Shown: positions 1 through 40,696 of the stretch, one piece after another
How the letters are laid out: every line of letters begins with the position of its first letter
How positions within the stretch are numbered: position 1 is the stretch's first letter
IMG/VR virus record: IMGVR_UViG_2541047870_000003
Reading direction: 5' to 3' (one strand)
Length of the DNA stretch: 40,696 bases
Source: a virus
Lineage: Duplodnaviria > Heunggongvirae > Uroviricota > Caudoviricetes
The notes under the pieces: model-generated
Told to the model about the DNA's origin: nothing
Databases searched by the model: none
What the model saw: the letters and a program-made list of their open reading frames with translations, nothing else
Program-made: the position numbers and the translations under genes

Positions 1-1236
1 CTACGATAACCGCGCATTCAACATGGCTATCTGTTCGTCGTTCATGTCATCAATCCACATACCGTAAATTTCATACACCATCTGCGCAGTTTCATGCCCC
101 ATCTGGCTGGCTATAAATGCCGGGTTCGCTCCTGCCGTCAACAGCCAGCAGGCAAAAGTATGCCGCGTATGGTACGGATTACGGCGGCGAATACCAGCAC
201 GTTTTACTGCTGCATTCCACCTTGCCCCCAAACTGCTTACCGAGTAATAAGGTTTTTGTTTTCCGTTACACACCCTGGGCATGAAAACAAAATGCAGTTT
301 TTGCTTTTCGGTTCTGCCGTACTCCCGATGATAAAAGGTGATTTCGCTTTTGCGATGATGCCCGGTCAGTTTGTATTGCTCCTTCAGTGCTTCAAGAGCA
401 GGCTGCAGTAGTGTTACTGTTCGGATCCCGGCATTTGTTTTTGGGGGACCGAACATATCAAGTATCGTCAGGTTTCTTCTGACATTCACTATTCCCTTTT
501 CGAGATCCACATCCTCCCACGCCAGAGCTGCCAGTTCCCCGTGACGAAGTCCTGAGTAAACGGCAAATTTCCACAAGTTCTGGCTCTGTCCTTTTTCACT
601 TTCCATTAATGCATTGAATTCTGTTTTAGATAACGGATCAGGCTTTATTCTGTTTCGCTGTAATTTTTTTACTCCTTCAAATGGTTTGGTTGATATAAAT
701 CCCGACTGATACGCAAAACGCAACAGCGAACAGAGCAGGGCGATATAGTTATCAACTGTGCGCACGGTTCTTCCTTTTTTGTTGGATCTTGGATTATCCA
801 GGTAAAGCGTTTCTCCATGCAGCAGTTCATTCCGGTAGTTTAAGATATCGCTATAACGAATATGTGATATCGGGGTACTTTCACAAATTATTATTCTGAG
901 TGTTTTTAATTGTGATTTCGTTTTCTTCATTGTGTTTGTTGTTAACTCTGTCTCTTTAATTTTTGTCCAGATATCACAAAGCTCTCCGAACGTTTTTATG
1001 ACTCTCGTTGTCACCATTTTTGCCCCAGTGCTGGACTGGGGAAAACGTCTTAAATACTCAAATTCACCGGAGTTTATTTCATGAACTATCAGCGCTCTTA
1101 AATTTCCGGCCTTTTTAATATTACTGTTTGTAATCTCCCAGCCTTTTAATGTTTCCCGACATCGTTTTCCTCGAAACATGAACCAGATGCGAATGTATCT
1201 ACCTCTAATCTCGACACCTGTTGGTAATTTAGACAT
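1..1236 (-). CDS. intR: Tyrosine integrase (Rac IntR-like), complete 411 aa; stop codon is at window positions 1-3
   Basis: Full-length ORF in supplied track; N-terminus MSKLPTGVEIRGRY and length match my recollection of Rac IntR; position at prophage left end next to xis. Not verified by search. Confidence 0.88.
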   Translation of the reverse strand: MSKLPTGVEIRGRYIRIWFMFRGKRCRETLKGWEITNSNIKKAGNLRALIVHEINSGEFEYLRRFPQSSTGAKMVTTRVIKTFGELCDIWTKIKETELTTNTMKKTKSQLKTLRIIICESTPISHIRYSDILNYRNELLHGETLYLDNPRSNKKGRTVRTVDNYIALLCSLLRFAYQSGFISTKPFEGVKKLQRNRIKPDPLSKTEFNALMESEKGQSQNLWKFAVYSGLRHGELAALAWEDVDLEKGIVNVRRNLTILDMFGPPKTNAGIRTVTLLQPALEALKEQYKLTGHHRKSEITFYHREYGRTEKQKLHFVFMPRVCNGKQKPYYSVSSLGARWNAAVKRAGIRRRNPYHTRHTFACWLLTAGANPAFIASQMGHETAQMVYEIYGMWIDDMNDEQIAMLNARLS

Positions 1237-1237
1237 A

Positions 1238-1453
1238 TCATGAGTCTTTGATAAACTGATTTATCTTTGGATAGTTGTACCAGATAATCCCTCGTTTGCT
1301 GTCTGGCTTACCTAAAGGAGATACTCGTTTGAAGTGGAAGCCCTCCACCCAACAGTTCTGGCGGTATGCTTCAATTTGTCTGGCCCCCAGACCAGTGCGA
1401 AGCATCAGGCCGTATTCAACCATCCACTCTTCATTAAAGATTACTTGTGCCAT
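1238..1453 (-). CDS. xisR: Excisionase (YdaQ/Xis-like), about 71 aa from internal Met [10 protein letters not shown]
   Basis: Small ORF immediately upstream of int on same strand; 2-nt gap to int start; sequence recalled as Rac excisionase. Start chosen at internal Met; ORF track gives 1238-1477. Confidence 0.7.
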
Positions 1454-1531
1454 CGCATCACCTCTGGCAGGCGCCAATGTTAGACTGAAATTGACGCCCG
1501 ATGTTGATTATTAATAATCAGCTATGAAGTT

Positions 1532-1741
1532 TTAATTTGAATACAATGCAATTCTCGAGGACTGAAGTTTCTCGCAATTAAAATTTATCAGTTTTACTTT
1601 CTGCTCTCTGGAAACGCCTGCTTCTTTTTTACCTGAGAGCATTTTTTCGCATTCTGATTTCGTTAGTTTAGATTTTGAATATCTTGTCCAGTTAGTAGGA
1701 GTGCCACCTTCCTTTTCAATAGTGGCGGTAATTTTATACAT
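1532..1741 (-). CDS. ydaC: Small Rac-type early protein (YdaC-like), about 69 aa from MYKITATIEKEGG
   Basis: ORF in track (1532-1813); internal start chosen to avoid long overlap with next gene; recalled similarity to Rac YdaC. Function unknown. Confidence 0.55.
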   Translation of the reverse strand: MYKITATIEKEGGTPTNWTRYSKSKLTKSECEKMLSGKKEAGVSREQKVKLINFNCEKLQSSRIALYSN

Positions 1742-1928
1742 GAACACCTCCATTATTATTTCCAGTGGTTCGTTTATTCCATCTTTCGAGTGCTTCTTTT
1801 TCACTTCCACCATAACCGGTTCGGGATTCGCATCCGTTACACTTCGCTCGGTAATATCCTGAAATGGCTTTCACCGTTACTGATGGACAACCACAAAATG
1901 GACATGGTTTAACATTGTCATATCTCAT
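1734..1928 (-). CDS. ralR: Restriction alleviation protein Lar/RalR-like, 64 aa from MRYDNVKPCPFCG; Cys-rich zinc-finger-like CPFCGC...CNGC
   Basis: Translation contains two CxxC pairs; matches my memory of Rac RalR (Lar). Start at internal Met of track ORF 1734-1967. Confidence 0.7.
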   Translation of the reverse strand: MRYDNVKPCPFCGCPSVTVKAISGYYRAKCNGCESRTGYGGSEKEALERWNKRTTGNNNGGVHV

Positions 1929-1984
1929 AATTTTTCTCATAAAAAATATTTCAAGTTGGCGGTGCATTACACCGCCAGGCTGAA

Positions 1985-2794
1985 TTATTCCTCTGAATTA
2001 TCGATTACACTGTATTCCCCGGTTAATACAGAGGAATCTGCAGGATCGATTGTCAGTGGTTCCTTTTCATCCATTGATACTGCACGCTGGATCTCAATTG
2101 ATACGGGCAGATATTTGAACAGGCGACGAATAGCCGTTTTCTTTGCCATTTCTTCCCAGTGAGTTACCCACGGCCCGTTATTACCAGCTTTACTCAGGCT
2201 GCGCACCAGCTCAATCTGTTTGCGCGTCATAACTTCAAACTGAGTACCTCCGTCTTTCAGTCTTGCGACAGCATAGACGTGGGTAACCGGGGCATCTTCG
2301 TTTTCTCCCGGGCGGTGTATTAACTTTTCATCAAGGCCAAATTCGAAGCTAAACTCGTCACCTTCACGGACAACACGGGCTGACAGGCTGGCGATTTGAC
2401 CAGAACGGCGAGCCAGATCAATCATGCCGCGATAGCCAATGATTAGCTGAACGTTCTTTTTACCGCTCTTTTCGTTTTTATTACCAAAAGGCAGTAAATA
2501 TGCATGACCGAGGGCGCTACCTGGCTCAAGTCCGAGCTGTGAACACTGTACGATCGCACTGACAAAACTCATAGTGTCACAGTTTCCTAACGCCGGAACT
2601 TTACGAATTTCTGTGGTGGCGATACGGATCATACGTTCAGCCGTCATATGGCGTGGAAGAGCTGCTGCCAGTTGCTCTTTCATTGATGGCTGGTTAATAA
2701 AACTAATCACGTCGCTATTTTTAACTGCTGCTGGTGCACGGTTTCCCTGAGTTTTTTGCAGATCGGCTTTTGCGATTGGTGGTTGCTTAGTCAT
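1985..2794 (-). CDS. recT: RecT single-strand annealing recombinase, 269 aa from [13 protein letters not shown]
   Basis: Translation recognised as RecT; 8-nt overlap with recE stop (operon coupling). Track ORF extends to 2851; internal Met preferred. Confidence 0.88.
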
Positions 2795-5387
2795 TTGCAT
2801 ATTCCTTAGCCCAGCGGGGCAGTGATAATGTCTTAATAGCTGGCCATTCATCGGTATTCAGGCAGTCAGACAGGGTTCGCAGATTGCGGTGATATTCCTG
2901 TTGACCTGCCAGTTTTGCTTCTTCGCCCATCATGAAAATTTCAACCGGATAACGTCCGCATTCAATAGTTGTGCTGGCAACCAGAAAAACGAAAGTTGGC
3001 TGCACTCCAAACTGTGCTTCATAACCGTCACTGTAGAATGCATCCTGAACGTGATAGCGGTAGTCGTAATAAGCGGTTTTGAATCGTTGAATATCCGCCG
3101 TAGTTTTCACGTCCATGATCCAGTGAAATTCAGGGATAATTTTGTCCGGACGGCACCGACACAAAATTCCTGTTTCAGGATCTTCCCAGTAAATTGATGA
3201 TTCAGCGTGTCCGGCGCTTTCAACAAGCCATTGCCCCAGCGGCAAAGCCATAACGCTCTGATACATGAGTTCAATTTTCCGGCCTTCTTCGGCAGTGATA
3301 ACCGTTTTTCCTGTGCTTGCGCATTCCCTCAGAAACGCTTTCTCTTCTTCTTTTCCGGAGTTTGTCCGGCGGTTAAATTCAGGTGCTACGATAAAGCGGT
3401 TACTGAATTCTTCCGGCTCAAGTACCCGGCAGTGGAAAGCGGTTCCTAAATCGAGCGTTTTTGTCTTTGTGGTGTCCACGGGGGCATTTTTACGCCACAA
3501 ATATAGTGCCGGAGTATCAGCAATGTCATCGAGCTGAGACTTACTGATACCGGGACCCGCGTGGTAATTCTCATTCGAAATTCCGTAATAAATACCTGGC
3601 TCTATGTCTTCTACGATTACGGGATCTGCGACTTCGCCAGTTTCATCACTGCAATCGCGATGCGGATCGCTGCCAGCATTCTCATTGTGCGGATGTTCAG
3701 CGCCTTCCATTTCCTCCGGATCATTTTCCTTAGCTTCAACCTGACTCTCTTCATCGAATGTTTCCTGGTATGTTGCGTCGCCCATCACCGCACCACAGTC
3801 AGGGCAGTTATCCCCGCCAGTCTGGCCGCAGGCATTGCAGGCTATTTCCGGTTCCTGTTGCACTACTGGCTCAGGTTGATTCATATCCGGGCTGGTTTTT
3901 TCCGTTTCTGGCTGGTTCTGGTACACACAATCGCGAGTCTGGATCCCCTTTACCCATTTCGGATCGTTCGGGTCGCTAATTCCGTCAACAAATTCACCAC
4001 GTGATGCAGCAAGCAATTTATCGGCATCGACAGGATTTTTTGATGGAATGTTTTTCCGGGCTTCATGGAGTTCTGCCCACAGTTCCTGATATTTCGCATC
4101 AACAGAATTTACCTGTGACTGAGCATCCAGCGGCTGCGTGTCCTGATGATGTTCAGTTGCGTCCGGTTCCATTGTTTCAGCCTCTCCCTGTTCAACTGCC
4201 GTTGTTCCAGATGGTTGCGGTTTTTCTTCATCATCCTGTTTTCCTTCTTCTGTTACTCGCTGCGGCATCGGGGCAGAGGAGCGACCGCAGGCAATATCCA
4301 CGATTTCCGGATCAGGGTTGGCATGATCGGTTTCAGTCAGTACTTTGTTCAGATATTCAGTGACGTGCGCGGGGATGACCTCGATCCCAATTGGTGCTTC
4401 TTTTACGGACGCAACCACGATGGCGCGGGAATAATCCAGCCCGCCAGGCATGGTGATGAATTTGTCGCGGAAAACAGAAAAGGGCGGTTTATTTTCAGCG
4501 ATAATTTCCTCAATGCGTTTAGCGTGTGCCGGATGAAGGTTATAGATGTCCAGATCCATTGAACGGGCCAGTACGCCAGTGGCTACGTCGCGCGCCAGTG
4601 ACGTCAGATCGTGTACGAAACCTTCGCCGCGATCGGTGAGGTTTCCGCCGCCAGCATTAGCACCGGAAGCCGTGCGAGTGATGTGTGAAACACGATTACC
4701 CTTCATCCACTCTTTTGTCAGCAGTCCTCGATCGGTGTAGTCAGCGTTCAGGTATGCTTCGAAAAAAGCAGTTATCAGTCCCAGGTTTGAATTACCAGGA
4801 TTAGGGAAAACTTTGTCAGTGTCACGAACCAGTTTGTGGAGTTCGCGAATTTCCAGCGGGTCGAGCAGGCTGGTTTTGTGGGAAACAGCCAGGGCAGTAA
4901 CAGCCGGTAGTTCTTCAGCCCGAGCAATGTGTAATGCCTGGAGTCCGTCGCGTGAAACGTGCGTTACCGGTTTTTCGCTGCCGTGTTGAGCAAGCCAACG
5001 AATGGGCAGTTCCTGGCCAGAAATTGGGAGTAGCATATTCTCCTCAATCTCAGTCATGTCTTCGCCGTTGACGTTGGTATTGCCTTGATAGTGAGCGTTG
5101 TCTGGTGCTGCTCCCGGTTTTAGTTCCCATGTCATGGAGTCTTTGCTGAGTTGATAGCGTTCACTCCAGGTAAAATCGATCTCACCTTCAGCGGGCAGGT
5201 CATTAACGACAGGAAAATTCGTGGCAACAGCTTTAAAATAGCTGCTCAGTTTTTTACCTGACTTAACGATCAGGTAGTCCAGAGTGGCACAGGTCGATTC
5301 AAAATCGTTGCTTGCCCACAGGACGACGTCAGGTTCACCGGATGATTTTTTCGCTTTCCGTAACAGGAAGAGTGGTTTTGTGCTCAT
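2787..5387 (-). CDS. recE: Exodeoxyribonuclease VIII (RecE), 866 aa
   Basis: 866-aa ORF directly upstream of recT on same strand; length and acidic linker with Cys cluster ([16 protein letters not shown]) consistent with RecE as I recall it. Confidence 0.85.
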
Positions 5388-5488
5388 TGTTTTTTAACCT
5401 CAACTCAGATTAAAATTCGTTTTGTTCAGTGAATGATCTTGCCGGATACACACTGTTCATAGCCTGCGCCATACGCAGGCTATTTCTT

Positions 5489-5764
5489 TCAGATTTCACC
5501 TTTTAATTTCATTGCAATTAGAGTTGCCAGAAATTCGGCTTTTTTTTCTGCGGGCAGATTCTTTCCGATATGCACCAGGCACATTTTTTTGACACCTTCA
5601 TCAAGTGTTTTTACGTTGCCTGATGGACCATCGATATCAACCACAGTGAATGGGGTTTCTTTATTTTCTGTTTTAATTACGTAGCCAATGCGCTTTCCTT
5701 CCAGATTCACCTCGTGAACAATGTCATCGGTAGTTACAACAGTGGCTTCATAATTGGTAATCAT
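5489..5764 (-). CDS. racC: RacC-like small early protein, about 91 aa from MITNYEATVV
   Basis: Track ORF 5489-5812; internal Met gives protein matching recalled RacC. Function unknown. Confidence 0.55.
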   Translation of the reverse strand: MITNYEATVVTTDDIVHEVNLEGKRIGYVIKTENKETPFTVVDIDGPSGNVKTLDEGVKKMCLVHIGKNLPAEKKAEFLATLIAMKLKGEI

Positions 5765-5838
5765 GTTTTTCTCCTTAATTAAGGTTGAGCGAATACCTGC
5801 CATTTCTGGCATAAATTCAGTTTCGAATAGTCAATTAA

Positions 5839-6009
5839 TTAAAGTTCATGTGCCATCTGGTCTTTTTCGGCACAAGCTTCACTGCAATATTTTCTCGGTT
5901 CGTCTTTTGATAAAATCCCGTGCATGAAGTGAAGCATTCTTTCAATAGCTTTGCTTTCTTCAACGTCTTTTTTGCAAAGGTGGTAAGCACATTTTATTTT
6001 CTTAGTCAT
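5839..6009 (-). CDS. ydaE: YdaE-like small Cys-rich protein, 56 aa ([14 protein letters not shown]...)
   Basis: Not in ORF track (below its length cutoff); I translated the minus strand by hand. Start ATG overlaps kilR stop (ATGA-type coupling at 6007-6011). Confidence 0.55.
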   Translation of the reverse strand: MTKKIKCAYHLCKKDVEESKAIERMLHFMHGILSKDEPRKYCSEACAEKDQMAHEL

Positions 6010-6230
6010 CACCATGACTCCGCCTTTACAGGTAAACCATCACGACCGAGGAAGACTTTAATCATGCGGTCAGTAATGCATGTTTTTGTGGTCAGGTTAC
6101 GAATATATAGTTTTCGCTTTTTAATATTGTTTGCCGAGGCAATATATGTCCGGCCTTCATGAAGAACATAATCGCCAGGAGTCACACACTGACGTGGTAT
6201 TTCATCAGTTCCGAAGTGATGTGCAATCAT
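6009..6230 (-). CDS. kilR: KilR-like host-killing protein (cell division inhibitor), 73 aa from [12 protein letters not shown]
   Basis: Track ORF 6009-6242; internal Met gives sequence recalled as Rac KilR. Confidence 0.7.
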
Positions 6231-6671
6231 AATTATCTCCATTTTTACAAATGAACTTTGTTGATGCGGTGCCTGGTGCCTCCAGGTGACTGCAACCAGT
6301 TAACAATTACAGTCGGCTTTCCCACCCAAACCAATAAGGACTAACATGACTTTTAACTGTGCCACGTGCGCTTAGCCGCATTCACCGCATCACAAAATTC
6401 ACTTTAAAAAGGGCGGACATCAGCCGAACTTCAAGAAAAAAACTGATGCCGCCAGGACTACACACAGCAATGTCGTTATTTACAACCGGAGGCGCACTCC
6501 CACCATTTAAATTTAACAGACAAGACCGACTCTTTATGGATATCGGAAATGCGCCTTCGTGTTGTGCCCGGTTTTATTTCACCACCTCCGGGCTTCGGTG
6601 GTCTCGGCTATACCCCTACAGCGAGAGCTTGTGTTAACATTTCAATACCCTTACAGTTGAGAGTTATTGAT

Positions 6672-7160
6672 ATGTTGGATGTATTTACTCCATTGTTGAA
6701 ACTTTTTGCTAACGAGCCACTCGAAATACTTATGTATACGATTATCATTTTTGGTCTCACTCTCTGGCTGATACCGAAAGAGTTTACTGTCGCATTCAAT
6801 GCTTATACTGAAATACCTTGGCTCTTTCAGATTATCGTTTTTGCCTTTTCTTTCGTGGTCGCCATTTCCTTCTCAAGATTGCGAGCACATATTCAAAAGC
6901 ATTATTCATTACTACCAGAGCAACGAGTATTGCTTCGTTTATCTGAGAAAGAAATCGCTGTATTTAAAGATTTCCTTAAAACAGGAAATCTTATTATCAC
7001 TTCTCCTTGCCGTAACCCGGTTATGAAAAAATTAGAACGGAAGGGCATCATTCAACATCAGAGTGATAGCGCAAACTGTTCTTATTATCTCGTCACCGAA
7101 AAATACTCCCATTTTATGAAGTTATTCTGGAACAGCAGGAGTAGACGTTTTAATCGTTAG
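6672..7160 (+). CDS. sieB: Superinfection exclusion protein SieB-like, 162 aa from MLDVFTPLLKLF; hydrophobic N-terminal segments
   Basis: In-frame internal ATG of track ORF 6549-7160; two hydrophobic stretches (IIIFGLTLWLI, IIVFAFSFVVAI) visible; recalled as Rac SieB. Confidence 0.75.
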   Translation: MLDVFTPLLKLFANEPLEILMYTIIIFGLTLWLIPKEFTVAFNAYTEIPWLFQIIVFAFSFVVAISFSRLRAHIQKHYSLLPEQRVLLRLSEKEIAVFKDFLKTGNLIITSPCRNPVMKKLERKGIIQHQSDSANCSYYLVTEKYSHFMKLFWNSRSRRFNR

Positions 7161-7312
7161 CTTACTGTGTGCTTCTCCAACCATCGGCGCGCACCAGTTT
7201 CGGTTTTAAATGTTTTGCTTTTGGTATACGTCATGGCAGTGAACGTTCCATCCTGGTTGGGGAACACGCCGCACACCAGGGATTCGTTGTTGCCGAGGTC
7301 GATTTTTTGCAT
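7157..7312 (-). CDS. ydaF: YdaF-like small protein, 51 aa (MQKIDLGNNESLVCG...)
   Basis: Hand translation of minus strand; below ORF-track cutoff; first gene of leftward early operon. Confidence 0.5.
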   Translation of the reverse strand: MQKIDLGNNESLVCGVFPNQDGTFTAMTYTKSKTFKTETGARRWLEKHTVS

Positions 7313-7322
7313 TTTGCGAATC

Positions 7323-7457
7323 TCACATCTTGTTGCTACGTATAGCGACTTCTGCCTGCCAGAGATCCCAGTCGTTGCTGCGTAAAGCCTGCACAGCCTG
7401 GTTGTAAGTGATACCGCAACAATCCATCAAATACTGAACTACTTCGTAATGCACCAT
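7323..7457 (-). CDS. ydaG: YdaG-like small protein, 44 aa (MVHYEVVQYLMDCCG...)
   Basis: Hand translation of minus strand; below ORF-track cutoff. Confidence 0.5.
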   Translation of the reverse strand: MVHYEVVQYLMDCCGITYNQAVQALRSNDWDLWQAEVAIRSNKM

Positions 7458-7629
7458 CTTATCTCTCCCCTTAACGCCGGGTGGCGGAACTAACTGCTGC
7501 ACTGCAAAATTTGAATCCCGCCGTCATGTTCATACGCCTCGGGCTGGCTACTTAACCCCTTACCACTGCCTGGTAACTCGAAGTATTGCCCGGCGTTCTG
7601 TGGGGCGGGGTGGGTGGTATGCTGGAACT

Positions 7630-7675
7630 ATAGGTAATGCCTAATTGATTGTCAATAGGCTATGCCTAATGTTTT
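7630..7675. promoter_or_regulatory. Left operator-like cluster (OL analogue): repeated TGCCTAAT motifs and ATTGTCAATAGGCT, inverted relative to the copy right of racR
   Basis: Seen directly: atgcctaat occurs twice and attgtcaataggct is the reverse complement of agcctattgacaat at 8298-8311. Confidence 0.4.
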
Positions 7676-7765
7676 GAGCGTAACCTAATAGGTGATGGCG
7701 ACAGCAGAAAGTGATGGGGGGGTTAAATAACGGAATCCAGGAGTTTTCCGTCAGACCATATAAGT

Positions 7766-8242
7766 TTAAGTTCCAGTTTTTGTGATGTTCTGGCTTTTCC
7801 GTTCAGATTCTAGAGCTTTCAGATACTTACCCACTTTCATTTCCATCGCTGCTATGTAGGCGCGAACATCGTGGTCAACCCAATCTGGTTCTGTAGCATT
7901 TCCAGATAACAGGAAAGCTACAATCGCTCTTATTTCATCAGAGGCTGCTTGATAAAGGTTGTTTATATCTAAAAGTTCACTTTTTGTATCTGAATTGGTG
8001 GGGGTTGGTATGGGGTATTCGTTAAGCCCCCAATGCTCTGGACCAACAACATCAGAAAAGAAACGCCATAATTCTGGAAGTTTATCTTTACTTATAGAGC
8101 CTTTCTTAATCCAGTCATAAATTGATGGTGGTTGGACTTTGAAGTGGCGTGCGACCTCCGCCTTTGATTTGACGGATCCCGATGCGATTTTTTTGTTAAT
8201 GGCCTGCTCTATCGCTCGGCCTAAGTCTTTACCACTAAGCAT
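7766..8242 (-). CDS. racR: Prophage repressor RacR-like, 158 aa
   Basis: ORF divergent from the ydaS/ydaT pair; translation recalled as RacR; operator-like repeats on both sides. Confidence 0.8.
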   Translation of the reverse strand: MLSGKDLGRAIEQAINKKIASGSVKSKAEVARHFKVQPPSIYDWIKKGSISKDKLPELWRFFSDVVGPEHWGLNEYPIPTPTNSDTKSELLDINNLYQAASDEIRAIVAFLLSGNATEPDWVDHDVRAYIAAMEMKVGKYLKALESERKSQNITKTGT

Positions 8243-8261
8243 TGCTTAATATTCTCCTATG

Positions 8262-8335
8262 CGCATTACATTAGGCAATCCCTATCCTTACCGCATTAGG
8301 CACAGCCTATTGACAATTGCGTTAGGCGTCGCCTA
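8262..8335. promoter_or_regulatory. Divergent promoter/operator region (OR analogue) between racR and ydaS: CATTAGGCA x2 plus 7-N-7 palindrome TTAGGCG-t-CGCCTAA
   Basis: Seen directly in the 123-bp racR-ydaS intergenic region; perfect 7-bp inverted arms at 8322-8336. Confidence 0.5.
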
Positions 8336-8365
8336 ATATTTCTGTGTGTTTTTGGAGTTCATTCG

Positions 8366-8662
8366 ATGAAAAAAGAGAACTATTCATTCAAGCAAGCTTG
8401 TGCTGTTGTCGGTGGGCAATCAGCAATGGCTAGGCTTTTAGGTGTATCACCTCCAAGCGTAAATCAATGGATCAAAGGGGTACGTCAATTGCCTGCCGAG
8501 AGATGTCCAGCAATTGAACGTGCAACAAGAGGTGAGGTTCTGTGCGAAGAACTTCGTCCTGATATTGACTGGTCATATTTACGACGTTCGGCATGTTGTT
8601 CGCAGAATATGTCAGTGAAGCAACTAAATGACAGTAACAAATCCTCATTTGATCATACCTGA
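8366..8662 (+). CDS. ydaS: Cro-like HTH regulator YdaS, 98 aa
   Basis: Divergent from repressor; HTH-like segment GQSAMARLLGVSPPSVNQWIKG; recalled as Rac YdaS. Confidence 0.8.
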   Translation: MKKENYSFKQACAVVGGQSAMARLLGVSPPSVNQWIKGVRQLPAERCPAIERATRGEVLCEELRPDIDWSYLRRSACCSQNMSVKQLNDSNKSSFDHT

Positions 8663-8684
8663 AACATCAAGAGGCAAATGATTC

Positions 8685-9107
8685 ATGAAAATCAAGCATG
8701 AGCACATCGAATCAGTGTTGTTTGCCCTAGCAGCCGAAAAAGGGCAGGCATGGGTAGCCAATGCAATTACTGAAGAATATCTGCGCCAGGGGGGCGGCGA
8801 ATTGCCCCTGGTTCCAGGCAAGGACTGGAACAATCAGCAGAATATCTATCACCGTTGGTTGAAAGGTGAAACGAAAACGCAAAGAGAAAAAATTCAGAAG
8901 CTGATCCCAGCAATTCTGGCAATCCTTCCGCGCGAGCTGCGTCACCGACTCTGCATCTTCGATACCCTGGAACGCCGTGCATTACTGGCGGCGCAGGAAG
9001 CGTTAAGTACGGCAATTGATGCGCATGATGATGCAGTCCAAGCCGTTTACCGGAAAGCGCATTTCAGCGGCGGCGGTTCTTCCGACGATTCTGTCATTGT
9101 TCATTAA
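8685..9107 (+). CDS. ydaT: YdaT-like protein (reported toxic when derepressed), 140 aa
   Basis: Second gene of rightward early operon; recalled as Rac YdaT. Confidence 0.75.
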   Translation: MKIKHEHIESVLFALAAEKGQAWVANAITEEYLRQGGGELPLVPGKDWNNQQNIYHRWLKGETKTQREKIQKLIPAILAILPRELRHRLCIFDTLERRALLAAQEALSTAIDAHDDAVQAVYRKAHFSGGGSSDDSVIVH

Positions 9108-9119
9108 GCAAAAGTTTCC

Positions 9120-9977
9120 ATGCTGTTTGTGCTTATTCTAAGCCACCGGGCAGCATCATACGGGGCAATTATGGCCGCATTACCATACATGCAACTGTAC
9201 ATAGCTGATTACCTGGCTGACACCATGCATTTGTCAGCAGAGGAGCATGGTGCGTATTTGTTGCTGATGTTCAATTACTGGCAAACAGGAAAGCCAATAC
9301 CTAAAAACAGGCTGGCAAAAATTGCCCGTCTGACTAACGAGCGATGGGCTGATGTTGAACCATCCTTGCAGGAGTTTTTTTGCGATAACGGCGAGGAATG
9401 GGTGCATCTTCGGATTGAGGAAGATCTGGCATCAGTCAGGGAAAAATTAACCAAAAAATCAGCCGCAGGAAAAGCATCTGTTCAGGCCAGAAGAAGCAGA
9501 AAGGAAGCAGATGTTCAAACAAAACAAGAGAGAAATTTAACAGGTGTTCAAACAGATGTTGAAGTGGTGTTTGAACATGATGTCAACACAAAGGCAACTA
9601 ATAAAGATACAGATAAAGATCTAAAAACAGATCCCCCCCTAAATCCCCCCCGGGGGAATCGAGGTGTCAAAAAGTTTGACCCTCTGGATATTGCTTTGCC
9701 GAACTGGATTTCTGTCTCGCTTTGGCGTGAGTGGGTTGAATTTCGCCAGGCATTGCGAAAACCGATTCGAACGGAGCAGGGCGCTAACGGGGCGATACGG
9801 GAGCTGGAAAAATTCCGCCAGCAGGGTTTTTCACCTGAGCAGGTGATTCGACACAGCATCGCCAATGAATACCAGGGCTTGTTCGCGCCGAAAGGTGTTC
9901 GACCTGAGACGTTACTCCGACAGGTTAACACCGTCTCGTTACCGGATAGTGCGATCCCGCCAGGCTTCAGGGGGTAA
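9120..9977 (+). CDS. ydaU: Replication initiation protein YdaU-like (O-like), 285 aa
   Basis: Position upstream of DnaC-like gene; recalled as Rac YdaU. Confidence 0.75.
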   Translation: MLFVLILSHRAASYGAIMAALPYMQLYIADYLADTMHLSAEEHGAYLLLMFNYWQTGKPIPKNRLAKIARLTNERWADVEPSLQEFFCDNGEEWVHLRIEEDLASVREKLTKKSAAGKASVQARRSRKEADVQTKQERNLTGVQTDVEVVFEHDVNTKATNKDTDKDLKTDPPLNPPRGNRGVKKFDPLDIALPNWISVSLWREWVEFRQALRKPIRTEQGANGAIRELEKFRQQGFSPEQVIRHSIANEYQGLFAPKGVRPETLLRQVNTVSLPDSAIPPGFRG

Positions 9978-9983
9978 CTGACC

Positions 9984-10730
9984 ATGAAAAATATTGCGAC
10001 AGGCGATGTTCTTGAACGTATCCGCAGACTGGCCCCGTCACATGTAACCGCGCCATTCAAGACGGTAGCGGAGTGGCGCGAGTGGCAACTTTCCGAAGGC
10101 CAGAAACGTTGTGAGGAGATCAATCGTCAGAATCGTCAGTTGCGGGTGGAAAAAATTCTGAATCGCTCTGGCATCCAGCCATTGCACCGCAAATGCTCGT
10201 TTTCGAATTACCAGGTGCAGAACGAAGGGCAGCGATACGCGTTGAGTCAGGCGAAATCCATCGCTGATGAACTGATGACCGGGTGTACAAATTTTGCGTT
10301 CAGCGGAAAACCTGGTACCGGGAAGAACCACTTAGCGGCAGCTATCGGGAATCGCCTGCTGAAAGACGGTCAGACAGTGATTGTGGTTACCGTGGCTGAT
10401 GTTATGAGTGCCCTGCACGCCAGCTATGACGATGGGCAGTCAGGCGAAAAATTTTTGCGGGAACTGTGCGAAGTGGATCTGCTGGTTCTTGATGAAATTG
10501 GCATTCAGCGCGAGACGAAAAACGAGCAGGTGGTACTGCACCAGATTGTTGATCGCCGGACAGCGTCGATGCGCAGCGTGGGGATGCTGACAAACCTGAA
10601 CTATGAGGCCATGAAAACATTGCTCGGCGAGCGGATTATGGATCGCATGACCATGAACGGCGGGCGATGGGTGAATTTTAACTGGGAGAGCTGGCGTCCG
10701 AATGTCGTCCAGCCAGGAATTGCGAAGTAA
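9984..10730 (+). CDS. ydaV: DnaC/IstB-like AAA+ helicase loader YdaV-like, 248 aa
   Basis: Walker [16 protein letters not shown] and Walker B LLVLDEIG visible in translation. Confidence 0.85.
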
Positions 10731-10752
10731 TTTTTACCGGGAGAAAAATTTA

Positions 10753-11514
10753 ATGGAGACTGTTTTTGACGCACTGAAAGCAATGGGAAAAGCCACATCC
10801 ATAGAACTTGCTGCGCGACTTGATATCAGTCGTGAAGAAGTGCTGAACGAACTATGGGAACTGAAAAAGGCTGGTTTTGTTGATAAAAGCGCGTACACCT
10901 GGCGTGTGGCTGATAACAACGTTCAGCAGGAACAGCCAGCGCAGGCAGAACTGCCGGAAGAAATCACCACAGCAACAGTAGCGAAAATCTCAGAGTGCGA
11001 TTTAACCGCGACGATTGAACAACGAGGACCACAAACGGCTGATGAGCTGGCTACATTGTTTGGTACCACATCACGCAAAGTGGCTTCAACGCTGGCAATG
11101 GCAATCAGCAAAGGTCGTCTGATTCGCGTAAATCAGGGCGGTAAATTTCGTTACTGCATACCGGGCGATAATTTACCAGCAGAGCCGAAAGCAGCATCGG
11201 TAGCGGAAACTGATGGTAAGGCCTTTCCTCAGACCGCAGGTGTTGCGTTACCAGTACAGGAGGCTGCAACACAGGAAGATATTAAAACAGAAACTGTGGC
11301 GGACATTGTGCAGTCGCTGCCATCGTTTACTGAAACGCGAGCGGATGACCTGGTTTTACCATCACTGCATATGGCAAACCGCGAACTGCGTCGGGCGAAA
11401 AATCATGTCCAGAAGTGGGAGCGTGTCTGCGCCGCGCTGCGTGAGTTGAACAAGCACAGGGATATTGTACGACAGATTACTGATTCTTCCCGCCATGTTG
11501 CATCGGAAAAGTGA
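10753..11514 (+). CDS. Hypothetical protein (YdaW-like), start at [13 protein letters not shown]
   Basis: In-frame ATG with upstream purine-rich stretch inside track ORF 10702-11514; N-terminal HTH-like segment; no function assignable. Confidence 0.5.
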
Positions 11515-11529
11515 TTGCCGGAGGCACCT

Positions 11530-11952
11530 ATGGCAAAAGTATTTACACCAGAAGAGCGAGAAAAAATTAAAGGACAGGTTGTTGAACTCGTACGCCAGAG
11601 TGGGCGTGAGACGTTACGGCAACTGGAAGTCAAGACAGGTGCGACAAGATATCTGATGAGCGTTCTCGCAAGAGAGCTGGTTGCCAGCGGCGATGTATGC
11701 AACTCTGGTTACGGGTTATTCCCGTCTGAACAGGCGCGTAAGGACTGGCAAAATGCCCGTAAAAAGCTCTCAAGGGCAAAGCTGAAGAAACCATCTGCGG
11801 TTGATCCGGACCTTATCTGGTCATTACCTGACGGAGAAATACGTCGCTACGACAGGCGTCAGAACATAATCTGTCGCGAGTGCCGGAAGAGTGAAGTTAT
11901 GCAGCGTGTACTGGCGTTTTATCGGGGAAACTTTCAAGAGGTGCTGTTGTGA
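11530..11952 (+). CDS. Hypothetical protein, 140 aa from MAKVFTPEEREKIKG
   Basis: GGAGG 6 nt upstream of ATG 11530; C-terminal CxxC (CRECRKSE). Confidence 0.45.
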   Translation: MAKVFTPEEREKIKGQVVELVRQSGRETLRQLEVKTGATRYLMSVLARELVASGDVCNSGYGLFPSEQARKDWQNARKKLSRAKLKKPSAVDPDLIWSLPDGEIRRYDRRQNIICRECRKSEVMQRVLAFYRGNFQEVLL

Positions 11953-12112
11953 GCCAAATTAATAATCGGAACTTGGTGAAGTGAAAGAGAAAACATAATC
12001 CAAATCTGAATAATTAAATTCAGCACTGTGAATAAAATAGAGTCCTTAACCGGAGGAATTCCTGCACTCTCAAATCATCAGGAGGCCGCCCGAAAAGGCG
12101 GTGGAGATAATA

Positions 12113-12631
12113 ATGGAAATAACTAAAGAACGATTATTGGAAATAGCAAGTCTTAGTGATGGGGCATTAAGTGATGGGAGAATTATTTCTCCTGATGCTT
12201 ATGAATCAGTTACAAGTATAGAAATAATAACGATGGCTAGGATGCTTCTTGCGCGCTTCAAAAAAGAATATAAAAAACAGGTAGATAGCAATGCTAATAT
12301 ATATGATATTTTGGACGGTTGGGGAGCCTGGGCTGTAGCTGAAAATAGTTCTATTGATTGGCAGGAAATAGCTGATAAATATAAAAATGTTGTTCCTCAT
12401 GGTAAAAAATCACGTCGTCAGTGCAGCAATGATGAAGGGGGTATAATTGATACCTGCATGCTGAGGCTTAAACAATATAGGATAGATGACTATGAGTTAA
12501 TTATCGCTCATTTTGTTATGGGAGTTTCATTGCGTTGTTTAGCTAAGATAAACGAATGTTCAGATGGTAAAATAAGGAAAAAAATGCAAATGGCAATGGG
12601 ATTTATTGCAGGTTGTATCTATTACCGTTGA
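12113..12631 (+). CDS. Q82/QuuD-type antitermination protein Q homologue with about 60-aa N-terminal extension, in accessory island
   Basis: C-terminal half shares the pattern I recall from DLP12 QuuD (GAWA, SRxQC, DD, CMxRLK, CSDGxIxK, GFIxG). Start 12113 chosen for GGAG spacing; track ORF starts at GTG 12101. Memory-based. Confidence 0.55.
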   Translation: MEITKERLLEIASLSDGALSDGRIISPDAYESVTSIEIITMARMLLARFKKEYKKQVDSNANIYDILDGWGAWAVAENSSIDWQEIADKYKNVVPHGKKSRRQCSNDEGGIIDTCMLRLKQYRIDDYELIIAHFVMGVSLRCLAKINECSDGKIRKKMQMAMGFIAGCIYYR

Positions 12632-12636
12632 TTTTT

Positions 12637-12659
12637 TAAGGCGAGTTTCTCTCGCCTTA
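12637..12659. other. Perfect 9-bp stem-loop (TAAGGCGAG/CTCGCCTTA) filling the convergent intergenic gap
   Basis: Seen directly; T-run precedes and A-run follows on the plus strand, so not a canonical intrinsic terminator in either direction. Confidence 0.5.
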
Positions 12660-12661
12660 AA

Positions 12662-14095
12662 TTAACTACAGTAACTATTGATTAAGTGAGAACTGAGCCA
12701 AGAGGTAATTGCATTCGTAGCATGTTCATCAAGCATTGAGAATCCTAATATGATCATTATAAATGAAATCAGCAAAGTCAGAATCACAACGAATGTGGCT
12801 ATAATCTGATAAGCTTTGTATGCCTCTCTTAATGGTGTGACTGCAAGATTCTCATAGTCAGTATCATCAAGAAAACCATATAGTTTATCTCTCCAGACTA
12901 GCCTAGTATTATCAAGTATCTTAAAGTAATTTTTATTTATGAAGAGAGTTGTAACCTGAGATATAAAAATATATATAGATAACGCGAAGAACATATATGG
13001 GAATATGTTATTGGTTATATTAATCTTTGATGCGTCTAGCGCATATTTTATTGCAAATAGACTTATAACCAGAGCCAGATCTTTCCAAAGAGCGGATGTG
13101 ATGTCTTTAGACTGACTTATTATTTTTTGCGTGTCTTCAGCTAAGGTTTTCCTTAGATCGGACAGAGATTTAATAGTCTCTCTGCTGCTAGCGCGAATGT
13201 GGGCCTTATATAGTAATTTTGCTGACTCAAAGGCCATAGGGAGTTTTTTTGGTAAACCCTCACAGAAGGATACATACTCTGGCCATTCTCGTGCTAACTC
13301 ACTTGTGAAGAAAGTATGTTTGAGTTCAATCTCATTGCCCTCAATAAAGATCCAGTTTATTACAGTTTGTAAAACTGAATAGTCGGAAAGCAGAATGTCT
13401 GGATCTCCATAAATTAATTTTTTTGGTGGCTTTCCAGTTAAACAAATTGATTTCTTTTCATCTGCTAATAATTCATTAACGAGAGTGCGACAAAGCATAT
13501 TGCAGGAAACTTGTAACCATTTTTTGAAAAAGTTGTCCTCTTCCTCAGGCATTTTATAAAGTACCCAAGGAGCTATATCAGATGCAGGCATGAACTCACT
13601 AGAATAGAATTTAACGTAGCTCTGTAAATTGATTGAAGTTCGTACGGTTTCATTAGGTTCAATTTTTTCTGGAGCATGGTTCCATGGCTCAACAGAATAT
13701 CCTAAAGTTTCAAATCCATGTTTCAAACCGAGAATATTCACTTTATTGGTTATTGATACTAAATCATCATTGTGTAGAAAAACATTCCACCCTTCGAGCG
13801 TAAAAATATACCTGTTATTTTCGAATGCAATGCATTTTAGCGTAATGTTAAGTTTATCACCTTCACTGCATGACGATGGTTTTACTTCATCATTACAGTC
13901 ATCTTTAACAGTAATTTCAATCCAATTTGGTACGTTTTCGTAAACGTACTGCCAAAGAATGAGTGCATCTTTGTCCATTTTGGCAGAAATTAGAACGCGC
14001 GCAGAATCATTTTTTATTGATTCTGATGCCAAAAATTCAGGGTCTTTCCTTGACGCCTGTATAGACTCATCGATTTTTTGAAGTATCGATGTCAT
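12662..14095 (-). CDS. Hypothetical protein, about 477 aa: about 350-aa soluble N-terminal domain plus three predicted C-terminal transmembrane helices; candidate membrane effector
   Basis: Hydrophobic segments LALVISLFAIKYALDAS, IFPYMFFALSIYIFISQVTTLFI, IIATFVVILTLLISFIMIILGF; GAGGA 9 nt upstream of ATG at 14095; 29-nt overlap with upstream gene. Track ORF extends to 14143. Confidence 0.6.
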   Translation of the reverse strand: MTSILQKIDESIQASRKDPEFLASESIKNDSARVLISAKMDKDALILWQYVYENVPNWIEITVKDDCNDEVKPSSCSEGDKLNITLKCIAFENNRYIFTLEGWNVFLHNDDLVSITNKVNILGLKHGFETLGYSVEPWNHAPEKIEPNETVRTSINLQSYVKFYSSEFMPASDIAPWVLYKMPEEEDNFFKKWLQVSCNMLCRTLVNELLADEKKSICLTGKPPKKLIYGDPDILLSDYSVLQTVINWIFIEGNEIELKHTFFTSELAREWPEYVSFCEGLPKKLPMAFESAKLLYKAHIRASSRETIKSLSDLRKTLAEDTQKIISQSKDITSALWKDLALVISLFAIKYALDASKINITNNIFPYMFFALSIYIFISQVTTLFINKNYFKILDNTRLVWRDKLYGFLDDTDYENLAVTPLREAYKAYQIIATFVVILTLLISFIMIILGFSMLDEHATNAITSWLSSHLINSYCS

Positions 14096-15125
14096 CAGTA
14101 ATAATCCTCGCAGTAGTAACAATAATTTGTTTTCGCCCATCATCTAAGTTTCTTATTTCTGGACGGTCATCTTCATTATAACTAATTACTACACTTTCTG
14201 CAGTTTCAATTTTTCGTCTTGGTGGTTTATGAATGCCATCTGCTTTTATAGTAAAGGATTCGCCTTCAATACCAGCATTTTTTGTTTGAGTTTTGAATGT
14301 GTTGAGAATTGGTGATTTTTCATCTAACGGCCCAAAAATGCTGGTCAATAACGGAGAAGCATCTTCAGGATTATATTCGAAATCAGCTCTGCTTAAAACT
14401 TCATATATTTTATTTACGCCGCTTTTTTGAATTGACTCTGGCAATAATTCTTTATGCCTTTTGAAGGTTATTTTCAGCGCATCAATAAGCTTATTGCAAA
14501 GTTCAATTTCAGAGTTGACTCTTTTAACATTTAAGAAGCCTTTAAAATATCCTGAAATATTGGTTCTTTTACTCCTGTCTTTTACAATAACTTTCCCGCC
14601 TTTCCCACTTGGATCAAGTTGAATTAACGCTATTTTTTGCATTGCCTCAGCTTTTTTTACGAAAGTTTCATGAAATCTTTCTAAAGTAGGCATTTGTTCT
14701 TCAGATAACTCTTCGTCAAGAACATAACGAACCACATCTTCATTATCGTATTTTATAATTGCATAGAATTTTTCCTTATCTGAAACCAATTCAAATAAGA
14801 AAAAGCATCCCATACTCGTGTTACCGCTAGAATGGTGTGACTGAAAATCACTGGCCAGTAGCTTCGATTGTTCTGTAAAACAATTAGCTTCAGCATCTGC
14901 TTTATCTCTAATGATACGCAGGATTCTTTCGGTATTTGAATTCTCCAGAAAAGTGAAAAGATTTCCTTTCAGTGAAGATTTGATACGTTCAAGAAAAAAA
15001 TCCACATGCTGAACTGGTTTTATTTCTTTGAGAAGTGTCGGTGCTTCAAGATTCTTACCTACAACGTGAAAGATCATTTTATTAATGACTAAATTTTGTA
15101 CGTCTTGTTCAGAAAGGAAACTCAT
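14067..15125 (-). CDS. Hypothetical soluble protein, 352 aa; weak resemblance to NA37/YejK-type nucleoid-associated proteins; candidate sensor
   Basis: GGAG 5 nt upstream of ATG at 15125; N-terminal INKMIFHVVGK and central GCFFLFELV...FYAIIKY segments resemble YejK as I recall it. Low-certainty, memory-based. Confidence 0.55.
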   Translation of the reverse strand: MSFLSEQDVQNLVINKMIFHVVGKNLEAPTLLKEIKPVQHVDFFLERIKSSLKGNLFTFLENSNTERILRIIRDKADAEANCFTEQSKLLASDFQSHHSSGNTSMGCFFLFELVSDKEKFYAIIKYDNEDVVRYVLDEELSEEQMPTLERFHETFVKKAEAMQKIALIQLDPSGKGGKVIVKDRSKRTNISGYFKGFLNVKRVNSEIELCNKLIDALKITFKRHKELLPESIQKSGVNKIYEVLSRADFEYNPEDASPLLTSIFGPLDEKSPILNTFKTQTKNAGIEGESFTIKADGIHKPPRRKIETAESVVISYNEDDRPEIRNLDDGRKQIIVTTARIITDDIDTSKNR

Positions 15126-15166
15126 CCTGACTCCATAATCAAGCAGATTAGAACTATGACTAGTCT

Positions 15167-15195
15167 AGTATATGCATCTTTTGGTGCGTACGCAA
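15167..15195 (-). promoter_or_regulatory. Candidate sigma70 promoter for the two-gene operon: -35 TTGCGT, 17-bp spacer, -10 TATACT, with 8-bp palindrome GCGTACGC over the -35
   Basis: Seen on the minus strand about 35 nt upstream of the 15125 start codon; hexamers judged by eye. Confidence 0.35.
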
Positions 15196-15454
15196 AAGTT
15201 CTTAAACTCAAAATGTTATCGCGGATAGATCTTTGTAGAGTCAGTGATTGGCGCAGGTAGGTGGTAACAGCAGACAAATAGCTGCGGATACTTGAGGCTA
15301 TCTGCCTCGGGCATGAACATCAAAGGCAGATAGAGAAAAGCCCCAGTTAACATTACGCATCCGGCAAGACGCTTAACATTAATCTGAGGCCAATTTCATG
15401 CTTTGCACATGTAGGTTAGCCTCTTACGTGCCGAAAGGCAAGGAGAAGCAGGCT

Positions 15455-15610
15455 ATGAAGCAGCAAAAGGCGATGTTAGTCGCCCTGATCGTCATCTGTT
15501 TAACCGTTATAGTGACGGTACTGGTAACGAGGAAAGACCTCTGCGAGGTACGAATCCGAACCGACCAGACGGAGGTCGCTGTCTTCACAGCTTACGAACT
15601 TGGGGAGTAA
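15455..15610 (+). CDS. hok: Hok-family type I toxin, 51 aa (MKQQKAMLVALIVICLTVIVTVLVTRKDLCEVRIRTDQTEVAVFTAYELGE)
   Basis: Near-identical to Hok/RelF-family sequences as I recall them; single TM helix; in-frame upstream extension (from 15398) resembles a mok-like leader; 10-bp inverted repeat at 15298-15341 upstream. Confidence 0.8.
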   Translation: MKQQKAMLVALIVICLTVIVTVLVTRKDLCEVRIRTDQTEVAVFTAYELGE

Positions 15611-16072
15611 GAGGACCGGCGGGGAGAAATCCCCGCAACCTCTGATGTATTATGCATCCTCAACGCAGCCACAGTTAACCTGATTGGCGGGTTTATTTCA
15701 TCTGTAAATATATTTATAAAAATAATGCCCACGCACAGCATAAAACAAAAAGTATTACAGATAAAAAAGGAACGTAATGTGCAGATTTGTTGTTTTCCAT
15801 ATTTACTCACCTTAATATGATTAACCCTGATAGGGTTGTTATTTCAGCGGTTTTCAAATGAGATATTATGGTGATCTGGCAGATTTGCATAACATTAAAA
15901 TTTAATTTGTTTAACCGCTTTTAATAATAAGCGTTGTTTGTATCCCAGCAATCTGTTGTTTGGTTTTTATTCCATTAAGGTGGGGCTTTACACTGGAGCC
16001 AGTTTATTTATACTTCATACGTCAGCCTGAACAACTGGCATCTGCTGCGCTGCGCCATCGAGAGATTAAGAA

Positions 16073-16672
16073 ATGGCGCATATACAACTGGTCAAACAAA
16101 CCTCTTCCGGATTACTTCTCCCGGCGACGCCGGAGAGTTGTGATTTTCTGCATCAAATCAAAATAGGCGAGTGGATACACGCAGACTTTAAGCGTGTGCG
16201 TAACTACGCATTCCACAAGCGTTTTTTCAAACTCCTGCAACTGGGATTCGATTACTGGACTCCGGTCGGTGGGGCGATCACGCCACGCGAACGAGAACTG
16301 CTGTCTGGTTTCGTTGATTACCTGTGCGAATCAGTTGGTCGGGAACACACGCCAGCCCTGAGTGAGGCCGCAGAGCAATATCTGAATACAGTTGCGACAC
16401 GCAGAACCCGGGATACGGCATTGCTAAAGTCGTTTGAGGCTTTTCGCGAGTGGGTAACCATTCAGGCTGGATTTTACACCGAACATTTTTATCCGGACGG
16501 TAGCCATGGGCGTCGGGCGAAATCCATCGCTTTTGCGAATATGGATGAAACCGAGTTTCAGCAGGTTTATAAATCTGTTCTGAATGTGCTGTGGAACTGG
16601 ATTCTGTTCCGTAAATTTTCCTCTCCGGAACAAGTCGAAAATGTGGCCGCGCAGCTGCTGGAGTTTGCGTAA
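16073..16672 (+). CDS. DUF1367 family protein (DLP12 YbcN-like), nin-region gene, 199 aa
   Basis: Recalled similarity to YbcN; position upstream of YbcO-like gene and Q. Confidence 0.6.
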   Translation: MAHIQLVKQTSSGLLLPATPESCDFLHQIKIGEWIHADFKRVRNYAFHKRFFKLLQLGFDYWTPVGGAITPRERELLSGFVDYLCESVGREHTPALSEAAEQYLNTVATRRTRDTALLKSFEAFREWVTIQAGFYTEHFYPDGSHGRRAKSIAFANMDETEFQQVYKSVLNVLWNWILFRKFSSPEQVENVAAQLLEFA

Positions 16673-16962
16673 TGGTGGATTTACGTAAAGCGGCGCGGGG
16701 GCAGATGTGCGCCGTCAGAATTCCTGGCTACTGCAATCACGATCCGGAAACGTCTGTGCTGGCGCATTACCGACTGGCGGGAACGTGCGGAACAGCGACA
16801 AAACCACACGATATGCAGGCGGCGATTGCCTGTAGCTCATGCCACGATCTAATCGACGGGCGGGTAAAAACCAGCGATTACACCAAAGAAGAATTACGCC
16901 TGATGCATGCAGAAGGTGTTTTTCGCACACAAGAAATCTGGAGAAAGGAGGGATATTTGTGA
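16672..16962 (+). CDS. DUF1364 family protein (YbcO-like), 96 aa, Cys/His-rich
   Basis: CxxH/CxxC-type motifs (CSSCHDL, CNHD); ATGG start overlaps upstream stop; recalled similarity to YbcO. Confidence 0.65.
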   Translation: MVDLRKAARGQMCAVRIPGYCNHDPETSVLAHYRLAGTCGTATKPHDMQAAIACSSCHDLIDGRVKTSDYTKEELRLMHAEGVFRTQEIWRKEGYL

Positions 16963-17501
16963 TTTACCCAACGAATACAGGAAAAAGCGGAGAACACCTT
17001 CGTCTCGCCACGCTGGAAAGTGTCTGGATTCAGGGCAAACTGCGTATGTGGGGGCGCTGGTCGTATATTGGCGGTGGCAGGTCAGGAAATATGTTCAATC
17101 AGTTGTTGGCATCCAAAAAATTGACGAAAACAGCCATCAATGAAGCCCTGCGCAGAATGAAAAAAGCGGGAATAGAGAAAGCTGAGCTGGAAGCGTTTTT
17201 GCGAGAGATGATCAACGGCAAGCAAAAGAGCTGGCTGGCGCATTGTACTGATGCAGAGGCGTTATGTATTGATCGAGTCATAAGTGAGGTGCTGGCAGAG
17301 CATCCAGGATTGATTAGCGTCCTTCGGCAACGGTATGAGGGGCGGGGGATGACCAAACGCAAAATGGCTGAATTGCTAAATGATGCACACCCAGAGTGGT
17401 GTTTTAGCACATGCGAAAAGCGAATTGCTAATTGGTTGGCCGTTGCTGAGTATGCGCTATACATTCCCATGCGAGAATCATTCGCTCAAAAAACGGCTTG
17501 A
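16959..17501 (+). CDS. Putative late antiterminator Q (positional call), 180 aa from GTG
   Basis: GGAGGG 6 nt upstream of GTG 16959, overlapping upstream stop; last gene before the AT-rich late-promoter region, tRNAs and lysis cassette. Family not recognised with certainty. Confidence 0.5.
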   Translation: MIYPTNTGKSGEHLRLATLESVWIQGKLRMWGRWSYIGGGRSGNMFNQLLASKKLTKTAINEALRRMKKAGIEKAELEAFLREMINGKQKSWLAHCTDAEALCIDRVISEVLAEHPGLISVLRQRYEGRGMTKRKMAELLNDAHPEWCFSTCEKRIANWLAVAEYALYIPMRESFAQKTA

Positions 17502-17586
17502 TTTTTTACGCATAAACTGCTTCAATTTTGCTACGCTTCGCAAAGCTGTATCGCGAGGCGAATCAAGCGCAATTAAACTTTAATAG

Positions 17587-17618
17587 AACCCGCCATCAAG
17601 CGGGTTTTGTTGTTATTG
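17587..17618 (+). terminator. Intrinsic terminator-like hairpin downstream of Q (AACCCGC-catcaa-GCGGGTT followed by TTGTTGTTATTG)
   Basis: Perfect 7-bp stem plus T-rich tail, seen directly. Confidence 0.5.
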
Positions 17619-17821
17619 TGGTGTGATATAAGAAACGACATTTAATATTGCCTTCAAAATAAATTTGTTTATATATTGTCGCGTATATTTTAAGTGAAGG
17701 TGAAATGTTCACATAAAATAAAAATACATAAATAAATTTACATAGCTTGACGCAAAGTGTTGTTGCGATTGGAATATTAAATTGTATCATCGAAAACGGT
17801 TCTGAGGGGGAACTCTTCTTT

Positions 17822-17903
17822 GCTCGGTGATATCGCTCGGTGATATCGCTCGGTGATATCGCTCGGTGATATCGCTCGGTGATATCGCTCGGTGATATCG
17901 CTC
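17822..17903. repeat. Perfect direct tandem repeat: 13-bp unit GCTCGGTGATATC x6 plus 4-nt partial copy; each unit has an EcoRV site
   Basis: Counted by hand from the sequence; units identical. Confidence 0.9.
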
Positions 17904-17918
17904 CCCTGAAGAACCAAT

Positions 17919-17994
<76 letters not shown>

Positions 17995-17997
17995 TAT

Positions 17998-18072
<75 letters not shown>

Positions 18073-18280
18073 GTTAGAGTCTTTCAGTCTGCGATGATGG
18101 GAAATCCCGGAGTGACTGAAAGACGTTTAAGTTATGAATGATCGCTTTTTTTAGCAAAATTGCTGTGCAGAAATACTAACCTTCGGGCAGGCGATCATTC
18201 ATAAGCACTCTGCTTTTATTCCGATTAACTGTGGGTGGTTTGTTGGATAGAGTGCTTTCCTTACTGTATATATTGTTTCG

Positions 18281-18306
18281 CCCGCTTTTGCGGGCTTTTC
18301 TTTTCA
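18281..18306 (+). terminator. Intrinsic terminator (GCCCGC-tttt-GCGGGC followed by TTTTCTTTTC); candidate tR'-like terminator between tRNAs and holin
   Basis: Perfect 6-bp GC stem plus U-tract, seen directly. Confidence 0.6.
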
Positions 18307-18364
18307 AATCCCTTTCATTTCTCAGTGTAAAACTACGCCATCCGTTATTTGCGGAGGTGAGGCT

Positions 18365-18580
18365 ATGAAATCCATGGACAAAATTTCAACGGGCATTGCC
18401 TATGGCACCTCCGCAGGCAGTGCTGGCTACTGGTTTTTACAGTGGCTTGATCAGGTCAGTCCGTCACAGTGGGCTGCGATTGGTGTGCTGGGGAGTCTGG
18501 TTCTGGGCTTCCTGACTTATCTGACAAATCTGTACTTCAAAATCAGAGAAGACAAGCGTAAGGCTGCACGGGGAGAGTAA
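18365..18580 (+). CDS. S: Phage-21-type pinholin S21 with dual-start motif (Met1-Lys-Ser-Met4)
   Basis: [27 protein letters not shown]... matches S21 as recalled; two TM segments; Lys between the two Met codons. Confidence 0.85.
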
Positions 18581-18584
18581 TTCA

Positions 18585-18935
18585 ATGACTCAAAACTATG
18601 AACTGATTGTGAAAGGGATCCGCAATTTTGAGAATAAAGTTACGGTAACTTTAGCGTTACGGGACAAAAAACGCTTTGACGGTGAAATTTTTGACCTGGA
18701 CATCTCGCTGGACCGTGTTGAAGGTGCCGCGCTGGAGTTTTATGAGGCAGCAGCCAGAATGAGCATCAGACAGGTCTTCCTGGATGTTGCTGCCGGGTTA
18801 TGTGAAGGGGATGAGCAGTCGCCGGAAAAGCGCCCCGTAATTTTAGAGGCGCAGAATGTATGGATAACCTACAAAGGAAAGCTACCGGGAAGAATTACTG
18901 GTTCTCTGAAGACTCCTCCGGAATCACAACCTTAA
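18585..18935 (+). CDS. Hypothetical protein, 116 aa, inserted between holin and endolysin
   Basis: GGAGAG upstream of ATG; no recognisable motif. Confidence 0.5.
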   Translation: MTQNYELIVKGIRNFENKVTVTLALRDKKRFDGEIFDLDISLDRVEGAALEFYEAAARMSIRQVFLDVAAGLCEGDEQSPEKRPVILEAQNVWITYKGKLPGRITGSLKTPPESQP

Positions 18936-18998
18936 GTCACTGACCGGAACAGATAAACCTGTCCGTGGGCAGAAACCGATAAATCCTGATAAATATCC

Positions 18999-19532
18999 AT
19001 GAACGCAAAAATCAGATACGGCCTGTCGGCTGCCGTTCTGGCACTGATTGCCGTCGGTGCGCCCGCGCCTGATATTCTCGACCAGTTTCTGGATGAAAAA
19101 GAAGGTAACCACACAACGGCATACCGCGATGGGTCCGGCATCTGGACCATCTGTCGGGGTGCCACGATGGTGGATGGAAAACCCGTTTTTCCCGGTATGA
19201 AACTGTCGAAGGAAAAATGCGACCAGGTCAACGCCATTGAGCGTGATAAGGCGCTGGCATGGGTGGAGCGCAATATTAAAGTACCACTGACCGAGCCACA
19301 AAAAGCGGGTATAGCGTCATTCTGTCCCTATAACATTGGCCCCGGTAAGTGTTTCCCGTCGACGTTTTATAAGCGGCTGAATGCCGGTGATCGTAAGGGC
19401 GCATGCGAGGCGATTCGCTGGTGGATAAAAGATGGTGGGCGCGATTGCCGCATACGTTCAAATAACTGCTATGGACAGGTTATTCGTCGTGACCAGGAAA
19501 GCGCATTAGCCTGTTGGGGGATAGAGCAGTGA
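18999..19532 (+). CDS. R: SAR endolysin (T4-lysozyme-like muramidase with N-terminal signal-anchor-release segment), 177 aa
   Basis: Gly/Ala-rich weakly hydrophobic N-terminus [16 protein letters not shown] followed by E-x8-D-x5-T catalytic spacing ([18 protein letters not shown]). Confidence 0.85.
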
Positions 19533-19993
19533 GCAGAGTCGCCGCGATTATTTATGCTTTGGTTATCTGCATCATCGTCTGCCTGTCGTGGGCGGTCAAT
19601 CATTACCGTGATAACGCCACCGCCTACAAAGAGCAGCGCGACAAAAATGCCAGAGAACTGAAGCTGGCGAACGCGGCAATTACTGACATGCAGATGCGTC
19701 AGCGTGATGTTGCTGCGCTCGATGCAAAATACACGAAGGAGTTAGCTGATGCGAAAGCTGAAAATGATGCTCTGCGTGATGATGTTGCCGCTGGTCGTCG
19801 TCGGTTGCACATCAAAGCAGTCTGTCAGTCAGTGCGTGAAGCCACCACCGCCTCCGGCGTGGATAATGCAGCCTCCCCCCGACTGGCAGACACCGCTGAA
19901 CGGGATTATTTCACCCTCCGGGAACGACTGGTAATGATGCAGGCCCAACTTGAAGGTGCTCAGCAATACATAACCGAACAGTGTTTAAAGTAA
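19529..19993 (+). CDS. Rz: Rz-like inner-membrane spanin (i-spanin), from GTG overlapping endolysin stop
   Basis: N-terminal TM segment, coiled-coil-like Ala/Arg/Asp-rich body; start uncertain (track ORF starts 19514). Confidence 0.7.
19749..19934 (+). CDS. Rz1: Rz1-like outer-membrane lipoprotein spanin embedded in +1 frame of Rz, 61 aa
   Basis: Lipobox LVVVGC and proline-rich body (PPPPPAW, PPPDW); fully embedded in Rz. Confidence 0.7.
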
Positions 19994-20130
19994 AATCTTA
20001 ACTACAATATGATTCATTTTGATGATTGTTTCATAAGGAACAGTGAAGTAAGATCTAAGAGGAGTTAAATTTTATACAGTATAATCATAATATTGCAGCA
20101 AGGTGGTTATAATTGAAAGAATATTTAGAT

Positions 20131-21588
20131 ATGAATACATCTCATGTAAGAGTTGTTACTCATATGTGTGGGTTCCTGGTTTGGCTCTATAGTCTTTCAA
20201 TGTTGCCACCAATGGTTGTAGCATTGTTTTATAAAGAAAAAAGCCTGTTCGTTTTCTTTATAACTTTCGTTATATTTTTTTGTATTGGTGGCGGAGCGTG
20301 GTATACAACTAAGAAATCTGGCATTCAATTACGTACCCGTGATGGGTTTATTATAATTGTAATGTTTTGGATTTTGTTTTCTGTTATTAGTGCATTCCCT
20401 TTATGGATTGACTCAGAACTTAATTTAACGTTCATTGATGCTCTGTTTGAAGGGGTTTCTGGAATAACAACAACAGGAGCAACTGTAATTGATGATGTTA
20501 GTTCATTACCTCGGGCATATTTGTACTATCGGTCACAGTTAAATTTTATAGGTGGTTTAGGAGTTATTGTTCTGGCGGTTGCTGTATTGCCATTATTGGG
20601 TATTGGTGGTGCAAAGCTTTATCAGTCAGAAATGCCGGGGCCATTTAAGGATGACAAACTCACTCCCCGCCTGGCCGATACGTCACGGACACTGTGGATA
20701 ACTTATTCTTTATTAGGTATTGCTTGTATTGTCTGTTATAGACTTGCAGGAATGCCTTTGTTTGATGCTATTTGTCACGGGATTTCCACAGTTTCGCTTG
20801 GTGGTTTCTCAACTCATAGCGAGAGTATCGGATATTTTAATAACTATTTGGTTGAGCTGGTGGCTGGTTCTTTTTCCCTGCTATCGGCTTTCAACTTCAC
20901 TCTTTGGTATATTGTTATTAGCAGGAAAACGATAAAACCTTTAATCAGAGATATTGAACTTCGTTTCTTTCTGTTAATAGCCTTAGGGGTGATCATTGTT
21001 ACCTCTTTCCAGGTCTGGCATATAGGTATGTATGACTTGCATGGAAGTTTTATTCATTCGTTTTTTCTTGCCAGCTCCATGCTCACTGATAATGGTTTAG
21101 CTACGCAGGATTATGCAAGTTGGCCCACGCACACGATAGTGTTTTTGCTGTTGTCAAGTTTCTTTGGGGGATGTATAGGTTCAACTTGTGGTGGAATTAA
21201 GTCACTTCGATTTCTTATACTTTTCAAACAAAGCAAACACGAGATAAATCAGCTTTCTCATCCCAGAGCGTTGTTGAGTGTAAATGTAGGAGGGAAGATA
21301 GTTACAGATCGTGTAATGAGGTCTGTATGGAGTTTCTTTTTTCTTTATACTCTCTTCACGGTGTTTTTTATACTGGTGTTAAATGGTATGGGATATGATT
21401 TTCTTACATCATTTGCAACAGTGGCTGCATGTATTAATAATATGGGATTAGGTTTTGGGGCTACTGCATCGTCATTCGGAGTGCTTAATGACATTGCAAA
21501 ATGTTTAATGTGCATAGCTATGATTCTTGGTCGCCTTGAAATTTATCCTGTTATTATATTGTTTTCAGGTTTTTTTTGGCGCTCCTAA
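20131..21588 (+). CDS. trkG: TrkG/TrkH-family K+ uptake membrane protein, 485 aa from MNTSHVRVV
   Basis: Polytopic membrane protein; recalled as Rac TrkG; sits in a region that looks AT-rich by eye. Track ORF starts at TTG 20113. Confidence 0.85.
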   Translation: MNTSHVRVVTHMCGFLVWLYSLSMLPPMVVALFYKEKSLFVFFITFVIFFCIGGGAWYTTKKSGIQLRTRDGFIIIVMFWILFSVISAFPLWIDSELNLTFIDALFEGVSGITTTGATVIDDVSSLPRAYLYYRSQLNFIGGLGVIVLAVAVLPLLGIGGAKLYQSEMPGPFKDDKLTPRLADTSRTLWITYSLLGIACIVCYRLAGMPLFDAICHGISTVSLGGFSTHSESIGYFNNYLVELVAGSFSLLSAFNFTLWYIVISRKTIKPLIRDIELRFFLLIALGVIIVTSFQVWHIGMYDLHGSFIHSFFLASSMLTDNGLATQDYASWPTHTIVFLLLSSFFGGCIGSTCGGIKSLRFLILFKQSKHEINQLSHPRALLSVNVGGKIVTDRVMRSVWSFFFLYTLFTVFFILVLNGMGYDFLTSFATVAACINNMGLGFGATASSFGVLNDIAKCLMCIAMILGRLEIYPVIILFSGFFWRS

Positions 21589-21725
21589 TATATGGCTGAT
21601 TTATAATTGTGAGTTTAATATTATGTTGACTCACTCATTGATCCAATACCTAACTTTACCAGCAATACCTCCGTCCCCAGTAGCACTGGCTGCTGGGGTG
21701 CGTTTTATTCATAAAGCAAGGCTGT

Positions 21726-22517
21726 ATGAGCGAGAAATTAAAGATAGTCTATCGCCCATTACAAGAATTGTCACCGTATGCGCACAACGCCAGGACGCAC
21801 AGCCCTGAGCAGGTGGCACAACTGGTAGAAAGTATTAAGCAATTCGGCTGGACTAATCCGGTGCTGATTGACGAAAAGGGCGAAATTATTGCGGGTCACG
21901 GTCGTGTTATGGCGGCTGAAATGCTCAAAATGGATTCTGTTCCGGTCATTGTTCTGTCTGGCCTGACGGATGAGCAGAAAAAGGCGTACCGCCTGGCAGA
22001 TAATCGCCTGCCGATGAATGCTGGCTGGGATGAAGATCTGTTGCGGATGGAGCTGTCGGACCTAATCAATGCTGATTTTGATGTCTCCCTGACAGGCTTC
22101 ATCCCGACAGAAATTGATGAACTGTTGACGGATGTTTTGCCCGGTACAGGAAATGAGGAGGAGCCGTATACGACGAAAATTGATACGCCTGTTTATGAGC
22201 CGTCGGGCGGTAAACCGGATATCAGTGAACTGTACGACGATACGAAAACTCAGGAGCTGATCAGCCGGATACGTTCGGCGTCCCTTGAGCCTGATATTGA
22301 GAAATTCCTCCTGTGTGCGGCAGAACGTCACACGGTGTTTAATTTCAGCAGAATTGCGGACTATTACGCTCACGCCCCCGCTGAAATTCAGTGTTTTTTC
22401 GAGGAGTCGGCGCTGGTGATCATTGATTATCAGCAGGCTATTGAAAATGGATTTGTCCGGATGACGCAGCGCATGGTGGAGATCATGCATGGTGGTGAGG
22501 AGGAGGAATATGCGTGA
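21726..22517 (+). CDS. ParB-like nuclease domain protein, 263 aa
   Basis: N-terminal ParB/Srx-like pattern (ELSPYAHNARTH...NPVLIDEKGEIIAGHGRVMAAEMLKMDSVPVIV) recognised from memory. Confidence 0.65.
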   Translation: MSEKLKIVYRPLQELSPYAHNARTHSPEQVAQLVESIKQFGWTNPVLIDEKGEIIAGHGRVMAAEMLKMDSVPVIVLSGLTDEQKKAYRLADNRLPMNAGWDEDLLRMELSDLINADFDVSLTGFIPTEIDELLTDVLPGTGNEEEPYTTKIDTPVYEPSGGKPDISELYDDTKTQELISRIRSASLEPDIEKFLLCAAERHTVFNFSRIADYYAHAPAEIQCFFEESALVIIDYQQAIENGFVRMTQRMVEIMHGGEEEEYA

Positions 22518-23442
22518 TGATTTTTGCGCCTTTATTCTGACTCACGGGCGACCGGACAAAGTTCTGACTTACCGGACGTTGCGTCGTGCTGGCTATACCG
22601 GGAAAATTTTTATCGTTGTTGATGATGAAGATAAGACACGGCATCAGTACATGGCTGAATTTGGTGAACAGGTGCTGGTGTTTTCCAAAGCCGATATCGC
22701 CAGTCGTTTTGACGAAGCCGATAATTTCTGTGACCGCCGCTCAATTTTTTACGCCCGTAATGCCTGTTTCGACCAGGCAAAACTGGTCGGGTGTAAATAC
22801 TTCATTCAGCTCGATGATGATTATCACGAGTTCCAGTTTCGGGTGGATCGCAACTATGACCAGGCCTATTTTCCGATAAGGAAACTGGATGCGATCCTTT
22901 CTGAAATGCTGGCGTACTACGAATCAATACCTGCTCTTTCCATCGCTATGTCGCAGGGAGGGGATTTTCTTGGTGACAATGGCGGCCATGCTTCGTGGGT
23001 GAAACGCAAGGCAATGAACAGCTTTATCTGTTCGGTTGATCGACCGTTCTCATTCATGGGGCGCATTAACGAGGATGTGAATACGTACACGAATCTCGGT
23101 CGCTGTGGTGAATTGTTTATGACGATCGGTGCTGTCCAGTTAGGGCAGAAACAGACGCAGAAAAACAGCGGCGGAATGACCGAGCTGTATCTGGATTCCG
23201 GAACCTACGTTAAAAGTTTTTACTCCGTCATGTATGCGCCGTCGTGCGTAAAAATCTCACTGATGGGTGCCAGCCATAAACGCATTCACCATCAGGTCAC
23301 CTGGAACAACGCTGCAGTAAAAATCCTTCACGAAAAATACAGGAAGAAGACACCCTGCATATCAATAGGGGTGACAAATGATTCCGTATTCGAAAGTCGA
23401 GTCTCTGGCAGCGTGCCGGATGACTGCACAACAAATCGCTGA
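22510..23442 (+). CDS. Hypothetical protein, about 310 aa, possible GT-A-like fold (DxD-like QLDDDY)
   Basis: ATG overlaps upstream stop (ATGCGTGA); motifs FILTHGRPDK, IVVDDED, QLDDDY; fold assignment speculative. Confidence 0.45.
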   Translation: MRDDFCAFILTHGRPDKVLTYRTLRRAGYTGKIFIVVDDEDKTRHQYMAEFGEQVLVFSKADIASRFDEADNFCDRRSIFYARNACFDQAKLVGCKYFIQLDDDYHEFQFRVDRNYDQAYFPIRKLDAILSEMLAYYESIPALSIAMSQGGDFLGDNGGHASWVKRKAMNSFICSVDRPFSFMGRINEDVNTYTNLGRCGELFMTIGAVQLGQKQTQKNSGGMTELYLDSGTYVKSFYSVMYAPSCVKISLMGASHKRIHHQVTWNNAAVKILHEKYRKKTPCISIGVTNDSVFESRVSGSVPDDCTTNR

Positions 23443-23629
23443 CGTTCTGGATGTTGATCTGAACCGACTGAAAGAAAATCGGGAAGCAATGACAGATTTT
23501 TATGCGGCCATCCGTAAGGGCAGAGCGAAAGGTGAAGCCGAGTTACGAGCGGCATTGTTTAAGCTTGCCAGAAAAGGGGATGCCTTTGCTCTGCGCGAAC
23601 TACTCAGGTTGGATAAAAATCAGGACTAA
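23378..23629 (+). CDS. Hypothetical small protein, 83 aa, upstream of terminase small subunit
   Basis: AGGGG upstream of ATG; helical basic protein. Confidence 0.4.
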   Translation: MIPYSKVESLAACRMTAQQIADVLDVDLNRLKENREAMTDFYAAIRKGRAKGEAELRAALFKLARKGDAFALRELLRLDKNQD

Positions 23630-23632
23630 CTG

Positions 23633-24727
23633 ATGAGCAGACCGGACTGGGGGGCGTTGCAGCAGGAGTATATTGCTGAATACACCCGCTCCGGTATATC
23701 TCCGGTGGCATGGTGTGAAGCAAGGGGACTGAATTACGCAACAGCCCGTCGTTACATCAAAAAACCTCCGAAAAATGCGCAGACAGAAATGCGCAAAACT
23801 GCGCAAAAAAGTGCGCAGAAAAAATCTGCGCAGACTGCACAAAAGCGGAACGAAAAATCTCAGGAAAAAAAGCCAGTATTCGATGCGGGCCTGAATGAGG
23901 GCGACGCGGAGGAATTTTCGTTCTGTCCCGATGAATTCGGCATTTCTGACCAGCAGGCTAAGTTTGCGATGCTTGTTGCTCAGGGTAAAAAGCCGACAGA
24001 GGCGTACCGACTAGCCGGTTATGAGGGGCAAGGTGCGACAGCTAACAGCAACGCCAGTCGTATGCTTAGAAATGCCAGGGTTTATCGTGCTATCAGCTAC
24101 TTCCGCAATCAGTACCAGAAACGCTATACCGCAGACCTGGATTTACTGGTGAGCCAGTTGATGGCCATTGTCCAGGCCGACCCCAATCAGTTGGCACAAT
24201 TTCGCCGTGTTAACTGCCGTTATTGCTGGGGCGAGAATCATCTCTACCAGTGGCGTGATATTGCAGAATTCGATAAGGCTGCGGCACAGGCCTCCAGAGA
24301 TGGTAAACCCGAGCCGGAATATGGAGGCCTCGGCTTTGTTGATAACGCCATACCCAATCCGGATTGCCCGAAGTGCTGCGGTGAGGGAACGGGACAGCTT
24401 TATATGGCTGATACCACACTGCTTGATGGGGATGCGCGGCAATTATATGCAGGGTCAAAGCTCGGAAAATACGGTGTTGAGATCCTGCTGGAGGATAAGG
24501 CTGCCGCCCGGCGTGAATTGTTGCGTTTGCTTTCTGCTGGCGGGGCATTATGTGCAGATAAGCGGCTACAGGAACTGGAAATTGAACGGCGCAGAATAGA
24601 AAACCAGAAGCTGCGCAAAGAGATCGAAACGGTGGAGGATAATGAACATCCCCAGCCTGTGGCGATCAATATTAATGTGGTTGATGCCAGAGTAAGGAGT
24701 GATGAAGATGATCTCTCCGACGCTTAA
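23633..24727 (+). CDS. Terminase small subunit (HTH-containing), 364 aa
   Basis: Immediately upstream of and overlapping terminase large subunit; HTH-like segments (GLNYATARRYI; KPTEAYRLAGYEG); Cys cluster CRYCWGE...CPKCCGEG. Confidence 0.6.
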   Translation: MSRPDWGALQQEYIAEYTRSGISPVAWCEARGLNYATARRYIKKPPKNAQTEMRKTAQKSAQKKSAQTAQKRNEKSQEKKPVFDAGLNEGDAEEFSFCPDEFGISDQQAKFAMLVAQGKKPTEAYRLAGYEGQGATANSNASRMLRNARVYRAISYFRNQYQKRYTADLDLLVSQLMAIVQADPNQLAQFRRVNCRYCWGENHLYQWRDIAEFDKAAAQASRDGKPEPEYGGLGFVDNAIPNPDCPKCCGEGTGQLYMADTTLLDGDARQLYAGSKLGKYGVEILLEDKAAARRELLRLLSAGGALCADKRLQELEIERRRIENQKLRKEIETVEDNEHPQPVAININVVDARVRSDEDDLSDA

Positions 24728-26009
24728 TGTGCCTCAGGCGCGATTTCTTTCAATGCCCCATAAATTTAAAGCCTATATTGCTGGTTTTGGCTCGGGCAAA
24801 ACATGGGTTGGGTGTGGCGGCATATGCAAGGGGATTTGGGAGCATCCAGGTATAAATCAGGGATATTTTGCGCCAACGTATCCCCAAATTCGCGATATTT
24901 TTTACCCTACAGTGGAAGAAGTTGCTGCTGACTGGGGATTGAACGTAAAAATTAATGAGGGAAATAAAGAGGTTCACTTTTATTACGGACGCCAGTATCG
25001 GGGAACCACTATCTGCAGATCGATGGAGAAGCCACAAACGATCGTCGGTTTCAAAATTGGTAATGCGTTGGTGGATGAACTGGACATTTTGCCGAAGGAA
25101 AAAGCCAGAACGGCGTGGCGCAAGATAATTGCACGTATGCGTTATAAGATTGATGGACTTCGCAACGGTATTGACGTTACAACCACGCCGGAAGGATTCA
25201 AATTTGTCTACGAGCAGTTTGTTAAAGCCGTGCGTGAAAAAACAGAGCTGGCCTCACTGTATGGTCTGGTGCAGGCATCTACTTTCGATAATGAAAAGAA
25301 CCTGCCAGCAGATTACATTCCTTCGCTTCTTGAATCATACCCTCCAGAGCTGATTAAAGCCTATCTTCGAGGACAGTTTACTAACCTGACAAGTGGTACT
25401 GTTTACCATCAGTTTGACCGGAAACTGAATAATTGCGAAGAAGTGGAGCAGCCAGGGGAGCCGATTTATATTGGGATGGATTTTAACGTTGGAAAGATGG
25501 CGGGAATCGTCCATGTGCTGCGTTTGGGGCTTCCATGTGCGGTAACTGAAATCATCAATGCCTACGATACGCCGGATATGATCCGCATCATTAAAGAACG
25601 CTTCTGGCTGTATGATGGGAATGATTACCGGAAAGTGAGGGAAATTTATATTTATCCAGATGCTTCCGGGGATTCCAGAAAATCAAGTAACGCAAGTACG
25701 ACGGATATAGCCCAGCTTAAGCAGGCTGGTTTTAACGTTGTGGTGAACAGCTCGAACCCGCCAGTAAAAGATCGCGTTAACTCAATGAATGCAATGTTCT
25801 GCAATGCCAATGGTGAGCGTCGCTATAAAGTTAATGTGAAGCGTTGCCCGTTATATGCCGAATCTCTGGAGCAACAGGTCTGGGATGAGAAGGGGGAGCC
25901 TGATAAAAAATCTGGCAATGATCACCCGAATGATGCCGGAGGTTATTTCATCGTTAAGCAATTCCCTATTGTCAAACCGACCGGAAGAGTCACATCACTT
26001 CGGATTTAA
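24699..26009 (+). CDS. Terminase large subunit, 436 aa
   Basis: Walker A-like AGFGSGKTW near N-terminus; acidic nuclease-like C-terminal region; position before portal. Confidence 0.85.
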   Translation: MMKMISPTLNVPQARFLSMPHKFKAYIAGFGSGKTWVGCGGICKGIWEHPGINQGYFAPTYPQIRDIFYPTVEEVAADWGLNVKINEGNKEVHFYYGRQYRGTTICRSMEKPQTIVGFKIGNALVDELDILPKEKARTAWRKIIARMRYKIDGLRNGIDVTTTPEGFKFVYEQFVKAVREKTELASLYGLVQASTFDNEKNLPADYIPSLLESYPPELIKAYLRGQFTNLTSGTVYHQFDRKLNNCEEVEQPGEPIYIGMDFNVGKMAGIVHVLRLGLPCAVTEIINAYDTPDMIRIIKERFWLYDGNDYRKVREIYIYPDASGDSRKSSNASTTDIAQLKQAGFNVVVNSSNPPVKDRVNSMNAMFCNANGERRYKVNVKRCPLYAESLEQQVWDEKGEPDKKSGNDHPNDAGGYFIVKQFPIVKPTGRVTSLRI

Positions 26010-26011
26010 TT

Positions 26012-27418
26012 ATGGCTGATATATCAACACCCAACCTCGACTATAACGATATGCTGGAGGCGTGGGATATTAACGACGCACTGATGGGCGGTACGCTTGA
26101 AATGCGCAGGCAGGGGGAAAATTATCTCCCAAAATGGCCTAACGAAGATGAAGACGCTTATAAAAAACGCCTGTCTGTGGCTACGCTACTTCCTGTGTAT
26201 GAAGAAAGCATCAAGCAAAATATTGGGCGCATATTTGCAGAGCCGACAGTATTGAGTGAGGAAACGCCGGCAAAAATCAGGGAATATGCAGAAAATATCG
26301 ACATGGAGGGGAGCCGACTGGATGTGTGGGCGCAGCAATTTTTCAGCCTCGCATTTCAGTATGGTGTGGCACATGCGCTGGTGGACTATCCACGAACGGA
26401 TATGAAAGAGATTCGGACAAAAGCCGATGAAAACGCGACCGGTGGTCGTCCGTACGTTACGATGCTGAATCCACGCCAGGTTATTGGATGGAAATCGAAA
26501 GTTGAAAAAGGGAAAGTTGTTCTCACTGATTTGCGTATAAAAGAGGTCATCATTATTGATGGTGATGATTTCGGGCAGAAGAAGGTGGAGCAGATCCGCC
26601 ATATTATGCCCCGTCGAGTTGAAATTTATCGACGTAGCGAAGGCACTAATGGCGAATCTGTCTGGACGCTTCATGAGTCATGGAATACCAGCCGTGATGA
26701 TATTCCTCTGGTAACACTGTACACGAAGAAAACAGGATTTATGCGTGGTACACCGCCATTGCTTAATCTTGGCTTGCTGAATATCAAGCACTGGCAAAGC
26801 CAGAGCGAGCAGGACAATATTCTTCATGTTGCCCGCGTTCCATTGCTGGTGGCCTACGGGCTGGACAGGAATGAAGAACTGACGGTTGGTGCATCCACCG
26901 CTACGATTTTTGAGGACAGAACAAAAAATGGCCTCGAATATGTTGAACATAGTGGCGCAGCGATAGAATCTGGCGAAACATCACTTGAGAAGCTGGAAAA
27001 TCAGATGCGTCATGCCGGCGCTAAACTTCTGCGTGCTGAAAATACATCCACCAAATCTGTTGATCAGACTAATGAAGAGCGAATGCAGGAAAACTCGCCG
27101 CTTTATACAATGGCGAACTCCCTCGAAGATGCCCTCGATAATATTCTCCAGATAATGGCGGAATGGATCGGAGAGAGTTGCGGTGGCAATGTGGATGTGC
27201 GCACTGAACTGGATGTATCTGCCCAGGTGTTTGACTCATCCTCCGCGCTGGCTGTTCAGTCATTGCGTCAGGGCGGTGATATACGTCAGATTGATGCGGT
27301 TCGGGTGTTGCAGGCGTTGAAATTTATCGATCAGGATTCCCGTCCAGAGGAAGTGATCGATGAATTAAAAAATCAGAGTGTAATGCTGATGGAAATCAAT
27401 GATGCAAACCGTGAATGA
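26012..27418 (+). CDS. Portal protein, 468 aa
   Basis: Size and position between terminase and head morphogenesis gene. Confidence 0.7.
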   Translation: MADISTPNLDYNDMLEAWDINDALMGGTLEMRRQGENYLPKWPNEDEDAYKKRLSVATLLPVYEESIKQNIGRIFAEPTVLSEETPAKIREYAENIDMEGSRLDVWAQQFFSLAFQYGVAHALVDYPRTDMKEIRTKADENATGGRPYVTMLNPRQVIGWKSKVEKGKVVLTDLRIKEVIIIDGDDFGQKKVEQIRHIMPRRVEIYRRSEGTNGESVWTLHESWNTSRDDIPLVTLYTKKTGFMRGTPPLLNLGLLNIKHWQSQSEQDNILHVARVPLLVAYGLDRNEELTVGASTATIFEDRTKNGLEYVEHSGAAIESGETSLEKLENQMRHAGAKLLRAENTSTKSVDQTNEERMQENSPLYTMANSLEDALDNILQIMAEWIGESCGGNVDVRTELDVSAQVFDSSSALAVQSLRQGGDIRQIDAVRVLQALKFIDQDSRPEEVIDELKNQSVMLMEINDANRE

Positions 27419-28514
27419 ACGGCTGCGTGATGAATCAATTGCTCATGCAGTCTGGATATCCCGCTATAGCACTGGTGTGGCTGCCAGAATGGTGAAAATA
27501 CTGAATGACAGCGATGCGGAGCTTACAGCTCGCCTGCTGGTAGCACTGGACAGCCTCGATCCTGGTAGTTTTACCGTTACGCGCCTGGAGTCACTTCTGG
27601 CGAGTGTCAGAGAGGTTAACCGCGCTGCTATTAACAGCATGTTTACCCGTCTCTCCGGAGAGCTGAACGAGCTGGCAATTTATGAGGCTGGTTATCAGTT
27701 AAGTCTGTTTGATTCTATGCTACCTGATTTTGTTGCTGATGTTCACCCTCTGGTTGGTATCTCTCCTGATGCACTTTATGCCGCTGCAATGGCGCGACCA
27801 TTCCAGGGACGACTGCTCAGTGAGTGGGCCTCAGATCTTGAGGCGGATCGGCTCAGACGCATAACAAATACAGTGCGTCAGGGTTTTTTGCTGGGGGATA
27901 CCAATGAGCAGATCGCAAGAAAAATTCGGGGACATGTCAGTAAGGGATTTCAGGATGGTGCATTGCAGATGAGCCGGGCTAATGCGGCCAGCATTGCAAA
28001 AACAGCGGTTGGACATCTTGCTGCTACTGCCCGTGAGAGTTTTGCCAGCGCGAATAATGATTTGATTAAGGGTAAGCAATGGTTATCAACGCTTGATAAT
28101 CGTACTACGCCACAATGTCGAATCAGGGATCGCCTCAAATATACGCTGAATAATAAACCTGTAGGTCACAGCGTGCCTTATTTGCAGGGGCCGGGAAAAA
28201 TTCATTTCTGCTGCCGCTCAACGGAAACGTTCATTCTGAAATCAGCGAAGGAACTGGGTATTGATGTTCGCGATATTTCCCCGGCTGAGCGGGCCAGCAT
28301 GGATGGCGTGGTGGCCGGAGATACAACCTACAGGGAATGGTTTTTGCGTCAGCCTTACACCAGACAAAAACAGATTGTGGGGGAAACCCGAGCAAAGCTG
28401 ATTCGGGATGGTGGTATGTCGCCAGATGAATTTTACACCGATAAAGGCGAATGGCTGACGCTGAAGCAGCTCCGTGAGCGTGATGCACAGGTATTCAGAA
28501 AAGCAGGGATTTAA
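27399..28514 (+). CDS. Head morphogenesis / minor head protein (Mu F / SPP1 gp7-like), 371 aa
   Basis: Position after portal; family assignment by recollection. Confidence 0.6.
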   Translation: MMQTVNERLRDESIAHAVWISRYSTGVAARMVKILNDSDAELTARLLVALDSLDPGSFTVTRLESLLASVREVNRAAINSMFTRLSGELNELAIYEAGYQLSLFDSMLPDFVADVHPLVGISPDALYAAAMARPFQGRLLSEWASDLEADRLRRITNTVRQGFLLGDTNEQIARKIRGHVSKGFQDGALQMSRANAASIAKTAVGHLAATARESFASANNDLIKGKQWLSTLDNRTTPQCRIRDRLKYTLNNKPVGHSVPYLQGPGKIHFCCRSTETFILKSAKELGIDVRDISPAERASMDGVVAGDTTYREWFLRQPYTRQKQIVGETRAKLIRDGGMSPDEFYTDKGEWLTLKQLRERDAQVFRKAGI

Positions 28515-28533
28515 ATAAATCATTTATTACAAC

Positions 28534-28560
28534 AGGCTACCTTCGGGTGGCCTTTTTTAT
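28534..28560 (+). terminator. Terminator-like hairpin (AGGCTACC-ttcg-GGTGGCCT followed by TTTTTTATT) inside late operon
   Basis: 8-bp stem including one G-U pair, TTCG tetraloop, T-run. Confidence 0.45.
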
Positions 28561-28618
28561 TGCTGCGATCCGGATGGTGAGCAGCGTAACTGTCGGAAGA
28601 CTTAAACCAGGTACTAAT

Positions 28619-29383
28619 ATGAAACTGAAAACGGTCGAGATTAACGGAAAACAATACGCAGAAATTGATACTGCTGGCCTGCCAGTTTATGTGCACGACG
28701 ATGGTAAAGAAATTGGCTTCGATGCACCGCTGGCGACAAAAAAAATTACAGAGCTTAATGGCGAGGCAAAAAATCATCGCCTGGCTAAAGAAGCTGCAGA
28801 GGAAAAACTGGCTAAGTTTGCCGCTATCGAAGACCCGAAGAAGGCGATCGAGGCACTGGAAATGCTGTCAAAAATCGACCAGAAAAAGCTGCTCGATGCG
28901 GGACAGGTTGACCAGGTTAAGGCAGAAATTACGAAAAATTTTCAGCAGCAATTAGATGAAGAAAAGCAACGCTCTCAGATGCTGGAGACGCAGCTTTACG
29001 ATTCTATGATTGGCGGTAGTTTTGCGGGTTCAAAATATATTGCCGATAAAATTGCGATCCCGGCAGATTTATTACAAGCCCGCTTCGGGCAGGCATTCAA
29101 AGTGGAAGAAGGGAAGATCGTTGCTTATGACGCTTCCGGCAACAAAATTTATTCCCGCGCGAAGCCTGGCGAACTGGCGCAGTTTGATGAGGCGCTGGAG
29201 TTCCTCGTCGAAAATTACCCTCAGAAAGACTACATCCTGAAAGCCAGTGGCAACAATGGCGGCGGCTCCCGTCCGACACAGCATGATATTGGTCAGAAAA
29301 CGATGAAACGCTCTGCTTTTGATGCACTGGATATTGCAGGTAAGCAAAACGCATTGAAAGACGGTATCACAATTGTTGATTAA
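28619..29383 (+). CDS. Putative scaffolding protein, about 254 aa from MKLKTVEINGK
   Basis: Helical charged protein between head morphogenesis gene and major capsid gene; start chosen downstream of hairpin. Confidence 0.5.
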   Translation: MKLKTVEINGKQYAEIDTAGLPVYVHDDGKEIGFDAPLATKKITELNGEAKNHRLAKEAAEEKLAKFAAIEDPKKAIEALEMLSKIDQKKLLDAGQVDQVKAEITKNFQQQLDEEKQRSQMLETQLYDSMIGGSFAGSKYIADKIAIPADLLQARFGQAFKVEEGKIVAYDASGNKIYSRAKPGELAQFDEALEFLVENYPQKDYILKASGNNGGGSRPTQHDIGQKTMKRSAFDALDIAGKQNALKDGITIVD

Positions 29384-29481
29384 CACATTTGTCAGCTTCC
29401 GGATGGGAGCTGGTGTCAGGGCTGGATAGCTCATTACTCCATCTATTCACAATTACGCAAATTTTTAAGGAATATTTAATT

Positions 29482-30621
29482 ATGGCTGGAAATACCCTGA
29501 CCGGGTTGATCCCGACTATTTATACCGCCCTGGATATTGTATCCCGTGAGCAGGTAGGTTTTATCCCTGCGGTAGCAAAAAACGCAAAAGCTGACGCCGC
29601 AGCAAAAGATCAGACGGTAACCGCGCCAGTTGCGCCTGAGGCGAAAACCGAAGATATCGTACCGGGGCCGTCAGCTCCGAATACCGGTGATCAAAATATT
29701 GGCACTGTTGATGTGAAAATTACTAAATCCAAAATGGCACCGGTTAAATGGAATGGTGAAGAACAACTGGCTCTTGGCCCTTCAGGGACTTACAACACCA
29801 TTCTTGCTGATCAGTTCAAGCAGGCTTTTCGCGCCCTTGCAAACGAGGTTGAGGCTGATCTTGGTGCGTTGTATTTCGGTGCTTCCCGCGCCGTGGGAAC
29901 CGCAGGGACAACGCCGTTTGGTGTTAAAGATGATCTTTCTGATGCTGCTCTGGCTCGTCAGGTTCTGGAGGATAACGGCGCACCGACAACCGATCTGCAG
30001 ATGGTGCTTGGCTCCACTGCCATTGCTAATTTGCGCGGAAAACAGTCTGTACTGTTTAAAGTGAATGAATCCGGCACTGAACAGCTACTGCGTGAGGGCG
30101 TGTTGGGGCGTCTGGAGGGATTCAATATTCACAGTTCGGCAGGTGTAAAACGAGCGCCAAAGGTTGCTGCAACTGGTTATCTCGTGAATGGCGAGAAAAA
30201 AGAAGGCGATGTTCTTATTTCCATTGATACTGGTTCGGGGAGTATTTCTGCAGGTCAGATTGTTACGTTCGCTGGCGATCCGAATCAGTATGTTGTGGCA
30301 GCAGCGACCAGCAATCTGATTACTCTTGCAGCGCCCGGACTGCGTCAGGATCTGGCCGATGATACTGCAATCACAGTTGTTGGCTCCTTTACTGCAAATA
30401 TGGCGTTTGATCGCAACGCGTTTCTGCTGGCATCCCGTACTCCGGCAATGCCGGAAGGTGGCGATAATGCTGATGATGTAATGAATGTTACGGACCCGAT
30501 TTCAGGGATTACGTTCCAGATTGCACTGTATCGTCAGTATCGCCAGGTGCGCTATGAAGTTGGACTGGCATGGGGTGTTTCATCAGTGAAGCCGGCACAT
30601 GGTTGTCTGATTCTTGGTTAA
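29482..30621 (+). CDS. Major capsid protein, about 379 aa from MAGNTLTGLIPT
   Basis: In-frame ATG inside track ORF 29389-30621; position after scaffold; followed by terminator-like hairpin. Confidence 0.65.
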   Translation: MAGNTLTGLIPTIYTALDIVSREQVGFIPAVAKNAKADAAAKDQTVTAPVAPEAKTEDIVPGPSAPNTGDQNIGTVDVKITKSKMAPVKWNGEEQLALGPSGTYNTILADQFKQAFRALANEVEADLGALYFGASRAVGTAGTTPFGVKDDLSDAALARQVLEDNGAPTTDLQMVLGSTAIANLRGKQSVLFKVNESGTEQLLREGVLGRLEGFNIHSSAGVKRAPKVAATGYLVNGEKKEGDVLISIDTGSGSISAGQIVTFAGDPNQYVVAAATSNLITLAAPGLRQDLADDTAITVVGSFTANMAFDRNAFLLASRTPAMPEGGDNADDVMNVTDPISGITFQIALYRQYRQVRYEVGLAWGVSSVKPAHGCLILG

Positions 30622-30631
30622 ACATTCAAAC

Positions 30632-30651
30632 GGGGCTTCGGCCCCATTTTT
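30632..30651 (+). terminator. Terminator-like hairpin (GGGGC-ttcg-GCCCC followed by ATTTTTA) after capsid gene
   Basis: 5-bp GC stem, TTCG tetraloop, T-run. Confidence 0.45.
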
Positions 30652-30663
30652 AATGGAGGGCAT

Positions 30664-30840
30664 ATGGCCGGATTAACTAAAGAGCAAAGAGCACAGCGTG
30701 AAGCCGCACAAAAAACGCAAATTGAGTTAGTGGTTATGGTGACCGATTATCAGATGTTTCCCGGCGCACCAACTATCGCTAATGTTCATCCTGATGAAGT
30801 TGACAACTGGAAGGCTATGGGCTGGAAAACTCAGGAGTAA
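30664..30840 (+). CDS. Small hypothetical protein, 58 aa (MAGLTKEQRAQREAAQKTQIELVVMV...), not in ORF track
   Basis: Hand translation; GGAGGG upstream of ATG; fills the gap between capsid and connector genes. Confidence 0.45.
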   Translation: MAGLTKEQRAQREAAQKTQIELVVMVTDYQMFPGAPTIANVHPDEVDNWKAMGWKTQE

Positions 30841-30843
30841 CAC

Positions 30844-31239
30844 ATGATCACTTACGTGACCTGTGATGACGTTGATAATGCGTTTGGGAACGGCTGGACG
30901 AGTGAGAACGCTAAAAATAAAGCTGTTTTAATGGCTAATGCCTGGCTTAATGGCTTCAACCTGAAAATTAACCCATCCCGTATTCCGGAAGAGGTAAAAC
31001 TTGCGGGAGCATATGCAGCCAGAATTGCCTCATTCGGTAAGTTGTTTCAGCAGAAAAATGATTCTGGCGTTGTTATCAGTAAAGCCGTGTCGGCTGACGG
31101 GGTCAGTGTATCGAAATCATTTGCTGAGTTGCCAGCAAACAGCACTGCATTGCTTGAACCCGATTTACAGCTTGCGATAGCACTGCTGAAACCGTACGGA
31201 CTTAGTCGCTCACAAGTCAGGGTTGTGAGGGGGGGATAA
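30844..31239 (+). CDS. Head-tail connector / head completion protein (positional), 131 aa
   Basis: Position and size only. Confidence 0.45.
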   Translation: MITYVTCDDVDNAFGNGWTSENAKNKAVLMANAWLNGFNLKINPSRIPEEVKLAGAYAARIASFGKLFQQKNDSGVVISKAVSADGVSVSKSFAELPANSTALLEPDLQLAIALLKPYGLSRSQVRVVRGG

Positions 31240-31622
31240 TGGGGCTTCGTGAAGAGATTCAGTCAGAGGTTGCCGCTGCTTTTGATGAGGATTTAGCGGA
31301 CGCCGTGAGTGATTTTTCTGGTTCTTACGTTACGCACCGGCACTGGGATCCTGTGACGGAAACTGGTGGCGAATCCACCGCAATCTATACCGGGCGAGGC
31401 GTGTTGACACGTTATAAGCTGGGCAGAATTGATGGGATTAATATTTTGCATGGTGACCTTAAATTAACCGCTCTGGTATGCGAGGTTACGGATAAACCCG
31501 CTGTCGACCATATTATTGAGATTTATGATCCTGTATTAAGGCAGTTACAACGATACGAGGTAATTACAGCGAGTGTAGATCCTTCCGCATCAGTTTACTC
31601 TATCCAGTTAAGGAGAGCGTAA
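31239..31622 (+). CDS. Head-tail joining protein (positional), 127 aa
   Basis: ATGG start overlap with upstream gene; position only. Confidence 0.4.
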   Translation: MGLREEIQSEVAAAFDEDLADAVSDFSGSYVTHRHWDPVTETGGESTAIYTGRGVLTRYKLGRIDGINILHGDLKLTALVCEVTDKPAVDHIIEIYDPVLRQLQRYEVITASVDPSASVYSIQLRRA

Positions 31623-32003
31623 ATGGCAAAGGCATGGGATATAGAACCGTCAATATTTGCCGGGATGATTGAGGAAGATGTAGGGCTGAAGATTCGCTAC
31701 ATCGCTATGCAGATTCTTACTGCTATTGATATTGCTGCTCCGGTTGATACCGGACGTTTCAGAAATAACAACCTGGTGTCGTTACAGCATCCCGATTTTG
31801 GTATATCTGATAACGTGGATCCGAACGGTACGATTGCTGTTCAGCGTGGGATCGGGGTTATTTCGAAAGCTGCAAATTACGGGGTTATTTATATCCAGAA
31901 TAACCTTCCTTATGCAGAGGCTCTTGAAAACGGTCATTCACAACAAGCGCCAACTGGCGTGTATGCCAACGCTTTTCATGGTGTTTTACAGGCTTACAAA
32001 TGA
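31623..32003 (+). CDS. Tail component / neck protein (positional), 126 aa
   Basis: Position only. Confidence 0.4.
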   Translation: MAKAWDIEPSIFAGMIEEDVGLKIRYIAMQILTAIDIAAPVDTGRFRNNNLVSLQHPDFGISDNVDPNGTIAVQRGIGVISKAANYGVIYIQNNLPYAEALENGHSQQAPTGVYANAFHGVLQAYK

Positions 32004-32392
32004 CGTTTACTGAAATCAGAAATACGGTTATTTCCAGAATGACGGCACAGACGATTATTGATGGAAAAGACGTATTGTATCCGAACGGGCCAACGTTCGA
32101 TCCTTCCGGTAAGTTAATCTGGGCGCGGTTAAGTAATATTCCCGGGCAGGCTGGAGTTAATGAAATTGGCGCGGGGCCGGTTGTTTATCGCACGGGGATA
32201 ATCATTATTCAGTTATTTGTCCCCGCAGGTTCTGGTTCAAAACTCATTACTGAGACAGCCGATAAATTGCGGGAACTGTTTGAGTTTCAGGATGACGATC
32301 GTCTCAGTTACCAGGCTGTTTCCTCAATAGCCGTCGGCGAAAAGAATGGCTGGTTCCAGCTTAATCTTCAAATTCCATATCGCGCGCTCTAG
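32000..32392 (+). CDS. Tail completion / terminator protein (positional), 130 aa
   Basis: 4-nt overlap with upstream gene; position only. Confidence 0.4.
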   Translation: MTFTEIRNTVISRMTAQTIIDGKDVLYPNGPTFDPSGKLIWARLSNIPGQAGVNEIGAGPVVYRTGIIIIQLFVPAGSGSKLITETADKLRELFEFQDDDRLSYQAVSSIAVGEKNGWFQLNLQIPYRAL

Positions 32393-32418
32393 CGCAATTA
32401 ATGACATAGGAGGCTCCT

Positions 32419-33381
32419 GTGAGTTCAGGTGCAAAGGTTATCTCGGCATTTATCCGGGAGACGGTTGCAGGCACTACGCCAGCAAGTGGTGACTGGAGTT
32501 TATTAAAACGCACAAGCTGGGGAGTAAAACCCACCCAGAATAAAGGCGAAAATAATGAGATTGGTGGCTCCCGGATGGCTCAGGGGGCGACGCCTGGCAC
32601 TGTGGATGTCGGCGGTGATGTTGGTACCAAATTTCGCTGGGGTCAACATGATGATTTTCTTGCATCCTGTTTCGGCGCGGAATGGTCAGGCGATTCTCTG
32701 ACAATGGGGAATGAGCGAATAACATTTTCTCTGGCGACCTATGCGTCCGATGTCGGAATTGCCTCTGTCGTCAGAGGAGCGCAGGTTGGCTCATGGAAAA
32801 TGCAGATCCCTAACGACGGCGATATTACAGCGACCGTAACCTTTGCCGGACTGGACTGGGAATCAAAGGCCGATGATACGAATTTTATCAAAGGCGAACC
32901 TGTGGATAGTGCAGGAAAGCTACGTTATTCGTTTAAGGAGGTTTCAGCAGTAAGCCTGAATGGTGTTGCCGGAGGTAACGGTTTTTGTATCGACAGTTTT
33001 GATATTCAGTTCGATAACAAACTCCAGACACAGCGTTGTATCGGGACTGGCTCGCCTTATGCAGGAGCAAATATTCCGACTACTTTTACACCGTCCGGTA
33101 CGGTGACGCTTTCATGGTCTAAAGCCGCGTGGGAAATCTGGAGTAAAACACTGACTGGAGAAACAGTTCCGTTCAGCTTCACGCTTTCGAATGGAGAGGG
33201 GGCATACACTTTCAGTTTCCCGAAGGTTCAGGTGTCAGGTGAATGGCCTGATGGGGGTAATAGCGACATTATCCAGGTTCAATTGAGCATTACCGCAGCA
33301 GATGAAGCACCTACGATAACCAGAAAAAAATGCTCCCCAACTGCCGTGATCGCAAAAGCCAGTGCTGATGCGATTAGTTGA
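32419..33381 (+). CDS. Major tail tube protein (positional), 320 aa
   Basis: Gly/Thr/Ser-rich protein directly upstream of chaperone pair and tape measure; followed by 8-bp hairpin CCCCCTGT/ACAGGGGG at 33395-33421. Confidence 0.55.
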   Translation: MSSGAKVISAFIRETVAGTTPASGDWSLLKRTSWGVKPTQNKGENNEIGGSRMAQGATPGTVDVGGDVGTKFRWGQHDDFLASCFGAEWSGDSLTMGNERITFSLATYASDVGIASVVRGAQVGSWKMQIPNDGDITATVTFAGLDWESKADDTNFIKGEPVDSAGKLRYSFKEVSAVSLNGVAGGNGFCIDSFDIQFDNKLQTQRCIGTGSPYAGANIPTTFTPSGTVTLSWSKAAWEIWSKTLTGETVPFSFTLSNGEGAYTFSFPKVQVSGEWPDGGNSDIIQVQLSITAADEAPTITRKKCSPTAVIAKASADAIS

Positions 33382-33429
33382 TTTTCCGTTATTCCCCCTG
33401 TGGTACTGCACTACAGGGGGACGCATTGA

Positions 33430-33891
33430 ATGAGGTTATGGATGTTTATTCTTAATCAGAAAATTATCATCGGTGGAGAACGCTGGTTTACGCCAATGAA
33501 GGACTTAAAACCTGTAGACGGGTTAAAACTGTTGGTGGCAAGCAGCGATAACGATCAGTATCGCTCCCGTAATGCATTAATCCGTCGTCACATTGAGAAA
33601 ATGGATGCCAGTTTGCACGTCGGAACGAAGGAGTTTGATATTTCAAAGGTTTCCGAGGTAGATTCTGTTGATGATTTACTCATTGATAATGCTGCTCGTT
33701 ATCTGCTGAAAGACTGGAAAGGGGTTGGTGAACTGGTTAATGGTGCTGAGGTTGCACTGGAATATACGCCAGAACGAGGGATCGCGCTGCTTAAGCAGAA
33801 TCCAGAGTTGTACTGGCAGATCCTTGCAGAAGCAGCCAGCATCGCCCAGGGTAAAGAGCAGCAGAAGCAGGATACGATAAAAAAGCCATAG
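33430..33891 (+). CDS. Tail assembly chaperone (lambda G analogue), 153 aa; ends just after slippery site A AAA AAG
   Basis: Position before tape measure; in-frame heptamer AAAAAAG at 33879-33885 three codons before the stop. Confidence 0.6.
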   Translation: MRLWMFILNQKIIIGGERWFTPMKDLKPVDGLKLLVASSDNDQYRSRNALIRRHIEKMDASLHVGTKEFDISKVSEVDSVDDLLIDNAARYLLKDWKGVGELVNGAEVALEYTPERGIALLKQNPELYWQILAEAASIAQGKEQQKQDTIKKP

Positions 33892-34199
33892 CCGCCCAGC
33901 GGTGGTTATCGGAGTTCGGGGGAGAAAGGGGGGAAAAGGCAAGATGGAAGCGAGAAAAACTCAGGTTGCCACCGATACCGGAACCAGAAATAGACCCGGT
34001 GCTTAAGGAATTGTTGTACGCCTATTCGGTAATATCCCGTGCCCGACGTTATGCTGGAATGACCGGGGTGCCTTTGCCTTTATCTCTGACAGAGATAAAT
34101 GAATATTTAGCCACTCATCCGGTATTGATTGAGCGCGATGAGTTTGAAGCAGTGATCTTTGCACTGGATGACCAGTATTTTCAGGATCAGTGTGTGTAG
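33885..34199 (+). CDS. -1 frame extension of the tail chaperone (lambda G-T analogue) by programmed frameshift
   Basis: The -1 frame is open from the slip site to 34199 (track ORF 33966-34199 is its 3' part). Confidence 0.55.
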   Translation, partial: AIAAQRWLSEFGGERGEKARWKREKLRLPPIPEPEIDPVLKELLYAYSVISRARRYAGMTGVPLPLSLTEINEYLATHPVLIERDEFEAVIFALDDQYFQDQCV

Positions 34200-34323
34200 T
34201 TGTTAATTACGTACACTCTGTTACAGAGATGTGATGGTGTCTTTAATTAAATCGATGATGCTCCTGGAGAAAAGCATTGCGTGGCCTCGTAATCGCTATA
34301 TCTACTATTATGTCGCCTGAAAC

Positions 34324-34346
34324 CCACTTCGGTGGGCTTTTTGTTG
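34324..34346 (+). terminator. Terminator-like hairpin (CCCAC-ttcg-GTGGG followed by CTTTTTGTTG) between chaperone and tape measure
   Basis: Seen directly. Confidence 0.4.
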
Positions 34347-34362
34347 TCTGGAGTTTTAATAA

Positions 34363-37300
34363 ATGGCAGAGCAAACCTCGCGTCTCGCAATAATTATTGA
34401 TAGCACTGGAGCAAAAAATAATGCTGACAATCTGACCTCCTCATTAGTCAAAATGACGCAGGCCGGGGAAACTGCTGCAAATAGCGCAGGGAAAGTGACT
34501 AAGGCAACAGAAGATGAGAAGAACGCGCTCGCAAAATTAAAAGCAGCTATTGATCCAGTTGGTGCCGCAATTGATACTGTCGGTCGACGCTATTCTGAAT
34601 TAAAGAAATTTTTCGATAAAGGGCTTATTGATAAAGAAGAATATGAATTTCTTGTCCGTAAACTTAATGAAACCACAGAGGAATTGAGCGGGGTTGCGCA
34701 AGCGCAGAGAGAAGCCGAGAAGGCCGGAAAACTTGCTGCCGCCCAGCAGGAAGCGCAGGCTCAGGCCTTTCAAAGAATGCTGGACAAGATCGACCCTCTG
34801 GCTGCGGCGCTAAGAAATCTTGAACAACAGCAGGATGAACTTAATGCTGCGTTTGCATCCGGGAAAATAAATGGTTCTCAGTTTGAGAATTATAGCCGAA
34901 AAATACAGGAAACACGGCGAGAGCTTACCGGAGAGGCTCAGGCAGAGCGAGAAGCAGCAAAAGCGCATGATGAACAGGTTGCTGCTTTGCAACGTCTGAT
35001 TGCTCAACTTGACCCTGTCGGAACTGCTTTTAATCGTCTGGTAGAACAACAGAAACAGCTCAATGAAGCAAAAGCTAAGGGGATGCTCTCTCCTGAAATG
35101 TATGAGGAACTTTCTGGAAAACTTCGTGCTATGCGGAGTGAGCTTGAGGTTACTCAATCTCAATTAAGCAAAACCGGAATGTCGGCAAAACAAACGGCTT
35201 TTGCTATGCGCATGTTGCCTGCACAAATGACGGATATTGTTGTTGGGTTGTCCACTGGTCAGTCGCCTTTTATGGTGTTAATGCAGCAGGGCGGCCAGCT
35301 AAAAGATATGTTCGGTGGGATTGGCCCGGCGATCAAAGGTGTTGGTTCTTATGTGCTGGGATTAATTAATCCTTTTACCCTGGCCGCAGCAGCCGTTGGC
35401 GTCTTAGGGCTGGCTTACTATAAAGGCTCTCAGGAGCAGGACGAATTTAATAAATCTCTTATTCTTACCGGAAATCAGTTGGGGACAACCAGCGGGCAAT
35501 TGGCCGATATAGCTCAACGTGCCGGGAATGCGGCTGATTCGACAACTGGCGCTGCGGCGGCAGTATTAAACCAGCTTGTGCGTTCGGGAAAGGTAGCGAG
35601 CAGTTCGCTGGAGCAAGTGACGACAGCGATAGTAAAAACGAGCGAAGTAACAGGAATATCAACCGAACAACTGGTTAATGACTTCAATGAAATTGCAAAG
35701 GATCCTGTCAGTGCCATATCAAAACTTAATGATCAGTACCATTTTCTGACAATTGCGACTTATAACCAGATTAAGGCGCTACAGGATGAAGGGAACCAGC
35801 AGGAGGCCGCCCGCATTGCGACAGAAGCATACTCATCCTCAATGATCCAGCGCACCAACCAGATTAAAGAAAATCTTGGTTATCTTGAGACTGCATGGAA
35901 AGCTGTCGCAGACTCCGCAAAATGGGCATGGGATTCCATGCTGGATATTGGCCGTGAGGCCTCCCTTGATCAAAAAATCTCAGATGTTCTCCGTCAAATT
36001 GATGAAATAGAAAAAAATACCCGACCCGGAGTTTTCGGGTTAGGTGGCATTGGAGATGGCGGAGCTCAAAATAAAAGGCTGGCACGATTAAAGCAGCAAT
36101 TGGGCGTACTTCAAGCAGAAAAAATTGCTCAGGACGTACTAAATTCATCAATAAACGATTACAACAAGCGACAACAGGAAGGAATTGAACTCAGACAGAG
36201 AGCAGATGCCTTTTCAAAACAATATCAGACCCGGGAGCAGCAGAGAGCTAGTGAACTTGCAAAACTGGAAAAACTAAAGAGTCAGTATTCAAAGGAAGAA
36301 TATAATAATCTTATCGCTCAAATAAATGAGCGTTATAAAGATCCAAAGCAACCAAAGGCGAAAGGTTATTCGGATGATGCTGCCCAACGAATGATTGATC
36401 ATCTGAATCAACAGAATGCGTTACTAAGTTCACAAACTGAATTAACCGTTAAATTAAGTTCCTCTGAACAGGAACTGGTTAAGTGGCGTCAGCAGATTGC
36501 CGACCTGGAGTCACGACCGTCATCGAAATTAACCAAGGATCAGAAATCGCTTCTCTTACACCGGGAAGAAATAACCGCGTTGATGGAGAAAAATGTTGCG
36601 ATTGAAAAAAATAACAGGCTAATCAAGGAATCCGCCGAAATAGCTGCATGGCGTGATTCATTGCAGGCTTCGATTGATAATCGTCAACAGGGGTATGATA
36701 TTCAGATTGCTGGTTATGGGGTTGGCGATAAAAATCAGCAACGCCAGCAGGAATTACTGCGGATTGAACGTGAATATAACAATCAGCGTCTGCAACTTGA
36801 ACGTGACTATGCAGATAAATCCCGTGGGATGTCAAATCATGTTTTTCAGGAGAAAATGCAGGCTCTGAATGATGCTCTGGAACGAGAAAAAGAAATTGTC
36901 AGACAGAAAAACGAGCAGCTCGATATTCAGGCAGGAGACTGGGTTAGTGGTGCCTCCCAGGGATTCAATAACTGGCTGGATGACACTAAGGATATCAGTG
37001 AGCAGATAAAATCAACCACGACTCAGATGTTTGATGGAATGACCGATGCGCTGGGTGATTTTGTCACGACAGGCAAGGCAAATTTTCGTTCTTTCGCTAC
37101 TTCCGTGATTTCGGATCTTAGTCGAATAGCATTAAAGGCTTCAATTACTCGGATTTTCGACAGCATTAGTAACAGTTCTTCGGGGGGGATTTTAGGAACT
37201 ATCGGGAGTGCTATTAGTAAATTTATTCCGAATGCAAAGGGCGGTGTTTATGAGTCTCCGTCATTGAACACGTATTCGAACGGTATTTATGATTCCCCGC

Positions 37301-37596
37301 AATTTTTTGCTTTTGCAAAAGGGGCTGGTGTTTTTGGTGAGGCTGGTCCGGAAGCCATTATGCCATTAACACGAACTTCCGATGGTTCTCTTGGTGTCAG
37401 AGCTATTAATAGTAAAAGTGGTAATGGAGGCGGAGATATTACCTATGCCCCTGTATACCAAATCACTATTCAAAATGACGGCCAGAATGGAGAGATTGGC
37501 CCTCAGGCAATAAAAGCACTTATGGGGATGGTTGATCAGCGGGTGCAGGGCAATCTGTTAAATATGCGACGTGATGGGGGAATGTTAAGTGGCTAA
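34363..37596 (+). CDS. H: Tail tape measure protein, 1077 aa
   Basis: Very long Ala/Gln/Glu-rich coiled-coil protein, then Gly-rich C-terminal region; position before M/L/K/I. Confidence 0.85.
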
Positions 37597-37927
37597 TACG
37601 GAAGAATTTCACTGGTTACCAGAGGATGGAATGAAAACAGAAAATAAACCATCGATAAAAACTGTAAGATTTGGCGATGGTTATGAGCAACGAAGTCCAA
37701 ATGGACTTAATCATTCTCTGCGCGTTTTCACCTGTGATTTCAAAGTTGAGGCGAATGAACGTGATTCATTTGAAAAATTTTTAGCCCGGCATGAAGGCTA
37801 TAAATCTTTTTTTTGGCGCCCGCCTGGTATTAACAGAAAAATCAGAGTGGTGTGTCGAACGTGGTCAGCGACAGAACATATCACCTATACCGATTTTTCG
37901 TGTCAGTTTGACGAAGTGGTGATCTGA
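37589..37927 (+). CDS. M: Minor tail protein M (lambda-like), 112 aa
   Basis: [12 protein letters not shown] and KSFFWRPP motifs resemble lambda M as I recall it. Confidence 0.8.
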
Positions 37928-38625
37928 TGCAGGACATACAACAGGAAACGCTGAATGAATGCATTCGTGCGGAGCAGTCGGCCAGCGTGGTGCTCTGGGA
38001 AATCGACCTGACCGAGGTAGGCGGGGATCGCTACTTTTTCTGCAATGAGCAGAACGAGAAAGGAGAGTCTGTCACCTGGCAGAGTCGGCAGTATCAGGCC
38101 TATCCCATTCAGGGGAGTGGATTTGAGATGAACGGCAAAGGTGCCAGTGCAAGGCCAACGCTGAAAGTCTCTAATCTGCACGGCATGGTCACCGGGATGG
38201 CGGAAGACCTGCAGAGTCTGGTCGGCGGAACGGTGGTCAGGCGTAAGGTTTACGCCCGTTTTCTGGATGCGGTGAACTTCGTCAACGGAAACAGTGACGC
38301 CGATCCGGAGCAGGAGGTGATCAGCCGCTGGCGTATTGAGCAGTGCAGCGAACTGAGCGCGGTCAGTGCCTCCTTTGTACTGTCCACGCCGACGGAAACG
38401 GACGGCGCTGTTTTTCCGGGGCGCATCATGCTTGCTAATACCTGCACCTGGACCTATCGCGGTGATGAGTGCGGTTATCACGGTCCGGCGGTCGCGGATG
38501 AATATGACCAGCCGACATCCGAAATCACGAAGGATAAATGCAGCAAATGCCTGAGTGGCTGTAAGTTCCGCAATAATGTCGGCAACTTTGGCGGCTTCCT
38601 TTCCATTAACAAACTTTCGCAGTAA
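37927..38625 (+). CDS. L: Minor tail protein L (lambda-like), 232 aa
   Basis: Near-identical to lambda L as recalled (MQDI.QETLNEC...CSKCLSGCKFRNNVGNFGGFLSINKLSQ); same length. Confidence 0.9.
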   Translation: MQDIQQETLNECIRAEQSASVVLWEIDLTEVGGDRYFFCNEQNEKGESVTWQSRQYQAYPIQGSGFEMNGKGASARPTLKVSNLHGMVTGMAEDLQSLVGGTVVRRKVYARFLDAVNFVNGNSDADPEQEVISRWRIEQCSELSAVSASFVLSTPTETDGAVFPGRIMLANTCTWTYRGDECGYHGPAVADEYDQPTSEITKDKCSKCLSGCKFRNNVGNFGGFLSINKLSQ

Positions 38626-38630
38626 ATCCC

Positions 38631-39374
38631 ATGACAGAGACAGAATCAGCGATTCTGGCGCACGCCCGGCGATGTGCGCCAGCGGAGTCGTGCGGCTTCG
38701 TGGTGAGAACGCCGGAAGGGGAAAGATATTTTCCCTGCGTGAATATCTCCGGTGAGCCGGAGGCGTATTTCCGGATGGCTCCGGAGGACTGGCTGCGGGC
38801 AGAAATGCAGGGTGAGATTGTGGCGCTGGTCCACAGTCACCCCGGTGCTCTGCCCTGGCTGAGTGAGGCCGACCGGCGGCTGCAGGTGCAGAGTGATTTG
38901 CCGTGGTGGCTGGTCTGCCGGGGGGCGATTCACAAGTTCCGCTGTGTGCCACATCTTACCGGGCGGCGCTTTGAGCACGGGGTGACGGACTGTTACACGC
39001 TGTTCCGGGATGCTTACCATCTGGCGGGAATTGAGATGCCTGATTTTCATCGTGAGGATGACTGGTGGCGTCACGGTCAGAATCTCTATCTGGATAATAT
39101 GGAGGCAACGGGGCTGTATCAGGTGCCGTTGTCAGCGGCGCAGCCGGGCGATGTGCTGCTGTGCTGTTTTGGTTCATCGGTGCCGAATCATGCCGCTATT
39201 TACTGTGGTGACGGCGAGCTGCTGCACCATATTCCTGAACAACTGAGCAAACGAGAGAGGTATACCGACAAATGGCAGCGACGCACACACTCCCTCTGGC
39301 GTCACCGGGCATGGCACGTATCTGCCTTTACGGGGATTTGCAACGATTTGGCCGCCGCATCGACCTTCGTGTGA
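38631..39374 (+). CDS. K: Tail tip assembly protein K (JAB/MPN plus NlpC/P60-like), lambda-like
   Basis: HSHP JAMM-like motif and Cys/His peptidase-like C-terminal region; ORF end overlaps next gene by about 100 nt, so true stop/start boundaries are uncertain. Confidence 0.8.
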   Translation: MTETESAILAHARRCAPAESCGFVVRTPEGERYFPCVNISGEPEAYFRMAPEDWLRAEMQGEIVALVHSHPGALPWLSEADRRLQVQSDLPWWLVCRGAIHKFRCVPHLTGRRFEHGVTDCYTLFRDAYHLAGIEMPDFHREDDWWRHGQNLYLDNMEATGLYQVPLSAAQPGDVLLCCFGSSVPNHAAIYCGDGELLHHIPEQLSKRERYTDKWQRRTHSLWRHRAWHVSAFTGICNDLAAASTFV

Positions 39375-39919
39375 AAACGGGGGCCGAAGCCATCCGGGCG
39401 CTGGCCATGCAGATCCCGGCGTTTCGTCAGAAACTGAGCGATGGCTGGTATCAGGTGCGCATTGCCGGGCGTGATGCAGGCGAAAACGAATTATCAGCCC
39501 GTCTTAATGAGCCGCTGAAAAATGGTGCCGTGATCCACATCGTTCCGCGTCTTGCGGGAGCAAAAAGTGGCGGTGTGTTTCAGGCGGTGCTGGGTGCGGC
39601 GCTGATTGCGGTGGCGTGGTGGAACCCTGCAGGCTGGCTGGGAGCTGCGGCTTTATCGGGCATGTATGCTGCGGGGGCCAGTATGATCCTTGGCGGTGTG
39701 GCGCAGATGCTGGCACCGAAAGCCAGTACCGCAACAACGACCAGCACGGATAACGGTAAGCAGAACACGTATTTCTCGTCACTGGATAACATGGTTGCCC
39801 AGGGCAATGTTATGCCTGTTCTGTACGGTGAAATGCGCGTGGGATCACGTGTGGTTTCTCAGGAGATCAGCACGGCAGACGAAGGGGACGGTGGTCAGGT
39901 TGTGGTGATTGGTCGCTGA
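39272..39919 (+). CDS. I: Tail tip assembly protein I (lambda-like)
   Basis: Recalled similarity to lambda I; start codon uncertain (several in-frame Met). Confidence 0.75.
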   Translation: MAATHTLPLASPGMARICLYGDLQRFGRRIDLRVKTGAEAIRALAMQIPAFRQKLSDGWYQVRIAGRDAGENELSARLNEPLKNGAVIHIVPRLAGAKSGGVFQAVLGAALIAVAWWNPAGWLGAAALSGMYAAGASMILGGVAQMLAPKASTATTTSTDNGKQNTYFSSLDNMVAQGNVMPVLYGEMRVGSRVVSQEISTADEGDGGQVVVIGR

Positions 39920-39938
39920 GGCAAAATGTTTTATGTGA

Positions 39939-39965
39939 AACCGCCTCCGGGCGGTTTTGTCGTTT
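39939..39965 (+). terminator. Terminator-like hairpin (AACCGCC-tccg-GGCGGTT followed by TTGTCGTTT) upstream of J
   Basis: Perfect 7-bp stem plus T-rich tail. Confidence 0.4.
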
Positions 39966-39979
39966 ATGGAGCGTGAGGA

Positions 39980-40696
39980 ATGGGTAAAGGCAGCAGTAAG
40001 GGGCATACCCCGCGCGAAGCGAAGGACAACCTGAAGTCCACGCAGCTGCTGAGTGTGATCGATGCCATCAGCGAAGGGCCGGTTGAAGGTCCGGTGGATG
40101 GATTAAAAAGCGTGCTGCTGAACAGTACGCCGGTGCTGGACACTGAGGGGAATACCAACATCGCCGGTGTCACGGTGGTGTTCCGTGCCGGTGAGCAGGA
40201 GCAGACACCGCCGGAGGGGTTTGAATCCTCCGGCTCCGAGACGGTGCTGGGTACGGAAGTGAAATATGACACGCCGATCACCCGCACCATTACGTCTGCA
40301 AACATCGACCGTCTGCGCTTTACCTTCGGTGTGCAGGCACTGGTGGAAACCACCTCAAAGGGGGACCGGAATCCGTCGGAAGTTCGCCTGCTGGTTCAGA
40401 TACAGCGTAATGGTGGCTGGGTGACGGAAAAAGACATCACCATTAAGGGCAAAACCACCTCGCAGTATCTGGCCTCGGTGGTGGTGGATAACCTGCCGCC
40501 GCGCCCGTTTAATATCCGGATGCGCAGGATGACGCCGGACAGCACCACAGACCAGCTGCAGAACAAAACGCTCTGGTCGTCATACACCGAAATCATCGAT
40601 GTGAAACAGTGCTACCCGAACACGGCACTGGTCGGCGTGCAGGTGGACTCGGAGCAGTTCGGCAGCCAGCAGGTGAGCCGTAATTATCATCTTCGC
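39980..40696 (+). CDS. J: Tail tip/host specificity protein J, N-terminal 239 codons (truncated by window end)
   Basis: Hand translation MGKGSSKGHTPREAKDNLKSTQLLSVIDAISEGP... matches lambda J N-terminus as recalled; open to the window end, so absent from the complete-ORF track. Confidence 0.85.
   Translation, partial: MGKGSSKGHTPREAKDNLKSTQLLSVIDAISEGPVEGPVDGLKSVLLNSTPVLDTEGNTNIAGVTVVFRAGEQEQTPPEGFESSGSETVLGTEVKYDTPITRTITSANIDRLRFTFGVQALVETTSKGDRNPSEVRLLVQIQRNGGWVTEKDITIKGKTTSQYLASVVVDNLPPRPFNIRMRRMTPDSTTDQLQNKTLWSSYTEIIDVKQCYPNTALVGVQVDSEQFGSQQVSRNYHLR

Follow-up and report, generated by a model that had tools for sequence, protein, structure and literature searches.

The cluster of repeats to the left of racR in the E. 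coli Rac prophage (7627-7668, minus strand) is very probably a RacR-controlled PL/OL, placed within a lambdoid immunity switch. Its counterpart to the right of racR is the published set of RacR operators together with the PydaST promoter, and so was known before. The literature searched contained no description of the left half, which is probably an ordinary lambdoid PL/OL. Binding of RacR to the left sites is predicted, as are the start of PL and any OL-OR cooperation. A sequence-only reading of the same DNA had proposed that racR is bracketed by left and right operators in the layout of phage lambda. This layout was borne out by two outward-facing promoter cassettes, by their conservation and by a natural swap of immunity.

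The racR region and its operator sites

The window (the whole stretch of DNA that was analysed, 40,696 nucleotides) was identified as the E. coli Rac prophage. Rac is a defective prophage. The recET genes used in recombineering come from it, as does kilR, and its repressor RacR belongs to the small set of transcription factors that are essential in E. coli K-12. Positions 7400-8700 matched strain KKa014 at 100% identity and K-12 MG1655 at 99.7%, and are annotated with racR, ydaS and ydaT in the matching E. coli records. The genes referred to below were as follows.

7157-7312, minus strand: ydaF, next after ydaG in the leftward operon
7323-7457, minus strand: ydaG, 44 aa, first gene of the leftward operon
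7766-8242, minus strand: racR, repressor gene, 158 aa
8366-8662, plus strand: ydaS, Cro-like HTH gene (Pfam YdaS_toxin, E = 2.6e-31; P22_Cro, E = 3.4e-9)
8685-9107, plus strand: ydaT, open reading frame, gene assignment confirmed

racR and ydaS are divergent, with 123 bp and three to four palindromic sites between them. The leftward genes in the K-12 annotation are ydaG, ydaF, kilR, ydaE, racC, recE, recT, ralR, rcbA, xisR and intR; sieB lies on the strand opposite to the genes from ydaG to intR. Early-left functions (kil, recombination, excision and integration) were found in the operon left of racR, as in a lambdoid phage.

Searched against Pfam, RacR gave nothing above threshold, only a sub-threshold HTH_17 and no S24 match, and no relatives were found in the PDB by sequence. 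Homologues sharing its N-terminal domain do carry S24 (L012, E = 1.2e-13; L030, E = 1.3e-24). Assignment of RacR to the S24 family of CI and LexA was rejected because it has no S24 domain; it is a domain-swapped relative that is CI-like in its working.

The 23-bp block reported to the left of racR and, reverse-complemented, to its right was read directly in both copies, TTGTCAATAGGCTATGCCTAATG at 7649-7671 (plus strand) and TTGTCAATAGGCTGTGCCTAATG at 8294-8316 (minus strand). Exactly two matches to the block pattern were present in the window, with 0 expected (100 dinucleotide shuffles). A repeat search stretched the pair to 24 nt (7648-7671 and 8294-8317) at 96% complementarity (23/24). The additional TGCCTAA half-sites that had been noticed were located at 7638-7644 and, as TTAGGCA, at 8273-8279. 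The palindrome TTAGGCG-T-CGCCTAA is likewise present, at 8323-8337; described as a 7-N-7 element, it is functionally a 6-3-6 operator.

The published RacR motif TAGGC-n3-GCCTA was scanned over the 40.7-kb window and mismatches were counted. Five sites with at most one mismatch were found, against 0.72 expected, and none of 100 shuffles reached five. All of them fell in two clusters on either side of racR. Sites with two mismatches were not enriched across the window (8 vs 11 expected), and RacR sites elsewhere were rejected, the two-mismatch matches at 18390 and 35405 being at chance level. Operators are listed without strand.

7631..7643: OL1, core TAGGTAATGCCTA, 1 mismatch; fills the predicted PL spacer and overlaps the first two bases of the -10
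7656..7668: OL2, core TAGGCTATGCCTA, 0 mismatches; directly upstream of the predicted PL -35 and within the 23-bp block
7675..7687: questionable candidate for a third left operator, 3 mismatches; minus strand reads TAGGTTACGCTCA
8236..8248: operator over the racR ATG, TAAGCATTGCTTA, 2 mismatches; n3 spacer overlaps the ATG; published (PMC9638921)
8272..8284: right operator, TAGGCAATCCCTA, 1 mismatch; racR promoter region (PMC9638921)
8297..8309: right operator, TAGGCACAGCCTA, 0 mismatches; directly upstream of the PydaST -35 and within the 23-bp block
8323..8335: right operator, TAGGCGTCGCCTA, 0 mismatches; in the PydaST spacer, overlaps the -10; the palindrome TTAGGCG-T-CGCCTAA

The single mismatch of OL1 lies in one half-site (TAGGT), and the position of OL2 is conserved in the cassette alignment described below. 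A third left operator at 7675-7687 was rejected, having 3 mismatches, a spacing to OL2 of 19 bp instead of 25 bp and no conservation outside E. coli. The convincing left operators are two, not three. On the right, a site at the position of the racR start codon recurs in 20 of 24 more distant homologous loci, and the operator at 8297..8309 is the extra one of E. coli Rac relative to other family members.

With 0 mismatches in OL2 and 1 in OL1, the left sites depart from the footprint-derived RacR consensus over a range equal to that of the footprinted right sites. This fit stands against the view that their main ligand is not RacR but the Cro-like YdaS or another factor. YdaS reportedly competes with RacR for the racR-ydaS intergenic operators (PMC11014345) and autorepresses (PMC9638921), and in CP-933P both PaaR2 and YdaS repress PL933P (PMC8630535). 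Lambdoid switches share operators between both proteins, so that YdaS binding would add to control by RacR and not replace it; YdaS or another factor as the main ligand is very unlikely.

Another reading of the palindromes takes them for RNA hairpins or intrinsic terminators in which racR or ydaS-antisense transcripts end, and a terminator-like scan flagged 7656-7668 and 8321-8337 on the plus strand. The count of that scan was at the level of shuffles, however (2 vs 1.3 expected), and the stems were 5-7 bp. In the racR-sense (minus) direction the left hairpin is followed by TTGACAATCAA, not by a T run. The n3 loop and the flanks vary while the DNA half-sites are fixed, with no compensatory changes, and a role as terminators is hardly credible.

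Promoter cassettes on either side of racR

A promoter scan of 7300-8500 returned exactly two sites, one in each direction. Their elements were as follows.

7650..7655, minus strand: predicted PL -35, TTGACA, perfect consensus
7627..7632, minus strand: predicted PL -10, TATAGT, 5/6 consensus
about 7620, minus strand: predicted PL +1, A on the minus strand
7458..7620, minus strand: predicted PL transcript leader, 163 nt to the ydaG ATG, C-rich, common to heteroimmune prophages
8310..8315, plus strand: -35 of PydaST (PR-like), TTGACA; mapped experimentally (PMC9638921)
8334..8339, plus strand: -10 of PydaST, TAATAT, 18-bp spacer; mapped (PMC9638921)

Predicted PL reads TTGACA-17-TATAGT leftward (7655..7627), matching 11 of 12 promoter positions with a 17-bp spacer, and the scan match for PydaST reads TTGACA-18-TAATAT rightward (8310..8339). 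At each promoter one operator abuts the upstream side of the -35, and another occupies the spacer and runs into the -10. In a mirror alignment the two cassettes were homologous, both pointing away from racR, the left one spanning 7627-7668 on the minus strand. Their common form is TTAGGCnnnGCCTA - TTGACA - 4 to 6 nt - TTAGGCnnnGCCTA, with the second operator extending into the -10. The 23-bp block consists of one such operator and the -35 hexamer of an outward-facing promoter. A recent duplication of the block was rejected, its identity being mostly explained by functional consensus (operator core and -35 together make 16 defined positions). A local duplication at OR is possible, because E. 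coli Rac has one more right operator than distant members. An Rfam search of 7100-8500 with E up to 1 gave no match, and the predicted PL leader folded only marginally better than shuffles (z = -1.7).

The right cluster has been studied before. The GCCTAA/TTAGGC repeats were noted, and RacR binding was shown by EMSA and ChIP-qPCR (Krishnamurthi 2017, PMC5700373). A single ydaS start site was mapped by primer extension, with -35 TTGACA and -10 TAATAT (Wisniewska 2022, PMC9638921), and PydaST activity was abolished by a -10 mutation (PMC9638921). A DNase I footprint of RacR yielded the motif (T/A)TAGGC-n3-GCCTA(T/A); the PydaST operator (8323..8335) was protected first, at the lowest RacR concentration, and another footprinted operator covers the racR ATG (PMC9638921). 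The intergenic region was later termed 'four operators', with RacR an octamer (PMC11014345, PMC11879457), the octamer being seen in solution by size-exclusion chromatography (PMC11014345). In motif, -35, -10 and ATG operator these published sites and the right cluster described here are one element. Action of RacR on ydaS and ydaT from this cluster, which had been called likely, is established by EMSA, ChIP-qPCR, footprint and -10 mutagenesis (PMC5700373, PMC9638921). The published operator papers deal with the intergenic region only and ascribe the octamer to the four adjacent repeats there.

We propose that the Rac immunity switch consists of two homologous promoter/operator cassettes facing outward from racR. 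RacR dimers on the 6-3-6 palindromes would exclude RNA polymerase, one sitting just upstream of the -35 and the other spanning spacer and -10. At the right cassette this would repress ydaS (cro-like) and ydaT (cII-like), as the literature shows, and two further right operators would reach the racR promoters and start codon and so provide racR autoregulation, for which there is published evidence too. On the left, the cassette would supply a sigma-70 promoter close to consensus, with a start at about 7620, which RacR would silence through OL1 and OL2. Its transcript would run through the 163-nt leader into ydaG-ydaF-kilR-ydaE-racC-recE-recT-ralR-rcbA-xisR-intR.

Exchange and conservation of the cassettes

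About 3800 E. coli records matched the query, most of them only over its first ~220 bases. Among the RacR-type variants of E. coli, 1 of 30 functional positions varied in the left intergenic region, against 32 of 115 others (Fisher p = 0.002). In the right intergenic region the corresponding figures were 1 of 45 and 22 of 78 (p = 1e-4). The lone functional change on the left hits the one base that is already off consensus, and the lone change on the right brings the consensus back.

Three examples of heteroimmune Rac-like prophages (L154, L155 and L156) keep recE to ydaG and a highly conserved leader up to about 7619-7620 and diverge from about 7621, the edge of the predicted -10/+1. Beyond this breakpoint the repressor is a different one in each, and the OL position is taken up by repeats particular to that prophage, which recur in its own repressor-cro intergenic region. 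In L156, for instance, TACCCATGGGTA-type sites are found at 2733/2758 on the left, with a spacing of 25 bp, and at 3269/3293 on the right, with a spacing of 24 bp. L155 is the paaR2 type of Jurenas et al. and diverges from Rac exactly at the predicted PL start. Since these prophages carry their own operators and break at the predicted PL start, the left cluster belongs to the immunity module. Operators and repressor have been exchanged together in all three, as expected of such a module.

The N-terminal domain of RacR (aa 1-73) is highly conserved in homologues and the C-terminal part is variable; in some homologues an S24 peptidase domain replaces the latter. Twenty-nine genome loci were oriented on the repressor gene, of which 27 were analysed and two near-identical E. 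coli-type loci were set aside. In the 27 loci, sites recur at 0, -35 and -60 relative to the repressor ATG. Fifteen of them carry, downstream of the repressor gene and co-directional with it, two sites spaced 24-26 bp with TTGACA in between (a doublet). Loci with the doublet include Mixta, Morganella, Proteus, Erwinia and Achromobacter, as well as Burkholderia, Sphaerotilus, Comamonas, Rhodoferax and Herbaspirillum. The distance from doublet to repressor stop codon is 68-141 bp in enterobacteria and 0.7-2.5 kb where cargo genes intervene. Within the 3-kb flank the downstream doublet was absent from 11 of the 27 loci, where it may be further off or lost, and a twelfth locus lacking it (L021) has one lone downstream site in that flank. 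The isolated temperate Klebsiella phage KpF5 carries a doublet 1.4 kb downstream of its repressor, after an HSDR_N-domain gene. In total, 92 sites and 32 doublets were observed in the 27 loci; shuffled loci averaged 0.18 sites each, and 5400 shuffles produced a single doublet.

Twenty PL-type and 14 PR-type cassettes were aligned (34 in all), yielding the consensus ATTAGGCAAnGCCTATTGACAnAnnATTAGGCnnnGCCTAATAT. The invariant columns were the half-sites and the TTG of the -35, with ACA at least 90% conserved; cassette flanks and n3 spacers varied freely. Among 80 loci retrieved from IMG/VR, 43 had two cassettes ~645 bp apart on opposite strands. The remaining 37 had a single cassette, and in 20 of these a RacR-N repressor gene began 572-2174 bp upstream, on the strand of the cassette; in two more a RacR-type repressor gene lay 55 bp away on the opposite strand. 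The sequence-only reading had made its proposal depend on conservation of the repeats in related prophages, and conserved they are, in 15 of 27 genome loci, in KpF5 and in IMG/VR contigs.

Leftward expression and related immunity switches

Published expression data concern the leftward genes. When RacR was lowered by C protein, racR was the sole Rac gene to fall, ydaC, kilR and ralA rose more than 70-fold, and ydaF, ydaG, ydaE and racC rose ~40-fold (PMC6765115). Cascade roadblocks at +3 or +58 of racR lowered racR mRNA 11-20-fold and derepressed ydaG, kilR, ydaE, racC, recE, recT, ralR, xisR and intR (bioRxiv 10.64898/2026.09.06.749655). Because the leftward genes went up while racR transcription was blocked, read-through from the racR promoter is not their source, and a promoter downstream of the roadblock is needed. 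The left cassette fits this need for a RacR-repressed promoter. Zygotic induction of the Rac recombination functions, as cited in PMC5917428, also fits a RacR-controlled PL. YdaS, YdaT or prophage excision may account for part of the derepression seen by RNA-seq, which to that extent would be indirect.

Such indirect routes, or read-through, would have to turn on the leftward genes if the left sites were looping anchors only, aiding repression of the right-hand promoters by RacR oligomers. The octamer reported in solution (PMC11014345) would suit an anchor, as would the timing of the RNA-seq, which was taken hours post-depletion with YdaS and YdaT already expressed and excision begun. An anchor needs no conserved promoter, however. 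Exactly between and under the left sites there is a perfect -35 with a 5/6 -10, spaced by 17 bp, this promoter geometry is kept in the 20 distant PL-type cassettes, and the mosaic breakpoint of the heteroimmune prophages coincides with the predicted +1. Anchoring as the only function is thus unlikely.

Transcripts entering from upstream of racR are subject to Rho/NusG termination ('trac'), which silences kilR (PMC4150792). Rho-dependent termination is best seen as an additional layer of control that is compatible with PL, RacR not being the sole control. It would be the only silencer if the left block were a non-functional relic of the right operator, left by duplication or gene conversion. 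The 23/24 identity to the right copy could suggest recent copying, and Rho-dependent kil silencing is published (PMC4150792). A relic accords poorly with a cassette that occupies the same position in Gamma- and Betaproteobacteria with unrelated flanks, that covaries with repressor type and whose half-sites and promoter hexamers are avoided by substitutions; nor does it account for the rise of leftward genes under blocked racR transcription. A relic is very unlikely. All four alternatives were rated low in view of how the promoter geometry is conserved, how the cassette covaries with repressor type and where substitutions fall.

Searches of the open-access literature turned up no left operator or PL ascribed to RacR, and an earlier description is possible. 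In the open-access literature, no EMSA, footprint, ChIP or start-site mapping of the left cluster was found, and published in-vitro work on RacR used the racR-ydaS intergenic fragment only. Sites or a promoter downstream of racR are unmentioned in the searchable text of PMC5700373, PMC9638921, PMC11014345 and PMC11879457. The same is true of the accessible text of Jobling's letter, the 2019 transcriptome (PMC6765115), the 2026 CRISPRi preprint (bioRxiv 10.64898/2026.09.06.749655), the Rho 'trac' paper (PMC4150792) and the OxyS/kilR paper. In the available text of the published RacR-operator papers 'ydaG' occurs 0 to 1 times, solely as a derepressed gene.

Recent models of Rac control use the racR-ydaS intergenic region only, and kilR silencing is put down to Rho. 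A RacR-controlled PL, if true, would directly explain the 40-70-fold derepression of ydaG-intR on RacR depletion. It would also explain the classical zygotic induction of recE, and Rac excision (xisR, intR) after RacR loss. No new principle is involved; the left cassette would complete a lambdoid switch.

The RacR octamer could in that case be re-read as a possible bridge between OL and OR. More tentatively, we suggest a reading in two parts, which as a whole is plausible but rather less likely to be right than wrong. RacR octamers, instead of being four dimers side by side in the intergenic region, might bridge the two left operators and the PydaST-proximal right operators over ~650 bp in a lambda-like repression loop, held by a C-terminal oligomerisation domain unrelated to that of CI. 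The 45-bp cassette and the 73-aa domain might, in addition, form a portable immunity unit that ranges from Enterobacterales to Betaproteobacteria and accepts interchangeable C-termini (RacR-type or S24 peptidase).

Every sequence-level feature of a lambdoid immunity region (OL/PL - repressor - OR/PR) that was tested was found at the Rac locus. As in the OL/PL-cI-OR/PR-PRM region of lambda, the repressor gene lies between outward early promoters, with PL downstream and co-directional. The operators are two-fold symmetric, with a centre-to-centre spacing of 24-26 bp in the Rac family and 23-24 bp in lambda. The left operon holds kil, recombination, xis and int functions, and cro and cII analogues lie to the right. 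Rac relatives have cargo genes between repressor and OL, where lambda has rexAB, and the repressor is reported to be octameric in both (lambda summarised in PMC8630535). Unlike lambda, Rac has two left operators and not three, and four right operators. RacR differs from CI in having no S24/RecA-cleavable domain and no detectable sequence relation to it. No N-like antiterminator was identified in Rac, and YdaS reportedly does not repress racR (PMC9638921), further differences from lambda.

A further comparison is with CP-933P (Jurenas 2021, PMC8630535), a heteroimmune Rac-like prophage whose leftward operon and leader are shared with Rac. It differs in its repressor (PaaR2), in its GTTTAGTAA-type operators and in the paaA2-parE2 toxin-antitoxin cargo between repressor and PL. 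Its PL933P, with OL1-3, lies downstream of the repressor operon, has a -35 and -10 identical to those of its PR and carries OR-like operators; repression of PL933P by the repressor and by Cro was shown (PMC8630535). PL933P is a direct experimental precedent for the left cassette of Rac.

Immunity-module boundary and predicted early-left leader

Comparison of three heteroimmune Rac-like prophages (L154, L155 and L156) placed a mosaic boundary at window ~7620-7621, at most 1-2 bases from the predicted start of transcription at PL, the leftward promoter. The conserved early-left operon is separated at this point from the exchangeable immunity module, and all three immunity types compared carry operator repeats of their own at the boundary. 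Two features of the predicted PL operon follow.

7458-7620, minus strand: leader, from the predicted PL start to the ydaG ATG (163 nt)
7323-7457, minus strand: ydaG, first product of the operon (44 aa, UBA_4 match)

The leader was strongly conserved among heteroimmune Rac-like prophages by sequence comparison, and ~3800 E. coli records contained matches to it. It is C-rich at the 5' end (AUACCACCCACCCCGCCCCACAG). An Rfam search of the leader gave no match, and its folding was marginally better than that of shuffled sequences (z = -1.7). It is a candidate rut- or nut-like element of the early-left transcript. In Pfam, YdaG gave an above-cutoff match (E 3e-5) to UBA_4, a family of UBA-like domains.

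A Rho-dependent terminator, 'trac', was previously located within racR, after a '+1 to +210 untranslated region' (PMC4150792), which fits awkwardly with the racR transcript later mapped as leaderless (PMC9638921). A promoter downstream of racR is not mentioned in PMC4150792. The origin of the Rho-silenced kilR transcripts may need to be re-examined.

Operators, repressor domains and cro starts

Right-hand operators (OR) in window 8272-8309 were compared with those upstream of RacR-type repressor genes (L006-L030). E. coli Rac has four, at about 0, -36, -61 and -87 from the racR ATG, against three (0, -35 and -60) in more distant family members. Among the copies, the extra operator (8297-8309) most resembles OL2 of the left cassette, which suggests that an operator was duplicated or converted locally at OR.

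The RacR DNA-binding domain (aa 1-73) was found joined to C-terminal Peptidase_S24 domains in three betaproteobacterial loci and in a Pectobacterium protein (P0103).

L012, 3001-4098: fusion
L014, 3001-4089: fusion
L030, 1268-1951: fusion
P0103 and P0105: proteins

Operator cassettes of the three loci are those of Rac. Because its DNA-binding domain occurs with Peptidase_S24 and Rac-type cassettes, RacR seems to be related to autocleavable repressors through a domain swap. In betaproteobacterial relatives the cro-like ATG lies only ~6-8 nt past the -10 hexamer (PR cassettes of L012, L014, L017, L022, L029 and L030, alignment A2), a spacing that would imply leaderless cro mRNAs.

Cargo between repressor gene and left cassette

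In loci with a left cassette distant from the repressor gene, cargo genes lie in the gap between the two.

L017, 3490-5281: gap
L030, 1974-3932: gap
L033, 4649-5803: gap
L014, 4202-4687: gap
L029, 3630-4495: gap

Encoded products include an ankyrin-repeat protein, an LprI-like protein and, in Klebsiella phage KpF5, an HSDR_N-domain protein. The equivalent slot is occupied by rexAB in lambda and by paaA2-parE2 in the Rac-like prophage CP-933P.

Follow-up and report, generated by a model that had tools for sequence, protein, structure and literature searches.

The slot between the replication genes and the hok/sok module of a Rac-type prophage is, in our judgement, likely to have its cargo swapped by recombination, and to hold here a foreign AT-rich block of 3.3 kb, made up of a long Q-family paralogue and a convergent two-gene operon for a nucleoid-associated protein (NAP) and a membrane protein, which is type II PANGU-like by architecture. 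The window, i.e. the whole stretch of 40,696 nucleotides that was analysed, can be assigned by sequence identity to a Rac-type lambdoid prophage of Escherichia coli, a 99.9% identical locus being annotated recE-racC-kilR-sieB-ydaT-ydaU-ydaV ... trkG. Rac is one of the most widespread prophage types of E. coli, and the analysis places on a prophage of this type a putative PANGU-like system of NAP sensor and membrane effector.

Composition and conserved frame of the slot

The original prediction described positions 11953-16072 as a segment much more AT-rich than its flanks. A compositional shift is indeed present, with a GC content of 0.366 in the interval versus 0.501 in the left flank (8685-11952) and 0.500 in the right flank (16073-17501). 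The shift is uneven: GC is 0.352 in the AT-rich core, which spans 11953-15276 (about 3.3 kb), and the spacer at 15695-16072 is similarly low (0.341), whereas the hok/sok module between them (15277-15694) has a GC content of 0.502 and is therefore not AT-rich. The compositional island is real but smaller than first described. The lowest-GC stretch of 3,324 bp in the entire 40.7 kb begins at 11911 (window mean 0.46, sd 0.032), and third-position GC is 0.25-0.31 in the three core genes versus 0.44-0.61 in the flanking genes.

Comparison with eight prophages (L003-L010) places homology breakpoints at 11923-11962 on the left and 15247-15277 on the right, with further breakpoints at 15277 and 15694 that bound the hok/sok module. 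The left anchor of the slot is the conserved DUF977 gene (11515-11952, plus strand; PF06163, E 1e-29), the last of the replication-associated block. It is followed on the plus strand by a conserved leader (11953-12112), 5′ of the first plus-strand slot gene, of which approximately positions 11993-12102 are 80-88% identical, regardless of cargo, in the majority of the 2,840 E. coli genomes that gave a match. The leader is kept in all loci carrying the long Q-like gene, plus two others (L005 and L006), and in the window it contains a hairpin (GCCGCC-CGAAAA-GGCGGT, 12084-12101) immediately 5′ of the Q-like ribosome-binding site.

On the right, the hok/sok/mok type I toxin-antitoxin module (15277-15694, plus strand, GC 0.50) comprises hok at 15455-15610 (PF01848, E 3e-21), an overlapping mok frame at 15398-15610, and a match to the Rfam sok family RF01794 at 15286-15460 (99.4 bits against a gathering threshold of 59). 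Of 5,426 genomes, 4,807 have copies about 90% identical, as do lambdoid phages, and the module is the conserved right anchor of the slot, phage backbone rather than cargo. The AT-rich non-coding stretch that follows (15695-16072, plus strand) is the leader of the DUF1367/YbcO/DUF1133 module. The DUF1367 gene itself (16073-16672, plus strand; PF07105, E 2e-96) is the first gene of the nin-like module. From 15713 on, the leader sequence is shared with L003 and L005, by which it too can be counted as part of the conserved frame. It has a promoter-like site at 15987-16014 (score 10/12) and is a repeated target of IS421, which is inserted in it in KKa014 and L013. The predicted RNA fold of 15695-16072 does not exceed that of shuffled sequences (z-score -0.17), and an Rfam scan found nothing in this region besides sok.

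The four unrelated cargo items proposed for the interval were a Q-like gene, a two-gene operon, hok and structured non-coding DNA. The first three are all present, but hok/sok and the 15695-16072 leader belong to the frame; no excess of structure was found in the latter, and the Q-like gene, rather than being an independent cargo item, forms the semi-conserved left part of one slot version. The genes had been suggested to be oriented against or independently of the rightward early operon; only the two-gene operon runs against it, and the Q-like gene and hok run with it.

Variable content of the slot

In a survey of 5,426 complete E. coli genomes, the full 4.1-kb cargo was present in 29, and a spread sample of genomes contained more than 15 distinct cargo sets. 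Alternative cargo found between the same flanks in Rac/Qin-type prophages includes IteA/IteS, AbiH, an ATP-dependent nuclease with Dcm, KilA-N, sce7726, an SMEK protein, an AAA ATPase, DUF4209, QueH and, in K-12 Qin, relBE. Among these, IteA/IteS and AbiH are named defence genes, to which the SMEK-domain protein (L009) can be added as a putative case by domain family; this family was validated as DS-27 in DefensePredictor. The slot is near-empty (DUF977 to hok within about 0.9 kb) in only 37 genomes, mostly BL21-lineage strains. Conserved flanks with recurrent sharp breakpoints, variable content including defence genes, and distinct composition are thus found together, as in an accessory or defence hotspot, and the DUF977-hok/sok interval appears from these comparisons to be a swappable cargo slot and recombinational hotspot. 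The suggestion of a horizontally acquired moron or defence hotspot is supported by the GC shift and by the variable content between the same flanks. The conserved borders would permit homologous recombination between lambdoid phages or prophages, by which accessory cassettes could be exchanged.

One may ask whether the AT-richness stems from a constraint, functional or inherent in the phage, and not from a foreign source; the window does have other AT-rich stretches, at about 0.5-2 kb, 5.3-7.2 kb and 20-21.7 kb (trkG). We regard this as hardly credible, given that the borders of the AT-rich core coincide with the homology breakpoints, that the content varies among prophages otherwise about 92-96% identical, and that unrelated cassettes occupying the same slot are likewise AT-rich.

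Accessory genes of lambdoid prophages are often located 3′ of the replication genes (PMC13043305). The slot described there and the P2/P4 hotspots (Rousset et al. 2022) likewise pair conserved flanks with changeable, mostly defence-related cargo of atypical composition. The present slot, a feature of Rac/Qin-type prophages, differs from them in its boundaries, DUF977 (left) and hok/sok (right), and in having a Q-family paralogue as the left component of one of its versions; we found no description of this slot definition or of the Q-paralogue component in the searchable literature. The relBE-hokD locus of K-12 Qin lies at the same position, with flxA, ydfV, relB and relE directly 5′ of hokD, but carries other cargo and has lost the replication genes and DUF977 by deletion. 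The slot has exact borders, the 3′ end of DUF977 and the 5′ end of hok/sok, and could serve in searches of Enterobacteria for new defence systems.

The NAP operon and its likeness to known defence systems

The first gene of the operon encodes a YejK/NA37-like NAP of 352 aa (14067-15125, minus strand; PF04245, E 9e-13, residues 18-335), for which the RefSeq name is also “nucleoid-associated protein”. It is 80% identical to its L015 homologue across its full length, and the gene is therefore intact. Its 3′ end overlaps by 29 nt the start of the second gene (12662-14095, minus strand), which encodes a partner of 477 aa without a Pfam, NCBIfam, PHROG or PADLOC match. Residues 1-340 of the partner are soluble and mildly acidic (pI 5.1, net charge -11), and hydropathy places hydrophobic segments, read as C-terminal transmembrane helices, at 364-387 and 425-459; the AlphaFold2 model (pLDDT 87.7) has long helices from 364 to 476. 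Homologues of the partner form 78 clusters, with an NA37 gene directly upstream in all six contexts examined. The 29-nt overlap recurs in L015, L017, L019 and L020, and the pair is conserved, overlap included, in Enterobacterales, Methylomonas and Sphingomonas. The NAP is a candidate sensor and the partner a candidate effector.

Type II PANGU systems (Pag2A/Pag2B), which act by abortive infection, combine a YejK-like NAP with a protein whose N-terminal domain is an acidic DNA mimic and whose C-terminal domain is transmembrane, and protected E. coli against T4 (10.64898/2026.04.06.716658). The operon described here has the YejK/NA37-like NAP, the bicistronic arrangement with a single partner and NAP gene first, the acidic soluble N-terminus and the C-terminal transmembrane region of that partner. 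As with PANGU, it occurs in E. coli on mobile DNA, and the pair is spread across Proteobacteria. It differs in that it lies on a prophage, in physical linkage with a Q-family gene, and, compared with the acidic DNA-mimic (DMK) domain, the N-terminus of the partner is only modestly acidic (-11 over 340 aa). Taken by its architecture, the operon is probably an anti-phage system of the type II PANGU-like kind, and hence a recently described kind of system, not a new one.

If the model of the PANGU preprint is transferred to the present proteins, the NAP would be resident on the host nucleoid and would be released when an infecting phage degrades host DNA; free NAP would then bind the acidic N-terminal domain of the partner, the C-terminal transmembrane helices of which would damage the membrane, leading to abortive infection. 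In the lysogen, expression is most likely driven by a leftward promoter belonging to the operon itself, and would run antisense to the early operon. This promoter is presumably located in the upstream region of the operon (15126-15276, minus strand), which forms the right end of the variable cargo, homology resuming at 15247-15277; no convincing sigma-70 match was found in 15126-15276. A moron, taken as an autonomous transcription unit, would be expected to have a promoter and a terminator of its own around the cargo; a probable terminator, the hairpin at 12641-12657, is seen at the 3′ end of the operon. AT-rich DNA such as this may be subject to silencing by H-NS in E. coli (10.64898/2026.09.05.749240), which counts against the favoured reading, as does a frameshift of the NAP gene in one of the 29 carrier genomes.

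A second NAP-containing two-gene system validated in E. coli is DS-1 of DefensePredictor (WP_000355468.1, the NAP, and WP_000150292.1; PMC13092281), which shares with the window pair a YejK-domain protein and a partner, of roughly 400 aa, with C-terminal hydrophobic helices. In DS-1, however, the NAP has an N-terminal zinc-ribbon-like extension and the genes do not overlap. The window pair has no BLASTP match to the DS-1 proteins at 1e-3, and hhalign detects no similarity of its partner protein to that of DS-1 (probability 0.3%) or to that of the other NAP system carried in the slot.

An unlikely alternative is that the operon is a chromatin or regulatory module of the prophage, acting on the expression or silencing of prophage or host genes rather than in defence. 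NdpA-like NAPs with regulatory roles on mobile elements, namely NdpA2 for the PAPI-1 element and Pnd for plasmid pCAR1, are known (PMC8565334 and PMC6606824); the NA37 domain spans the entire NAP, and PADLOC (2023) has no model that matches the operon. On the other hand, every homologue context examined shows translational coupling of the NAP gene with a gene for a membrane protein, a coupling for which a pure chromatin protein would have no need; elsewhere the same slot holds named defence genes, and NAP-plus-effector operons of the same layout have been shown to defend against phage.

The long Q-family paralogue and the origin of the block

The left part of the block is a Q-family gene (12113-12631, plus strand) encoding a protein of 172 aa (PF06530, E 1e-33; phrog_79), with the PF06530 domain at residues 66-173 of the 176-aa open reading frame. 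The protein consists of a 61-aa N-terminal extension (phrog_3323) and a Q21-type antiterminator domain, and matches the Q21 structures 6JNX and 6P18 weakly. Its C-terminal 108 aa are 53-60% identical to the short PF06530 Q proteins at the canonical late position of other lambdoid prophages, from which it differs by the extension and by its location in the early region, after the replication genes and before hok. A convergent gene, not a late promoter and late genes, comes 30 bp after it. A role as the late-gene Q of the prophage was rejected in view of this early location and of the DUF1133 gene (16959-17501), which occupies the canonical Q position upstream of the tRNAs and holin.

The Q-like protein is 77-80% identical to same-slot paralogues with different cargo. 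Across E. coli and Salmonella prophages, the long gene is accompanied by six different cassettes, intact and unrelated to one another, all AT-rich and all reversed, so that they are always convergent with it. PADLOC 2.0.0 (2023) finds no match in five of the six, and in the remaining one only the candidate model PDC-M53; all six are ready candidates for defence testing. As far as can be told, a Q paralogue at the left of a slot with six unrelated reversed cassettes is undescribed.

In three diverged lineages, this NAP operon faces a PF06530 Q gene in convergent orientation. Positions 12297-15145 of the window are colinear, with 68.7% nucleotide identity, with a block in L015 and L016, in which a short true Q (116 aa, after RusA) precedes the same convergent operon, and a third lambdoid contig (L041) has the same linkage. 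It could be argued from this that the block is an inert recombination scar, i.e. a piece of the late region of another lambdoid phage (Q plus cargo) that illegitimate or homeologous recombination carried into the early region, and in which the Q-like gene and perhaps the operon are decaying passengers. The insertion sequences near the cargo in many of the 29 carrier genomes, and the frameshifted NAP gene in one of them, agree with such decay. We consider it quite improbable, since none of the three open reading frames of the block (Q-like, partner and NAP) is shortened in comparison with its homologues, purifying selection acts on the Q domain of the long paralogues (omega 0.11-0.35 at a dS of 0.5-1.3), and the gene recurs with the six intact cassettes noted above.

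The Q paralogue might itself, rather than being a passenger, have a function in cassette exchange at this site, where together with hok/sok it brackets reversed abortive-infection cassettes. We think this rather unlikely. Its similarity to true late Q genes could enable cassettes to shuttle between post-replication and post-Q slots, and upon prophage induction the protein may allow early transcription through the reversed cassette, or may silence it. That Q-family genes are repeatedly linked to reversed cassettes hints that Q paralogues may act in regulation or recombination, a role of which we found no description in the searchable literature. The convergent stop codons of the Q-like gene and the operon are separated by a GC-rich hairpin (GGCGAG-TTTCT-CTCGCC, 12641-12657; predicted fold of the local segment -19.7 kcal/mol). 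Its stem is kept in L015 with a different loop, and the hairpin is probably a terminator at the point of convergence.

A variable slot of foreign composition between DUF977 and hok/sok

An E. coli EC1722-1 locus that is 99.9% identical to the window carries kilR, sieB, ydaT, a ydaU-family gene, ydaV, DUF1627 and DUF977, and further on DUF1367, DUF1364/YbcO, DUF1133, tRNA-Thr, tRNA-Gly, a holin gene, a lysozyme gene and trkG; recE and racC lie upstream in the matching locus of a second strain. By this gene content the window is a Rac-type lambdoid prophage, and the studied stretch separates its replication block from its nin-like block. Other landmarks of the prophage include RalA, the sRNA that serves as antitoxin in Rac's type I toxin-antitoxin system RalR/RalA, at 1557-1735 (+) (full-length Rfam match, 225 bits), inside another AT-rich stretch. 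The pair tRNA-Thr(TGT) and tRNA-Gly(TCC) at 17919-18072 (+), between the DUF1133 gene in the Q position and the holin gene, sits where post-Q cargo is classically found. The trkG gene, downstream of the lysis genes, forms a second AT-rich island (~20000-21750, GC 0.32-0.40), and over 38000-40696, where the window ends on the right, GC climbs to 0.56-0.60, well over the rest of the prophage.

The sliding GC profile drops from ~0.50 to 0.33-0.37 over roughly 11.9-15.2 kb. GC is 0.352 in 11953-15276 versus 0.501 in the left flank and 0.500 in the right flank, the 3.3-kb segment with the lowest GC of all 40.7 kb begins at 11911, and GC3 is 0.25-0.31 in the three core genes versus 0.44-0.61 in flanking genes. 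This bears out the compositional shift of the original prediction, and its gene items are all present (the Q-family gene, the two-gene operon, on the minus strand, and hok, here with mok and sok). The predicted extent of about 4 kb holds for the AT-rich core at 11953-15276 only, as the island is uneven: hok/sok (15277-15694) has a GC of 0.502, the spacer at 15695-16072 is again low (0.341), and, judging from the alignments, hok/sok and the leader at 15713-16072 belong to the conserved frame. The "structured non-coding DNA" assigned to 15695-16072 is rejected, with a fold z of -0.17 against shuffles and no Rfam match there, sok being the only hit of a permissive scan.

In pairwise BLASTN, homology breaks off at 11923-11962 on the left and resumes at 15247-15277 on the right, with secondary junctions at 15694/15713 and 16050; hok/mok with its Rfam sok match, within 15277-15694, forms the right border of the slot. 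The full 4.1 kb is found in 29 of 5,426 complete E. coli genomes and the hok part in 4,807, and among sequenced phages the match is limited to the hok part. We surveyed the interval from DUF977 to hokD by a flank-including search sampled evenly down the ranking. It variously contains IteA/IteS, AbiH, an ATP-dependent nuclease with Dcm, KilA-N, sce7726, a SMEK protein with a methyltransferase, an AAA ATPase, DUF4209, QueH, DUF4406/DUF7167/Ea22-like genes, an adhesin and IS elements; in Qin of K-12, flxA, ydfV and relBE occupy the same position upstream of hokD. Only 37 genomes, BL21-lineage strains in nearly every case, have DUF977 and hok within about 0.9 kb of one another. Gene content between the same flanks thus differs among prophages, as expected of a variable slot, and the variable cargo and the AT-rich core coincide. 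That the low GC is simply the intrinsic composition of this part of the prophage is less likely, and the reading as a horizontally acquired defence hotspot is correct, with boundaries adjusted. A recent paper (PMC13043305) notes that in lambdoid prophages the replication genes are often followed by accessory genes, which makes the general phenomenon a known one; our literature search found no description of the DUF977-hok slot itself.

A leader of ~110 nt after DUF977 (~11993-12102), with the hairpin GCCGCC-CGAAAA-GGCGGT immediately ahead of the first slot gene, recurs at 80-88% identity, irrespective of cargo, in the majority of the 2,840 E. coli genomes that give a match. It may act as a recombination anchor, or as a translational or nut-like hairpin. 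At the other end, IS421 lies in the AT-rich hok-DUF1367 leader (15695-16072 of the window) in about half of the 29 carriers and in an unrelated cassette variant (4052-5164 in locus L036, 8374-9486 in L013); this leader looks like a preferred IS target. In L015, a prophage where the same operon lies downstream of the true Q, a reverse-transcriptase gene (RVT_1) and an 8xMP gene are found beside hok (10143-13434), and the slot there may be occupied by a different defence candidate.

The long Q-like gene and its reversed cassettes

The first slot gene (+) most likely starts at 12113, giving 172 aa as in RefSeq and ending at 12631, and matches PF06530 (E 1e-33), residues 62-169 forming a Q21-family domain. 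This domain is 60% identical to the 116-aa Q after RusA in the L015 prophage and 53% identical to Q of the lambdoid viral contig L041; the gene in the prophage's own Q position is DUF1133 (16959-17501). The long Q-like form occurs in E. coli and Salmonella, in the constant order DUF977 (sometimes accompanied by extra small genes), long Q-like gene, reversed cassette, hok. Behind it we found six mutually unrelated AT-rich cassettes, encoding NA37 (352 aa) and 477 aa; NA37 (380 aa) and 406 aa; DUF6731 and 159 aa; 363, 142 and 197 aa; 332 aa; and 311 and 199 aa. The last, from a Salmonella prophage (L033, 5045-6599), matches the A and B proteins of PADLOC candidate PDC-M53, and no PADLOC 2.0.0 model matched the other five.

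The DNA of these loci is homologous from DUF977 across the leader and into the Q-like gene, up to 13-40 nt before its stop codon. The Q domain and operon of the window (12297-15145) form one colinear block, at 68.7% identity, with the late regions of L015 and L016, in which this operon lies behind a true Q and convergent with it; the same linkage is seen in L041, with 42% effector identity. Omega is 0.11-0.35 in the Q domain at dS 0.5-1.3, and the domain is under purifying selection. The N-terminal extension and leader are far less diverged (dS 0.03-0.27), which suggests that recombination homogenises the 5' part of the locus. That the block is an inert recombination scar is less likely, given the selection on the Q domain. 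The paralogue may serve as a homology anchor for cassette exchange between two lambdoid cargo slots, or it may act in read-through of the reversed cassette or in its silencing during induction. More generally, cassettes would be exchanged by homologous recombination at the conserved slot borders. Reversed cassettes anchored by a Q paralogue appear to be an undescribed feature. A hairpin 3' of the Q-like gene was also considered as a conserved slot component and rejected, as it changes with the cassette.

The two-gene NAP operon and known defence systems

The nucleoid-associated protein (NAP) of the operon is a full-length NA37/YejK-like protein of 352 aa (14067-15125, -; NA37 match E 9e-13), and is the sensor candidate. 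The gene of the effector candidate (12662-14095, -; 477 aa, no family assigned) starts at 14095, in agreement with RefSeq and homologues, overlapping the NA37 gene by 29 nt. The 477-aa protein has a pI of 5.3, a net charge of -11 in its N-terminal 340 residues and hydrophobic helices at 364-387 and 425-459. A confident AlphaFold2 model from 45 homologues (pLDDT 87.7) has an alpha/beta N-terminal domain, very long helices and C-terminal helical hairpins. Nothing informative on this protein came from PADLOC, NCBIfam or PHROG, and a PDB sequence search found no match.

Its homologues form 78 clusters from Enterobacterales, Methylomonas, Methylobacterium and sphingomonads. In each of the six homologue contexts that we examined (L015-L020 and L041), the gene immediately upstream encodes an NA37 protein, and L015, L017, L019 and L020 show the short overlap seen in the window. 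Among these contexts are a prophage, a chromosomal islet beside the ars operon, and positions beside a MazE-like/PIN toxin-antitoxin gene pair and beside ubiquitin-like/ThiF genes.

In PANGU systems, phage nucleases degrade host DNA, whereupon a YejK-like NAP leaves the nucleoid and binds and activates an effector; type II consists of the NAP Pag2A and of Pag2B, whose acidic N-terminal domain mimics DNA and whose C-terminal domain is a TM domain, and an E. coli system of this type protected against T4, both genes being required (bioRxiv 10.64898/2026.04.06.716658). The operon of the window resembles this architecture in its bicistronic layout, its YejK-like NAP and a partner with C-terminal hydrophobic helices and a mildly acidic N-terminal part, Pag2A and Pag2B being compared by description only. 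DS-1, another YejK-domain system, was independently validated in E. coli by DefensePredictor (PMC13092281); it has no detectable sequence similarity to the operon, and the window's protein accessions are not among the listed entries of the DefensePredictor supplement. The effector candidate was rejected as a remote homologue of the DS-1 partner (hhalign probability below 1%).

By analogy, we file the operon as a candidate member of type II PANGU that would work in the same way. It would be expressed in the lysogen from a leftward promoter within 15126-15276, and host-DNA degradation would release the NAP, which would activate the membrane effector and lead to abortive infection. A regulatory NAP module, to which the NA37 match alone would also conform, is less likely given the membrane-protein partner that accompanies the NAP in the homologue contexts examined. 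We regard the slot and its operon as further members of already known kinds, the lambdoid accessory slot and the NAP-based abortive-infection system. A PR'-like promoter and tR'-like terminator antisense inside the effector gene (promoter-like site 12855-12884, hairpin 13030-13044) were dropped because the hairpin is not conserved in L015.

In EC1722-1 (L001, 8115-9173) the NAP gene is broken up into ORFs of 723 and 321 nt, so that at least one carrier has an inactivated operon; in strain E01, everything past nt 472 of the effector gene region is lost to an IS1 deletion. Another NAP system, unrelated to the first (NA37 of 380 aa with a partner of 406-410 aa), follows the long Q-like gene in the same slot of E. 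coli and Salmonella prophages (L014, 5538-7893; L026-L029; L034-L035). Sequence similarity between it and the window's operon is not detectable, and remote homology of the effector candidate to its 406-aa partner was likewise rejected (hhalign probability <1%). This partner is weakly similar to that of DS-1 (30% over 116 aa).

Follow-up and report, generated by a model that had tools for sequence, protein, structure and literature searches.

Q proteins are late-gene antiterminators, defined by position and by a qut site at the late promoter, and the present locus raises the question of what a member of this group could be doing where the replication and early genes of a prophage end, 4.8 kb before the positional Q gene and 6.2 kb before the holin, and not in the usual place directly 5′ of the lysis and structural genes that form the late operon. 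The window analyzed is a stretch of 40,696 nucleotides, and the prophage that carries the gene is a Rac-like element of E. coli. The gene, at 12113-12631 on the forward strand, encodes an N-terminally extended protein of the Q21/Q933W/QuuD family and is here called extQ. The original prediction, which had placed it about 5 kb upstream of the canonical Q position, was accurate as to location.

The open reading frame runs from an ATG at 12113 to a TGA at 12629-12631, encodes 172 amino acids and is preceded by a GGAG Shine-Dalgarno sequence 7 nt 5′ of the start. An antiterminator-like C-terminal part had been proposed from the sequence, and the profile searches agree: residues 62-169 match Pfam PF06530 (Phage_antitermQ) with E=1.3e-33 and 115.9 bits (cut-off 26), the alignment covering profile positions 3-110 of 118, while PHROG 79 (“anti-termination protein Q-like”) matches with E=5e-33 and RefSeq names the product “antiterminator Q family protein”. 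The accompanying label “Q82/QuuD-type” was half right. Its QuuD part stands on the match to PF06530, the Q21 family to which QuuD-type proteins belong, and the DLP12-type Q of phage mEp332 was among the proteins matching extQ. Its Q82 part does not stand, for Q21 (PF06530) and Q82 (PF06323) are separate families with no obvious sequence similarity (PMC9388147), and neither PF06323 nor PF03589 (Q-lambda) was among the Pfam matches of extQ listed at E≤1. The extQ family profile matched the solved Q21 structures (6P18/6JNX) with E=1.7e-5. An AlphaFold model built on a 60-sequence alignment that included distant representatives had a pLDDT of 86.8 overall and above 93 in the Q domain (an earlier run on a shallower alignment of 42 close homologues reached 55.7 and was discarded), and when this model was compared with the PDB by Foldseek the best 12 matches were all Q21 chains (prob 1.00, TM 0.52/0.59-0.63), the next being ECF sigma region 4 in complex with -35 DNA. 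Thus extQ resembles Q21 (6P18, 6P19, 6P1A-C, 6JNX, 6JNY) in family and in a predicted fold with a sigma-region-4-like body and helix-turn-helix, but identity over the structural alignment is 12-17%. The antiterminator domain comprises residues 62-172 (12296-12631, forward strand) and includes the helix-turn-helix, with a recognition-helix region of C-S-D-G-K-I-R-K; relatives carry T or S at a position of the recognition helix that is K in the window (SDGKIRK), and every residue invariant in the family alignment is retained. Judged on its sequence, extQ is an intact phage-21/QuuD-type Q-family gene and not a Q82-type one. A literature search found no description of the extQ gene, its hotspot, or DUF6731.

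The N-terminal extension, residues 1-61 (12113-12295, forward strand), has other affinities. It matches phrog_3323, a family of unknown function, with E=1e-13, and the same module starts an otherwise unrelated 167-aa hotspot protein of phage 666R9 (E=1e-8). Among 50,697 phage records searched, 401 matched extQ, all only over residues 62-172, the extension being present in 0/401, and a single full-length extQ cluster was found among 1.84 billion representatives. The extension is almost identical among extQ relatives and is modelled (pLDDT 62-84) with helices at residues 5-16 and 27-30 and a long helix, 35-78, entering the Q domain. An origin of the extension, by fusion, in the small ORF located 5′ of the short Q of an Stx1 phage was considered and rejected on the basis of no similarity.

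The gene had been described as stranded, and this does not fit its distribution: full-length matches occurred in 60 of 5,426 complete E. coli genomes and at 23 IMG/VR loci, always in the same layout, although two of the IMG/VR loci were split in a tblastn re-check and may be frameshifted. All 46 loci examined, from E. coli, Salmonella and IMG/VR, had the same gene order, consisting of a conserved leader, extQ on the forward strand, one to three variable reverse-strand cargo genes, the sequence TGCGTACGCAAAA, and hok/sok, and at least 7 cargo types were seen. The non-coding leader (11953-12112, forward strand), near-identical across cargo types, forms the left border of a hotspot for accessory genes that extends from a DUF977 (Ren-like) gene to hok. 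It is also present in phages with other hotspot genes (Rac-SA53, PhiR42_1 and 666R9), whose homology to the window ends at 12102-12111; right-hand homology to all related loci restarts at 15276-15283, and the hok/sok toxin-antitoxin locus at 15286-15610 on the forward strand (Rfam RF01794, 99.4 bits; Hok/Gef annotation) forms the right flank. An Rfam scan of 11000-18600 returned sok and two tRNAs and nothing else. The Rac-SA53 occupants, a P4 beta-like and “cII-like” pair, share the Ren-hok slot, the leader and the hok flank with extQ loci, as well as the pattern of a forward-strand first gene converging on reverse-strand cargo, but have neither a Q domain nor a GCGTACGC site. Within the leader there was no convincing sigma-70 promoter (the best candidate had 8/12 matches and poor spacing), no forward-strand terminator-like site was called from 11800 to the end of extQ, and a leader hairpin at 12085-12102 was no better than shuffled sequence (z=-0.15).

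As first noted, extQ converges on two reverse-strand genes, at 12662-14143 and 14067-15125, with a stem-loop at 12627-12666 between (-18.4 kcal/mol on the forward strand, -19.6 on the reverse, z=-7.2). The stem-loop has a U-tract on neither strand and was not called as a terminator, nor is it conserved, the convergent genes of relatives abutting or overlapping by 4 bp. Cargo gene 1 (14067-15125) encodes a 352-aa NA37/YejK-like protein (PF04245, E=9e-13, residues 18-335) that RefSeq names “nucleoid-associated protein”. Cargo gene 2 (12662-14143) is an open reading frame of 493 aa, given in RefSeq as a hypothetical protein of 477 aa with a later start, with hydropathy peaks at residues 383-403 and 441-473 that predict C-terminal membrane helices; it belongs to no Pfam, PHROG or PADLOC family. 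Searches of PADLOC-DB 2.0 gave no match at E≤1 for extQ or either cargo gene, and the cargo of related loci gave marginal matches, none of them significant (a 159-aa protein matched RexB at E=0.0015, for instance). The cargo is AT-rich, with about 34% GC, and the exchangeable accessory genes are probably phage-exclusion genes. The GiPD474 defence gene sits in an immunity region, a context differing from the extQ hotspot.

A different protein was expected in the canonical Q slot and was found there. The gene at 16959-17501 on the forward strand, outside the extQ module, encodes a DUF1133 protein (PF06576, E=1e-107; PHROG 753 “Q-like”, E=3e-79) whose match to PF06530 is marginal at 27.4 bits and which had no likeness to extQ detectable by BLASTP. 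Two tRNAs, the holin and the lysozyme follow it 3′, and in its neighborhood there was neither a site of the TGCGTACGCAAAA type nor the late-promoter block of the extQ subfamily. The positional Qs that accompany extQ loci belong to unrelated families, DUF1133 or lambda-type (PF03589), and extQ is therefore independent of the late module.

A search downstream of 12631 for a qut-like site and a promoter had been proposed as a check. One such site was found, beyond the cargo, with no late promoter or terminator. It is TGCGTACGCAAAA at 15185-15197, a 10-bp perfect palindrome plus an A-tract, here predicted to be the Q-binding element; the exact sequence occurs once in the 40.7-kb window, with near-matches at chance level, and exactly once per locus in the 46 extQ loci. 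Its 13 nt are invariant in 8 cassette variants, with varying flanks, and it is absent from three hotspot loci without extQ and two loci with other Q subfamilies. Wherever the distance was measured, the site lies 55-82 bp upstream of the start codon of the first cargo gene. This spacing is fixed and that to the hok flank varies from about 85 to 215 bp, and on these grounds the idea of a cassette-boundary or recombination site was rejected. The site overlaps the -35 of a predicted cargo promoter (15160-15199, reverse strand) that consists of TTGCGT at 15195-15190, a 17-nt spacer and a -10 of TATACT at 15172-15167, with a T-tract immediately 5′ of the -35; the start codon of cargo gene 1, at 15125, is about 35 nt past the predicted transcription start. 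This layout (TTGCGT, 17-18 nt, TAnnnT) was present upstream of almost every cargo type in both extQ and short-Q loci, with -10 and spacer sequences that vary by cargo type. The spacer-side half of the site (ACGCA) is likewise invariant in extQ loci, and the base before the core is T in 8/8 extQ variants but mostly C (18/22) in canonical loci.

The same site adjoins the short positional Qs of the extQ subfamily in SfII and in Stx1 and Stx2 phages; the only Q of the short-Q phages described here is a short member of the subfamily, of about 113-120 aa. Across the Q domain extQ has 55-61% identity with the Qs of SfII (a Shigella phage), Stx1_499 (an Stx1a phage), Stx2a_1447, 569R4 and the Klebsiella phage Kp4865-4, with no internal gaps relative to most of them and a 13-residue internal deletion in SfII Q. 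The two groups have in common the recognition-helix region, the GCGTACGCAAAA site, the placing of convergent cargo genes on the reverse strand between the Q gene and its site, and several kinds of cargo, whereas these named short Qs, at 104-115 aa, lack the extension and lie just upstream of late genes. The order in short-Q late-control regions is Q gene, one to three reverse-strand morons, (C/T)GCGTACGCAAAA, a predicted late promoter, pause element and terminator, and then late genes, unlike the extQ locus, where hok comes next. Among short-Q loci with enough sequence, 53/54 had the TGCGTACGCAAAA site and 49 of these 53 had, 3′ of it, a conserved block ending in a hairpin and T-run; in locus L075 the site is 39 bp past the Q stop with no cargo, and the site therefore belongs to the Q unit, not to the cargo. 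Direct similarity of the Stx1-phage Q-to-stx intergenic region to the window was limited to chance-level matches, and the link between the extQ site and Stx1 phages is visible only via the short motif.

Q21 binds direct repeats as two protomers, and its two direct TGAGCA repeats differ from the palindrome and A-tract of the extQ candidate site. In short-Q loci the predicted late promoter has the site within its spacer, at roughly the place that the binding element of Q21 occupies, and the opposite strand of the site gives the -35 (TTGCGT) of the moron promoter. The late promoter of these phages is a prediction with a poor -35; the palindrome centre is near -22.5 and a -10-like AAGAGT near +3 to +8, a predicted geometry that matches the published phage 21 late promoter, with Q subsites at -21 and -13 and a bubble from +3 (PMC6606751). 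On one shared late-promoter scaffold, the palindrome GCGTACGC goes with the recognition helix SDGTIRK, GCGGTCCGC with SEKAIRI and ACGTACGT with SDGYIGK, so that in two other subfamilies a different recognition helix of Q is accompanied by a different predicted binding element. QuuD of the DLP12 prophage and mEp332 Q, members of the same family, show the corresponding arrangement of Q, a reverse-strand moron (the porin gene nmpC), palindromic site with late-promoter scaffold, and lysis genes, but they have about 38% identity to extQ, and a different helix and palindrome (ACGTACGT), and they are themselves the positional Q. The late-promoter block (TATnGT...GTTAAGAGTGG...hairpin and T-run) is absent from the window and from 23/23 extQ IMG/VR loci, and the late -10 is without its final T in 5/6 types of extQ locus. 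Of the late-control region, extQ loci retain the site along with the promoter of the cargo. They have lost the late promoter as well as its pause element and terminator, and extQ differs further from Q21 in its 61-aa extension of separate origin.

A relic of module exchange was one of two readings in the original prediction. Exchange is borne out by one extQ cassette (L018) and the canonical Q locus of phage 569R4 (L028), which have in common a contiguous 1.6-kb segment of 75% DNA identity that extends from within the Q gene through the whole cargo, and three cargo types were found in both extQ and canonical contexts. Decay into a relic is not, for the Q domain of extQ has a dN/dS of 0.10-0.48 at a dS of 0.4-1.4 with its invariant residues kept, and purifying selection spans the entire domain, not the helix-turn-helix alone. 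Along the Q gene dS climbs steadily from 5′ to 3′. It is well supported that the window contains the transplanted left two-thirds of a short-Q unit (Q, cargo, site and cargo promoter), moved to the hotspot between the Ren-like gene and hok, where the Q was fused to a 61-aa N-terminal module native to the hotspot and the late -10, pause element and terminator were lost.

Of the two readings, the second, in which the regulator has been repurposed for the cargo, is the more likely on indirect evidence, given a predicted site that is invariant over the cargo -35 and has lost its late-promoter half. We consider it probable that in this transplanted module of Q, cargo and site the Q now regulates the cargo promoter and not the phage late genes. 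As the last gene of the early-right operon with no convincing promoter of its own, extQ is probably made only on prophage induction, and it would then bind the single candidate site overlapping the cargo -35 and alter cargo transcription. The direction we favor is shut-off of the cargo on induction, with extQ competing with sigma region 4; convergent early transcription would add to this, and a probably toxic or abortive cargo would be silenced while the prophage itself replicates. In the opposite direction, the Q would engage RNA polymerase at the cargo promoter and activate or antiterminate cargo transcription. The invariance of the site could partly reflect its -35 content or recent capture from canonical loci under selection, an account weakened by the invariant ACGCA half, by the 75% DNA identity of the closest pair found and by the constant T before the core. 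A simple repressor would not need to conserve that half of the Q domain which lies beyond the helix-turn-helix, and its conservation favors some polymerase-directed activity.

One form of such activity, which we regard as possible but unlikely, is that extQ still functions in modifying polymerase and is loaded directly at the promoter of the cargo. There the palindrome is at the place of the -35, 17 bp upstream of the cargo -10, a spacing close to the 16 bp from the downstream Q21 subsite to the pause element; Q would replace sigma region 4 at initiation and then travel with polymerase. If so, the cassette would be a self-contained, portable unit of antiterminator, loading site and cargo, the AT-rich accessory or defence genes would be freed from silencing by Rho or H-NS only after early transcription of the prophage has begun, and in this clade a Q protein would work as a two-way switch, governing through one common site both the moron promoter and the divergent late promoter.

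A rather improbable alternative is that extQ acts in trans on other phages with a Q of the same subfamily (SfII-like and several Stx1 and Stx2 phages), whether co-resident or invading, by recognizing the site at their late promoters and either firing their late genes prematurely or blocking their own Q, with cross-induction or exclusion as the result. This would be consistent with the recognition-helix region common to extQ and the short Qs, with conservation of the entire Q domain beyond its DNA-binding part, and with the presence of the same site at the predicted late promoters of SfII-like and Stx phages, but it leaves unexplained why the site is retained beside the cargo in every extQ locus, and no promoter was found from which extQ could be expressed in an uninduced lysogen.

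It is also rather unlikely that extQ is a passenger, its gene and site serving as homology arms and cargo promoter for cassette swapping and its protein useless here. The rise of dS from 5′ to 3′ and the recombination joint inside Q would be expected under this explanation, as would a palindrome inside the cargo promoter, where junctions that keep the promoter also keep the site. Against it are the low dN/dS of the Q domain at high dS, the finding of no disrupted extQ among loci whose reading frame was read (apart from the two IMG/VR copies that may be frameshifted), and the invariance in 8 variants of a 13-nt site that includes spacer positions dispensable for the promoter, whereas neighboring late-promoter elements decayed.

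There is very little probability that extQ in effect replaces lambda N by letting early-right transcription cross the island, hok and the hairpins at 15677-16000 to reach the nin-like genes and the positional Q. Indeed, extQ is the final early gene, with 2.5 kb of antisense cargo after it, and five forward-strand terminator-like hairpins are clustered at 15677-16000 ahead of DUF1367. However, Q-family proteins load at a promoter-proximal pause beside the binding element (PMC6606751), and no such site was found upstream of the island, the sole site at 15185 being without a forward-strand -10 or pause element. In addition, thousands of E. coli genomes match only small parts of the 3.5-kb island query (e.g. 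the hok/sok end) compared with 60 that have extQ, and a forward-strand promoter-like site at 15987-16014 lies directly 5′ of DUF1367. Finally, a genuine second late-gene antiterminator, or the sole functional Q of the prophage, is largely refuted and barely credible despite a bona fide Q family and complete domain, for neither the lysis genes nor the late genes have a cognate site or a late-promoter block in their vicinity, the site is without the late promoter and terminator that accompany it in real late regions, a DUF1133 Q-like gene occupies the canonical slot, and the positional Q of related extQ loci is sometimes lambda-type; extQ is not a second late-gene antiterminator for the prophage that carries it.

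Regulation of the cargo promoter by a transplanted Q thus remains the preferred explanation. The locus presents a Q-family protein away from late genes and joined to an N-terminal module of foreign origin; along with a candidate site, it is linked to exchangeable accessory genes. It also suggests a general feature of the QuuD/Q21-like clade, namely reverse-strand morons between Q and its site with the site doubling as the -35 of the moron promoter. If this is true, Q could switch late genes on and, in direct coupling, lysogenic-conversion genes off, the range of Q regulation would be extended, and two related cargo hotspots could be mined for new prophage functions.

The open reading frame proposed at 12113-12631 on the forward strand was confirmed, with an ATG at 12113, a stop codon at 12629-12631, GGAG 7 nt upstream and a product of 172 aa. 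The gene, extQ, lies at the left end of an AT-rich region (approximately 11750-15350), whose GC content is 0.32-0.40 versus about 0.50 on either side. Profile searches bore out the antiterminator assignment: residues 62-169 matched Pfam PF06530 (Phage_antitermQ, E=1.3e-33) and PHROG 79 (E=5e-33), and a profile of the family matched the solved Q21 protein (E=1.7e-5). The AlphaFold model (60 sequences) had a mean pLDDT of 86.8, exceeding 93 in the Q domain, and each of its best 12 Foldseek matches in the PDB was a Q21 chain, with ECF sigma region 4 domains ranking next, a relationship already published for Q21. PF06530 is the Q21/Q933W family, Q82 being PF06323 and Q-lambda PF03589 (PMC9388147); neither of the latter two was among the Pfam hits for extQ, so that of the two labels in the original prediction QuuD-type stands and Q82-type does not. 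In a tblastn search of 50,697 phage records, all 401 hits were confined to residues 62-172 at no more than 59% identity and none matched the N-terminal extension, residues 1-61, and there was a single full-length cluster among 1.84 billion representative proteins. The extension matches phrog_3323, a module that also heads an unrelated first gene at the same Ren-hok interval of the genome, for which reason the fusion of extension and Q probably arose there.

The window is an E. coli prophage, lambdoid and Rac-like. Gene order, read off a near-identical genome, is recET, kilR, sieB, ydaS/T, replication genes, DUF1627 and DUF977 (Ren-like) to the left, then extQ on the forward strand, a hypothetical protein and an NA37-like "nucleoid-associated protein" both on the reverse strand, and hok/sok, followed by DUF1367, YbcO, DUF1133, two tRNAs, holin and lysozyme. 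The tRNA genes lie between DUF1133 and holin (17919-18069), and the AT-rich gap between hok and DUF1367 (15677-16000) contains five forward-strand terminator-like hairpins, recalling the lambda nin-region terminators, with a promoter-like TTTACA-16-TATACT at 15987-16014. As anticipated, a different protein occupies the canonical Q slot at 16959-17501, a DUF1133 protein that is Q-like in PHROGs and has no similarity to extQ detectable by BLASTP. It barely reaches the PF06530 threshold (27.4 bits versus 26), and DUF1133 may for that reason represent a remote branch of the Q21 superfamily. The stem-loop described between extQ and the convergent gene is indeed stable; no U-tract accompanies it, and relatives do not share it, their two genes being directly adjacent or overlapping by 4 bp.

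The gene had been regarded as stranded, but it proved to be part of a recurrent module. Extension DNA occurred in 60 of 5,426 complete E. coli genomes, one copy each, 29 of them with the same 3.5-kb island as the window. Every extended-Q locus examined, from E. coli, Salmonella, metagenome contigs, four more complete genomes and 23 IMG/VR loci, showed the same arrangement: first a conserved leader (about 160 bp), next the extended Q on the forward strand, then the cargo of one to three genes on the reverse strand, and last hok/sok. There were at least seven cargo types: the 493-aa plus NA37-like pair of the window, 406-410 aa with a very different NA37-like protein, 159 aa with DUF6731, a three-gene set, a single 332-aa gene, 182 plus 309 aa, and 199 plus 311 aa. 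The upstream neighbour varies, and the positional Q is DUF1133 in some loci and lambda-type PF03589 in others. DNA homology between loci extends from the leader into the Q gene, is broken in its 3′ part and resumes at 15276-15283, exactly the 5′ end of the hok region. The leader is also present in phages with other occupants of the slot, where homology ends at the Q start codon; examples are, in Rac-SA53, a P4 beta-like (PF14350) and "cII-like" pair accompanied by an IS1 insertion and, in phage 666R9, a phrog_660 protein with a KilA-N protein. The Ren-hok interval is thus an accessory hotspot, and extended Q with cargo is one of its occupant classes. The flanks (11953-12111 and 15276-15283 in the window) are likewise sharp and conserved in loci L021, L022 and L023, and, by comparison with the hok transcript of plasmid R1, the right one appears to start near the 5′ terminus of the hok mRNA.

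A 10-bp palindrome, TGCGTACGCA, occurs exactly once per extended-Q locus (15185-15194 in the window) and, wherever the distance was measured, lies 55-82 bp ahead of the start codon of the first cargo gene; it is absent from hotspot loci without the Q. Around it the minus strands of otherwise unrelated sequences share a T-tract, TTGCGT, 17-18 nt and TAnnnT, a predicted sigma-70-type cargo promoter with its -35 inside the site. The 13 nt TGCGTACGCAAAA do not change across eight cassette variants, whose flanks vary freely; the window has one exact copy, with near-matches at chance level. In phages whose sole Q is a member of this subfamily of about 113-120 aa, without the extension (among them SfII, Stx1_499, Stx2a_1447, 569R4 and Klebsiella Kp4865-4), the order is Q, reverse-strand genes, (C/T)GCGTACGCAAAA, a highly conserved forward-strand block (TATnGT ... 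GTTAAGAGTGGTTACTTCGCCACAC ... hairpin plus T-run), and late genes or stx. Among IMG/VR short-Q loci with enough sequence, 53 of 54 had the site and 49 of those 53 the block. At L075 the site follows the Q stop by 39 bp and cargo is absent; the site is therefore part of the Q unit, and cargo is inserted between Q and site. If TATnGT is taken as the -10, the centre of the palindrome falls near -22.5, and AAGAGT, which resembles a -10, falls near +3 to +8. The phage 21 spacer has Q-binding subsites at -21 and -13, and its paused bubble begins at +3 (PMC6606751). Two other Q subfamilies with the shared scaffold pair another palindrome with another recognition helix: GCGTACGC accompanies SDGTIRK in the extQ/short-Q subfamily, GCGGTCCGC accompanies SEKAIRI in an Stx2d phage, and ACGTACGT accompanies SDGYIGK in mEp332 (DLP12-type QuuD, reverse cargo nmpC). 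This covariation is the strongest evidence here for the site as a predicted Q-binding element. Residue 153 of extQ (12566-12571) is K in the window (SDGKIRK) and T or S in every other extended or short member examined, the binding site of the window being unchanged. A common late-promoter scaffold of A-tract, TATnGT, GTTAAGAGTGGTTAC... and hairpin plus T-run was seen across QuuD/Q21-like phages (L112 3385-3470; L113 5035-5120; L013 7539-7620; L028-L031). Across IMG/VR loci L054-L111, the short-Q phages named above and mEp332, nearly all short-Q loci had between Q stop and site one to three genes on the reverse strand, belonging to many unrelated types and each preceded by TTGCGT-17/18-TAnnnT with the site serving as -35. 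This interval is a second cargo hotspot, and its cargo promoter may be Q-sensitive.

The module of the window has kept the Q domain, cargo, site and leftward cargo promoter and has lost the rightward -10, downstream block and terminator; thus, of the qut-like site and promoter sought downstream of 12631, a predicted site is present (15185-15197) and the rightward elements are not. The final T of the rightward -10 (TAnnnT) is missing in five of six extended-Q cassette types, and block and terminator are absent from 23 of 23 extended-Q IMG/VR loci and from the window. Cargo types are common to extended-Q and canonical contexts (22-80% protein identity), and one extended-Q cassette, L018, aligns collinearly with the canonical locus of 569R4 at 75% DNA identity, beginning within Q and ending at the cargo start. 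Derivation of the module from a canonical late-control region is therefore well supported, in keeping with the module exchange suggested originally. Purifying selection maintains the protein: over the Q domain, the half outside the helix-turn-helix included, dN/dS is 0.10-0.48 at dS 0.4-1.4, and all family-invariant residues are kept.

The leader yielded no promoter, and from 11800 to the end of extQ no forward-strand terminator-like site was called, from which we infer that extQ would be made from the early-right operon upon induction. It would then bind 15185-15197 and thereby control the cargo promoter. That extQ regulates cargo, in whichever direction, we consider fairly probable. Repression is favoured because positions -33 to -26 of a promoter seemingly competent without an activator fall within the site, because reverse-strand morons are normally expressed in lysogens, where Q is absent, and because convergent early transcription would add to shut-off; probably harmful cargo would thus be silenced during the prophage's own growth. 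Alternatively Q may replace sigma region 4 at the cargo promoter and load onto polymerase, a direction retained because the non-DNA-binding half of the Q domain is conserved and the site lies 17 bp from the -10. Among explanations other than cargo regulation, action in trans on other phages is improbable and a functionless passenger marginally less probable. A read-through factor for the early operon is more doubtful still, and a true late Q highly improbable.

The cargo of the window, a soluble DNA-binding-type protein with a partner bearing C-terminal membrane helices, recalls RexA/RexB. RexA and the YejK N-domain are each reported as weakly RdgC-like (PMC11077077, PMC11229321). The pairing of an NA37/YejK-like protein and a 400-490-aa partner was met repeatedly as cargo, in three or more highly divergent versions, of which one is from a Klebsiella phage (window 12662-15125; L008 7513-9880; L029 3866-6065), and had no PADLOC hit; in L002 the 159-aa partner of DUF6731 gave a marginal RexB match (E=0.0015). 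In E. coli EC1722-1 (L001 11168-12226) the annotation splits the NA37-like gene into two CDS (723 and 321 nt); the gene seems disrupted there, in an island otherwise 99.9% identical, the window copy being intact (352 aa).

The PF06530 family is already known and RefSeq names the extQ protein. In the literature no description was found of the extended form, of its constant association with exchangeable cargo and with a binding site that has been kept, of late-promoter loss in these loci, or, for this Q clade, of one site common to divergent moron and late promoters. The proposed role of extQ as a cargo regulator is directly testable, and palindromes that track the recognition helix look like a ready-made specificity code for the QuuD/Q21-like Q family.

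Follow-up and report, generated by a model that had tools for sequence, protein, structure and literature searches.

A prophage-borne pair of an NA37-family protein and a membrane-anchored partner with the layout of PANGU type II phage defence

Results

The window (the whole 40,696-nt stretch of DNA analysed, IMG/VR record IMGVR_UViG_2541047870_000003) contains two overlapping genes located in a Rac-type E. coli prophage, where they lie antisense to the surrounding phage genes. The pair and the genes on either side of it are as follows.

12113-12631, plus strand: Q-antiterminator-family gene (PF06530, Pfam E = 1e-33), convergent with the pair, GC 0.37
12662-14095, minus strand: gene 2, open reading frame of 477 aa, soluble in its N-terminal part and membrane-anchored at the C terminus, presumably the effector
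14067-14095, minus strand: gene 1/gene 2 overlap of 29 nt, the 3' end of gene 1 lying over the start of gene 2
14067-15125, minus strand: gene 1, open reading frame of 352 aa, an NA37/YejK-family nucleoid-associated protein (NAP), the presumed DNA-bound sensor (PagA-like)
15286-15610, plus strand: type I toxin-antitoxin locus hok/sok, in divergent orientation to the pair (Rfam sok, Pfam HOK_GEF)

The original prediction, made from the sequence alone, described two overlapping minus-strand genes of 352 and about 477 aa, each with a good Shine-Dalgarno sequence and both more AT-rich than the flanking phage genes, and this description holds. Both reading frames are intact. The maximal frame of gene 2 is 12662-14143 on the minus strand, and its start at 14095 (MTSILQKI...) is kept across 38 homologues. 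Gene 1 is preceded by GGAG (15131-15134, 5 nt before the ATG) and gene 2 by GAGGA (14105-14109, approximately 10 nt before the ATG); together with the overlap, the latter implies co-transcription of the two genes and probably their translational coupling. GC content is 0.33-0.37 over positions 12001-15000 versus 0.48-0.52 on either side, and the AT-rich trough also takes in the convergent Q-family gene. Because two long intact reading frames stand in DNA of 34% GC and have hundreds of homologues, the pair is far beyond chance.

The hok toxin that had been named as a neighbour is present, with an Rfam sok match at 15286-15460 (99.4 bits) and a Pfam HOK_GEF match on 15398-15610 (E = 3e-21), and megablast places this locus among the mok/sokW regions of Stx and lambdoid phages. 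The same prophage also encodes sieB-type exclusion functions. On the other side, the Q gene is 60% identical to the Q gene convergent with a homologous pair in another lambdoid prophage; the slot beside Q is used for the pair in a second lambdoid prophage too.

Two further features were considered as transcription signals.

15167-15197, minus strand: candidate promoter/operator, TTTTGCGTACGCA (15185-15197), 17-nt spacer, TATACT (15167-15172)
12638-12658, no strand assigned: GC-rich hairpin with an 8-bp stem, AAGGCGAG-tttct-CTCGCCTT

A sigma70 promoter with an embedded palindrome had been proposed upstream of the pair. Its boxes are there, a -35-like TTGCGT (15190-15195) and a -10-like TATACT 17 nt apart, but they agree with the consensus at only three and five of six positions, respectively; the consensus scan does not call this promoter, and promoter-like sites in the region do not exceed the number expected by chance. 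The palindrome, GCGTACGC (15186-15193), is real. The 13-nt TTTTGCGTACGCA, of which the window holds one exact copy, recurs equally far from the ATG in a variant locus of 62% identity, and TTTTGCGTACGCA, the -10-like element and the Shine-Dalgarno context are kept at equal distance from the ATG in the diverged loci L071 and L072; the TTTTGCGTACGCA arrangement is absent from the other homologous loci compared. The hairpin lies where 30 nt separate gene 2 from the convergent Q-family gene. Its stem is followed by no U-tract on either strand, and the terminator scan called nothing after gene 2, the hairpin included.

Protein 1 (RefSeq WP_021552284.1, 'nucleoid-associated protein') belongs to Pfam family PF04245 NA37, which it matches over its full length (residues 18-335 on profile positions 1-316 of 325; E = 9.3e-13, 48.7 bits with a cut-off of 24.6), as do its homologues, all 79 of which carry PF04245. 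The YejK/NA37 likeness originally noticed is therefore upheld, although with a match of this extent and score it was not 'weak'. No match was found among PDB sequences. By analogy with its family, protein 1 would bind DNA. The chromosomal YejK (NdpA) of E. coli belongs to the same Pfam family. It is encoded by a core gene that stands alone, whereas its paralogue protein 1 is accessory, carried by a prophage and invariably coupled to the membrane partner.

Protein 2 (WP_046788432.1, 'hypothetical protein') represents a large unannotated family of 661 clusters at 50% identity. It divides into three parts.

13346-14095, minus strand: N-domain (residues 1-250), α/β, fast-evolving, mildly acidic
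13088-13345, minus strand: juxtamembrane block (residues 251-336), the most conserved part of the family, with long helices
12737-13087, minus strand: membrane region (residues 337-453), helices at about 338-357 (weak), 364-386 and 428-453

No family in Pfam, NCBIfam, PHROGs or PADLOC accounts for protein 2, its sequence has no match in the PDB, and its AF2 model (pLDDT 87.9) finds no structural relative there by Foldseek (best E = 0.04). An enzymatic domain was sought by both sequence and fold without result, and no obvious pore-forming domain was found. Sub-threshold matches to Saf_2TM, cytochrome b561 and MotB were rejected as matches of hydrophobic composition; that to Saf_2TM (SAVED-fused 2TM; PF18303) has E = 0.046 and 14 bits against a cut-off of 29.5, and its alignment spans only 34 hydrophobic residues.

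The α/β N-domain is confidently modelled, and residues 1-250 are a candidate NAP-binding ('DMK'-like) domain. Invariant and near-invariant columns of the family concentrate in residues 251-336, which bear the motif ELKHTFLT.ELAREW ... LLYKAHIR.SSKETLKSLSDLRKTLAED.QKI.QQS.DL.S.LWKD and around which the model places helices at 256-268, 277-302 and 305-355. Invariant residues of the protein include H260, E266, R269, W271, H299, R315, W337, D339, W401 and Y406. The model also shows long C-terminal helices. Membrane helices were assigned by Kyte-Doolittle hydropathy on the window protein and 94 family members, and suggest two or three helices of uncertain topology, the first of them (about 338-357) being weakly hydrophobic across the family. 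The predicted layout of a soluble N-terminal part followed by three C-terminal helices is thus recognisable, except that the helices take up about 140 residues instead of about 120 and that the first of them is weak. Residues 387-427, between the two stronger helices, form a conserved basic loop (WR.KLYGFLDD.DY..LA..P; median 7 K+R) that the positive-inside rule predicts to be cytoplasmic. The soluble part (residues 1-336) has a pI of 5.1 and a net charge of -11, close to the family medians of 5.3 and -10 (n = 94), and is hence only mildly acidic; judged by this composition, -11 over 336 residues, a 'DNA mimic' role does not appear evident.

The pairing is obligate among the reference genomes: an NA37 gene lies directly upstream on the same strand, usually overlapping, in 66 of 66 loci of the protein 2 family, which span Alpha-, Beta- and Gammaproteobacteria and one Acidobacteriota (Terriglobus). 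Co-occurrence in other genomes had been suggested as a check on the original prediction, and it is complete in these 66 loci. An overlap of approximately 10-37 nt (mostly 28-34) is found in about 28 of the 66, chiefly closer relatives; for the more diverged loci the figure is adjacency only, and estimated. The same arrangement recurs in the isolated temperate phage vB_ThpS-P1 and on Pantoea plasmids, and other lambdoid prophages carry the pair as well. Within E. coli it is an accessory element, rare (29 of 5,426 complete genomes), AT-rich, antisense to its surroundings and occasionally disrupted by IS elements or reduced to a remnant.

In an uncontrolled survey we took 253 neighbouring ORFs, two per side of each pair. 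Strong PADLOC matches among them are to Septu PtuA/PtuB, type I and IIG restriction-modification, MADS, PARIS AriA, DrmC, PDC-S24 and E1-E2, and Pfam matches include 12 tyrosine integrases, transposases, Mrr, PLD, AbiJ/Abi_C, RES and Fic. The pair is therefore found in a context of mobile elements and defence islands. At some loci, the Methylomonas locus L073 for one, housekeeping genes surround it and only a MazE/PIN toxin-antitoxin pair is nearby. This setting is one of several observations that run counter to a defence reading, the others being the unlikeness of the partner to DS-1B (below), the lack of PADLOC matches, the mild acidity and the weak first membrane helix.

Loci outside recognisable defence islands would also suit a foreign NAP that regulates or silences AT-rich prophage or host genes, with a partner that tethers DNA or regulates the NAP, and with no part in defence. 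Mobile elements are known to bring their own NAPs, and NA37/YejK is described in Pfam as a chromosome-binding family. A silencer would not be expected to be strictly coupled to a membrane protein, as in every one of the 66 loci, and its sporadic accessory occurrence, the IS disruption and the frequency of defence genes among the immediate neighbours also speak against it. Analogous operons of a NAP and a TM protein have moreover been validated as defence twice independently (bioRxiv 10.64898/2026.04.06.716658; PMC13092281), and we regard silencing as quite improbable.

One of these operons is DS-1 (D390) of DefensePredictor (Science 2026), in which a YejK-domain protein (DS-1A, WP_000355468.1) and a TM protein (DS-1B, WP_000150292.1) are protective in E. 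coli from their native promoter (PMC13092281). DS-1 and the window pair are both E. coli two-gene units with an NA37/YejK protein first and, after it, an unannotated protein whose C-terminal helices are hydrophobic. Acidity is similar too (DS-1B N-terminal part, net -9, pI 5.2), and net charge fails as a discriminator between the two partner families. The proteins themselves differ. DS-1A (391 aa) has an N-terminal zinc ribbon that protein 1 lacks, and BLASTP finds no similarity between the two (E = 3.5); both are NA37-family proteins that, by their sequences, appear to have diverged past pairwise detection. DS-1B has 404 aa compared with 477 aa for protein 2, the two show no profile similarity (hhalign probability 0.1%, E = 0.41, with a 38-sequence family profile), and their homologue lists have zero overlap. 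Members of the DS-1B family occur in Gammaproteobacteria only, for the most part in Enterobacterales, whereas the window family also reaches Alpha- and Betaproteobacteria and one Acidobacteriota. Neither WP_046788432.1 nor WP_021552284.1 was found among the DefensePredictor table entries listed.

Earlier catalogues hold no counterpart. Against PADLOC-DB v2.0.0, which includes Rex, Kiwa, Zorya and the PDC candidates, each of the two proteins matches 0 families at E <= 1, as anticipated by the statement that the pair is not RexAB, Kiwa or Zorya. RexAB of phage lambda, a prophage moron that combines a cytoplasmic protein sensing infection-associated states of DNA or protein with a membrane protein causing cell death or arrest, is a functional analogy only; size, topology and sensor family differ, and the PADLOC search gives no sequence or family link. 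PADLOC v2 (2023) offers a model for neither of the two, and for this reason such catalogues could not reveal the system.

The closest characterised architecture is PANGU type II (PANGU-Ecu, 'E. coli upec'), reported in April 2026, which consists of the YejK-like Pag2A and of Pag2B, with an acidic N-terminal domain and a C-terminal TM (bioRxiv 10.64898/2026.04.06.716658). Both genes are needed for abortive infection against T4, from which denA mutants escape; Pag2A occupies the nucleoid in uninfected cells and spreads through the cytoplasm once infection has occurred, and a KD of 19 nM is given for type II (bioRxiv 10.64898/2026.04.06.716658). That work took as sensors IPR007358 proteins with E < 1e-10 and a length of at least 300 aa (bioRxiv 10.64898/2026.04.06.716658); protein 1 has an NA37 E value of 9.3e-13 and 352 aa. 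Its bicistrons are same-strand genes less than 40 bp apart, and here the genes overlap by 29 nt; its type II effectors have a C-terminal TM, and protein 2 has helices at 364-386 and 428-453 and a weaker one at 338-357. The two systems are alike in being bicistronic E. coli operons whose first component is a YejK-like (IPR007358/NA37) NAP of at least 300 aa, in a partner with a soluble N-terminal part, a C-terminal transmembrane region and no enzymatic domain, and in their association with mobile elements, nearby defence genes and spread beyond one phylum, a likeness that concerns the described layout. In type II, the N-terminal 'DMK' domain of the effector is described as a DNA mimic with an acidic surface that binds the NAP (bioRxiv 10.64898/2026.04.06.716658); by its charge, the soluble part of protein 2 is acidic to a mild degree only. 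The family could instead fall in PANGU Cluster 3, where the NAP has a conserved hypothetical protein downstream (bioRxiv 10.64898/2026.04.06.716658), and none of the 29 complete E. coli genomes carrying the pair is a 'upec' strain.

PANGU type I (Pag1A with Pag1B/GRel toxSAS; bioRxiv 10.64898/2026.04.06.716658) shares the sensor family, and its proposed logic, in which degraded host DNA frees the NAP to meet the acidic 'DMK' domain of the effector, may be the same for the window pair. Its effector is a soluble small-alarmone-synthetase toxin making pppGpp, whereas protein 2 is membrane-anchored and without a toxSYNTH domain in the Pfam scan.

The PANGU results also bear on whether the pair stabilises the prophage as a toxin-antitoxin or addiction module, with protein 1 restraining a membrane toxin, protein 2. 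An overlapping two-gene operon with the membrane protein downstream, adjoining the hok/sok addiction module, has the look of one, and other genomes often have toxin-antitoxin genes beside the pair. None of the PANGU constructs tested was toxic, however, and their NAP is an activator and not an antitoxin (bioRxiv 10.64898/2026.04.06.716658); both proteins here are large for a classical pair, and protein 1 is a full NA37 domain as opposed to a small labile antitoxin. We hold this to be the least probable of the readings considered.

Superinfection exclusion at DNA entry, without cell death, is a further reading that we think unlikely. Protein 2 would bring protein 1 to the inner membrane, and protein 1 would there coat or trap the phage DNA as it enters, or else block the injection channel. 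In favour of it, a membrane anchor and a DNA-binding family come together in the pair, the same prophage has sieB-type exclusion functions, and protein 2 has neither an enzymatic nor an obvious pore-forming domain. Yet PANGU type II acts by abortive infection, and its NAP leaves the nucleoid for the cytoplasm, not for the membrane (bioRxiv 10.64898/2026.04.06.716658). The conservation of protein 2, highest in the juxtamembrane and membrane region, suits an effector better than a passive anchor.

Discussion

Here, we describe a gene pair, carried by a prophage, that is likely to be an abortive-infection module against phages and of the PANGU type, a NAP sensor with an effector in the type II layout. 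The layout supports a defence role because both PANGU type II and DS-1 protect E. coli. Architecture, pairing and the mobile and defence context fit the original prediction of a soluble NA37-like sensor and a membrane effector in a prophage exclusion cassette. What has not stood is the view that the system is undescribed and matches no named one, given that the class of a YejK-like NAP with a transmembrane effector now has a name, PANGU type II. Hence the pair very probably is a module of phage defence whose kind was first reported in 2026, and not wholly new.

By analogy with PANGU, we infer the following course of events. A promoter of its own would drive the cassette, in antisense orientation to the phage genes, so that the lysogen would express it. 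Protein 1, as a YejK-like NAP, would rest on the host chromosome, while protein 2 would sit in the inner membrane with its α/β N-domain and long conserved helices in the cytoplasm. When a superinfecting phage breaks down the host chromosome (as a T4-like phage does with EndoII and other nucleases), protein 1 would come free of DNA, and the freed protein may then bind the fast-evolving, mildly acidic N-domain of protein 2. The conserved juxtamembrane helices could pass the signal to the membrane helices, which would become toxic through leak or depolarisation, and the infected cell would halt growth ahead of phage release.

How a released NAP engages and activates a membrane effector is unknown according to the preprint (bioRxiv 10.64898/2026.04.06.716658). 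The confidently modelled protein 2 supplies residues to mutate, in the fast-evolving N-domain, the near-invariant juxtamembrane helices and the basic inter-helix loop. If confirmed, the pair would be a natural case of NAP-sensor immunity that a Rac-type prophage encodes and expresses from a promoter belonging to the pair, and lysogens would be protected against phages that destroy the host chromosome.

For annotation, the roughly 660 'hypothetical protein' clusters and their 'nucleoid-associated protein' partners, a family missed by PADLOC v2 (2023), should be marked as a candidate defence pair. It is conceivable, although we would not favour it, that the partner family, with a new α/β N-domain fold, a conserved juxtamembrane switch and 2-3 TM helices, is neither Pag2B nor DS-1B and represents a third membrane effector that YejK-like sensors have recruited independently; if true, the coupling of membrane effectors to nucleoid-protein sensors has arisen three times or more, and the family would provide a native-promoter prophage model for how a released NAP gates its effector. 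Distribution was measured for two NAP+TM families, and the window family is more widespread than that of DS-1B.

Results

The window holds a Rac-type lambdoid prophage whose order, read from the ORF map and from the annotation of the identical region in E. coli F5, runs from the integrase through recET, kilR, sieB, racR and ydaSTUV to the lysis, trkG, head and tail genes; RalA, sok and two tRNAs were also located. The original prediction described two minus-strand genes with a 29-nt overlap, a Shine-Dalgarno sequence each, an AT-rich setting and a hok neighbour, and this description is correct. GC content is 0.33-0.37 across 12001-15000 versus approximately 0.48-0.52 on either side, and this block holds three genes, the pair and a convergent Q-family gene.

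Features in and around the AT-rich block
12113-12631, convergent with the pair: Q-antiterminator-family gene (PF06530) with a 61-residue N-terminal extension
12662-14095, minus strand: gene 2, intact ORF, 477 aa from the ATG at 14095, beginning MTSILQKI (maximal ORF 12662-14143)
14067-15125, minus strand: gene 1, intact ORF, 352 aa
Upstream of the pair, divergent: hok/sok locus

The gene 2 start at 14095, which gives the 29-nt overlap, is kept in 38 homologues of many genera and is also the choice of RefSeq, and a Shine-Dalgarno-like element precedes both starts. The block lies upstream of nin-like genes (DUF1367, DUF1364, DUF1133). Between the Q-family gene and gene 2, a perfect 8-bp hairpin (AAGGCGAG tttct CTCGCCTT) at 12638-12658 occupies the 30-nt gap. 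On both strands it has a T-run before it and an A-run after it, and in neither direction does this make a canonical intrinsic terminator.

Upstream of the pair, a sigma70 promoter with an embedded palindrome had been proposed. The candidate promoter (TTGCGT-17-TATACT) is weaker than claimed and was not called by a promoter consensus scan, but the palindrome-bearing 13-mer is conserved. TTTTGCGTACGCA, with the palindrome GCGTACGC, lies at 15185-15197 on the minus strand, 60-72 nt upstream of the NA37 start codon, and recurs in two diverged variant loci (L071, 8899-8910; L072, 1783-1794). It is absent from all other homologous loci fetched, and the aligned position in more distant enterobacterial variants reads TTTTACGTA(T/G)G. 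The motif, a -10-like element and the ribosome-binding context stand at equal distance from the start codon in a variant locus with 62-80% identical proteins, and the intergenic DNA of the two variants sharing the motif is otherwise unalignable. Conservation of these elements in a diverged variant suggests a real regulatory site, and the motif could be an operator for some regulator, beyond a mere -35 element.

Protein 1, originally noted as NA37-like, is a true family member: it matches Pfam NA37 at 48.7 bits (cut-off 24.6; E = 9e-13) with the profile covered essentially whole, and the domain is found in 79/79 homologues retrieved. By homology it is thus a bona fide NA37/YejK nucleoid-associated protein (NAP). 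A chromatin or silencing role for the pair fits the data less well than defence does.

In agreement with the original failure to recognise a named system, protein 2 matches no family in Pfam, NCBIfam, PHROG or PADLOC and no PDB sequence, and Foldseek against the PDB returned no specific relative; no catalytic domain was detectable by these family, sequence and fold searches. A word-indexed search gave 101 clusters at 90% identity, and an exhaustive profile search gave 661 clusters at 50% identity (E <= 1e-3), 380 of them with E <= 1e-30, nearly all 445-530 aa long. By these searches, the relatives of protein 2 form one large and uniform family. In the 90%-identity protein collection the 352-aa and 477-aa proteins share one cluster of 386 members (representative P0001), presumably due to ORFs mis-called or fused across the overlap, so counts drawn from it include both proteins.

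A confident AlphaFold2 model of protein 2 from a 38-sequence alignment (pLDDT 87.9, pTM 0.73) predicts the following elements.

Predicted elements of protein 2
Residues 1-250: α/β domain (pLDDT 93.3 when modelled alone)
Residues 256-302: helices
Residues 305-355: 50-residue helix
Residues 364-404, 411-454 and 457-476: long helices

Hydrophobicity analysis predicts membrane segments at 364-386 and 428-453 and a weaker one at 338-357. The conserved loop 387-427 is probably cytoplasmic, since it is basic (family median 7 K+R). The N-domain diverges fast, with identity down to approximately 20%, and most invariant residues fall in the helical block 251-336 and in the loop between the membrane helices. 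Entry exclusion, another reading considered for the pair, also accounts for the data less well than defence.

The proposed coupling of the two genes holds across genomes. Scanning one genome per species, we found 66 loci encoding a protein 2 relative, in Enterobacterales, Pseudomonas, methanotrophs, Dechloromonas, Limnohabitans, many Alphaproteobacteria and one Terriglobus, and in 66/66 an NA37 ORF lies directly upstream on the same strand. The ORFs overlap by approximately 10-37 nt (mostly 28-34) in about 28 of the 66, mainly closer relatives; in more diverged loci the spacing estimate resolves close adjacency only. The pair also occurs on Pantoea plasmids and, beside a Cro/CI gene, in the isolated temperate Thiobacimonas phage vB_ThpS-P1 (KT381864.1, L074). 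The phage NA37-like gene was deposited with a late start as a 281-aa 'hypothetical protein' and is probably truncated at its 5' end, because a 350-aa ORF (L074 545-1597) aligns over the full length of the NA37-partner family profile (E = 7e-45). From this gene order we conclude that the two genes form a unit. A toxin-antitoxin addiction module, too, is a poorer fit to the data than defence.

Within E. coli, the exact cassette is rare: it is present in 29/5,426 complete genomes, with identity of at least 99% and an unchanged prophage position in every case. In strain YZ_2_2 (NZ_CM146015.1 2575877-2579477) the IS5-family element ISKpn26 has inserted into the cassette, strain E01 (NZ_CM143909.1 2655444-2655877) retains a remnant of 18%, and one gene seems disrupted, split or truncated, in three of the 66 loci (L010, L026, L047). 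Accessory or defence genes that carry a cost are typically inactivated now and then in this way.

A variant at 62% identity occupies another lambdoid prophage, where it also converges with a Q gene, itself 60% identical to that of the window, which suggests that the whole block was captured by mosaic exchange; the capture may give the prophage a second gene of antiterminator type. A 42%-identity variant lies behind a tyrosine integrase and adjoins an ars operon. Among 253 ORFs around the 66 loci (two per side), strong PADLOC matches comprise Septu PtuA/PtuB, type I and type IIG restriction-modification, MADS components, PARIS AriA, DrmC, PDC-S24, SoFic, AbiLi and E1-E2, and Pfam matches include 12 tyrosine integrases, transposases, Mrr, PLD, AbiJ/Abi_C, RES, Fic and patatin. 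Such a neighbourhood is characteristic of mobile defence islands, the enrichment being qualitative, without a matched control set.

Discussion

We consider it likely that the pair is an anti-phage defence module. The original prediction of an undescribed module was functionally sound, but its novelty of kind has been overtaken by the 2026 PANGU and DS-1 work. PANGU systems sense infection with a YejK-like NAP, paired with a toxSAS toxin in type I and, in type II, as Pag2A with the transmembrane effector Pag2B, whose N terminus forms an acidic 'DMK' domain and whose C terminus forms a TM domain (bioRxiv 10.64898/2026.04.06.716658). For a type II operon taken from an E. coli strain, the authors report that both genes are required and that protection against T4 has abortive-infection traits; they also report escape through denA (EndoII) mutations and a KD of 19 nM for Pag2A binding to the DMK domain, and state that how Pag2A activates Pag2B is unknown. 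Of the ten operon clusters in their survey, Cluster 2 is type II, with an inter-phylum spread, and Cluster 3 is a NAP followed by a conserved hypothetical protein. DS-1, an E. coli operon validated by DefensePredictor, encodes a zinc-ribbon and YejK-domain protein and a 404-aa partner with C-terminal hydrophobic helices (PMC13092281).

Compared with the DS-1 sequences in the supplement of PMC13092281, protein 1 has no BLASTP match to DS-1A and the protein 2 family profile aligns to DS-1B with an hhalign probability of 0.1%; the pair is therefore distinct from DS-1. Although commoner in E. coli, the DS-1B family is confined to Gammaproteobacteria; the window family is taxonomically broader, a breadth that fits the Cluster 2 distribution and proves nothing. 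With type II the pair shares, by architectural definition only, a YejK-like NAP of at least 300 aa (E < 1e-10), an adjoining co-oriented gene and an effector with a C-terminal TM. As for the 'acidic DNA-mimic' feature of type II, the soluble part of protein 2 is mildly acidic, with a net charge of only -11 (family median -10). We place the cassette in the class of NAP sensors with membrane effectors, as a new member or possibly one already tested; that its partner is a third effector family for YejK-like sensors, beside Pag2B and DS-1B, we propose only tentatively.

By analogy, protein 1 would coat host DNA in the lysogen and be released when a superinfecting phage degrades the chromosome. Free protein 1 would then bind the variable N-domain of protein 2, the invariant juxtamembrane helices would pass this binding on to the membrane helices, and the compromised membrane would abort the infection.

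The prophage also carries the Rac integrase at the window start (1-1236), RalR/RalA type I toxin-antitoxin (1557-1735; Rfam RalA, 225 bits), sieB, kilR, ydaS/ydaT and hok/sok, and therefore several independent toxin or exclusion functions. In the second lambdoid prophage, L071 8971-11819 repeats the window block (Q 60%, NA37 80% and partner 62% identical), with Q on one side and the methylase and lysis genes on the other, where Stx phages carry stx. The same prophage has a reverse transcriptase (RVT_1) adjoining a gene with an '8xMP' Pfam match (L071 15968-18315); this may be a retron or DRT-type defence gene, and the prophage may thus hold several defence cargos.

What the first reader, a model, noticed from the sequence alone, without database searches (positions are those of the whole stretch)
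15290..15660. hok-family type I toxin gene with in-frame leader and upstream inverted repeat
The 51-aa ORF is near-identical to Hok/RelF-type toxins as I recall them, with an in-frame upstream extension and a 10-bp perfect inverted repeat (CTATCTGCCT/AGGCAGATAG) at 15298-15341, consistent with hok mRNA fold-back elements. An antisense sok-like RNA is expected but I cannot place it from sequence alone. It sits immediately upstream of the candidate defence operon, so it could stabilise the island or itself act in phage exclusion.
Basis: partly seen in the sequence, partly recalled or inferred. Interest (0 to 1): 0.5.

Follow-up and report, generated by a model that had tools for sequence, protein, structure and literature searches.

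The report
Prophage hok/mok/sok toxin-antitoxin locus
This is an ordinary, already-catalogued hok/mok/sok type I toxin-antitoxin cassette sitting in a lambdoid (rac-like) E. coli prophage; the only unusual point is that this rare allele has lost the normal hok promoter and carries mutations in the RNA element needed to switch toxin translation on, so the toxin is probably largely silenced.

Summary
A 51-aa Hok ORF (15455-15610), its in-frame 70-aa leader (mok, 15398-15610) and a perfect 10-bp inverted repeat (15298-15307/15324-15333) are all present. Pfam HOK_GEF scores 76.5 bits and the Rfam hok/sok leader model 99.4 bits. Hok is 46/51 identical to K-12 HokD (RelF) and 43/51 to HokW.

Identical DNA is annotated "Hok/Gef family protein" in E. 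coli genomes. The locus is about 90% identical to hokW-sokW of phages 933W/Sp5, which has been tested experimentally.

I placed the missing antisense RNA. Sok runs 15406->15336 on the minus strand, and its promoter (15441-15413) is identical to the validated sokW promoter. Covariation across 25 loci supports the family mRNA fold, including 5'-3' (tac-fbi) end pairing.

The new point is that this allele (about 28 E. coli records) has no TANNNT -10 for hok. It also has two private tac substitutions, and one of them equals the R1 loss-of-function mutation G4A. Autonomous toxin expression is therefore probably attenuated (about 0.6).

PADLOC does not recognise the neighbouring "defence operon". 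Already known; low interest.

The parts
15248..15279 (+). Degenerate hok promoter region. The -35-like TTGGCG (15248-15253) is retained, and ACAAAT (15274-15279) occupies the position of the family -10 hexamer, now 20 nt from the -35.
   Evidence: Relatives have TTGGCG-17-TAGAAT or TATAAT ending about 7 nt before the conserved 5' end. The scanner finds that promoter in L008 and L057 but finds nothing upstream of hok in the window. By direct reading, no NANNNT hexamer exists in 15253-15289.
15286..15700 (+). Predicted full-length mok-hok mRNA, about 415 nt. The 5' end is inferred from the family consensus and the start of the Rfam model, not mapped experimentally.
   Evidence: The Rfam RF01794 match starts at 15286. 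Homology with relatives spans about 15277-15694. MFE is -145.7 kcal/mol, z = -4.0, with 5'-3' end pairing. Covariation was tested on 25 loci.
15286..15297 (+). tac (translational activator) element, GGATACTTGAGG. It differs from the otherwise invariant GGGTGCTTGAGG at 15288 and 15290 (both G->A).
   Evidence: Alignments. The variant is private to about 28 E. coli records. G15290A corresponds to R1 hok G4A, a loss-of-function mutation.
15298..15333 (+). 5' hairpin of the hok mRNA.
   Evidence: The helix is 94.8% paired across 25 loci and 2 of its pairs show compensatory changes.
15338..15344 (+). ucb / anti-SD box (AAGCCCC). It pairs with the mok SD in the closed form and with tac in the open form.
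   Evidence: The Rfam consensus structure pairs it with tac. In the full-length MFE it pairs with GAGGC at 15386-15390. The box is invariant in relatives.
15336..15406 (-). Predicted Sok antisense RNA (about 71 nt). It has a 15-nt single-stranded 5' tail complementary to the mok start codon and upstream spacer (the adjoining stem covers the mok SD), then a long terminator hairpin and a U-tract.
   Evidence: Coordinates were transferred from the sokW misc_RNA annotation of 933W. The fold gives -26.8 kcal/mol.
15413..15441 (-). Sok promoter: -35 TTGCCT (15441-15436), 17-nt spacer, -10 TAACCT (15418-15413).
   Evidence: Read directly from the sequence. Window 15407-15445 is identical to the 933W locus, which equals VT2-Sakai/Sp5, and the sokW promoter there was validated by -10 mutations. 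The simple consensus scanner does not score it.
15398..15610 (+). mok, the 70-aa leader ORF in frame with hok. Its SD is GAGG at 15386-15389.
   Evidence: It aligns with the annotated mokW. The ATG and SD are conserved across relatives.
15455..15610 (+). hok, the 51-aa membrane toxin ORF. Its SD is AAGGAG at 15440-15445.
   Evidence: Pfam HOK_GEF 76.5 bits. PHROG 251 'MokW-like host killing' at 104.8 bits. RefSeq annotates it as Hok/Gef family protein WP_197731663.1.
15619..15636 (+). Hairpin just after the stop codon (7 bp, GAAA loop). Positions 15622-15633 are the IS421 target site in sister copies of this allele.
   Evidence: MFE. The helix is 95.9% paired with 3 compensatory pairs. IS421 with a 12-bp duplication is seen in L004.
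15658..15670 (+). fbi (fold-back inhibitory) element, CCTCAACGCAGCC. It pairs with tac in the full-length mRNA and carries C15668G relative to the consensus GCACCC.
   Evidence: tac-fbi helix is 97% paired across 25 loci, with a G-C->A-U double change in Kluyvera. The window duplex is -9.3 kcal/mol against -18 to -25 in 20 relatives. C15668G is shared with the 95.5% alleles.
15677..15700 (+). Weak intrinsic-terminator-like hairpin and T-rich tail; the likely 3' end of the hok mRNA.
   Evidence: Relatives have a stronger terminator at the same place.

Best explanation
The region is a complete hok/mok/sok type I toxin-antitoxin cassette of the hokD/hokW lineage, carried in the early-right (nin/Q) region of a rac-like lambdoid prophage. 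I put that identification at about 0.97.

By analogy with the R1 paradigm, the mechanism is as follows. These steps are inferred from homology and structure, not shown here.
1. A stable full-length mok-hok mRNA (about 15286-15700) is held closed by pairing of its 5' tac (15286-15297) with its 3' fbi (15658-15670). In this form ucb (15338-15344) sequesters the mok SD.
2. Slow 3' trimming removes fbi. Tac then pairs with ucb, which exposes the mok SD and the Sok target.
3. Hok translation is coupled to mok translation.
4. The unstable antisense Sok RNA (15406->15336, with its own promoter at 15441-15413) binds the mok translation initiation region and triggers RNase III decay.
5. If Sok synthesis stops (element loss, host transcription shut-off, or prophage induction), Hok is made and depolarises the inner membrane.

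There is one allele-specific qualification, which I put at about 0.6. This copy has lost the canonical hok -10 hexamer and carries two G->A changes in tac that weaken both tac-fbi and tac-ucb pairing. Autonomous hok expression is therefore probably strongly reduced, while Sok, mok and the Hok ORF remain intact. Any remaining hok transcription would most plausibly come from rightward phage early (PR-type) read-through during induction.
For: Identity of the locus:
- Pfam HOK_GEF 76.5 bits.
- Rfam RF01794 99.4 bits over 15286-15460.
- PHROG 'MokW-like host killing'.
- 100% identical DNA annotated as Hok/Gef family protein.
- About 90% nucleotide identity to annotated hokW/mokW/sokW.
- HokW toxicity, and its neutralisation by sokW from its own promoter, shown experimentally (PMC8621323).

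Structure:
- On 25 loci, 88.3% of cells are paired against about 40% when partners are slid. 27 pairs have double changes, reached by 0 of 500 shuffles.
- tac-fbi is 97% paired, with one compensatory pair.
- The window's full-length MFE keeps end pairing and ucb-SD pairing.

Sok:
- Coordinates are transferred from the 933W annotation, and the fold has the classic shape.
- The promoter is identical to that of Sp5 sokW.

Attenuation:
- Every relative has a TANNNT -10 and the window has none.
- In R1, single changes at T-12, A-11 or T-7 abolish hok transcription or toxicity. G4A in tac drastically lowers Hok (PMC9841398).
- Window A15290 maps to R1 G4.
- tac-fbi is -9.3 kcal/mol against -18 to -25 in relatives. 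The 5' hairpin is -19.6 against -22.6 to -32.
- The window has the lowest Rfam score among hokD/W/C-type relatives, 99.4 against 105-122.
- The variant is confined to about 28 records of one prophage lineage.
Against: - No expression data exist for this allele. The transcription start, Sok expression and Hok toxicity are all inferred.
- Mapping R1 mutational results onto a lineage with only about 44% Hok identity is an extrapolation. Only one of the two tac changes has a tested R1 equivalent.
- The Hok, mok and Sok sequences are all intact, which is not what long-term decay would produce. The allele may simply be young.
- An unconventional promoter cannot be excluded. A start upstream of 15281 would restore a -16.9 kcal/mol end pairing through GCUGCG/CGCAGC.
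- The ensemble prediction of the processed mRNA did not separate the window from the functional relatives.
Confidence: 0.85

Rival explanations
1. The locus is a fully active hok/sok module. Its promoter and tac differences are tolerated, and it works, either stabilising the prophage (killing cells that lose it) or causing abortive infection when a lytic phage shuts off host transcription.
For: All coding and antisense parts are intact. End pairing and SD sequestration are still predicted. Sister alleles 95.5% identical, with the same fbi variant, keep a normal promoter and tac. From my own knowledge, R1 hok/sok has been reported to exclude T4 (Pecota & Wood 1996); that paper was not retrieved here.
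Against: There is no TANNNT -10 upstream of the conserved start. The tac change is equivalent to R1 G4A, which abolishes toxicity. tac-fbi stability is roughly halved. hok is not enriched near defence systems, and PADLOC does not recognise the neighbours.
Confidence: 0.3
2. Hok here is an induction-coupled lysis helper. Lacking its own promoter, hok is transcribed mainly by antiterminated rightward early transcription after prophage induction, and it assists lysis and phage release as reported for hokW-sokW in Sp5.
For: hok has the same orientation as the replication and Q genes flanking it. Mitomycin C reduces sokW RNA and raises HokW in a RecA-dependent way, and phage release halves without hokW-sokW (PMC8621323 abstract).
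Against: A 5'-extended read-through transcript would not have tac at its 5' end, and the tac mutations should still hinder translation. Two convergent minus-strand genes lie between the upstream plus-strand genes and hok. No data exist for this prophage. In Sp5 the locus sits elsewhere in the phage genome.
Confidence: 0.25
3. The cassette now works mainly through its antitoxin. With hok disarmed, the intact Sok RNA acts as an anti-addiction or cross-immunity factor against related hok loci on incoming plasmids or other prophages.
For: The Sok promoter and RNA are intact while hok control elements are damaged. The window's Sok target sequence around the mok start is identical to that of another chromosomal locus type, L019. 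E. coli genomes carry a median of 2 related places.
Against: In the R1 study, none of the five chromosomal Sok RNAs could inhibit R1 hok, so cross-talk is generally poor. There is no direct evidence. The intact hok ORF is not explained.
Confidence: 0.08
4. The ORF and the repeat are chance features with no gene function.
For: Short ORFs and 10-nt inverted repeats do occur by chance; the window has 12 such repeats.
Against: There are strong profile hits for both protein and RNA. Thousands of conserved homologues exist. Covariation supports the fold.
Confidence: 0.01

Closest known systems
hokW-mokW-sokW of Stx2 phages 933W / Sakai prophage Sp5
   Same: Prophage-borne. Same 70-aa mok in frame with a 51-aa hok. 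About 90% nucleotide identity over 15277-15670. Identical Sok promoter and hok SD region. Same tac/ucb/fbi layout.
   Different: Hok is 43/51 identical. The Sok 5' tail and mok start region differ at about 10 positions. 933W has a TAGAAT -10, GGGTGC tac and GCACCC fbi, where the window has ACAAAT, GGATAC and GCAGCC. In 933W the locus lies near the right end of the phage genome, whereas here it lies between the replication/nin genes and Q.
hokD (relF) of the K-12 Qin cryptic prophage
   Same: Closest named protein, 46/51 identical. Same downstream neighbourhood type (DUF1367/ydfU family, Q region). RefSeq names the 95.5% alleles hokD.
   Different: K-12 hokD has lost the whole leader. Homology starts only at window 15441, relBE lies upstream, and there is no Rfam sok hit. 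The window keeps mok, Sok, tac and ucb.
hok/sok (parB) of plasmid R1
   Same: Same element order: -10, tac, 5' hairpin, ucb, Sok target, mok in frame with hok, fbi, terminator. Shared motifs are CTTGAGGCT, AGCCCC, TAGCCTCTTAC and CAAGGAGAAG. Both match Rfam RF01794.
   Different: The toxin differs in sequence (HokW is 44% identical to R1 Hok per PMC8621323). R1 is plasmid-borne. The R1 5' end is one nucleotide shorter. R1 has an intact TATGAT -10.
hokC/gef-mokC and other chromosomal hok loci
   Same: About 75% nucleotide identity, with the same architecture and the same invariant tac and fbi boxes.
   Different: hokC has a shorter Sok-target hairpin (18-nt deletion) and a 50-aa toxin, and it sits in the core chromosome between nhaA and dnaJ.

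Membership tests
Hok/Gef toxin family (Pfam PF01848) | Profile match above the curated threshold | tested here: met
   76.5 bits against a cut-off of 22, covering profile positions 1-42 of 42. PHROG 251 scores 104.8 bits.
Hok/Gef toxin family (Pfam PF01848) | Peptide of about 50 aa with an N-terminal hydrophobic helix and the conserved R-K-x-L-C-E motif | tested here: met
   Read directly from the sequence. Residues 6-24 (AMLVALIVICLTVIVTVLV) are hydrophobic. RKDLCEV at 26-32 aligns with RKSLCEI of R1 Hok and RKDLCEV of HokD, HokW and HokC.
Hok/Gef toxin family (Pfam PF01848) | Kills or arrests cells when expressed | not testable with these tools
   Shown for HokW (43/51 identical) in PMC8621323, but not for this peptide.
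NCBIfam HokA equivalog (NF007290) / PRK09738 Hok subfamily (NF007279) | Score above the curated cut-off | tested here: not met
   39.9 against 89, and 44.8 against 73. It is therefore not HokA and not in that subfamily, which is consistent with hokD/hokW-lineage membership.
hok/sok-type regulated locus (R1 parB paradigm) | Match to the Rfam RF01794 hok/sok leader model | tested here: met
   99.4 bits against a gathering score of 59, full-length model, on the hok-sense strand. Relatives score 87-122.
hok/sok-type regulated locus (R1 parB paradigm) | Overlapping mok leader ORF with its own SD, through which hok translation is coupled | tested here: met
   The 70-aa in-frame ORF at 15398-15610 has GAGG 8 nt upstream of its ATG. 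It matches the mokW annotation, and the ATG and SD are conserved in relatives. The coupling itself was not tested.
hok/sok-type regulated locus (R1 parB paradigm) | Cis-encoded antisense Sok RNA with its own promoter, a single-stranded 5' tail over the mok initiation region, and a terminator hairpin | tested here: met
   15406->15336. Promoter is TTGCCT-17-TAACCT, identical to the validated sokW promoter. The fold is a 15-nt tail plus a hairpin plus a U-tract. Expression was not testable.
hok/sok-type regulated locus (R1 parB paradigm) | tac-fbi 5'-3' end pairing that closes the full-length mRNA | tested here: inconclusive
   Both boxes are present and still pair in the MFE, with 8 of 12 pairs. 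There are two mismatches, and the energy is -9.3 kcal/mol against -18 to -25 in 20 relatives. The helix is strongly supported family-wide.
hok/sok-type regulated locus (R1 parB paradigm) | tac-ucb pairing that opens the processed mRNA | tested here: inconclusive
   ucb (AAGCCCC) is intact. Five of 7 pairs remain, and A15288 and A15290 face C. The equivalent R1 G4A abolishes toxicity. The ensemble prediction was not discriminating.
hok/sok-type regulated locus (R1 parB paradigm) | Own constitutive sigma-70 hok promoter about 7 nt upstream of tac | tested here: not met
   There is no TANNNT hexamer in 15253-15289, and the scanner finds none. It does find TTGGCG-17-TAGAAT in L008 and L057.
K-12-type hokD (relBE-hokD operon remnant) | hok ORF directly downstream of relBE, without mok, Sok or tac leader | tested here: not met
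   The window has the full leader. K-12 homology starts only at 15441, and K-12 gives no Rfam hit.

The most novel reading that the evidence does not exclude
A naturally 'disarmed' hok cassette. The toxin's promoter and translational activator are knocked out but Sok is kept. This leaves two possible roles. (a) Hok is made only from phage read-through transcription after induction, as a lysis helper. (b) The locus persists mainly as a source of Sok that gives cross-immunity against related hok loci.
Probability: 0.12. Interest if true: 0.4.

Novelty: already known. Interest (0 to 1): 0.12.

Why it matters
It matters little beyond correct annotation. hok/sok loci are among the best-studied type I toxin-antitoxin systems. 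They are present in most E. coli genomes (4,722 of 5,426 here) and are known to be enriched in prophages.

What this analysis adds:
- The RefSeq records inspected annotate only the Hok ORF. mok, Sok and the RNA control elements can be added at exact coordinates.
- This rare allele offers a natural example of promoter and tac lesions matching laboratory suppressor mutations of R1 hok. That could be used to test how chromosomal and prophage hok copies become silenced.
- Its position next to an uncharacterised two-gene operon should not be read as evidence that the operon is a defence system.

Tried and rejected
1. Partition-function folding of the 3'-processed mRNA, asking whether tac-ucb forms and the mok SD opens. 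The prediction failed to show the open form even for the experimentally functional 933W/Sp5 locus, so it cannot discriminate and was dropped.

2. An alternative end-pairing register. C15668G creates CGCAGC, which is complementary to GCTGCG at 15281-15286 (-16.9 kcal/mol). This needs a transcription start upstream of the family +1, and no promoter supports that. C15668G is also shared with alleles that have a normal tac. I keep it only as a caveat.

3. PADLOC, Pfam and PHROGs on the neighbouring minus-strand genes, to test the 'defence operon' context. PADLOC gave no hits. The only results were a weak NA37 nucleoid-associated match and an unknown-function PHROG.

4. NCBIfam Hok models. Scores fell below the curated cut-offs, which says something about the sub-family but not about family membership.

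5. Supplementary files of PMC9841398, sought for the R1 sequence. None were held. The R1-type sequence was taken from an IncFII plasmid instead.

6. The idea that all three tac/fbi changes are private decay in this allele. Rejected for fbi, because the 95.5% alleles share it.

7. Using the Rfam hit to orient Sok. Rejected, because the model matches the hok-sense strand in every locus, including 933W where sokW is annotated on the opposite strand.

Full report
**What is there**

The window is a lambdoid, rac-like E. coli prophage. An integrase lies at the left end and a RalA sRNA at 1557-1735. Replication genes, Q-type antiterminators, two tRNAs, lysis genes, trkG and head/tail genes follow.

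An in-frame ATG at 15398 extends it to 70 aa.

The peptide matches Pfam HOK_GEF at 76.5 bits against a cut-off of 22, and PHROG 251 'MokW-like host killing'. It is 46/51 identical to K-12 HokD/RelF and 43/51 to HokW.

**How it is catalogued elsewhere**

The 521-bp stretch around it is 100% identical in at least 11 complete E. coli genomes, where the ORF is annotated 'Hok/Gef family protein'. Related copies occur in 4,722 of 5,426 genomes, with a median of two per genome.

Among phages, the best-annotated relative is the hokW/mokW/sokW locus of 933W (about 90% identity). There mokW is a 213-bp ORF in frame with hokW, and SokW is annotated as an antisense misc_RNA. The 933W locus is identical to that of VT2-Sakai/Sp5. 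For Sp5, HokW toxicity, its neutralisation by sokW from its own promoter, RNase III/Hfq dependence and a role in phage release after mitomycin C have all been shown (PMC8621323).

R1-type hok also has mok in frame. The 'in-frame leader' is therefore simply mok.

**Placing the antisense RNA**

Transferring the SokW annotation through the alignment gives window 15406->15336 on the minus strand. Upstream on that strand lie TTGCCT (15441-15436), a 17-nt spacer and TAACCT (15418-15413). Window 15407-15445 is base-for-base identical to the Sp5/933W locus, whose sokW -10 was validated by mutation.

The predicted 71-nt RNA has a 15-nt single-stranded 5' tail complementary to the mok start codon and the spacer upstream of it (the adjoining hairpin stem covers the mok SD). 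A long hairpin and a U-tract follow (-26.8 kcal/mol).

The Rfam 'sok' model (RF01794) hits 15286-15460 at 99.4 bits, but on the hok-sense strand. It does the same in all eleven relatives that gave a hit (K-12 hokD gave none). That includes 933W, where sokW is annotated on the other strand. The hit therefore certifies the hok/sok leader, not the orientation of Sok.

**The mRNA architecture**

Homology with 40-odd loci from Escherichia, Shigella, Kluyvera, Citrobacter, Photorhabdus and others begins at about 15277 and ends at about 15670-15694. That delimits a unit of about 415 nt.

The window's 15286-15700 folds with z = -4.0. In that fold the 5' end pairs with 15658-15670, and ucb (15340-15344) pairs with the mok SD region.

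On an alignment of 25 distinct loci (70-92% identical):
- 88.3% of cells in the proposed structure are paired, against 37-45% when partners are slid.
- 27 pairs show changes on both sides, against 15.5 expected, reached by 0 of 500 shuffles.
- The tac-fbi helix is 97% paired and includes a G-C->A-U double change in Kluyvera.

All this matches the published model of tac/fbi closure, ucb sequestration of the mok SD, and 3' processing followed by tac/ucb pairing (summarised in PMC9841398).

**What is unusual about this allele**

Every relative has a good -10 (TAGAAT, TATAAT, TACAAT and similar) ending about 7 nt before an invariant GCGGGTGCTTGAGGC, and an invariant 3' box CCTCAA(C/T)GCACCC.

The window differs in three ways.
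- **The -10 position.** It holds ACAAAT, with the -35 TTGGCG displaced to 20 nt. No NANNNT hexamer exists in 15253-15289 (read directly).
- **Promoter scan.** The consensus scanner finds no plus-strand promoter upstream of hok. It does find TTGGCG-17-TAGAAT at the right place in phage HannyBb and in the closest other allele, L057.
- **The two boxes.** tac reads GGATAC and fbi reads GCAGCC.

The fbi change is shared with the 95.5% alleles L057 and L058, which keep a normal tac and -10, so it is tolerated. The two tac changes and the promoter change are confined to about 28 records, all 100% identical, with no intermediates.

Energetically, tac-fbi falls to -9.3 kcal/mol against -18 to -25 in 20 relatives. 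The 5' tac-ucb/hairpin domain is -19.6 against -22.6 to -32. The Rfam score is the lowest among hokD/W/C-type loci.

In R1 hok, single substitutions at T-12, A-11 or T-7 of the -10 abolish toxicity; loss of transcription was confirmed for T-12C. Any substitution at tac G4, C5 or T6 also abolishes toxicity, and G4A drastically lowers Hok protein (PMC9841398). An R1-type sequence (TATGAT-GTGCCC-GGCGCTTGAGG) shows that window A15290 corresponds to R1 G4.

I therefore judge autonomous hok expression from this allele to be probably attenuated, at about 0.6. The caveats are that this extrapolates from R1, that the ORFs are intact, and that a folding test of the processed mRNA was uninformative.

The allele also looks mosaic. 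Eighteen of the 21 differences from L057 fall in the 5' 135 nt.

**Context and function**

hok points the same way as the flanking early-right genes. A Q-family gene lies at 12101-12631, and DUF1367, YbcO and a DUF1133/Q-like gene lie at 16073-17501. hok is preceded by two convergent minus-strand genes (12662-15125): an NA37-like protein and a 493-aa protein with no hits.

PADLOC recognises neither of those two genes. A recent survey finds hok enriched four-fold in prophages but not near defence systems.

The documented role of the nearest relative is to assist lysis and phage release on induction. If this copy lacks its own promoter, read-through from the phage early operon is the most plausible remaining source of hok mRNA. 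That is inference.

**Verdict**

The locus is a textbook hok/mok/sok cassette of the hokD/hokW lineage, already annotated at the protein level, and I have now mapped its RNA parts. It is already known and of low interest. A small side observation is that this allele looks naturally disarmed.

Noticed in passing
window 15622-15633; L004:3434-4772; L006:953 onward: In at least 10 E. coli records with this same hok allele, homology stops at 15633. In the one record inspected (L004), an IS4-like IS421 sits there with a 12-bp target duplication (15622-15633), inside the hairpin after the stop codon, cutting fbi and the terminator off the mRNA. An IncY plasmid hokD of a different allele has IS421 at the same position, which suggests an insertion hot spot. 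This recalls the IS-disrupted hok loci of K-12.
   Followed up: partly
window 1557-1735 (+): Full-length RalA antitoxin sRNA (Rfam RF02694, 225 bits), presumably with ralR on the opposite strand (an ORF at 1532-1813, minus strand, overlaps the sRNA). This would be a second type I toxin-antitoxin system in the same prophage and marks it as rac-like.
   Followed up: no
window 12662-15125 (-): Two-gene minus-strand operon immediately upstream of hok. One gene is a 352-aa protein with a weak NA37 nucleoid-associated match (48.7 bits). The other is a 493-aa protein with no Pfam, PADLOC or PHROG hit. The operon travels with this hok allele in all identical copies. Function unknown, and it is not recognisable as a known defence system.
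   Followed up: partly
window 12101-12631 and 16839-17501 (+): Two Q-type antiterminator genes in one prophage (PF06530 at 115.8 bits, and a DUF1133 protein with a weak PF06530 match). They bracket the minus-strand operon and hok, which suggests a mosaic junction or a cargo hot spot between them.
   Followed up: no
window 15277-15411 versus 15412-15700: The allele is mosaic. Against its closest relative (L057, 95.5%), 18 of 21 differences lie in the 5' 135 nt and only 3 in the 3' 289 nt. The mok-start/Sok-tail segment is identical to a different locus type (L019).
   Followed up: partly
window 15286-15460; L001:1510-1684: Rfam RF01794 'sok antitoxin' matches the hok-sense strand in every locus tested, including 933W where sokW is annotated on the opposite strand. 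The model in effect describes the hok mRNA leader, so its strand should not be used to orient Sok.
   Followed up: yes
L027, L030, L055, L056: Near-identical hok fragments (91-95%) sit on very short contigs (275-431 bp) in assemblies labelled Acinetobacter idrijaensis and Xanthomonas pisi, and on a 3-kb MAG contig; L056 (Phycisphaerae MAG) is only a weak 38% match. These are most likely enterobacterial contamination or mis-binning rather than true hosts.
   Followed up: no
window 17919-18069 (+) and about 20113-21588 (+): Two tRNA genes lie downstream of the Q-like gene; they are annotated tRNA-Thr and tRNA-Gly in the identical Ecol_316 record. That record also annotates a trkG potassium transporter gene after the lysis cassette (window position estimated from locus offsets, not checked directly). 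Both are typical cargo of rac-type prophages.
   Followed up: no

Follow-up and report, generated by a model that had tools for sequence, protein, structure and literature searches.

The repeat array analyzed here lies at the Q-to-lysis junction of a lambdoid prophage, in a 40,696 nt stretch of Caudoviricetes DNA (IMG/VR record IMGVR_UViG_2541047870_000003; hereafter termed the window). The genes upstream of this region encode DUF1367, YbcO and a Q-like protein, which related records annotate as antitermination protein Q or DUF1133. The genes downstream encode a phage-21-type holin, a DUF1327 protein (YdfR family), an endolysin and spanins. An ORF for a TrkG-like potassium transporter (491 aa; 20113-21588) directly follows the lysis and spanin genes and is probably a prophage cargo gene. 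The coordinates of the features between the Q gene and the holin gene are collected in Table 1.

Read directly from the sequence, the array consists of six complete GCTCGGTGATATC units followed by a terminal GCTC. Tandem Repeats Finder reports a period of 13, 6.3 copies, 100% matches, no indels and a score of 164, by far the strongest tandem repeat of the whole window. Both methods bear out the original prediction of six perfect 13 bp copies upstream of the tRNA genes, as well as the EcoRV site that it placed in each unit, since the 6 bp palindrome GATATC is present in every one. The end of the array is separated from the start of tRNA-Thr(UGU) by 15 nt. When up to two mismatches are allowed, the 13-mer occurs nine times in the window, versus 0.74 occurrences expected, and six of the nine make up the array. 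The other three (at 970, 1846 and 36991) fall within the range of shuffled sequences (shuffle maximum 4); that at 1846-1858 is a one-mismatch copy (GCTCGGTAATATC) distant from the array and within chance expectation. A full-text search found the 13-mer in no paper of the library that was covered. The window also carries an imperfect 36 bp tandem repeat of 2.1 copies at 23771-23844, with AAAAATGCGCA-type motifs and nested 10 and 12 bp periodicities.

The probable Q-linked late-promoter module and the tRNA cassette

The array had been proposed to sit between an AT-rich late promoter and the tRNA genes, where a qut or pause element would be expected. Homologs of the Q protein were fetched from 27 places (Escherichia, Shigella, Citrobacter, Salmonella, Klebsiella, Enterobacter, Pantoea and others). 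We compared the sequence that follows the stop codon and aligned 19 of the loci. In all 19, regardless of what comes next, the same module is present directly behind the stop codon: TTGnnn, a 17 nt spacer, TT(C/G/A)AAT and, a few bases further on, TA(C/G/A/T)GCT, then a short structured stretch and a AACCCGCC...GCGGGTTTTT terminator. In several homologs (for example, at locus L054) the lysis genes come almost at once after this terminator.

A similar order of elements characterizes PR' and 6S RNA of phage lambda, as well as the StxS short RNA that Stx phages make from PR'-tR' (PMC7547250). The module in the window is like these systems in its promoter, in a -10-like repeat near the predicted start and in a terminator about 80 nt downstream. 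It is probably a true pR'/pause/tR' unit that makes a 6S/StxS-like short RNA. In contrast, the array is found 200-300 bp further on, in a separate cassette.

Because the Q module occupies this place and the array lies beyond its terminator, the array is not at the position expected for a qut or pause element. It starts ~290 nt past the predicted start of the Q-linked promoter, whereas a qut site would lie within about 30 nt. Nor is it inherited together with a cognate Q gene: most loci with Q homologs (51-97% identical) carry neither the cassette nor the array (for example, L035 and L043-L058), and even a 97%-identical Q gene in Shigella (L035) has unrelated DNA behind it. The AT-rich stretch that had been taken for the late promoter instead belongs to the promoter region of the tRNA cassette itself, as its upstream part.

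The stretch from ~17620 to 18300 behaves as an inserted unit located between the tR' terminator of the Q module and the lysis genes; it comprises a predicted promoter of its own, a leader hairpin, the two tRNAs and a terminator. Its AT-rich region, which would act like an UP element, contains a second conserved TTGACG (17747-17752), and the A/T-rich upstream architecture is kept in sister cassettes. The predicted promoter lies 5-9 nt (mode 7) before the hairpin in all 47 distinct upstream variants, of which 44 were scored directly and three were placed by inspection, our script having picked the wrong -10 element. In the window, the -10 hexamer ends 7 nt ahead of the first G of the hairpin. 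From this spacing we infer that transcription of the cassette starts at the 5′ end of the hairpin. The -10 hexamer (17785-17790) is polymorphic, reading TATCAT in the window and TATTAT in many alleles and most sister cassettes, and the difference may correspond to unequal promoter strengths.

The hairpin with a T run that precedes the holin gene is likely the 3′ end of the cassette transcript. The position of the array between a conserved predicted promoter and tRNA-Thr agrees with the earlier suggestion that it belongs to the leader of a tRNA precursor. It would thus form the apical part of a hairpin at the predicted 5′ end of the cassette transcript rather than part of the late-promoter/qut region. 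The cassette would also be transcribed inside the Q-antiterminated late transcript.

The same tRNA pair, with a related leader, is found downstream of stx2 in phage phi467. The pair also occurs beside other Q genes, where it stands behind other tRNAs and not behind this leader. On the chromosome, the thrU-tyrU-glyT-thrT(tufB) operon combines the same tRNA-Thr(UGU) with a tRNA-Gly(UCC), and its promoter likewise has AT-rich DNA upstream. However, the chromosomal leader is about 9-14 nt long and has neither a hairpin nor a repeat. In this comparison, only the prophage cassettes have the GGUUCY...RGAACC hairpin.

Two perfect inverted repeats follow tRNA-Gly immediately (18079-18124, 11 bp with a 24 nt loop; 18132-18204, 14 bp with a 45 nt spacer), and neither has an Rfam match. 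The stretch 18018-18246 is about 80% identical to an unannotated segment of phage HK639 (44463-44690).

Table 1. Features around the repeat array, in window coordinates.
Feature	Position	Strand	Basis
Q-like antiterminator gene (DUF1133; weak PF06530 Phage_antitermQ match)	16959..17501	+	Domain match
Q-linked promoter/pause-like/terminator module	17498..17615	+	Conserved after the Q stop codon in 19 loci; terminator prediction
TTGATT hexamer of the Q module, overlapping the Q stop codon	17498-17503	+	
TTCAAT hexamer of the Q module, after a 17 nt spacer from TTGATT	17521-17526	+	
-10-like TACGCT of the Q module (pause-like element)	17532-17537	+	
Terminator hairpin with T run, Q module	17581-17612	+	Terminator scan
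AT-rich (23-29% GC) region upstream of the cassette promoter, putatively UP-element-like	17620..17760	+	Composition
Predicted sigma-70 promoter of the cassette (TTGCGA, 16 nt spacer, TATCAT)	17763..17790	+	Promoter prediction; 47 variants
Hairpin base, 5′ strand (P1 GGTTCT, internal-loop GA, P2 GGGGGA)	17798..17811	+	Inverted repeat, folds, conservation/covariation
Tandem array (VNTR part): six perfect GCTCGGTGATATC units plus GCTC	17822..17903	+	Sequence reading; Tandem Repeats Finder
Hairpin base, 3′ strand (P2 TCCCCT, internal-loop GA, P1 AGAACC)	17902..17915	+	Inverted repeat, covariation
tRNA-Thr (UGU), identical to chromosomal thrU	17919..17994	+	tRNA prediction (ARAGORN, Rfam)
tRNA-Gly (UCC)	17998..18072	+	tRNA prediction (ARAGORN, Rfam)
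Intrinsic-terminator-like hairpin with T run, 70 nt before the holin gene	18280..18295	+	Terminator scan

A conserved hairpin in the cassette leader

The array is nested in an inverted repeat whose arms, GGTTCTGAGGGGGA and TCCCCTGAAGAACC, form the base of a hairpin that ends 3 nt (spacer AAT) before tRNA-Thr. The form GGUUCY-GA-GGG...CCY-GA-RGAACC is shared by numerous divergent prophage cassettes, among which some of the changes are compensatory. We collected such leaders with a scan anchored on ...GAACC-N(1-8)-tRNA-Thr, which yielded more than 100 loci and 71 distinct upstream sequences. The 5′ part of the shared layout comprises an AT-rich region, TTGnnn, a 16 nt spacer, TAnnnT, 5-9 nt and GGTTCY GA RGG. 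Its 3′ part comprises a variable apical region, CYY GA RGAACC, 3-7 nt and tRNA-Thr.

RNAalifold recovers P1 and the start of P2. In an alignment anchored at both hairpin ends, 88% of the cells are paired, compared with 28-69% when the partners are slid. Pair 6-29 covaries among C-G (14), U-A (9) and U-G (4), and pair 9-26 among G-U, G-C and A-U; the observed covariation score is reached by 14 of 500 shuffles. Covariation and pairing together lend moderate support to an RNA stem, and the frequent G·U pairs point to a + strand RNA and not to a DNA palindrome.

The apical region varies between cassette types in both length (hairpins of 47-60 nt) and sequence, and keeps only the motif CGG(U/G)(C/G)A across types. 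No loop motif in this family of leaders is more strongly conserved, and the 13 bp unit contains it. Multiplying the motif, or burying it in a duplex, might have consequences. The GATATC core of the unit is absent from sister cassette types. A third inner stem that pairs the conserved loop motif (UGAC/GUCA in some types) is absent from the window's type.

Permissive searches (E <= 1) of the window and of two divergent cassette types against Rfam 15 returned only tRNAs and chance microRNA or plastid matches; nothing covered the leader except a spurious microRNA match that fell on the repeat itself. Neither the leader nor the terminator downstream has a sequence match in a preprint on the Pas sRNA or in its supplement. 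We also scanned IMG/VR with an unanchored pattern (GGTTCYGARGG-N25-55-GARGAACC), which proved too loose for an unbiased census. Most of what it matched was unrelated coding DNA hit by chance, and the genuine members that it added all stood, as before, in front of tRNA-Thr-like genes.

Two loci place the hairpin in a different setting. In L083 (2434-2863) and L108 (7151 onward), the same promoter-hairpin (GGTTCC...GGAACC) heads a non-coding unit of ~430 nt that ends at a terminator and lies just upstream of a tRNA-Thr/Gly cassette. This unit contains an STnc100-like RNA (RF02076; 38 bits, E = 1.6e-6, below the gathering score). Because it also heads this unit, the hairpin is not linked exclusively to tRNA processing, and it probably does not act as an antiterminator.

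Several identities for the leader were considered and rejected. A put-like antiterminator RNA is disfavored by the sRNA-like unit of L083, which has the same hairpin at its head and a terminator at its end, and by the expectation that lysogens would die if transcription read through constitutively into the lysis genes. A terminator scan found nothing at the hairpin, and the AAUGCCGAC that follows it does not qualify as the U tract of an intrinsic terminator. A decayed tRNA or minihelix was considered as well. ARAGORN and the Rfam tRNA model find nothing in the leader, and its tRNA resemblance (ACCA after the stem, a D-arm-like GCUCGGU) is too loose. A small ORF that runs from the leader into tRNA-Thr, as in the phi467 type, has its frame closed in the window's type.

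Stem-loops at the 5′ terminus stabilize E. coli transcripts, the ompA 5′ UTR hairpin being an example. The leader would resemble these if its hairpin starts, as predicted, at the transcription start or no more than 2 nt from it. In contrast to ompA, it heads a tRNA precursor (or, in L083 and L108, an STnc100-like RNA) and not an mRNA, and stabilization is hypothetical.

Copy number among relatives and the origin of the array

The original prediction had called for comparing copy number across related prophages, and had offered a variable-number repeat and recent slippage expansion among its readings. Our survey covered complete E. coli genomes that carry this leader (n = 184), IMG/VR loci and metagenomes. 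Of the complete genomes, 25 are multi-copy (22 with two copies, two with three and one with four), and all 25 fall in the group with at least 98.7% identity; the remaining complete E. coli genomes among the matches listed have one copy each. Allele sizes of four, three, two and one were verified by sequence in L076, L077, L078 and L079, respectively. The IMG/VR loci comprise 27 with a single copy, four with two copies and one that is cut inside the array. All 15 metagenome loci are single-copy.

A metagenome scan for at least three tandem units matched no contig, and high-copy alleles are therefore rare or poorly assembled. The usual state among related prophages is one unit. Six copies were seen in no other sequence examined, the maximum elsewhere being four. 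The stored sequences of L008 and L154 (IMG/VR) stop within the repeat array. Short-read assembly may have broken here because the alleles have several copies, and draft data would then under-count high copy numbers.

Loci with no more than one difference over 400 flanking nt carry 1, 1, 1, 1, 2, 3, 4 and 6 copies. A second haplotype group has one or two copies, and all further haplotypes have one. Copy numbers of one to six on near-identical flanks indicate that copy number changes far faster than point substitutions accumulate, and both suggested readings, a variable-number repeat and a recent slippage expansion, gain support from these alleles. Within the lineage that is almost identical to the window, alleles with two copies outnumber those with one (22 versus about 5), an excess that could be due to hitch-hiking or to a mild advantage.

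The single-copy allele reads GCTC-GGTGATATC-GCTC, with 4 bp of microhomology on both sides. We infer that expansion proceeded by slippage from this ancestral state, which is by far the commonest. Replication slippage between the two GCTC tetramers would have created the first duplication, and would make it exactly 13 bp. Once formed, tandem units would gain and lose copies rapidly, leaving alleles of 1, 2, 3, 4 and 6 on otherwise identical DNA. Units in single-stranded DNA are predicted to fold back on one another (-26.1 kcal/mol for six copies, z = -5.1), which should favor slippage.

The left GCTC is mutated to GATC, GAAC or GCTA in 20 loci, and all 20 are single-copy. Expansion is seen in 8 of 47 loci with an intact GCTC and in 0 of 20 with a mutated one, a statistically weak difference (one-sided p ~0.05 by our own hypergeometric estimate, for loci that are not independent) that agrees with the slippage model. 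Further slippage-type indels affect the G run of the leader (equivalent to window positions 17806-17810) in L018 and L141. They comprise an increase of the G run from 5 to 6 and a 7 nt G-rich insertion.

These characteristics match those of bacterial VNTRs or minisatellites, which vary by slipped-strand mispairing and serve in MLVA typing. The array shares with them identical head-to-tail units, copy differences on identical haplotypes, an intergenic location and a one-unit progenitor with a short direct repeat (GCTC) on either side. It differs from them in lying inside a structured RNA leader and in having a unit that is self-complementary as RNA via G·U pairs. We know of no use of the array as a typing locus.

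Folding of expanded alleles and possible functions

In the RNA, GAUAUC is palindromic and GCUCGGU can pair with itself at six of seven positions via G·U, so that tandem units are predicted to zip into one long imperfect helix. The predicted free energy of the hairpin changes from -18.9 kcal/mol with one copy to -29.7, -37.2 and -48.1 kcal/mol with two, three and four copies. With six copies it is -66.5 kcal/mol (z = -8.5) for the + strand RNA, compared with -43.0 kcal/mol for the - strand RNA. When one to eight copies were folded, P1, P2 and the acceptor stem of tRNA-Thr were predicted to be unchanged. Each extra unit would therefore just lengthen the G·U-rich apical helix of the + strand RNA, and expansion may be tolerated because this structurally modular arrangement disturbs neither the basal stems nor the tRNA fold.

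These results, together with the observed variability of the repeat, its position relative to conserved elements and the conserved basal hairpin, favor a simple explanation. With a probability that we put at roughly 0.8, the array is a young, hypermutable tandem duplication (a VNTR) that has no dedicated function of its own. Its six copies are the largest allele seen of an ordinary slippage polymorphism and are not an array of regulatory sites. We consider the array most likely neutral, although an effect on the processing or stability of the leader is possible. RNase III accepts helices of about 22 bp or longer, and the predicted helix of this length at four or more copies is the sole concrete route that we can see by which the array might have a functional effect.

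An unlikely alternative is that copy number serves as a tuning knob, in the manner of a contingency locus. Expansion would turn a short, open-loop leader hairpin into an imperfect duplex of more than 30 bp. This could alter access by RNase III or RNase E, the stability of the leader or its processing by RNase P, and thereby the supply of tRNA-Thr/Gly or of a leader-derived sRNA. The steep climb in predicted stability from one to six copies is in keeping with such a role, as are the RNase III length class of the apical helix at four or more copies, its G·U-dependent specificity for the transcribed strand, the conserved loop motif inside the unit and the predominance of two copies in one lineage. 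However, most genomes with this leader and all other cassette types do without the repeat, folding predicts no effect on the basal stems or on the tRNA, and alleles with many copies turn up as rare singletons, the pattern that mutational noise would give. Phase-variable contingency loci likewise have a hypermutable repeat beside a promoter, but there the repeats reside in promoter spacers or reading frames and have been shown to switch expression on and off, whereas the array lies at about +25 to +106 in an untranslated leader.

A speculative extension, which we regard as a long shot, would make the array the hypervariable tip of an undescribed conserved 5′-leader RNA element, with repeat number acting as a reversible expression switch. 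The element would combine two stems, P1 (GGUUCY/RGAACC) and a G-rich P2, with a tandem GA/GA internal loop and the CGG(U/G)(C/G)A loop motif. It would head stable-RNA cassettes of prophages, namely those for tRNA-Thr/Gly and, in some phages, the STnc100-like sRNA. If this were true, RNase P would free a leader sRNA ranging from 56 nt with one copy to 121 nt with six, and repeat number would multiply or bury the loop motif and so alter the activity or stability of the sRNA in a heritable, rapidly reversible manner.

It is very improbable that an error of assembly or sequencing inflated a locus with fewer copies to six. Such an error would account for the failure of any other sequence examined to exceed four copies, and the two IMG/VR loci that end inside the array indicate that assemblies may break there. 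Against this, the 82 bp array is shorter than ordinary reads, its units are perfect and in register with correct flanks, and alleles of two, three and four copies exist in independent complete genomes, which demonstrates genuine length variation at the locus.

We give hardly any credence to the proposal that the array is a set of DNA sites, or a qut or pause element, for the Q antiterminator or a host factor, even though each unit has a 6 bp palindrome and the Q gene lies upstream of the array. The promoter, pause-like element and terminator that are conserved behind Q genes are located elsewhere, at 17498-17615, and this terminator stands between the other two elements and the array. The near-identical Q gene of Shigella lacks the cassette, and the cassette is found also after stx genes, after a methyltransferase gene and beside a different Q gene. 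The notion of a binding-site array is further undermined by the single unit that is usual in relatives, by sister cassettes without GATATC and by the other copies of the motif in the window, which do not exceed the shuffle range. Moreover, a 13 bp spacing would set successive sites on different faces of the helix.

A repetitive peptide encoded on the minus strand (ORF 17917-17777, 46 aa) can be dismissed: its frame is open only because the repeat has no stop codons, the 13 bp period is not a multiple of 3 so that copy-number alleles shift the frame between the ORF ends, and the ORF collapses in one-copy relatives.

As a hypervariable tandem duplication, the array can be used as a fast-evolving marker to separate closely related lysogens. 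It also serves as a caution that short-read assemblies may break or miscount at such a site. For the DUF1133-type Q family, the comparison places the late promoter, a pause-like element and a terminator directly behind the Q stop codon. The leader itself, as a conserved 5′-leader hairpin of prophage cassettes with no Rfam match, is of modest novelty. If this leader is functional, the natural alleles with one to six repeats would be ready-made test variants.

What the first reader, a model, noticed from the sequence alone, without database searches (positions are those of the whole stretch)
18073..18205. Compound RNA-structure element immediately after tRNA-Gly
Seen directly: a perfect 11-bp hairpin (GTCTTTCAGTC ... 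GACTGAAAGAC) with a 24-nt loop that itself contains GGGAAATCCC, followed by a perfect 12-bp inverted repeat (ATGAATGATCGC ... GCGATCATTCAT) spanning about 46 nt. These are long for chance and lie in non-coding DNA inside the late leader. They could be a degenerate third tRNA, a small RNA, or a processing/antitermination element.
Basis: seen in the sequence. Interest (0 to 1): 0.45.

Follow-up and report, generated by a model that had tools for sequence, protein, structure and literature searches.

The report
Structured RNA tail after prophage tRNAs
The hairpins are real and evolutionarily maintained: they form the folded, non-coding tail of a small tRNA operon carried by an E. coli prophage, and the first hairpin belongs to a widespread, so far unannotated phage RNA motif with a kink-turn-like core whose function is still unknown.

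Summary
Directly after tRNA-Gly lie three hairpins: H1 18079-18124, H2 18132-18204 and H3 18205-18255. An intrinsic terminator follows at 18280-18305. The fold is far more stable than shuffled sequence (z = -6.8). In 28 distinct copies, 98.6% of pair cells are kept and 11 pairs show compensatory double changes. Many G.U pairs point to a + strand RNA.

It is not a tRNA, not any Rfam 15 family, and not a Pas sRNA or STnc100.

It is the 3' trailer of a tRNA operon that appears to have its own conserved promoter and terminator. That operon sits between the Q antiterminator's terminator and the lysis genes.

H1 is one member of a broader family that caps tRNA arrays in many lambdoid phages. In 35 distinct copies, 10 of 17 pairs covary. 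Its internal loop fits the kink-turn consensus: a 3-nt bulge and an invariant tandem G.A/A.G.

Most likely role, by inference only: a cis-acting boundary module that helps tRNA 3'-end processing and RNA stability, and that leaves a stable ~230-nt by-product RNA. A trans-acting or protein-binding role is not excluded.

I rate it a new variant of a known kind, of moderate interest.

The parts
17581..17612 (+). Intrinsic terminator about 80 nt after the Q-family gene; likely tR' of the late promoter. Context only, not part of the element.
   Evidence: Terminator scan. The same layout (Q, short leader, terminator, then the tRNA array) is seen in L135, L002 and L003.
17763..17790 (+). Sigma-70-like promoter site (TTGCGA-16 nt-TATCAT) proposed to drive the tRNA operon.
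   Evidence: Hexamers of the form TTGCxx-N17-TAT(T/C)AT lie 9-10 nt (not separately counted) before the first tRNA in the 18 arrays whose upstream sequence was held, although the spacers and upstream DNA are unrelated. This is a consensus match and is not proven.
17919..17994 (+). tRNA-Thr (anticodon UGU).
   Evidence: ARAGORN; Rfam tRNA 73.8 bits.
17998..18072 (+). tRNA-Gly (anticodon UCC); its 3' end is always linked to the element.
   Evidence: All 125 copies scanned keep at least ...GCTCCAG before H1, even where the rest of the tRNA has been replaced.
18073..18078 (+). A/U-rich single-stranded linker (GUUAGA) between the CCA end and H1; candidate endonuclease (RNase E type) cut site.
   Evidence: In 35 distinct family members the linker is 4-7 nt and 83% A/U. 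Cleavage is inferred, not shown.
18079..18124 (+). H1: an 11-bp stem, a kink-turn-like internal loop and a 3-bp cap hairpin.
   Evidence: The covariance model R1 scores 69.6 bits on the + strand and 21.6 bits on the - strand.
18091..18113 (+). Kink-turn-like core. C-stem G18091.U18113 and C18092-G18112; bulge G18093 A18094 U18095; G18096.A18111; A18097.G18110; U18098.G18109 (the 3b.3n position); GGG/CCC 18099-18101 with 18106-18108; loop AAAU.
   Evidence: The tandem GA/GA is invariant in 35 of 35 distinct copies. L3, 3b.3n and the cap loop vary. The consensus and the folding rule are taken from PMC2790904 and PMC4382518.
18132..18204 (+). H2: a 15-pair outer stem enclosing two inner helices (H2a 18149-18156 with 18166-18173; H2b 18180-18181 with 18186-18187), forming a three-way junction.
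   Evidence: Alifold. Five outer-stem pairs and one H2a pair show double compensatory changes. L110 carries a shortened H2 that is still a 13-bp stem with three G.U pairs.
18205..18255 (+). H3: outer helix 18205-18212 with 18248-18255; inner G.U-rich helix 18220-18230 with 18237-18247.
   Evidence: Three outer pairs show double changes, in at least four distinct sequence states.
18233..18248 (+). Near-invariant G/U-rich strand GGGUGGUUUGUUGGAU (3' side of H3).
   Evidence: The core UGGUUUGUUGG changes in only one of the 61 distinct copies that were chosen through H1 alone. Its pairing partner varies freely through wobble pairs. Located.
18280..18305 (+). Intrinsic terminator (GCCCGC-UUUU-GCGGGC plus U run) that closes the tRNA operon.
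   Evidence: In nearly all of the 38 distinct downstream sequences printed, a terminator-like hairpin plus T run lies about 12-25 nt after H3, in two main unrelated sequence types.

Best explanation
The element is the structured 3' trailer of a small tRNA operon carried as an insert (a 'moron') in the Q-to-lysis gap of a lambdoid E. coli prophage. The layout is: promoter, a repeat-filled tRNA-like frame, tRNA-Thr, tRNA-Gly, a 6-nt A/U linker, H1, H2, H3, terminator.

Shown: three + strand RNA hairpins are maintained by selection. H1 belongs to a wider, unannotated family of hairpins with a kink-turn-like core that cap the last tRNA of phage tRNA arrays. The unit ends in a terminator.

Inferred mechanism: the trailer is a cis-acting boundary module. 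In lysogens the operon's own promoter makes a short precursor that stops at the terminator. During lytic growth, Q-modified polymerase reads through, and the tRNAs are then embedded in the long late mRNA. In both cases an endonuclease (RNase E type) would cut in the A/U linker to free the tRNA-Gly 3' end. The stable hairpins would then block exonucleases and give the downstream RNA a base-paired 5' end. The long stems could also be RNase III sites.

The by-product would be a stable, highly folded RNA of about 230 nt (18073-18305). The self-folding kink-turn and the invariant loops suggest that something specific recognises this RNA, but its partner is unknown.
For: - Structure is real. Fold z = -6.8. 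On 28 distinct copies, 98.6% of pair cells are standard pairs against 39-47% when the partners are slid, and 11 pairs show double changes.
- It is a + strand RNA. G.U pairs are abundant, and the covariance model scores 69.6 bits on + against 21.6 bits on -.
- It is linked to the end of the tRNA array. All 125 copies follow the tRNA-Gly 3' end. Arrays are usually tRNA-Met, a variable tRNA, tRNA-Thr, tRNA-Gly, then H1.
- It is its own transcription unit. Promoter hexamers keep a fixed distance from the first tRNA across unrelated spacers (window site). A terminator follows H3 in two main unrelated sequence types. A separate terminator lies just after Q.
- H1 is a wide family. In 35 distinct copies, 10 of 17 pairs show double changes, with 0-1 of 500 shuffles reaching the observed values. 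The carriers are phages downstream of lambda-Q-like ORFs (N-terminal resemblance as I read it; no family search).
- The linker is 4-7 nt and 83% A/U.
- The core fits a kink-turn. There is a 3-nt bulge and the tandem G.A/A.G is invariant in 35 of 35. The 3b.3n position is U.G in 23 copies, A.G in 8 and C.U in 2. So 33 of 35 fit the published rule for folding in metal ions alone: 3n = G or 3b = C, but not both (PMC4382518).
- The architecture 'H1, then an abutting long H2, then a terminator' recurs although the H2 sequences are unrelated.
Against: - No transcript, cleavage site or stability measurement exists. Every mechanistic step after 'conserved + strand RNA structure at the end of a tRNA operon' is inference.
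- A plain barrier or terminator function would not need about 200 nt, nor invariant unpaired nucleotides (the kink-turn core, the H2a loop AAAUUGCUG, the G/U-rich H3 strand). Those point to specific recognition and possibly a trans role.
- Ordinary E. coli tRNA operons do without such trailers.
- The H1-H3 alignment falls mostly into two clades, so independent events there are few.
- Part of the H1 5'-strand conservation was forced by my search patterns. The 3'-strand GA was not.
- A few H1-like hairpins lie 330-560 nt from the nearest tRNA-Gly (L216, L246).
- E. coli has no known L7Ae-type kink-turn binding protein (my own knowledge).
Confidence: 0.45

Rival explanations
1. It is a trans-acting regulatory RNA. 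After excision from the tRNA precursor, the ~230-nt trailer would act as a base-pairing sRNA or a sponge. It would resemble a 3' external-transcribed-spacer sRNA, or the short pR' transcript StxS. It would work through a conserved exposed segment, for example the G/U-rich GGGUGGUUUGUUGG or the H2a loop, perhaps with Hfq or ProQ bound at the terminator.
For: The UGGUUUGUUGG strand is almost invariant while its partner strand drifts through wobble pairs. The H2a loop AAAUUGCUG is conserved while its stem covaries. A U-rich linker plus intrinsic terminator forms the 3' end. The same genomic niche (Q to lysis genes) is known to hold Hfq-bound prophage sRNAs: StxS (PMC7547250), and PasA/PasC/PasD and STnc100 (PMC8550237; bioRxiv 10.64898/2026.05.13.724894).
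Against: No target was found. Complements of the conserved segments have no convincing match in the window, and no genome-wide search was possible. The candidate seed is base-paired inside H3. H2 and H3 are absent or replaced in many lineages that keep H1. The RNA is much more structured than typical Hfq sRNAs. It is not one of the Pas sRNAs.
Confidence: 0.25
2. It is a protein-binding decoy or scaffold. The self-folding kink-turn hairpin (H1) would be a specific docking site for a host or phage protein, for example a ribosomal or RNA-processing protein, and the RNA would titrate or recruit that protein.
For: The kink-turn core is invariant across divergent phages, while the stems, the cap loop and the L3 position vary. 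Kink-turns commonly serve as protein sites or architectural elements (PMC4316175).
Against: No partner co-varies with the element: the neighbouring lysis and Q genes are of several unrelated types. No L7Ae-family protein is known in E. coli (my own knowledge). The kink-turn assignment rests on sequence pattern only.
Confidence: 0.12
3. It is a DNA-level feature or an evolutionary scar: a recombination hot spot, an attachment or homing site at the tRNA-Gly 3' end, or decayed tRNA genes with no present function.
For: Mosaic junctions fall inside the tRNA-Gly 3' part at different depths. An HNH endonuclease ORF sits between tRNA fragments in L003. In L008 a deletion joins the tRNA-Gly 5' half to the H1 loop at the shared GATGATG. 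The H1 loop resembles the variable and T-arm region of tRNA-Gly.
Against: Compensatory changes keep the pairing. Roughly a tenth of pair cells are G.U (my tally), and these would be A.C mismatches on the other strand or in a DNA cruciform. There is strong strand asymmetry in the covariance-model score. The tRNA models do not match. The breakpoints vary, which is unlike a site-specific core.
Confidence: 0.07
4. It is an antitermination or Q-related cis element, either like the HK022 put RNAs or a pause or loading signal.
For: It lies between Q and the late genes. HK639, a phage reported to use RNA-mediated antitermination in its early operons (my own knowledge), carries a copy.
Against: It lies downstream of tRNAs and is followed by its own terminator. 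It occurs with at least three unrelated Q types. It is absent from many lambdoid phages, such as phi80. It matches no Rfam family.
Confidence: 0.03

Closest known systems
3' external transcribed spacer RNAs of tRNA operons (e.g. 3'ETS-leuZ of the E. coli glyW-cysT-leuZ transcript; my own knowledge, Lalaouna et al. 2015)
   Same: A non-coding segment transcribed after the last tRNA of an operon. It ends at the operon's intrinsic terminator and would be released by tRNA 3' processing.
   Different: 3'ETS-leuZ is short (about 50 nt) and is essentially the terminator plus a pairing segment. It is chromosomal, and Hfq binding and sponge activity have been shown for it. Here the trailer is about 230 nt with three conserved hairpins and a kink-turn-like motif, it is phage-borne, and no partner is known.
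StxS and lambda 6S RNA: short transcripts from the late promoter pR' that end at tR' (PMC7547250)
   Same: Non-coding RNA made in lysogens from the Q-to-lysis gap of lambdoid prophages and ended by an intrinsic terminator that Q overrides.
   Different: Those RNAs start at pR' and end at the first terminator. In this window that terminator (17581-17612) lies upstream. The element belongs to a second unit with its own promoter-like site, and its 5' end would be made by processing, not by initiation. There is no sequence or structure similarity.
STnc100 / PasD and PasA / PasC prophage sRNAs (Rfam RF02076; PMC8550237; bioRxiv 10.64898/2026.05.13.724894)
   Same: Same genomic niche (next to Q, tRNAs, holin and lysozyme in E. 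coli and Shigella prophages) and the same modular, mosaic spread. STnc100 occurs in the same leaders as divergent copies of this element (L001-L003, L199, L252).
   Different: Different sequences and folds. STnc100 is absent from the window, and the northern-probe sequences for PasA-D are absent from the window at up to 5 mismatches.
Kink-turn motifs (Kt-7 type of rRNA and riboswitches; box C/D) (PMC2790904, PMC4382518, PMC4316175)
   Same: Watson-Crick C-stem, 3-nt bulge, tandem G.A/A.G and a non-Watson-Crick 3b.3n pair. The sequence AUGAUGG...CGGA is close to the box C (RUGAUGA) and box D (CUGA) consensus, and one variant (L192) has a perfect CUGA.
   Different: A known kink-turn is defined by its three-dimensional kink, which was not tested here. 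The setting, a hairpin capping a phage tRNA array in a host without an L7Ae protein, has not been described as far as I could find.
Stable small RNAs of the phage T4 tRNA gene cluster (species 1 and 2, rnaC/rnaD; my own knowledge)
   Same: Phage-encoded, structured, stable non-tRNA RNAs co-transcribed and co-processed with a tRNA cluster. Their function is still unknown.
   Different: A virulent T-even phage and an unrelated sequence. No homology was tested or claimed.

Membership tests
tRNA (Rfam RF00005 / ARAGORN) | Cloverleaf with acceptor, D, anticodon and T arms that is detectable by tRNA models. | tested here: not met
   ARAGORN finds only 17919-17994 and 17998-18072. The Rfam tRNA model gives no hit in 18073-18310 at E<=10.
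Any curated Rfam 15 family | Score at or above the family's gathering threshold. | tested here: not met
   No hit at the gathering threshold. At E<=10 there are only chance-level hits (ceN44 snoRNA at 15.2 bits against a threshold of 70; RyhB, anti-hemB and CRISPR-DR28 on the terminator). Eleven divergent loci show only tRNA and STnc100.
Kink-turn motif | Three-nucleotide bulge flanked 5' by a Watson-Crick (C) helix. | tested here: met
   Bulge GA[U/A/G] in 35 of 35 copies. The C-stem C-G is invariant and the G.U pair is 34 of 35, replaced by U-A in L213. The 5'-strand part was partly forced by my filter.
Kink-turn motif | Tandem trans sugar-Hoogsteen G.A and A.G pairs that open the NC helix. 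| tested here: inconclusive
   The nucleotides required (GA on both strands, in register) are invariant in 35 of 35 copies, and the 3'-strand GA was not imposed by any search pattern. The pairing geometry itself cannot be seen from sequence.
Kink-turn motif | A 3b.3n pair that allows folding in metal ions (3n = G or 3b = C, not both; PMC4382518). | tested here: met
   U.G in 23 copies, A.G in 8 and C.U in 2, so 33 of 35 fit the rule; U.U in 1 and G.U in 1.
Kink-turn motif | A sharp kink of the helix axis of about 50-60 degrees in three dimensions. | not testable with these tools
   Needs FRET, gel mobility, probing or a solved structure.
3'ETS-type tRNA-trailer sRNA | Lies between the last tRNA of an operon and the operon's terminator, on the same strand. 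| tested here: met
3'ETS-type tRNA-trailer sRNA | Released by RNase E, accumulates, binds Hfq, and pairs with other RNAs. | not testable with these tools
   No expression or interaction data. Only an A/U-rich linker and a U-rich 3' end are visible.
pR'-tR' short late-leader RNA (lambda 6S, StxS) | Starts at the Q-dependent late promoter and ends at the first terminator downstream. | tested here: not met
   The first terminator after the Q gene is at 17581-17612, about 470 nt upstream of the element. The same order is seen in L135, L002 and L003.
Pas sRNAs (PasA, B, C, D) and STnc100 | Sequence or covariance-model match. | tested here: not met
   The four published northern-probe sequences are absent from the window at up to 5 mismatches (probes from PMC8550237 table S6). 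There is no RF02076 hit in the window.
put-type antiterminator RNA (HK022 / HK639) | A two-hairpin RNA just downstream of a promoter that makes polymerase terminator-resistant without a protein factor. | not tested
   No put model or sequence was available. The position (after two tRNAs, before its own terminator, in phages that all encode Q) argues against it.

The most novel reading that the evidence does not exclude
The tRNA-array trailer would be a new class of phage regulatory RNA. The prophage's own tRNA-operon promoter would make it constitutively in lysogens. Its self-folding kink-turn hairpin (H1) would dock a specific host or phage protein, and/or its invariant G/U-rich segment would pair with host RNAs. 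The prophage would then reprogram host translation or RNA metabolism through an RNA that has so far been taken for spacer.
Probability: 0.15. Interest if true: 0.75.

Novelty: new variant of a known kind. Interest (0 to 1): 0.5.

Why it matters
About one in ten complete E. coli genomes (536 of 5426) carries this element. A related kink-turn-like hairpin caps tRNA arrays in many lambdoid phages. Yet it is in no RNA family database, and I found it in no paper.

It marks out a self-contained tRNA 'moron' (promoter, tRNAs, structured trailer, terminator) in the Q-to-lysis gap. That niche is already known to breed prophage sRNAs that affect virulence.

If the trailer is only a processing and stability device, it shows how phages embed tRNAs in a long mRNA without destabilising it. 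If it is a stable RNA with a partner, it adds a new regulatory RNA, and a bacterial kink-turn in an organism with no known L7Ae-type binder, that can be tested directly.

Tried and rejected
- Degenerate tRNA: rejected.
- Known Rfam family: none at the gathering threshold or at E<=10, in the window or in 14 related loci.
- Pas sRNAs of EPEC: the niche matched, so I read both papers and table S6. The probe sequences are absent, and PasA is on the opposite strand relative to its neighbours.
- phi80 'M3 RNA', recalled as a lambdoid hairpin RNA cut by RNase P: the phi80 record annotates it as the oop homologue near cII, and the phi80 late leader has no tRNA or kink-turn hairpin. Irrelevant.
- Literature search for the sequence itself and for HK639 late-leader RNAs: nothing.
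- Targets in cis: complements of the G/U-rich strand and of the H2a loop have no convincing match elsewhere in the window.
- Presence outside Escherichia and Shigella: a looser H1-loop pattern on one genome per species gave 4 real hits (E. coli and S. flexneri, two each) and 62 hits I judged to be chance, in unrelated, mostly GC-rich taxa. The wider H1 family only appeared when I anchored on the tRNA-Gly 3' end in viral contigs.
- GcvB-like or C/D snoRNA-like resemblances seen by eye: not supported by Rfam scores.
- Small ORFs overlapping the element (18040-18141 on +, 18176-18307 on -): not pursued, because length-changing indels and the covariation pattern argue against coding.

Full report
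**Setting**

The window is an E. coli lambdoid prophage. It carries RalA and sok RNAs. A Q-family gene lies at 16959-17501 (Pfam DUF1133 at 357 bits, plus Phage_antitermQ at 27.4 bits). A phage-21-type holin starts at 18365, followed by DUF1327, a lysozyme and Rz, and then trkG. Between Q and the holin lie, in order:
- an intrinsic terminator at 17581-17612;
- a seven-fold 13-bp tandem repeat;
- tRNA-Thr(UGU) at 17919-17994 and tRNA-Gly(UCC) at 17998-18072;
- the finding.

**Observation**

Both inverted repeats exist.
- H1 arms are 18079-18089 and 18114-18124: 11 bp, perfect, with a 24-nt loop that holds GGGAAATCCC.
- H2 arms are 18132-18145 and 18191-18204: 14 bp, perfect, with 45 nt between them.
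- A third hairpin follows (H3, arms 18203-18211 and 18249-18257).
- An intrinsic terminator comes next (stem 18280-18295 plus T run).

The region is far from chance. The window holds 6 perfect inverted repeats of >=11 bp with loops <=60 nt, against 0.5 expected, and two of them are adjacent here. RNA folding gives -82.1 kcal/mol against -56.8 +/- 3.7 for shuffles, z = -6.8.

**Conservation and covariation of the whole trailer**

The 238-nt stretch occurs in 536 of 5426 complete E. coli genomes, always on chromosomes, and in four phage records at 97-98% identity. More distant copies exist, for example in phage HK639 at 76%.

A pattern scan of viral contigs gave more than 120 loci. Twenty-eight distinct full-length copies align cleanly (A1). 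RNAalifold recovers H1, a branched H2 and H3, with 60 pairs in total. Counting the pairs gives:
- 98.6% of cells are standard pairs, against 39-47% when the 3' partners are slid by 1-3 columns;
- 11 pairs show changes on both sides (H1 2, H2 outer stem 5, H2a 1, H3 outer stem 3);
- 0 of 500 shuffles reach the observed covariation score.

Caveat: these copies fall mainly into two clades, so independent events are few. H3 nevertheless shows at least four different paired states.

G.U pairs are frequent and fixed at several positions. They would be A.C mismatches on the other strand, so the functional molecule is the + strand RNA.

Modular variants exist:
- L033 has H1 with a different H2.
- L003, L006 and L051 have H1 and H2 followed by unrelated DNA.
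- L110 has a shortened H2 that is still a 13-bp stem with three G.U pairs.

**What transcription unit it belongs to**

In every copy the element follows the 3' end of tRNA-Gly, even where most of the tRNA has been replaced. The usual array is tRNA-Met, a tRNA with a variable anticodon, tRNA-Thr, tRNA-Gly, then H1.

In the 18 arrays whose upstream sequence was held, hexamers of the form TTGCxx-N17-TAT(T/C)AT lie 9-10 nt (not separately counted) before the first tRNA. The spacers and upstream DNA around them belong to unrelated sequence families. The window has TTGCGA-16-TATCAT at 17763-17790.

In nearly all of the 38 distinct downstream sequences printed, a terminator-like hairpin plus T run lies about 12-25 nt after H3. 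These terminators come in two main unrelated sequence types.

In L135, L002 and L003 the Q gene is followed by a short leader and a terminator before the tRNA array begins. The window has the same order.

So the element is not part of the short pR'-tR' leader. It is the 3' trailer of a separate tRNA operon with its own promoter-like site and terminator, inserted in the late operon. The promoter is a conserved consensus match and is not proven.

**H1 is a member of a much wider family**

I anchored a scan on the tRNA-Gly 3' end alone and excluded the trailers that start with G. This returned many divergent phage contigs in which the tRNA, or the last tRNA of the array, is followed after 4-7 nt by a hairpin of the same design. 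The linker is 83% A/U. The stems of these hairpins differ. These phages carry lambda-Q-like ORFs upstream (N-terminal resemblance as I read it; no family search).

On 35 distinct copies (A2/A3):
- 95% of cells pair, against 38-46% when slid;
- 10 of 17 pairs show double changes;
- 0-1 of 500 shuffles reach the observed values.

A covariance model built from them scores the window copy at 69.6 bits on the + strand and 21.6 bits on the - strand. It also finds further copies behind other tRNAs, and a few at a distance from any tRNA.

Folding of 17 divergent trailers shows a common architecture: H1, then an abutting long second hairpin, then one or more further modules, then a terminator. The second hairpins have largely unrelated sequences.

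**The internal loop of H1 fits the kink-turn consensus**

Reading the window copy:
- C-stem: G18091.U18113 and C18092-G18112.
- Three-nucleotide bulge: G18093 A18094 U18095.
- Tandem pairs: G18096.A18111 and A18097.G18110.
- 3b.3n pair: U18098.G18109.
- Then three G-C pairs and a 3-4-nt cap loop.

Across 35 distinct copies the GA/GA quartet is invariant. The third bulge nucleotide varies (U, A or G). The cap loop varies freely. The 3b.3n pair is U.G in 23 copies, A.G in 8, C.U in 2, U.U in 1 and G.U in 1.

The published consensus is a three-nucleotide bulge followed by G.A and A.G pairs (PMC2790904). [quoted passage not shown] Thirty-three of the 35 copies obey that rule.

My filters imposed part of the 5'-strand motif. 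They did not impose the 3'-strand GA or the 3b.3n pattern. In a separate scan that left the whole core free, 124 of 127 copies had an intact core. The three exceptions changed a cap-stem pair to G.U (2 copies) or changed 3n to U (1 copy). The kink itself is untested.

**What it is not**

- Not a tRNA.
- Not any Rfam 15 family.
- Not STnc100, which occurs in the leaders of L001-L003, L199 and L252 but not in the window.
- Not PasA-D of EPEC.
- Unrelated to phi80 M3 RNA, which is the oop homologue.
- I found no paper that holds its sequence.

**Mechanism**

Shown: a + strand RNA structure under purifying selection, placed at the 3' boundary of a phage tRNA operon, followed by a terminator. Its first hairpin carries a conserved kink-turn-like core.

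Inferred, and my preferred reading (0.45): a cis-acting boundary module.
- In lysogens the operon's own promoter gives a short precursor that ends at 18305.
- In lytic growth Q-modified polymerase reads through, and the tRNAs sit inside the long late mRNA.
- In both cases an RNase E-type cut in the A/U linker would free the tRNA-Gly 3' end.
- The stable hairpins would then stop exonucleases and give the downstream RNA a paired 5' end. The 14-20-bp stems could also be RNase III sites.
- The excised ~230-nt RNA would be a stable by-product.

Against a purely structural role stand the invariant unpaired nucleotides: the kink-turn core, the H2a loop AAAUUGCUG, and the near-invariant G/U-rich strand 18233-18248, whose partner strand drifts through wobble pairs. 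These leave real room for a trans-acting sRNA or sponge (0.25) or a protein-docking RNA (0.12). DNA-level or scar explanations (0.07) and antitermination (0.03) fit poorly.

**Verdict**

I rate it a new variant of a known kind: a phage tRNA-operon trailer RNA with a kink-turn-like hairpin that is widespread but unannotated. Interest is moderate (0.5), because the structure is solid but the function is open.

Noticed in passing
window 17798-17916: A seven-fold tandem repeat of 13 bp (GCTCGGTGATATC, about 17823-17905) is framed by an inverted repeat, GGTTCTGAGGGG ... CCCCTGAAGAACC(A). The frame looks like the two halves of a tRNA acceptor/T stem. It sits exactly where related arrays carry tRNA-Met and a second tRNA, directly after the promoter-like site. 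It folds into a long hairpin and gave a chance-level Rfam miRNA hit.
   Followed up: partly
L009, L021, L039, L054, L061, L063, L064, L080, L081, L103, L110: The second tRNA of the prophage arrays (tRNA-Met, X, tRNA-Thr, tRNA-Gly) has a highly variable anticodon. ARAGORN reports Arg(tct), Lys(ttt), Phe(aaa), Leu(taa), Leu(cag), 'Stop'(tta), which would read the ochre codon, and several with irregular anticodon loops.
   Followed up: no
L001 1754-1959, L002 1041-1243, L003 1710-1902, L199 2215-2330, L252 6321-6722: The sRNA family STnc100 (RF02076), including the recurring hairpin CACCGGGAGGCACCCGGCAC, occurs in the same Q-to-lysis leaders, before or after the tRNA array. Together with the trailer and several terminators, the leader looks like a string of exchangeable RNA modules.
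   Followed up: partly
L003 1029-1454: An HNH endonuclease ORF sits between a tRNA 5'-half-like sequence and a tRNA 3' fragment that is joined to H1. This suggests homing-endonuclease activity inside these tRNA arrays.
   Followed up: no
L008 about 1900-1960: A natural deletion fuses the 5' half of tRNA-Gly directly to the H1 loop at the shared heptamer GATGATG, removing the tRNA 3' half and the H1 5' arm. The H1 loop GATGATGGG..CCCGG resembles the tRNA-Gly variable and T-arm segment GATGATGCGGG..CCCGC.
   Followed up: partly
window 18280-18305 and the equivalent positions in L011, L013, L027, L072, L122 and others: In many otherwise near-identical copies the 3' arm of the trailer terminator is eroded (GCGGGC to GCGGTT, GCGTTT or GTCGGT), lengthening the T run and weakening the stem from -13.7 to between -3 and -7 kcal/mol. 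This may tune read-through into the holin gene.
   Followed up: no
window near 9544, 12647, 14307 and 20245: Four more perfect inverted repeats of >=11 bp with loops <=60 nt occur elsewhere in the window. They were not examined.
   Followed up: no
window 1557-1735, 15286-15460, 20113-21588: RalA (antitoxin sRNA of the RalR system) and a sok/hok-type locus are present, and trkG follows the lysis cassette. This points to a Rac-like prophage that, unlike K-12 Rac, still carries a Q gene, a tRNA operon and a complete lysis cassette.
   Followed up: no
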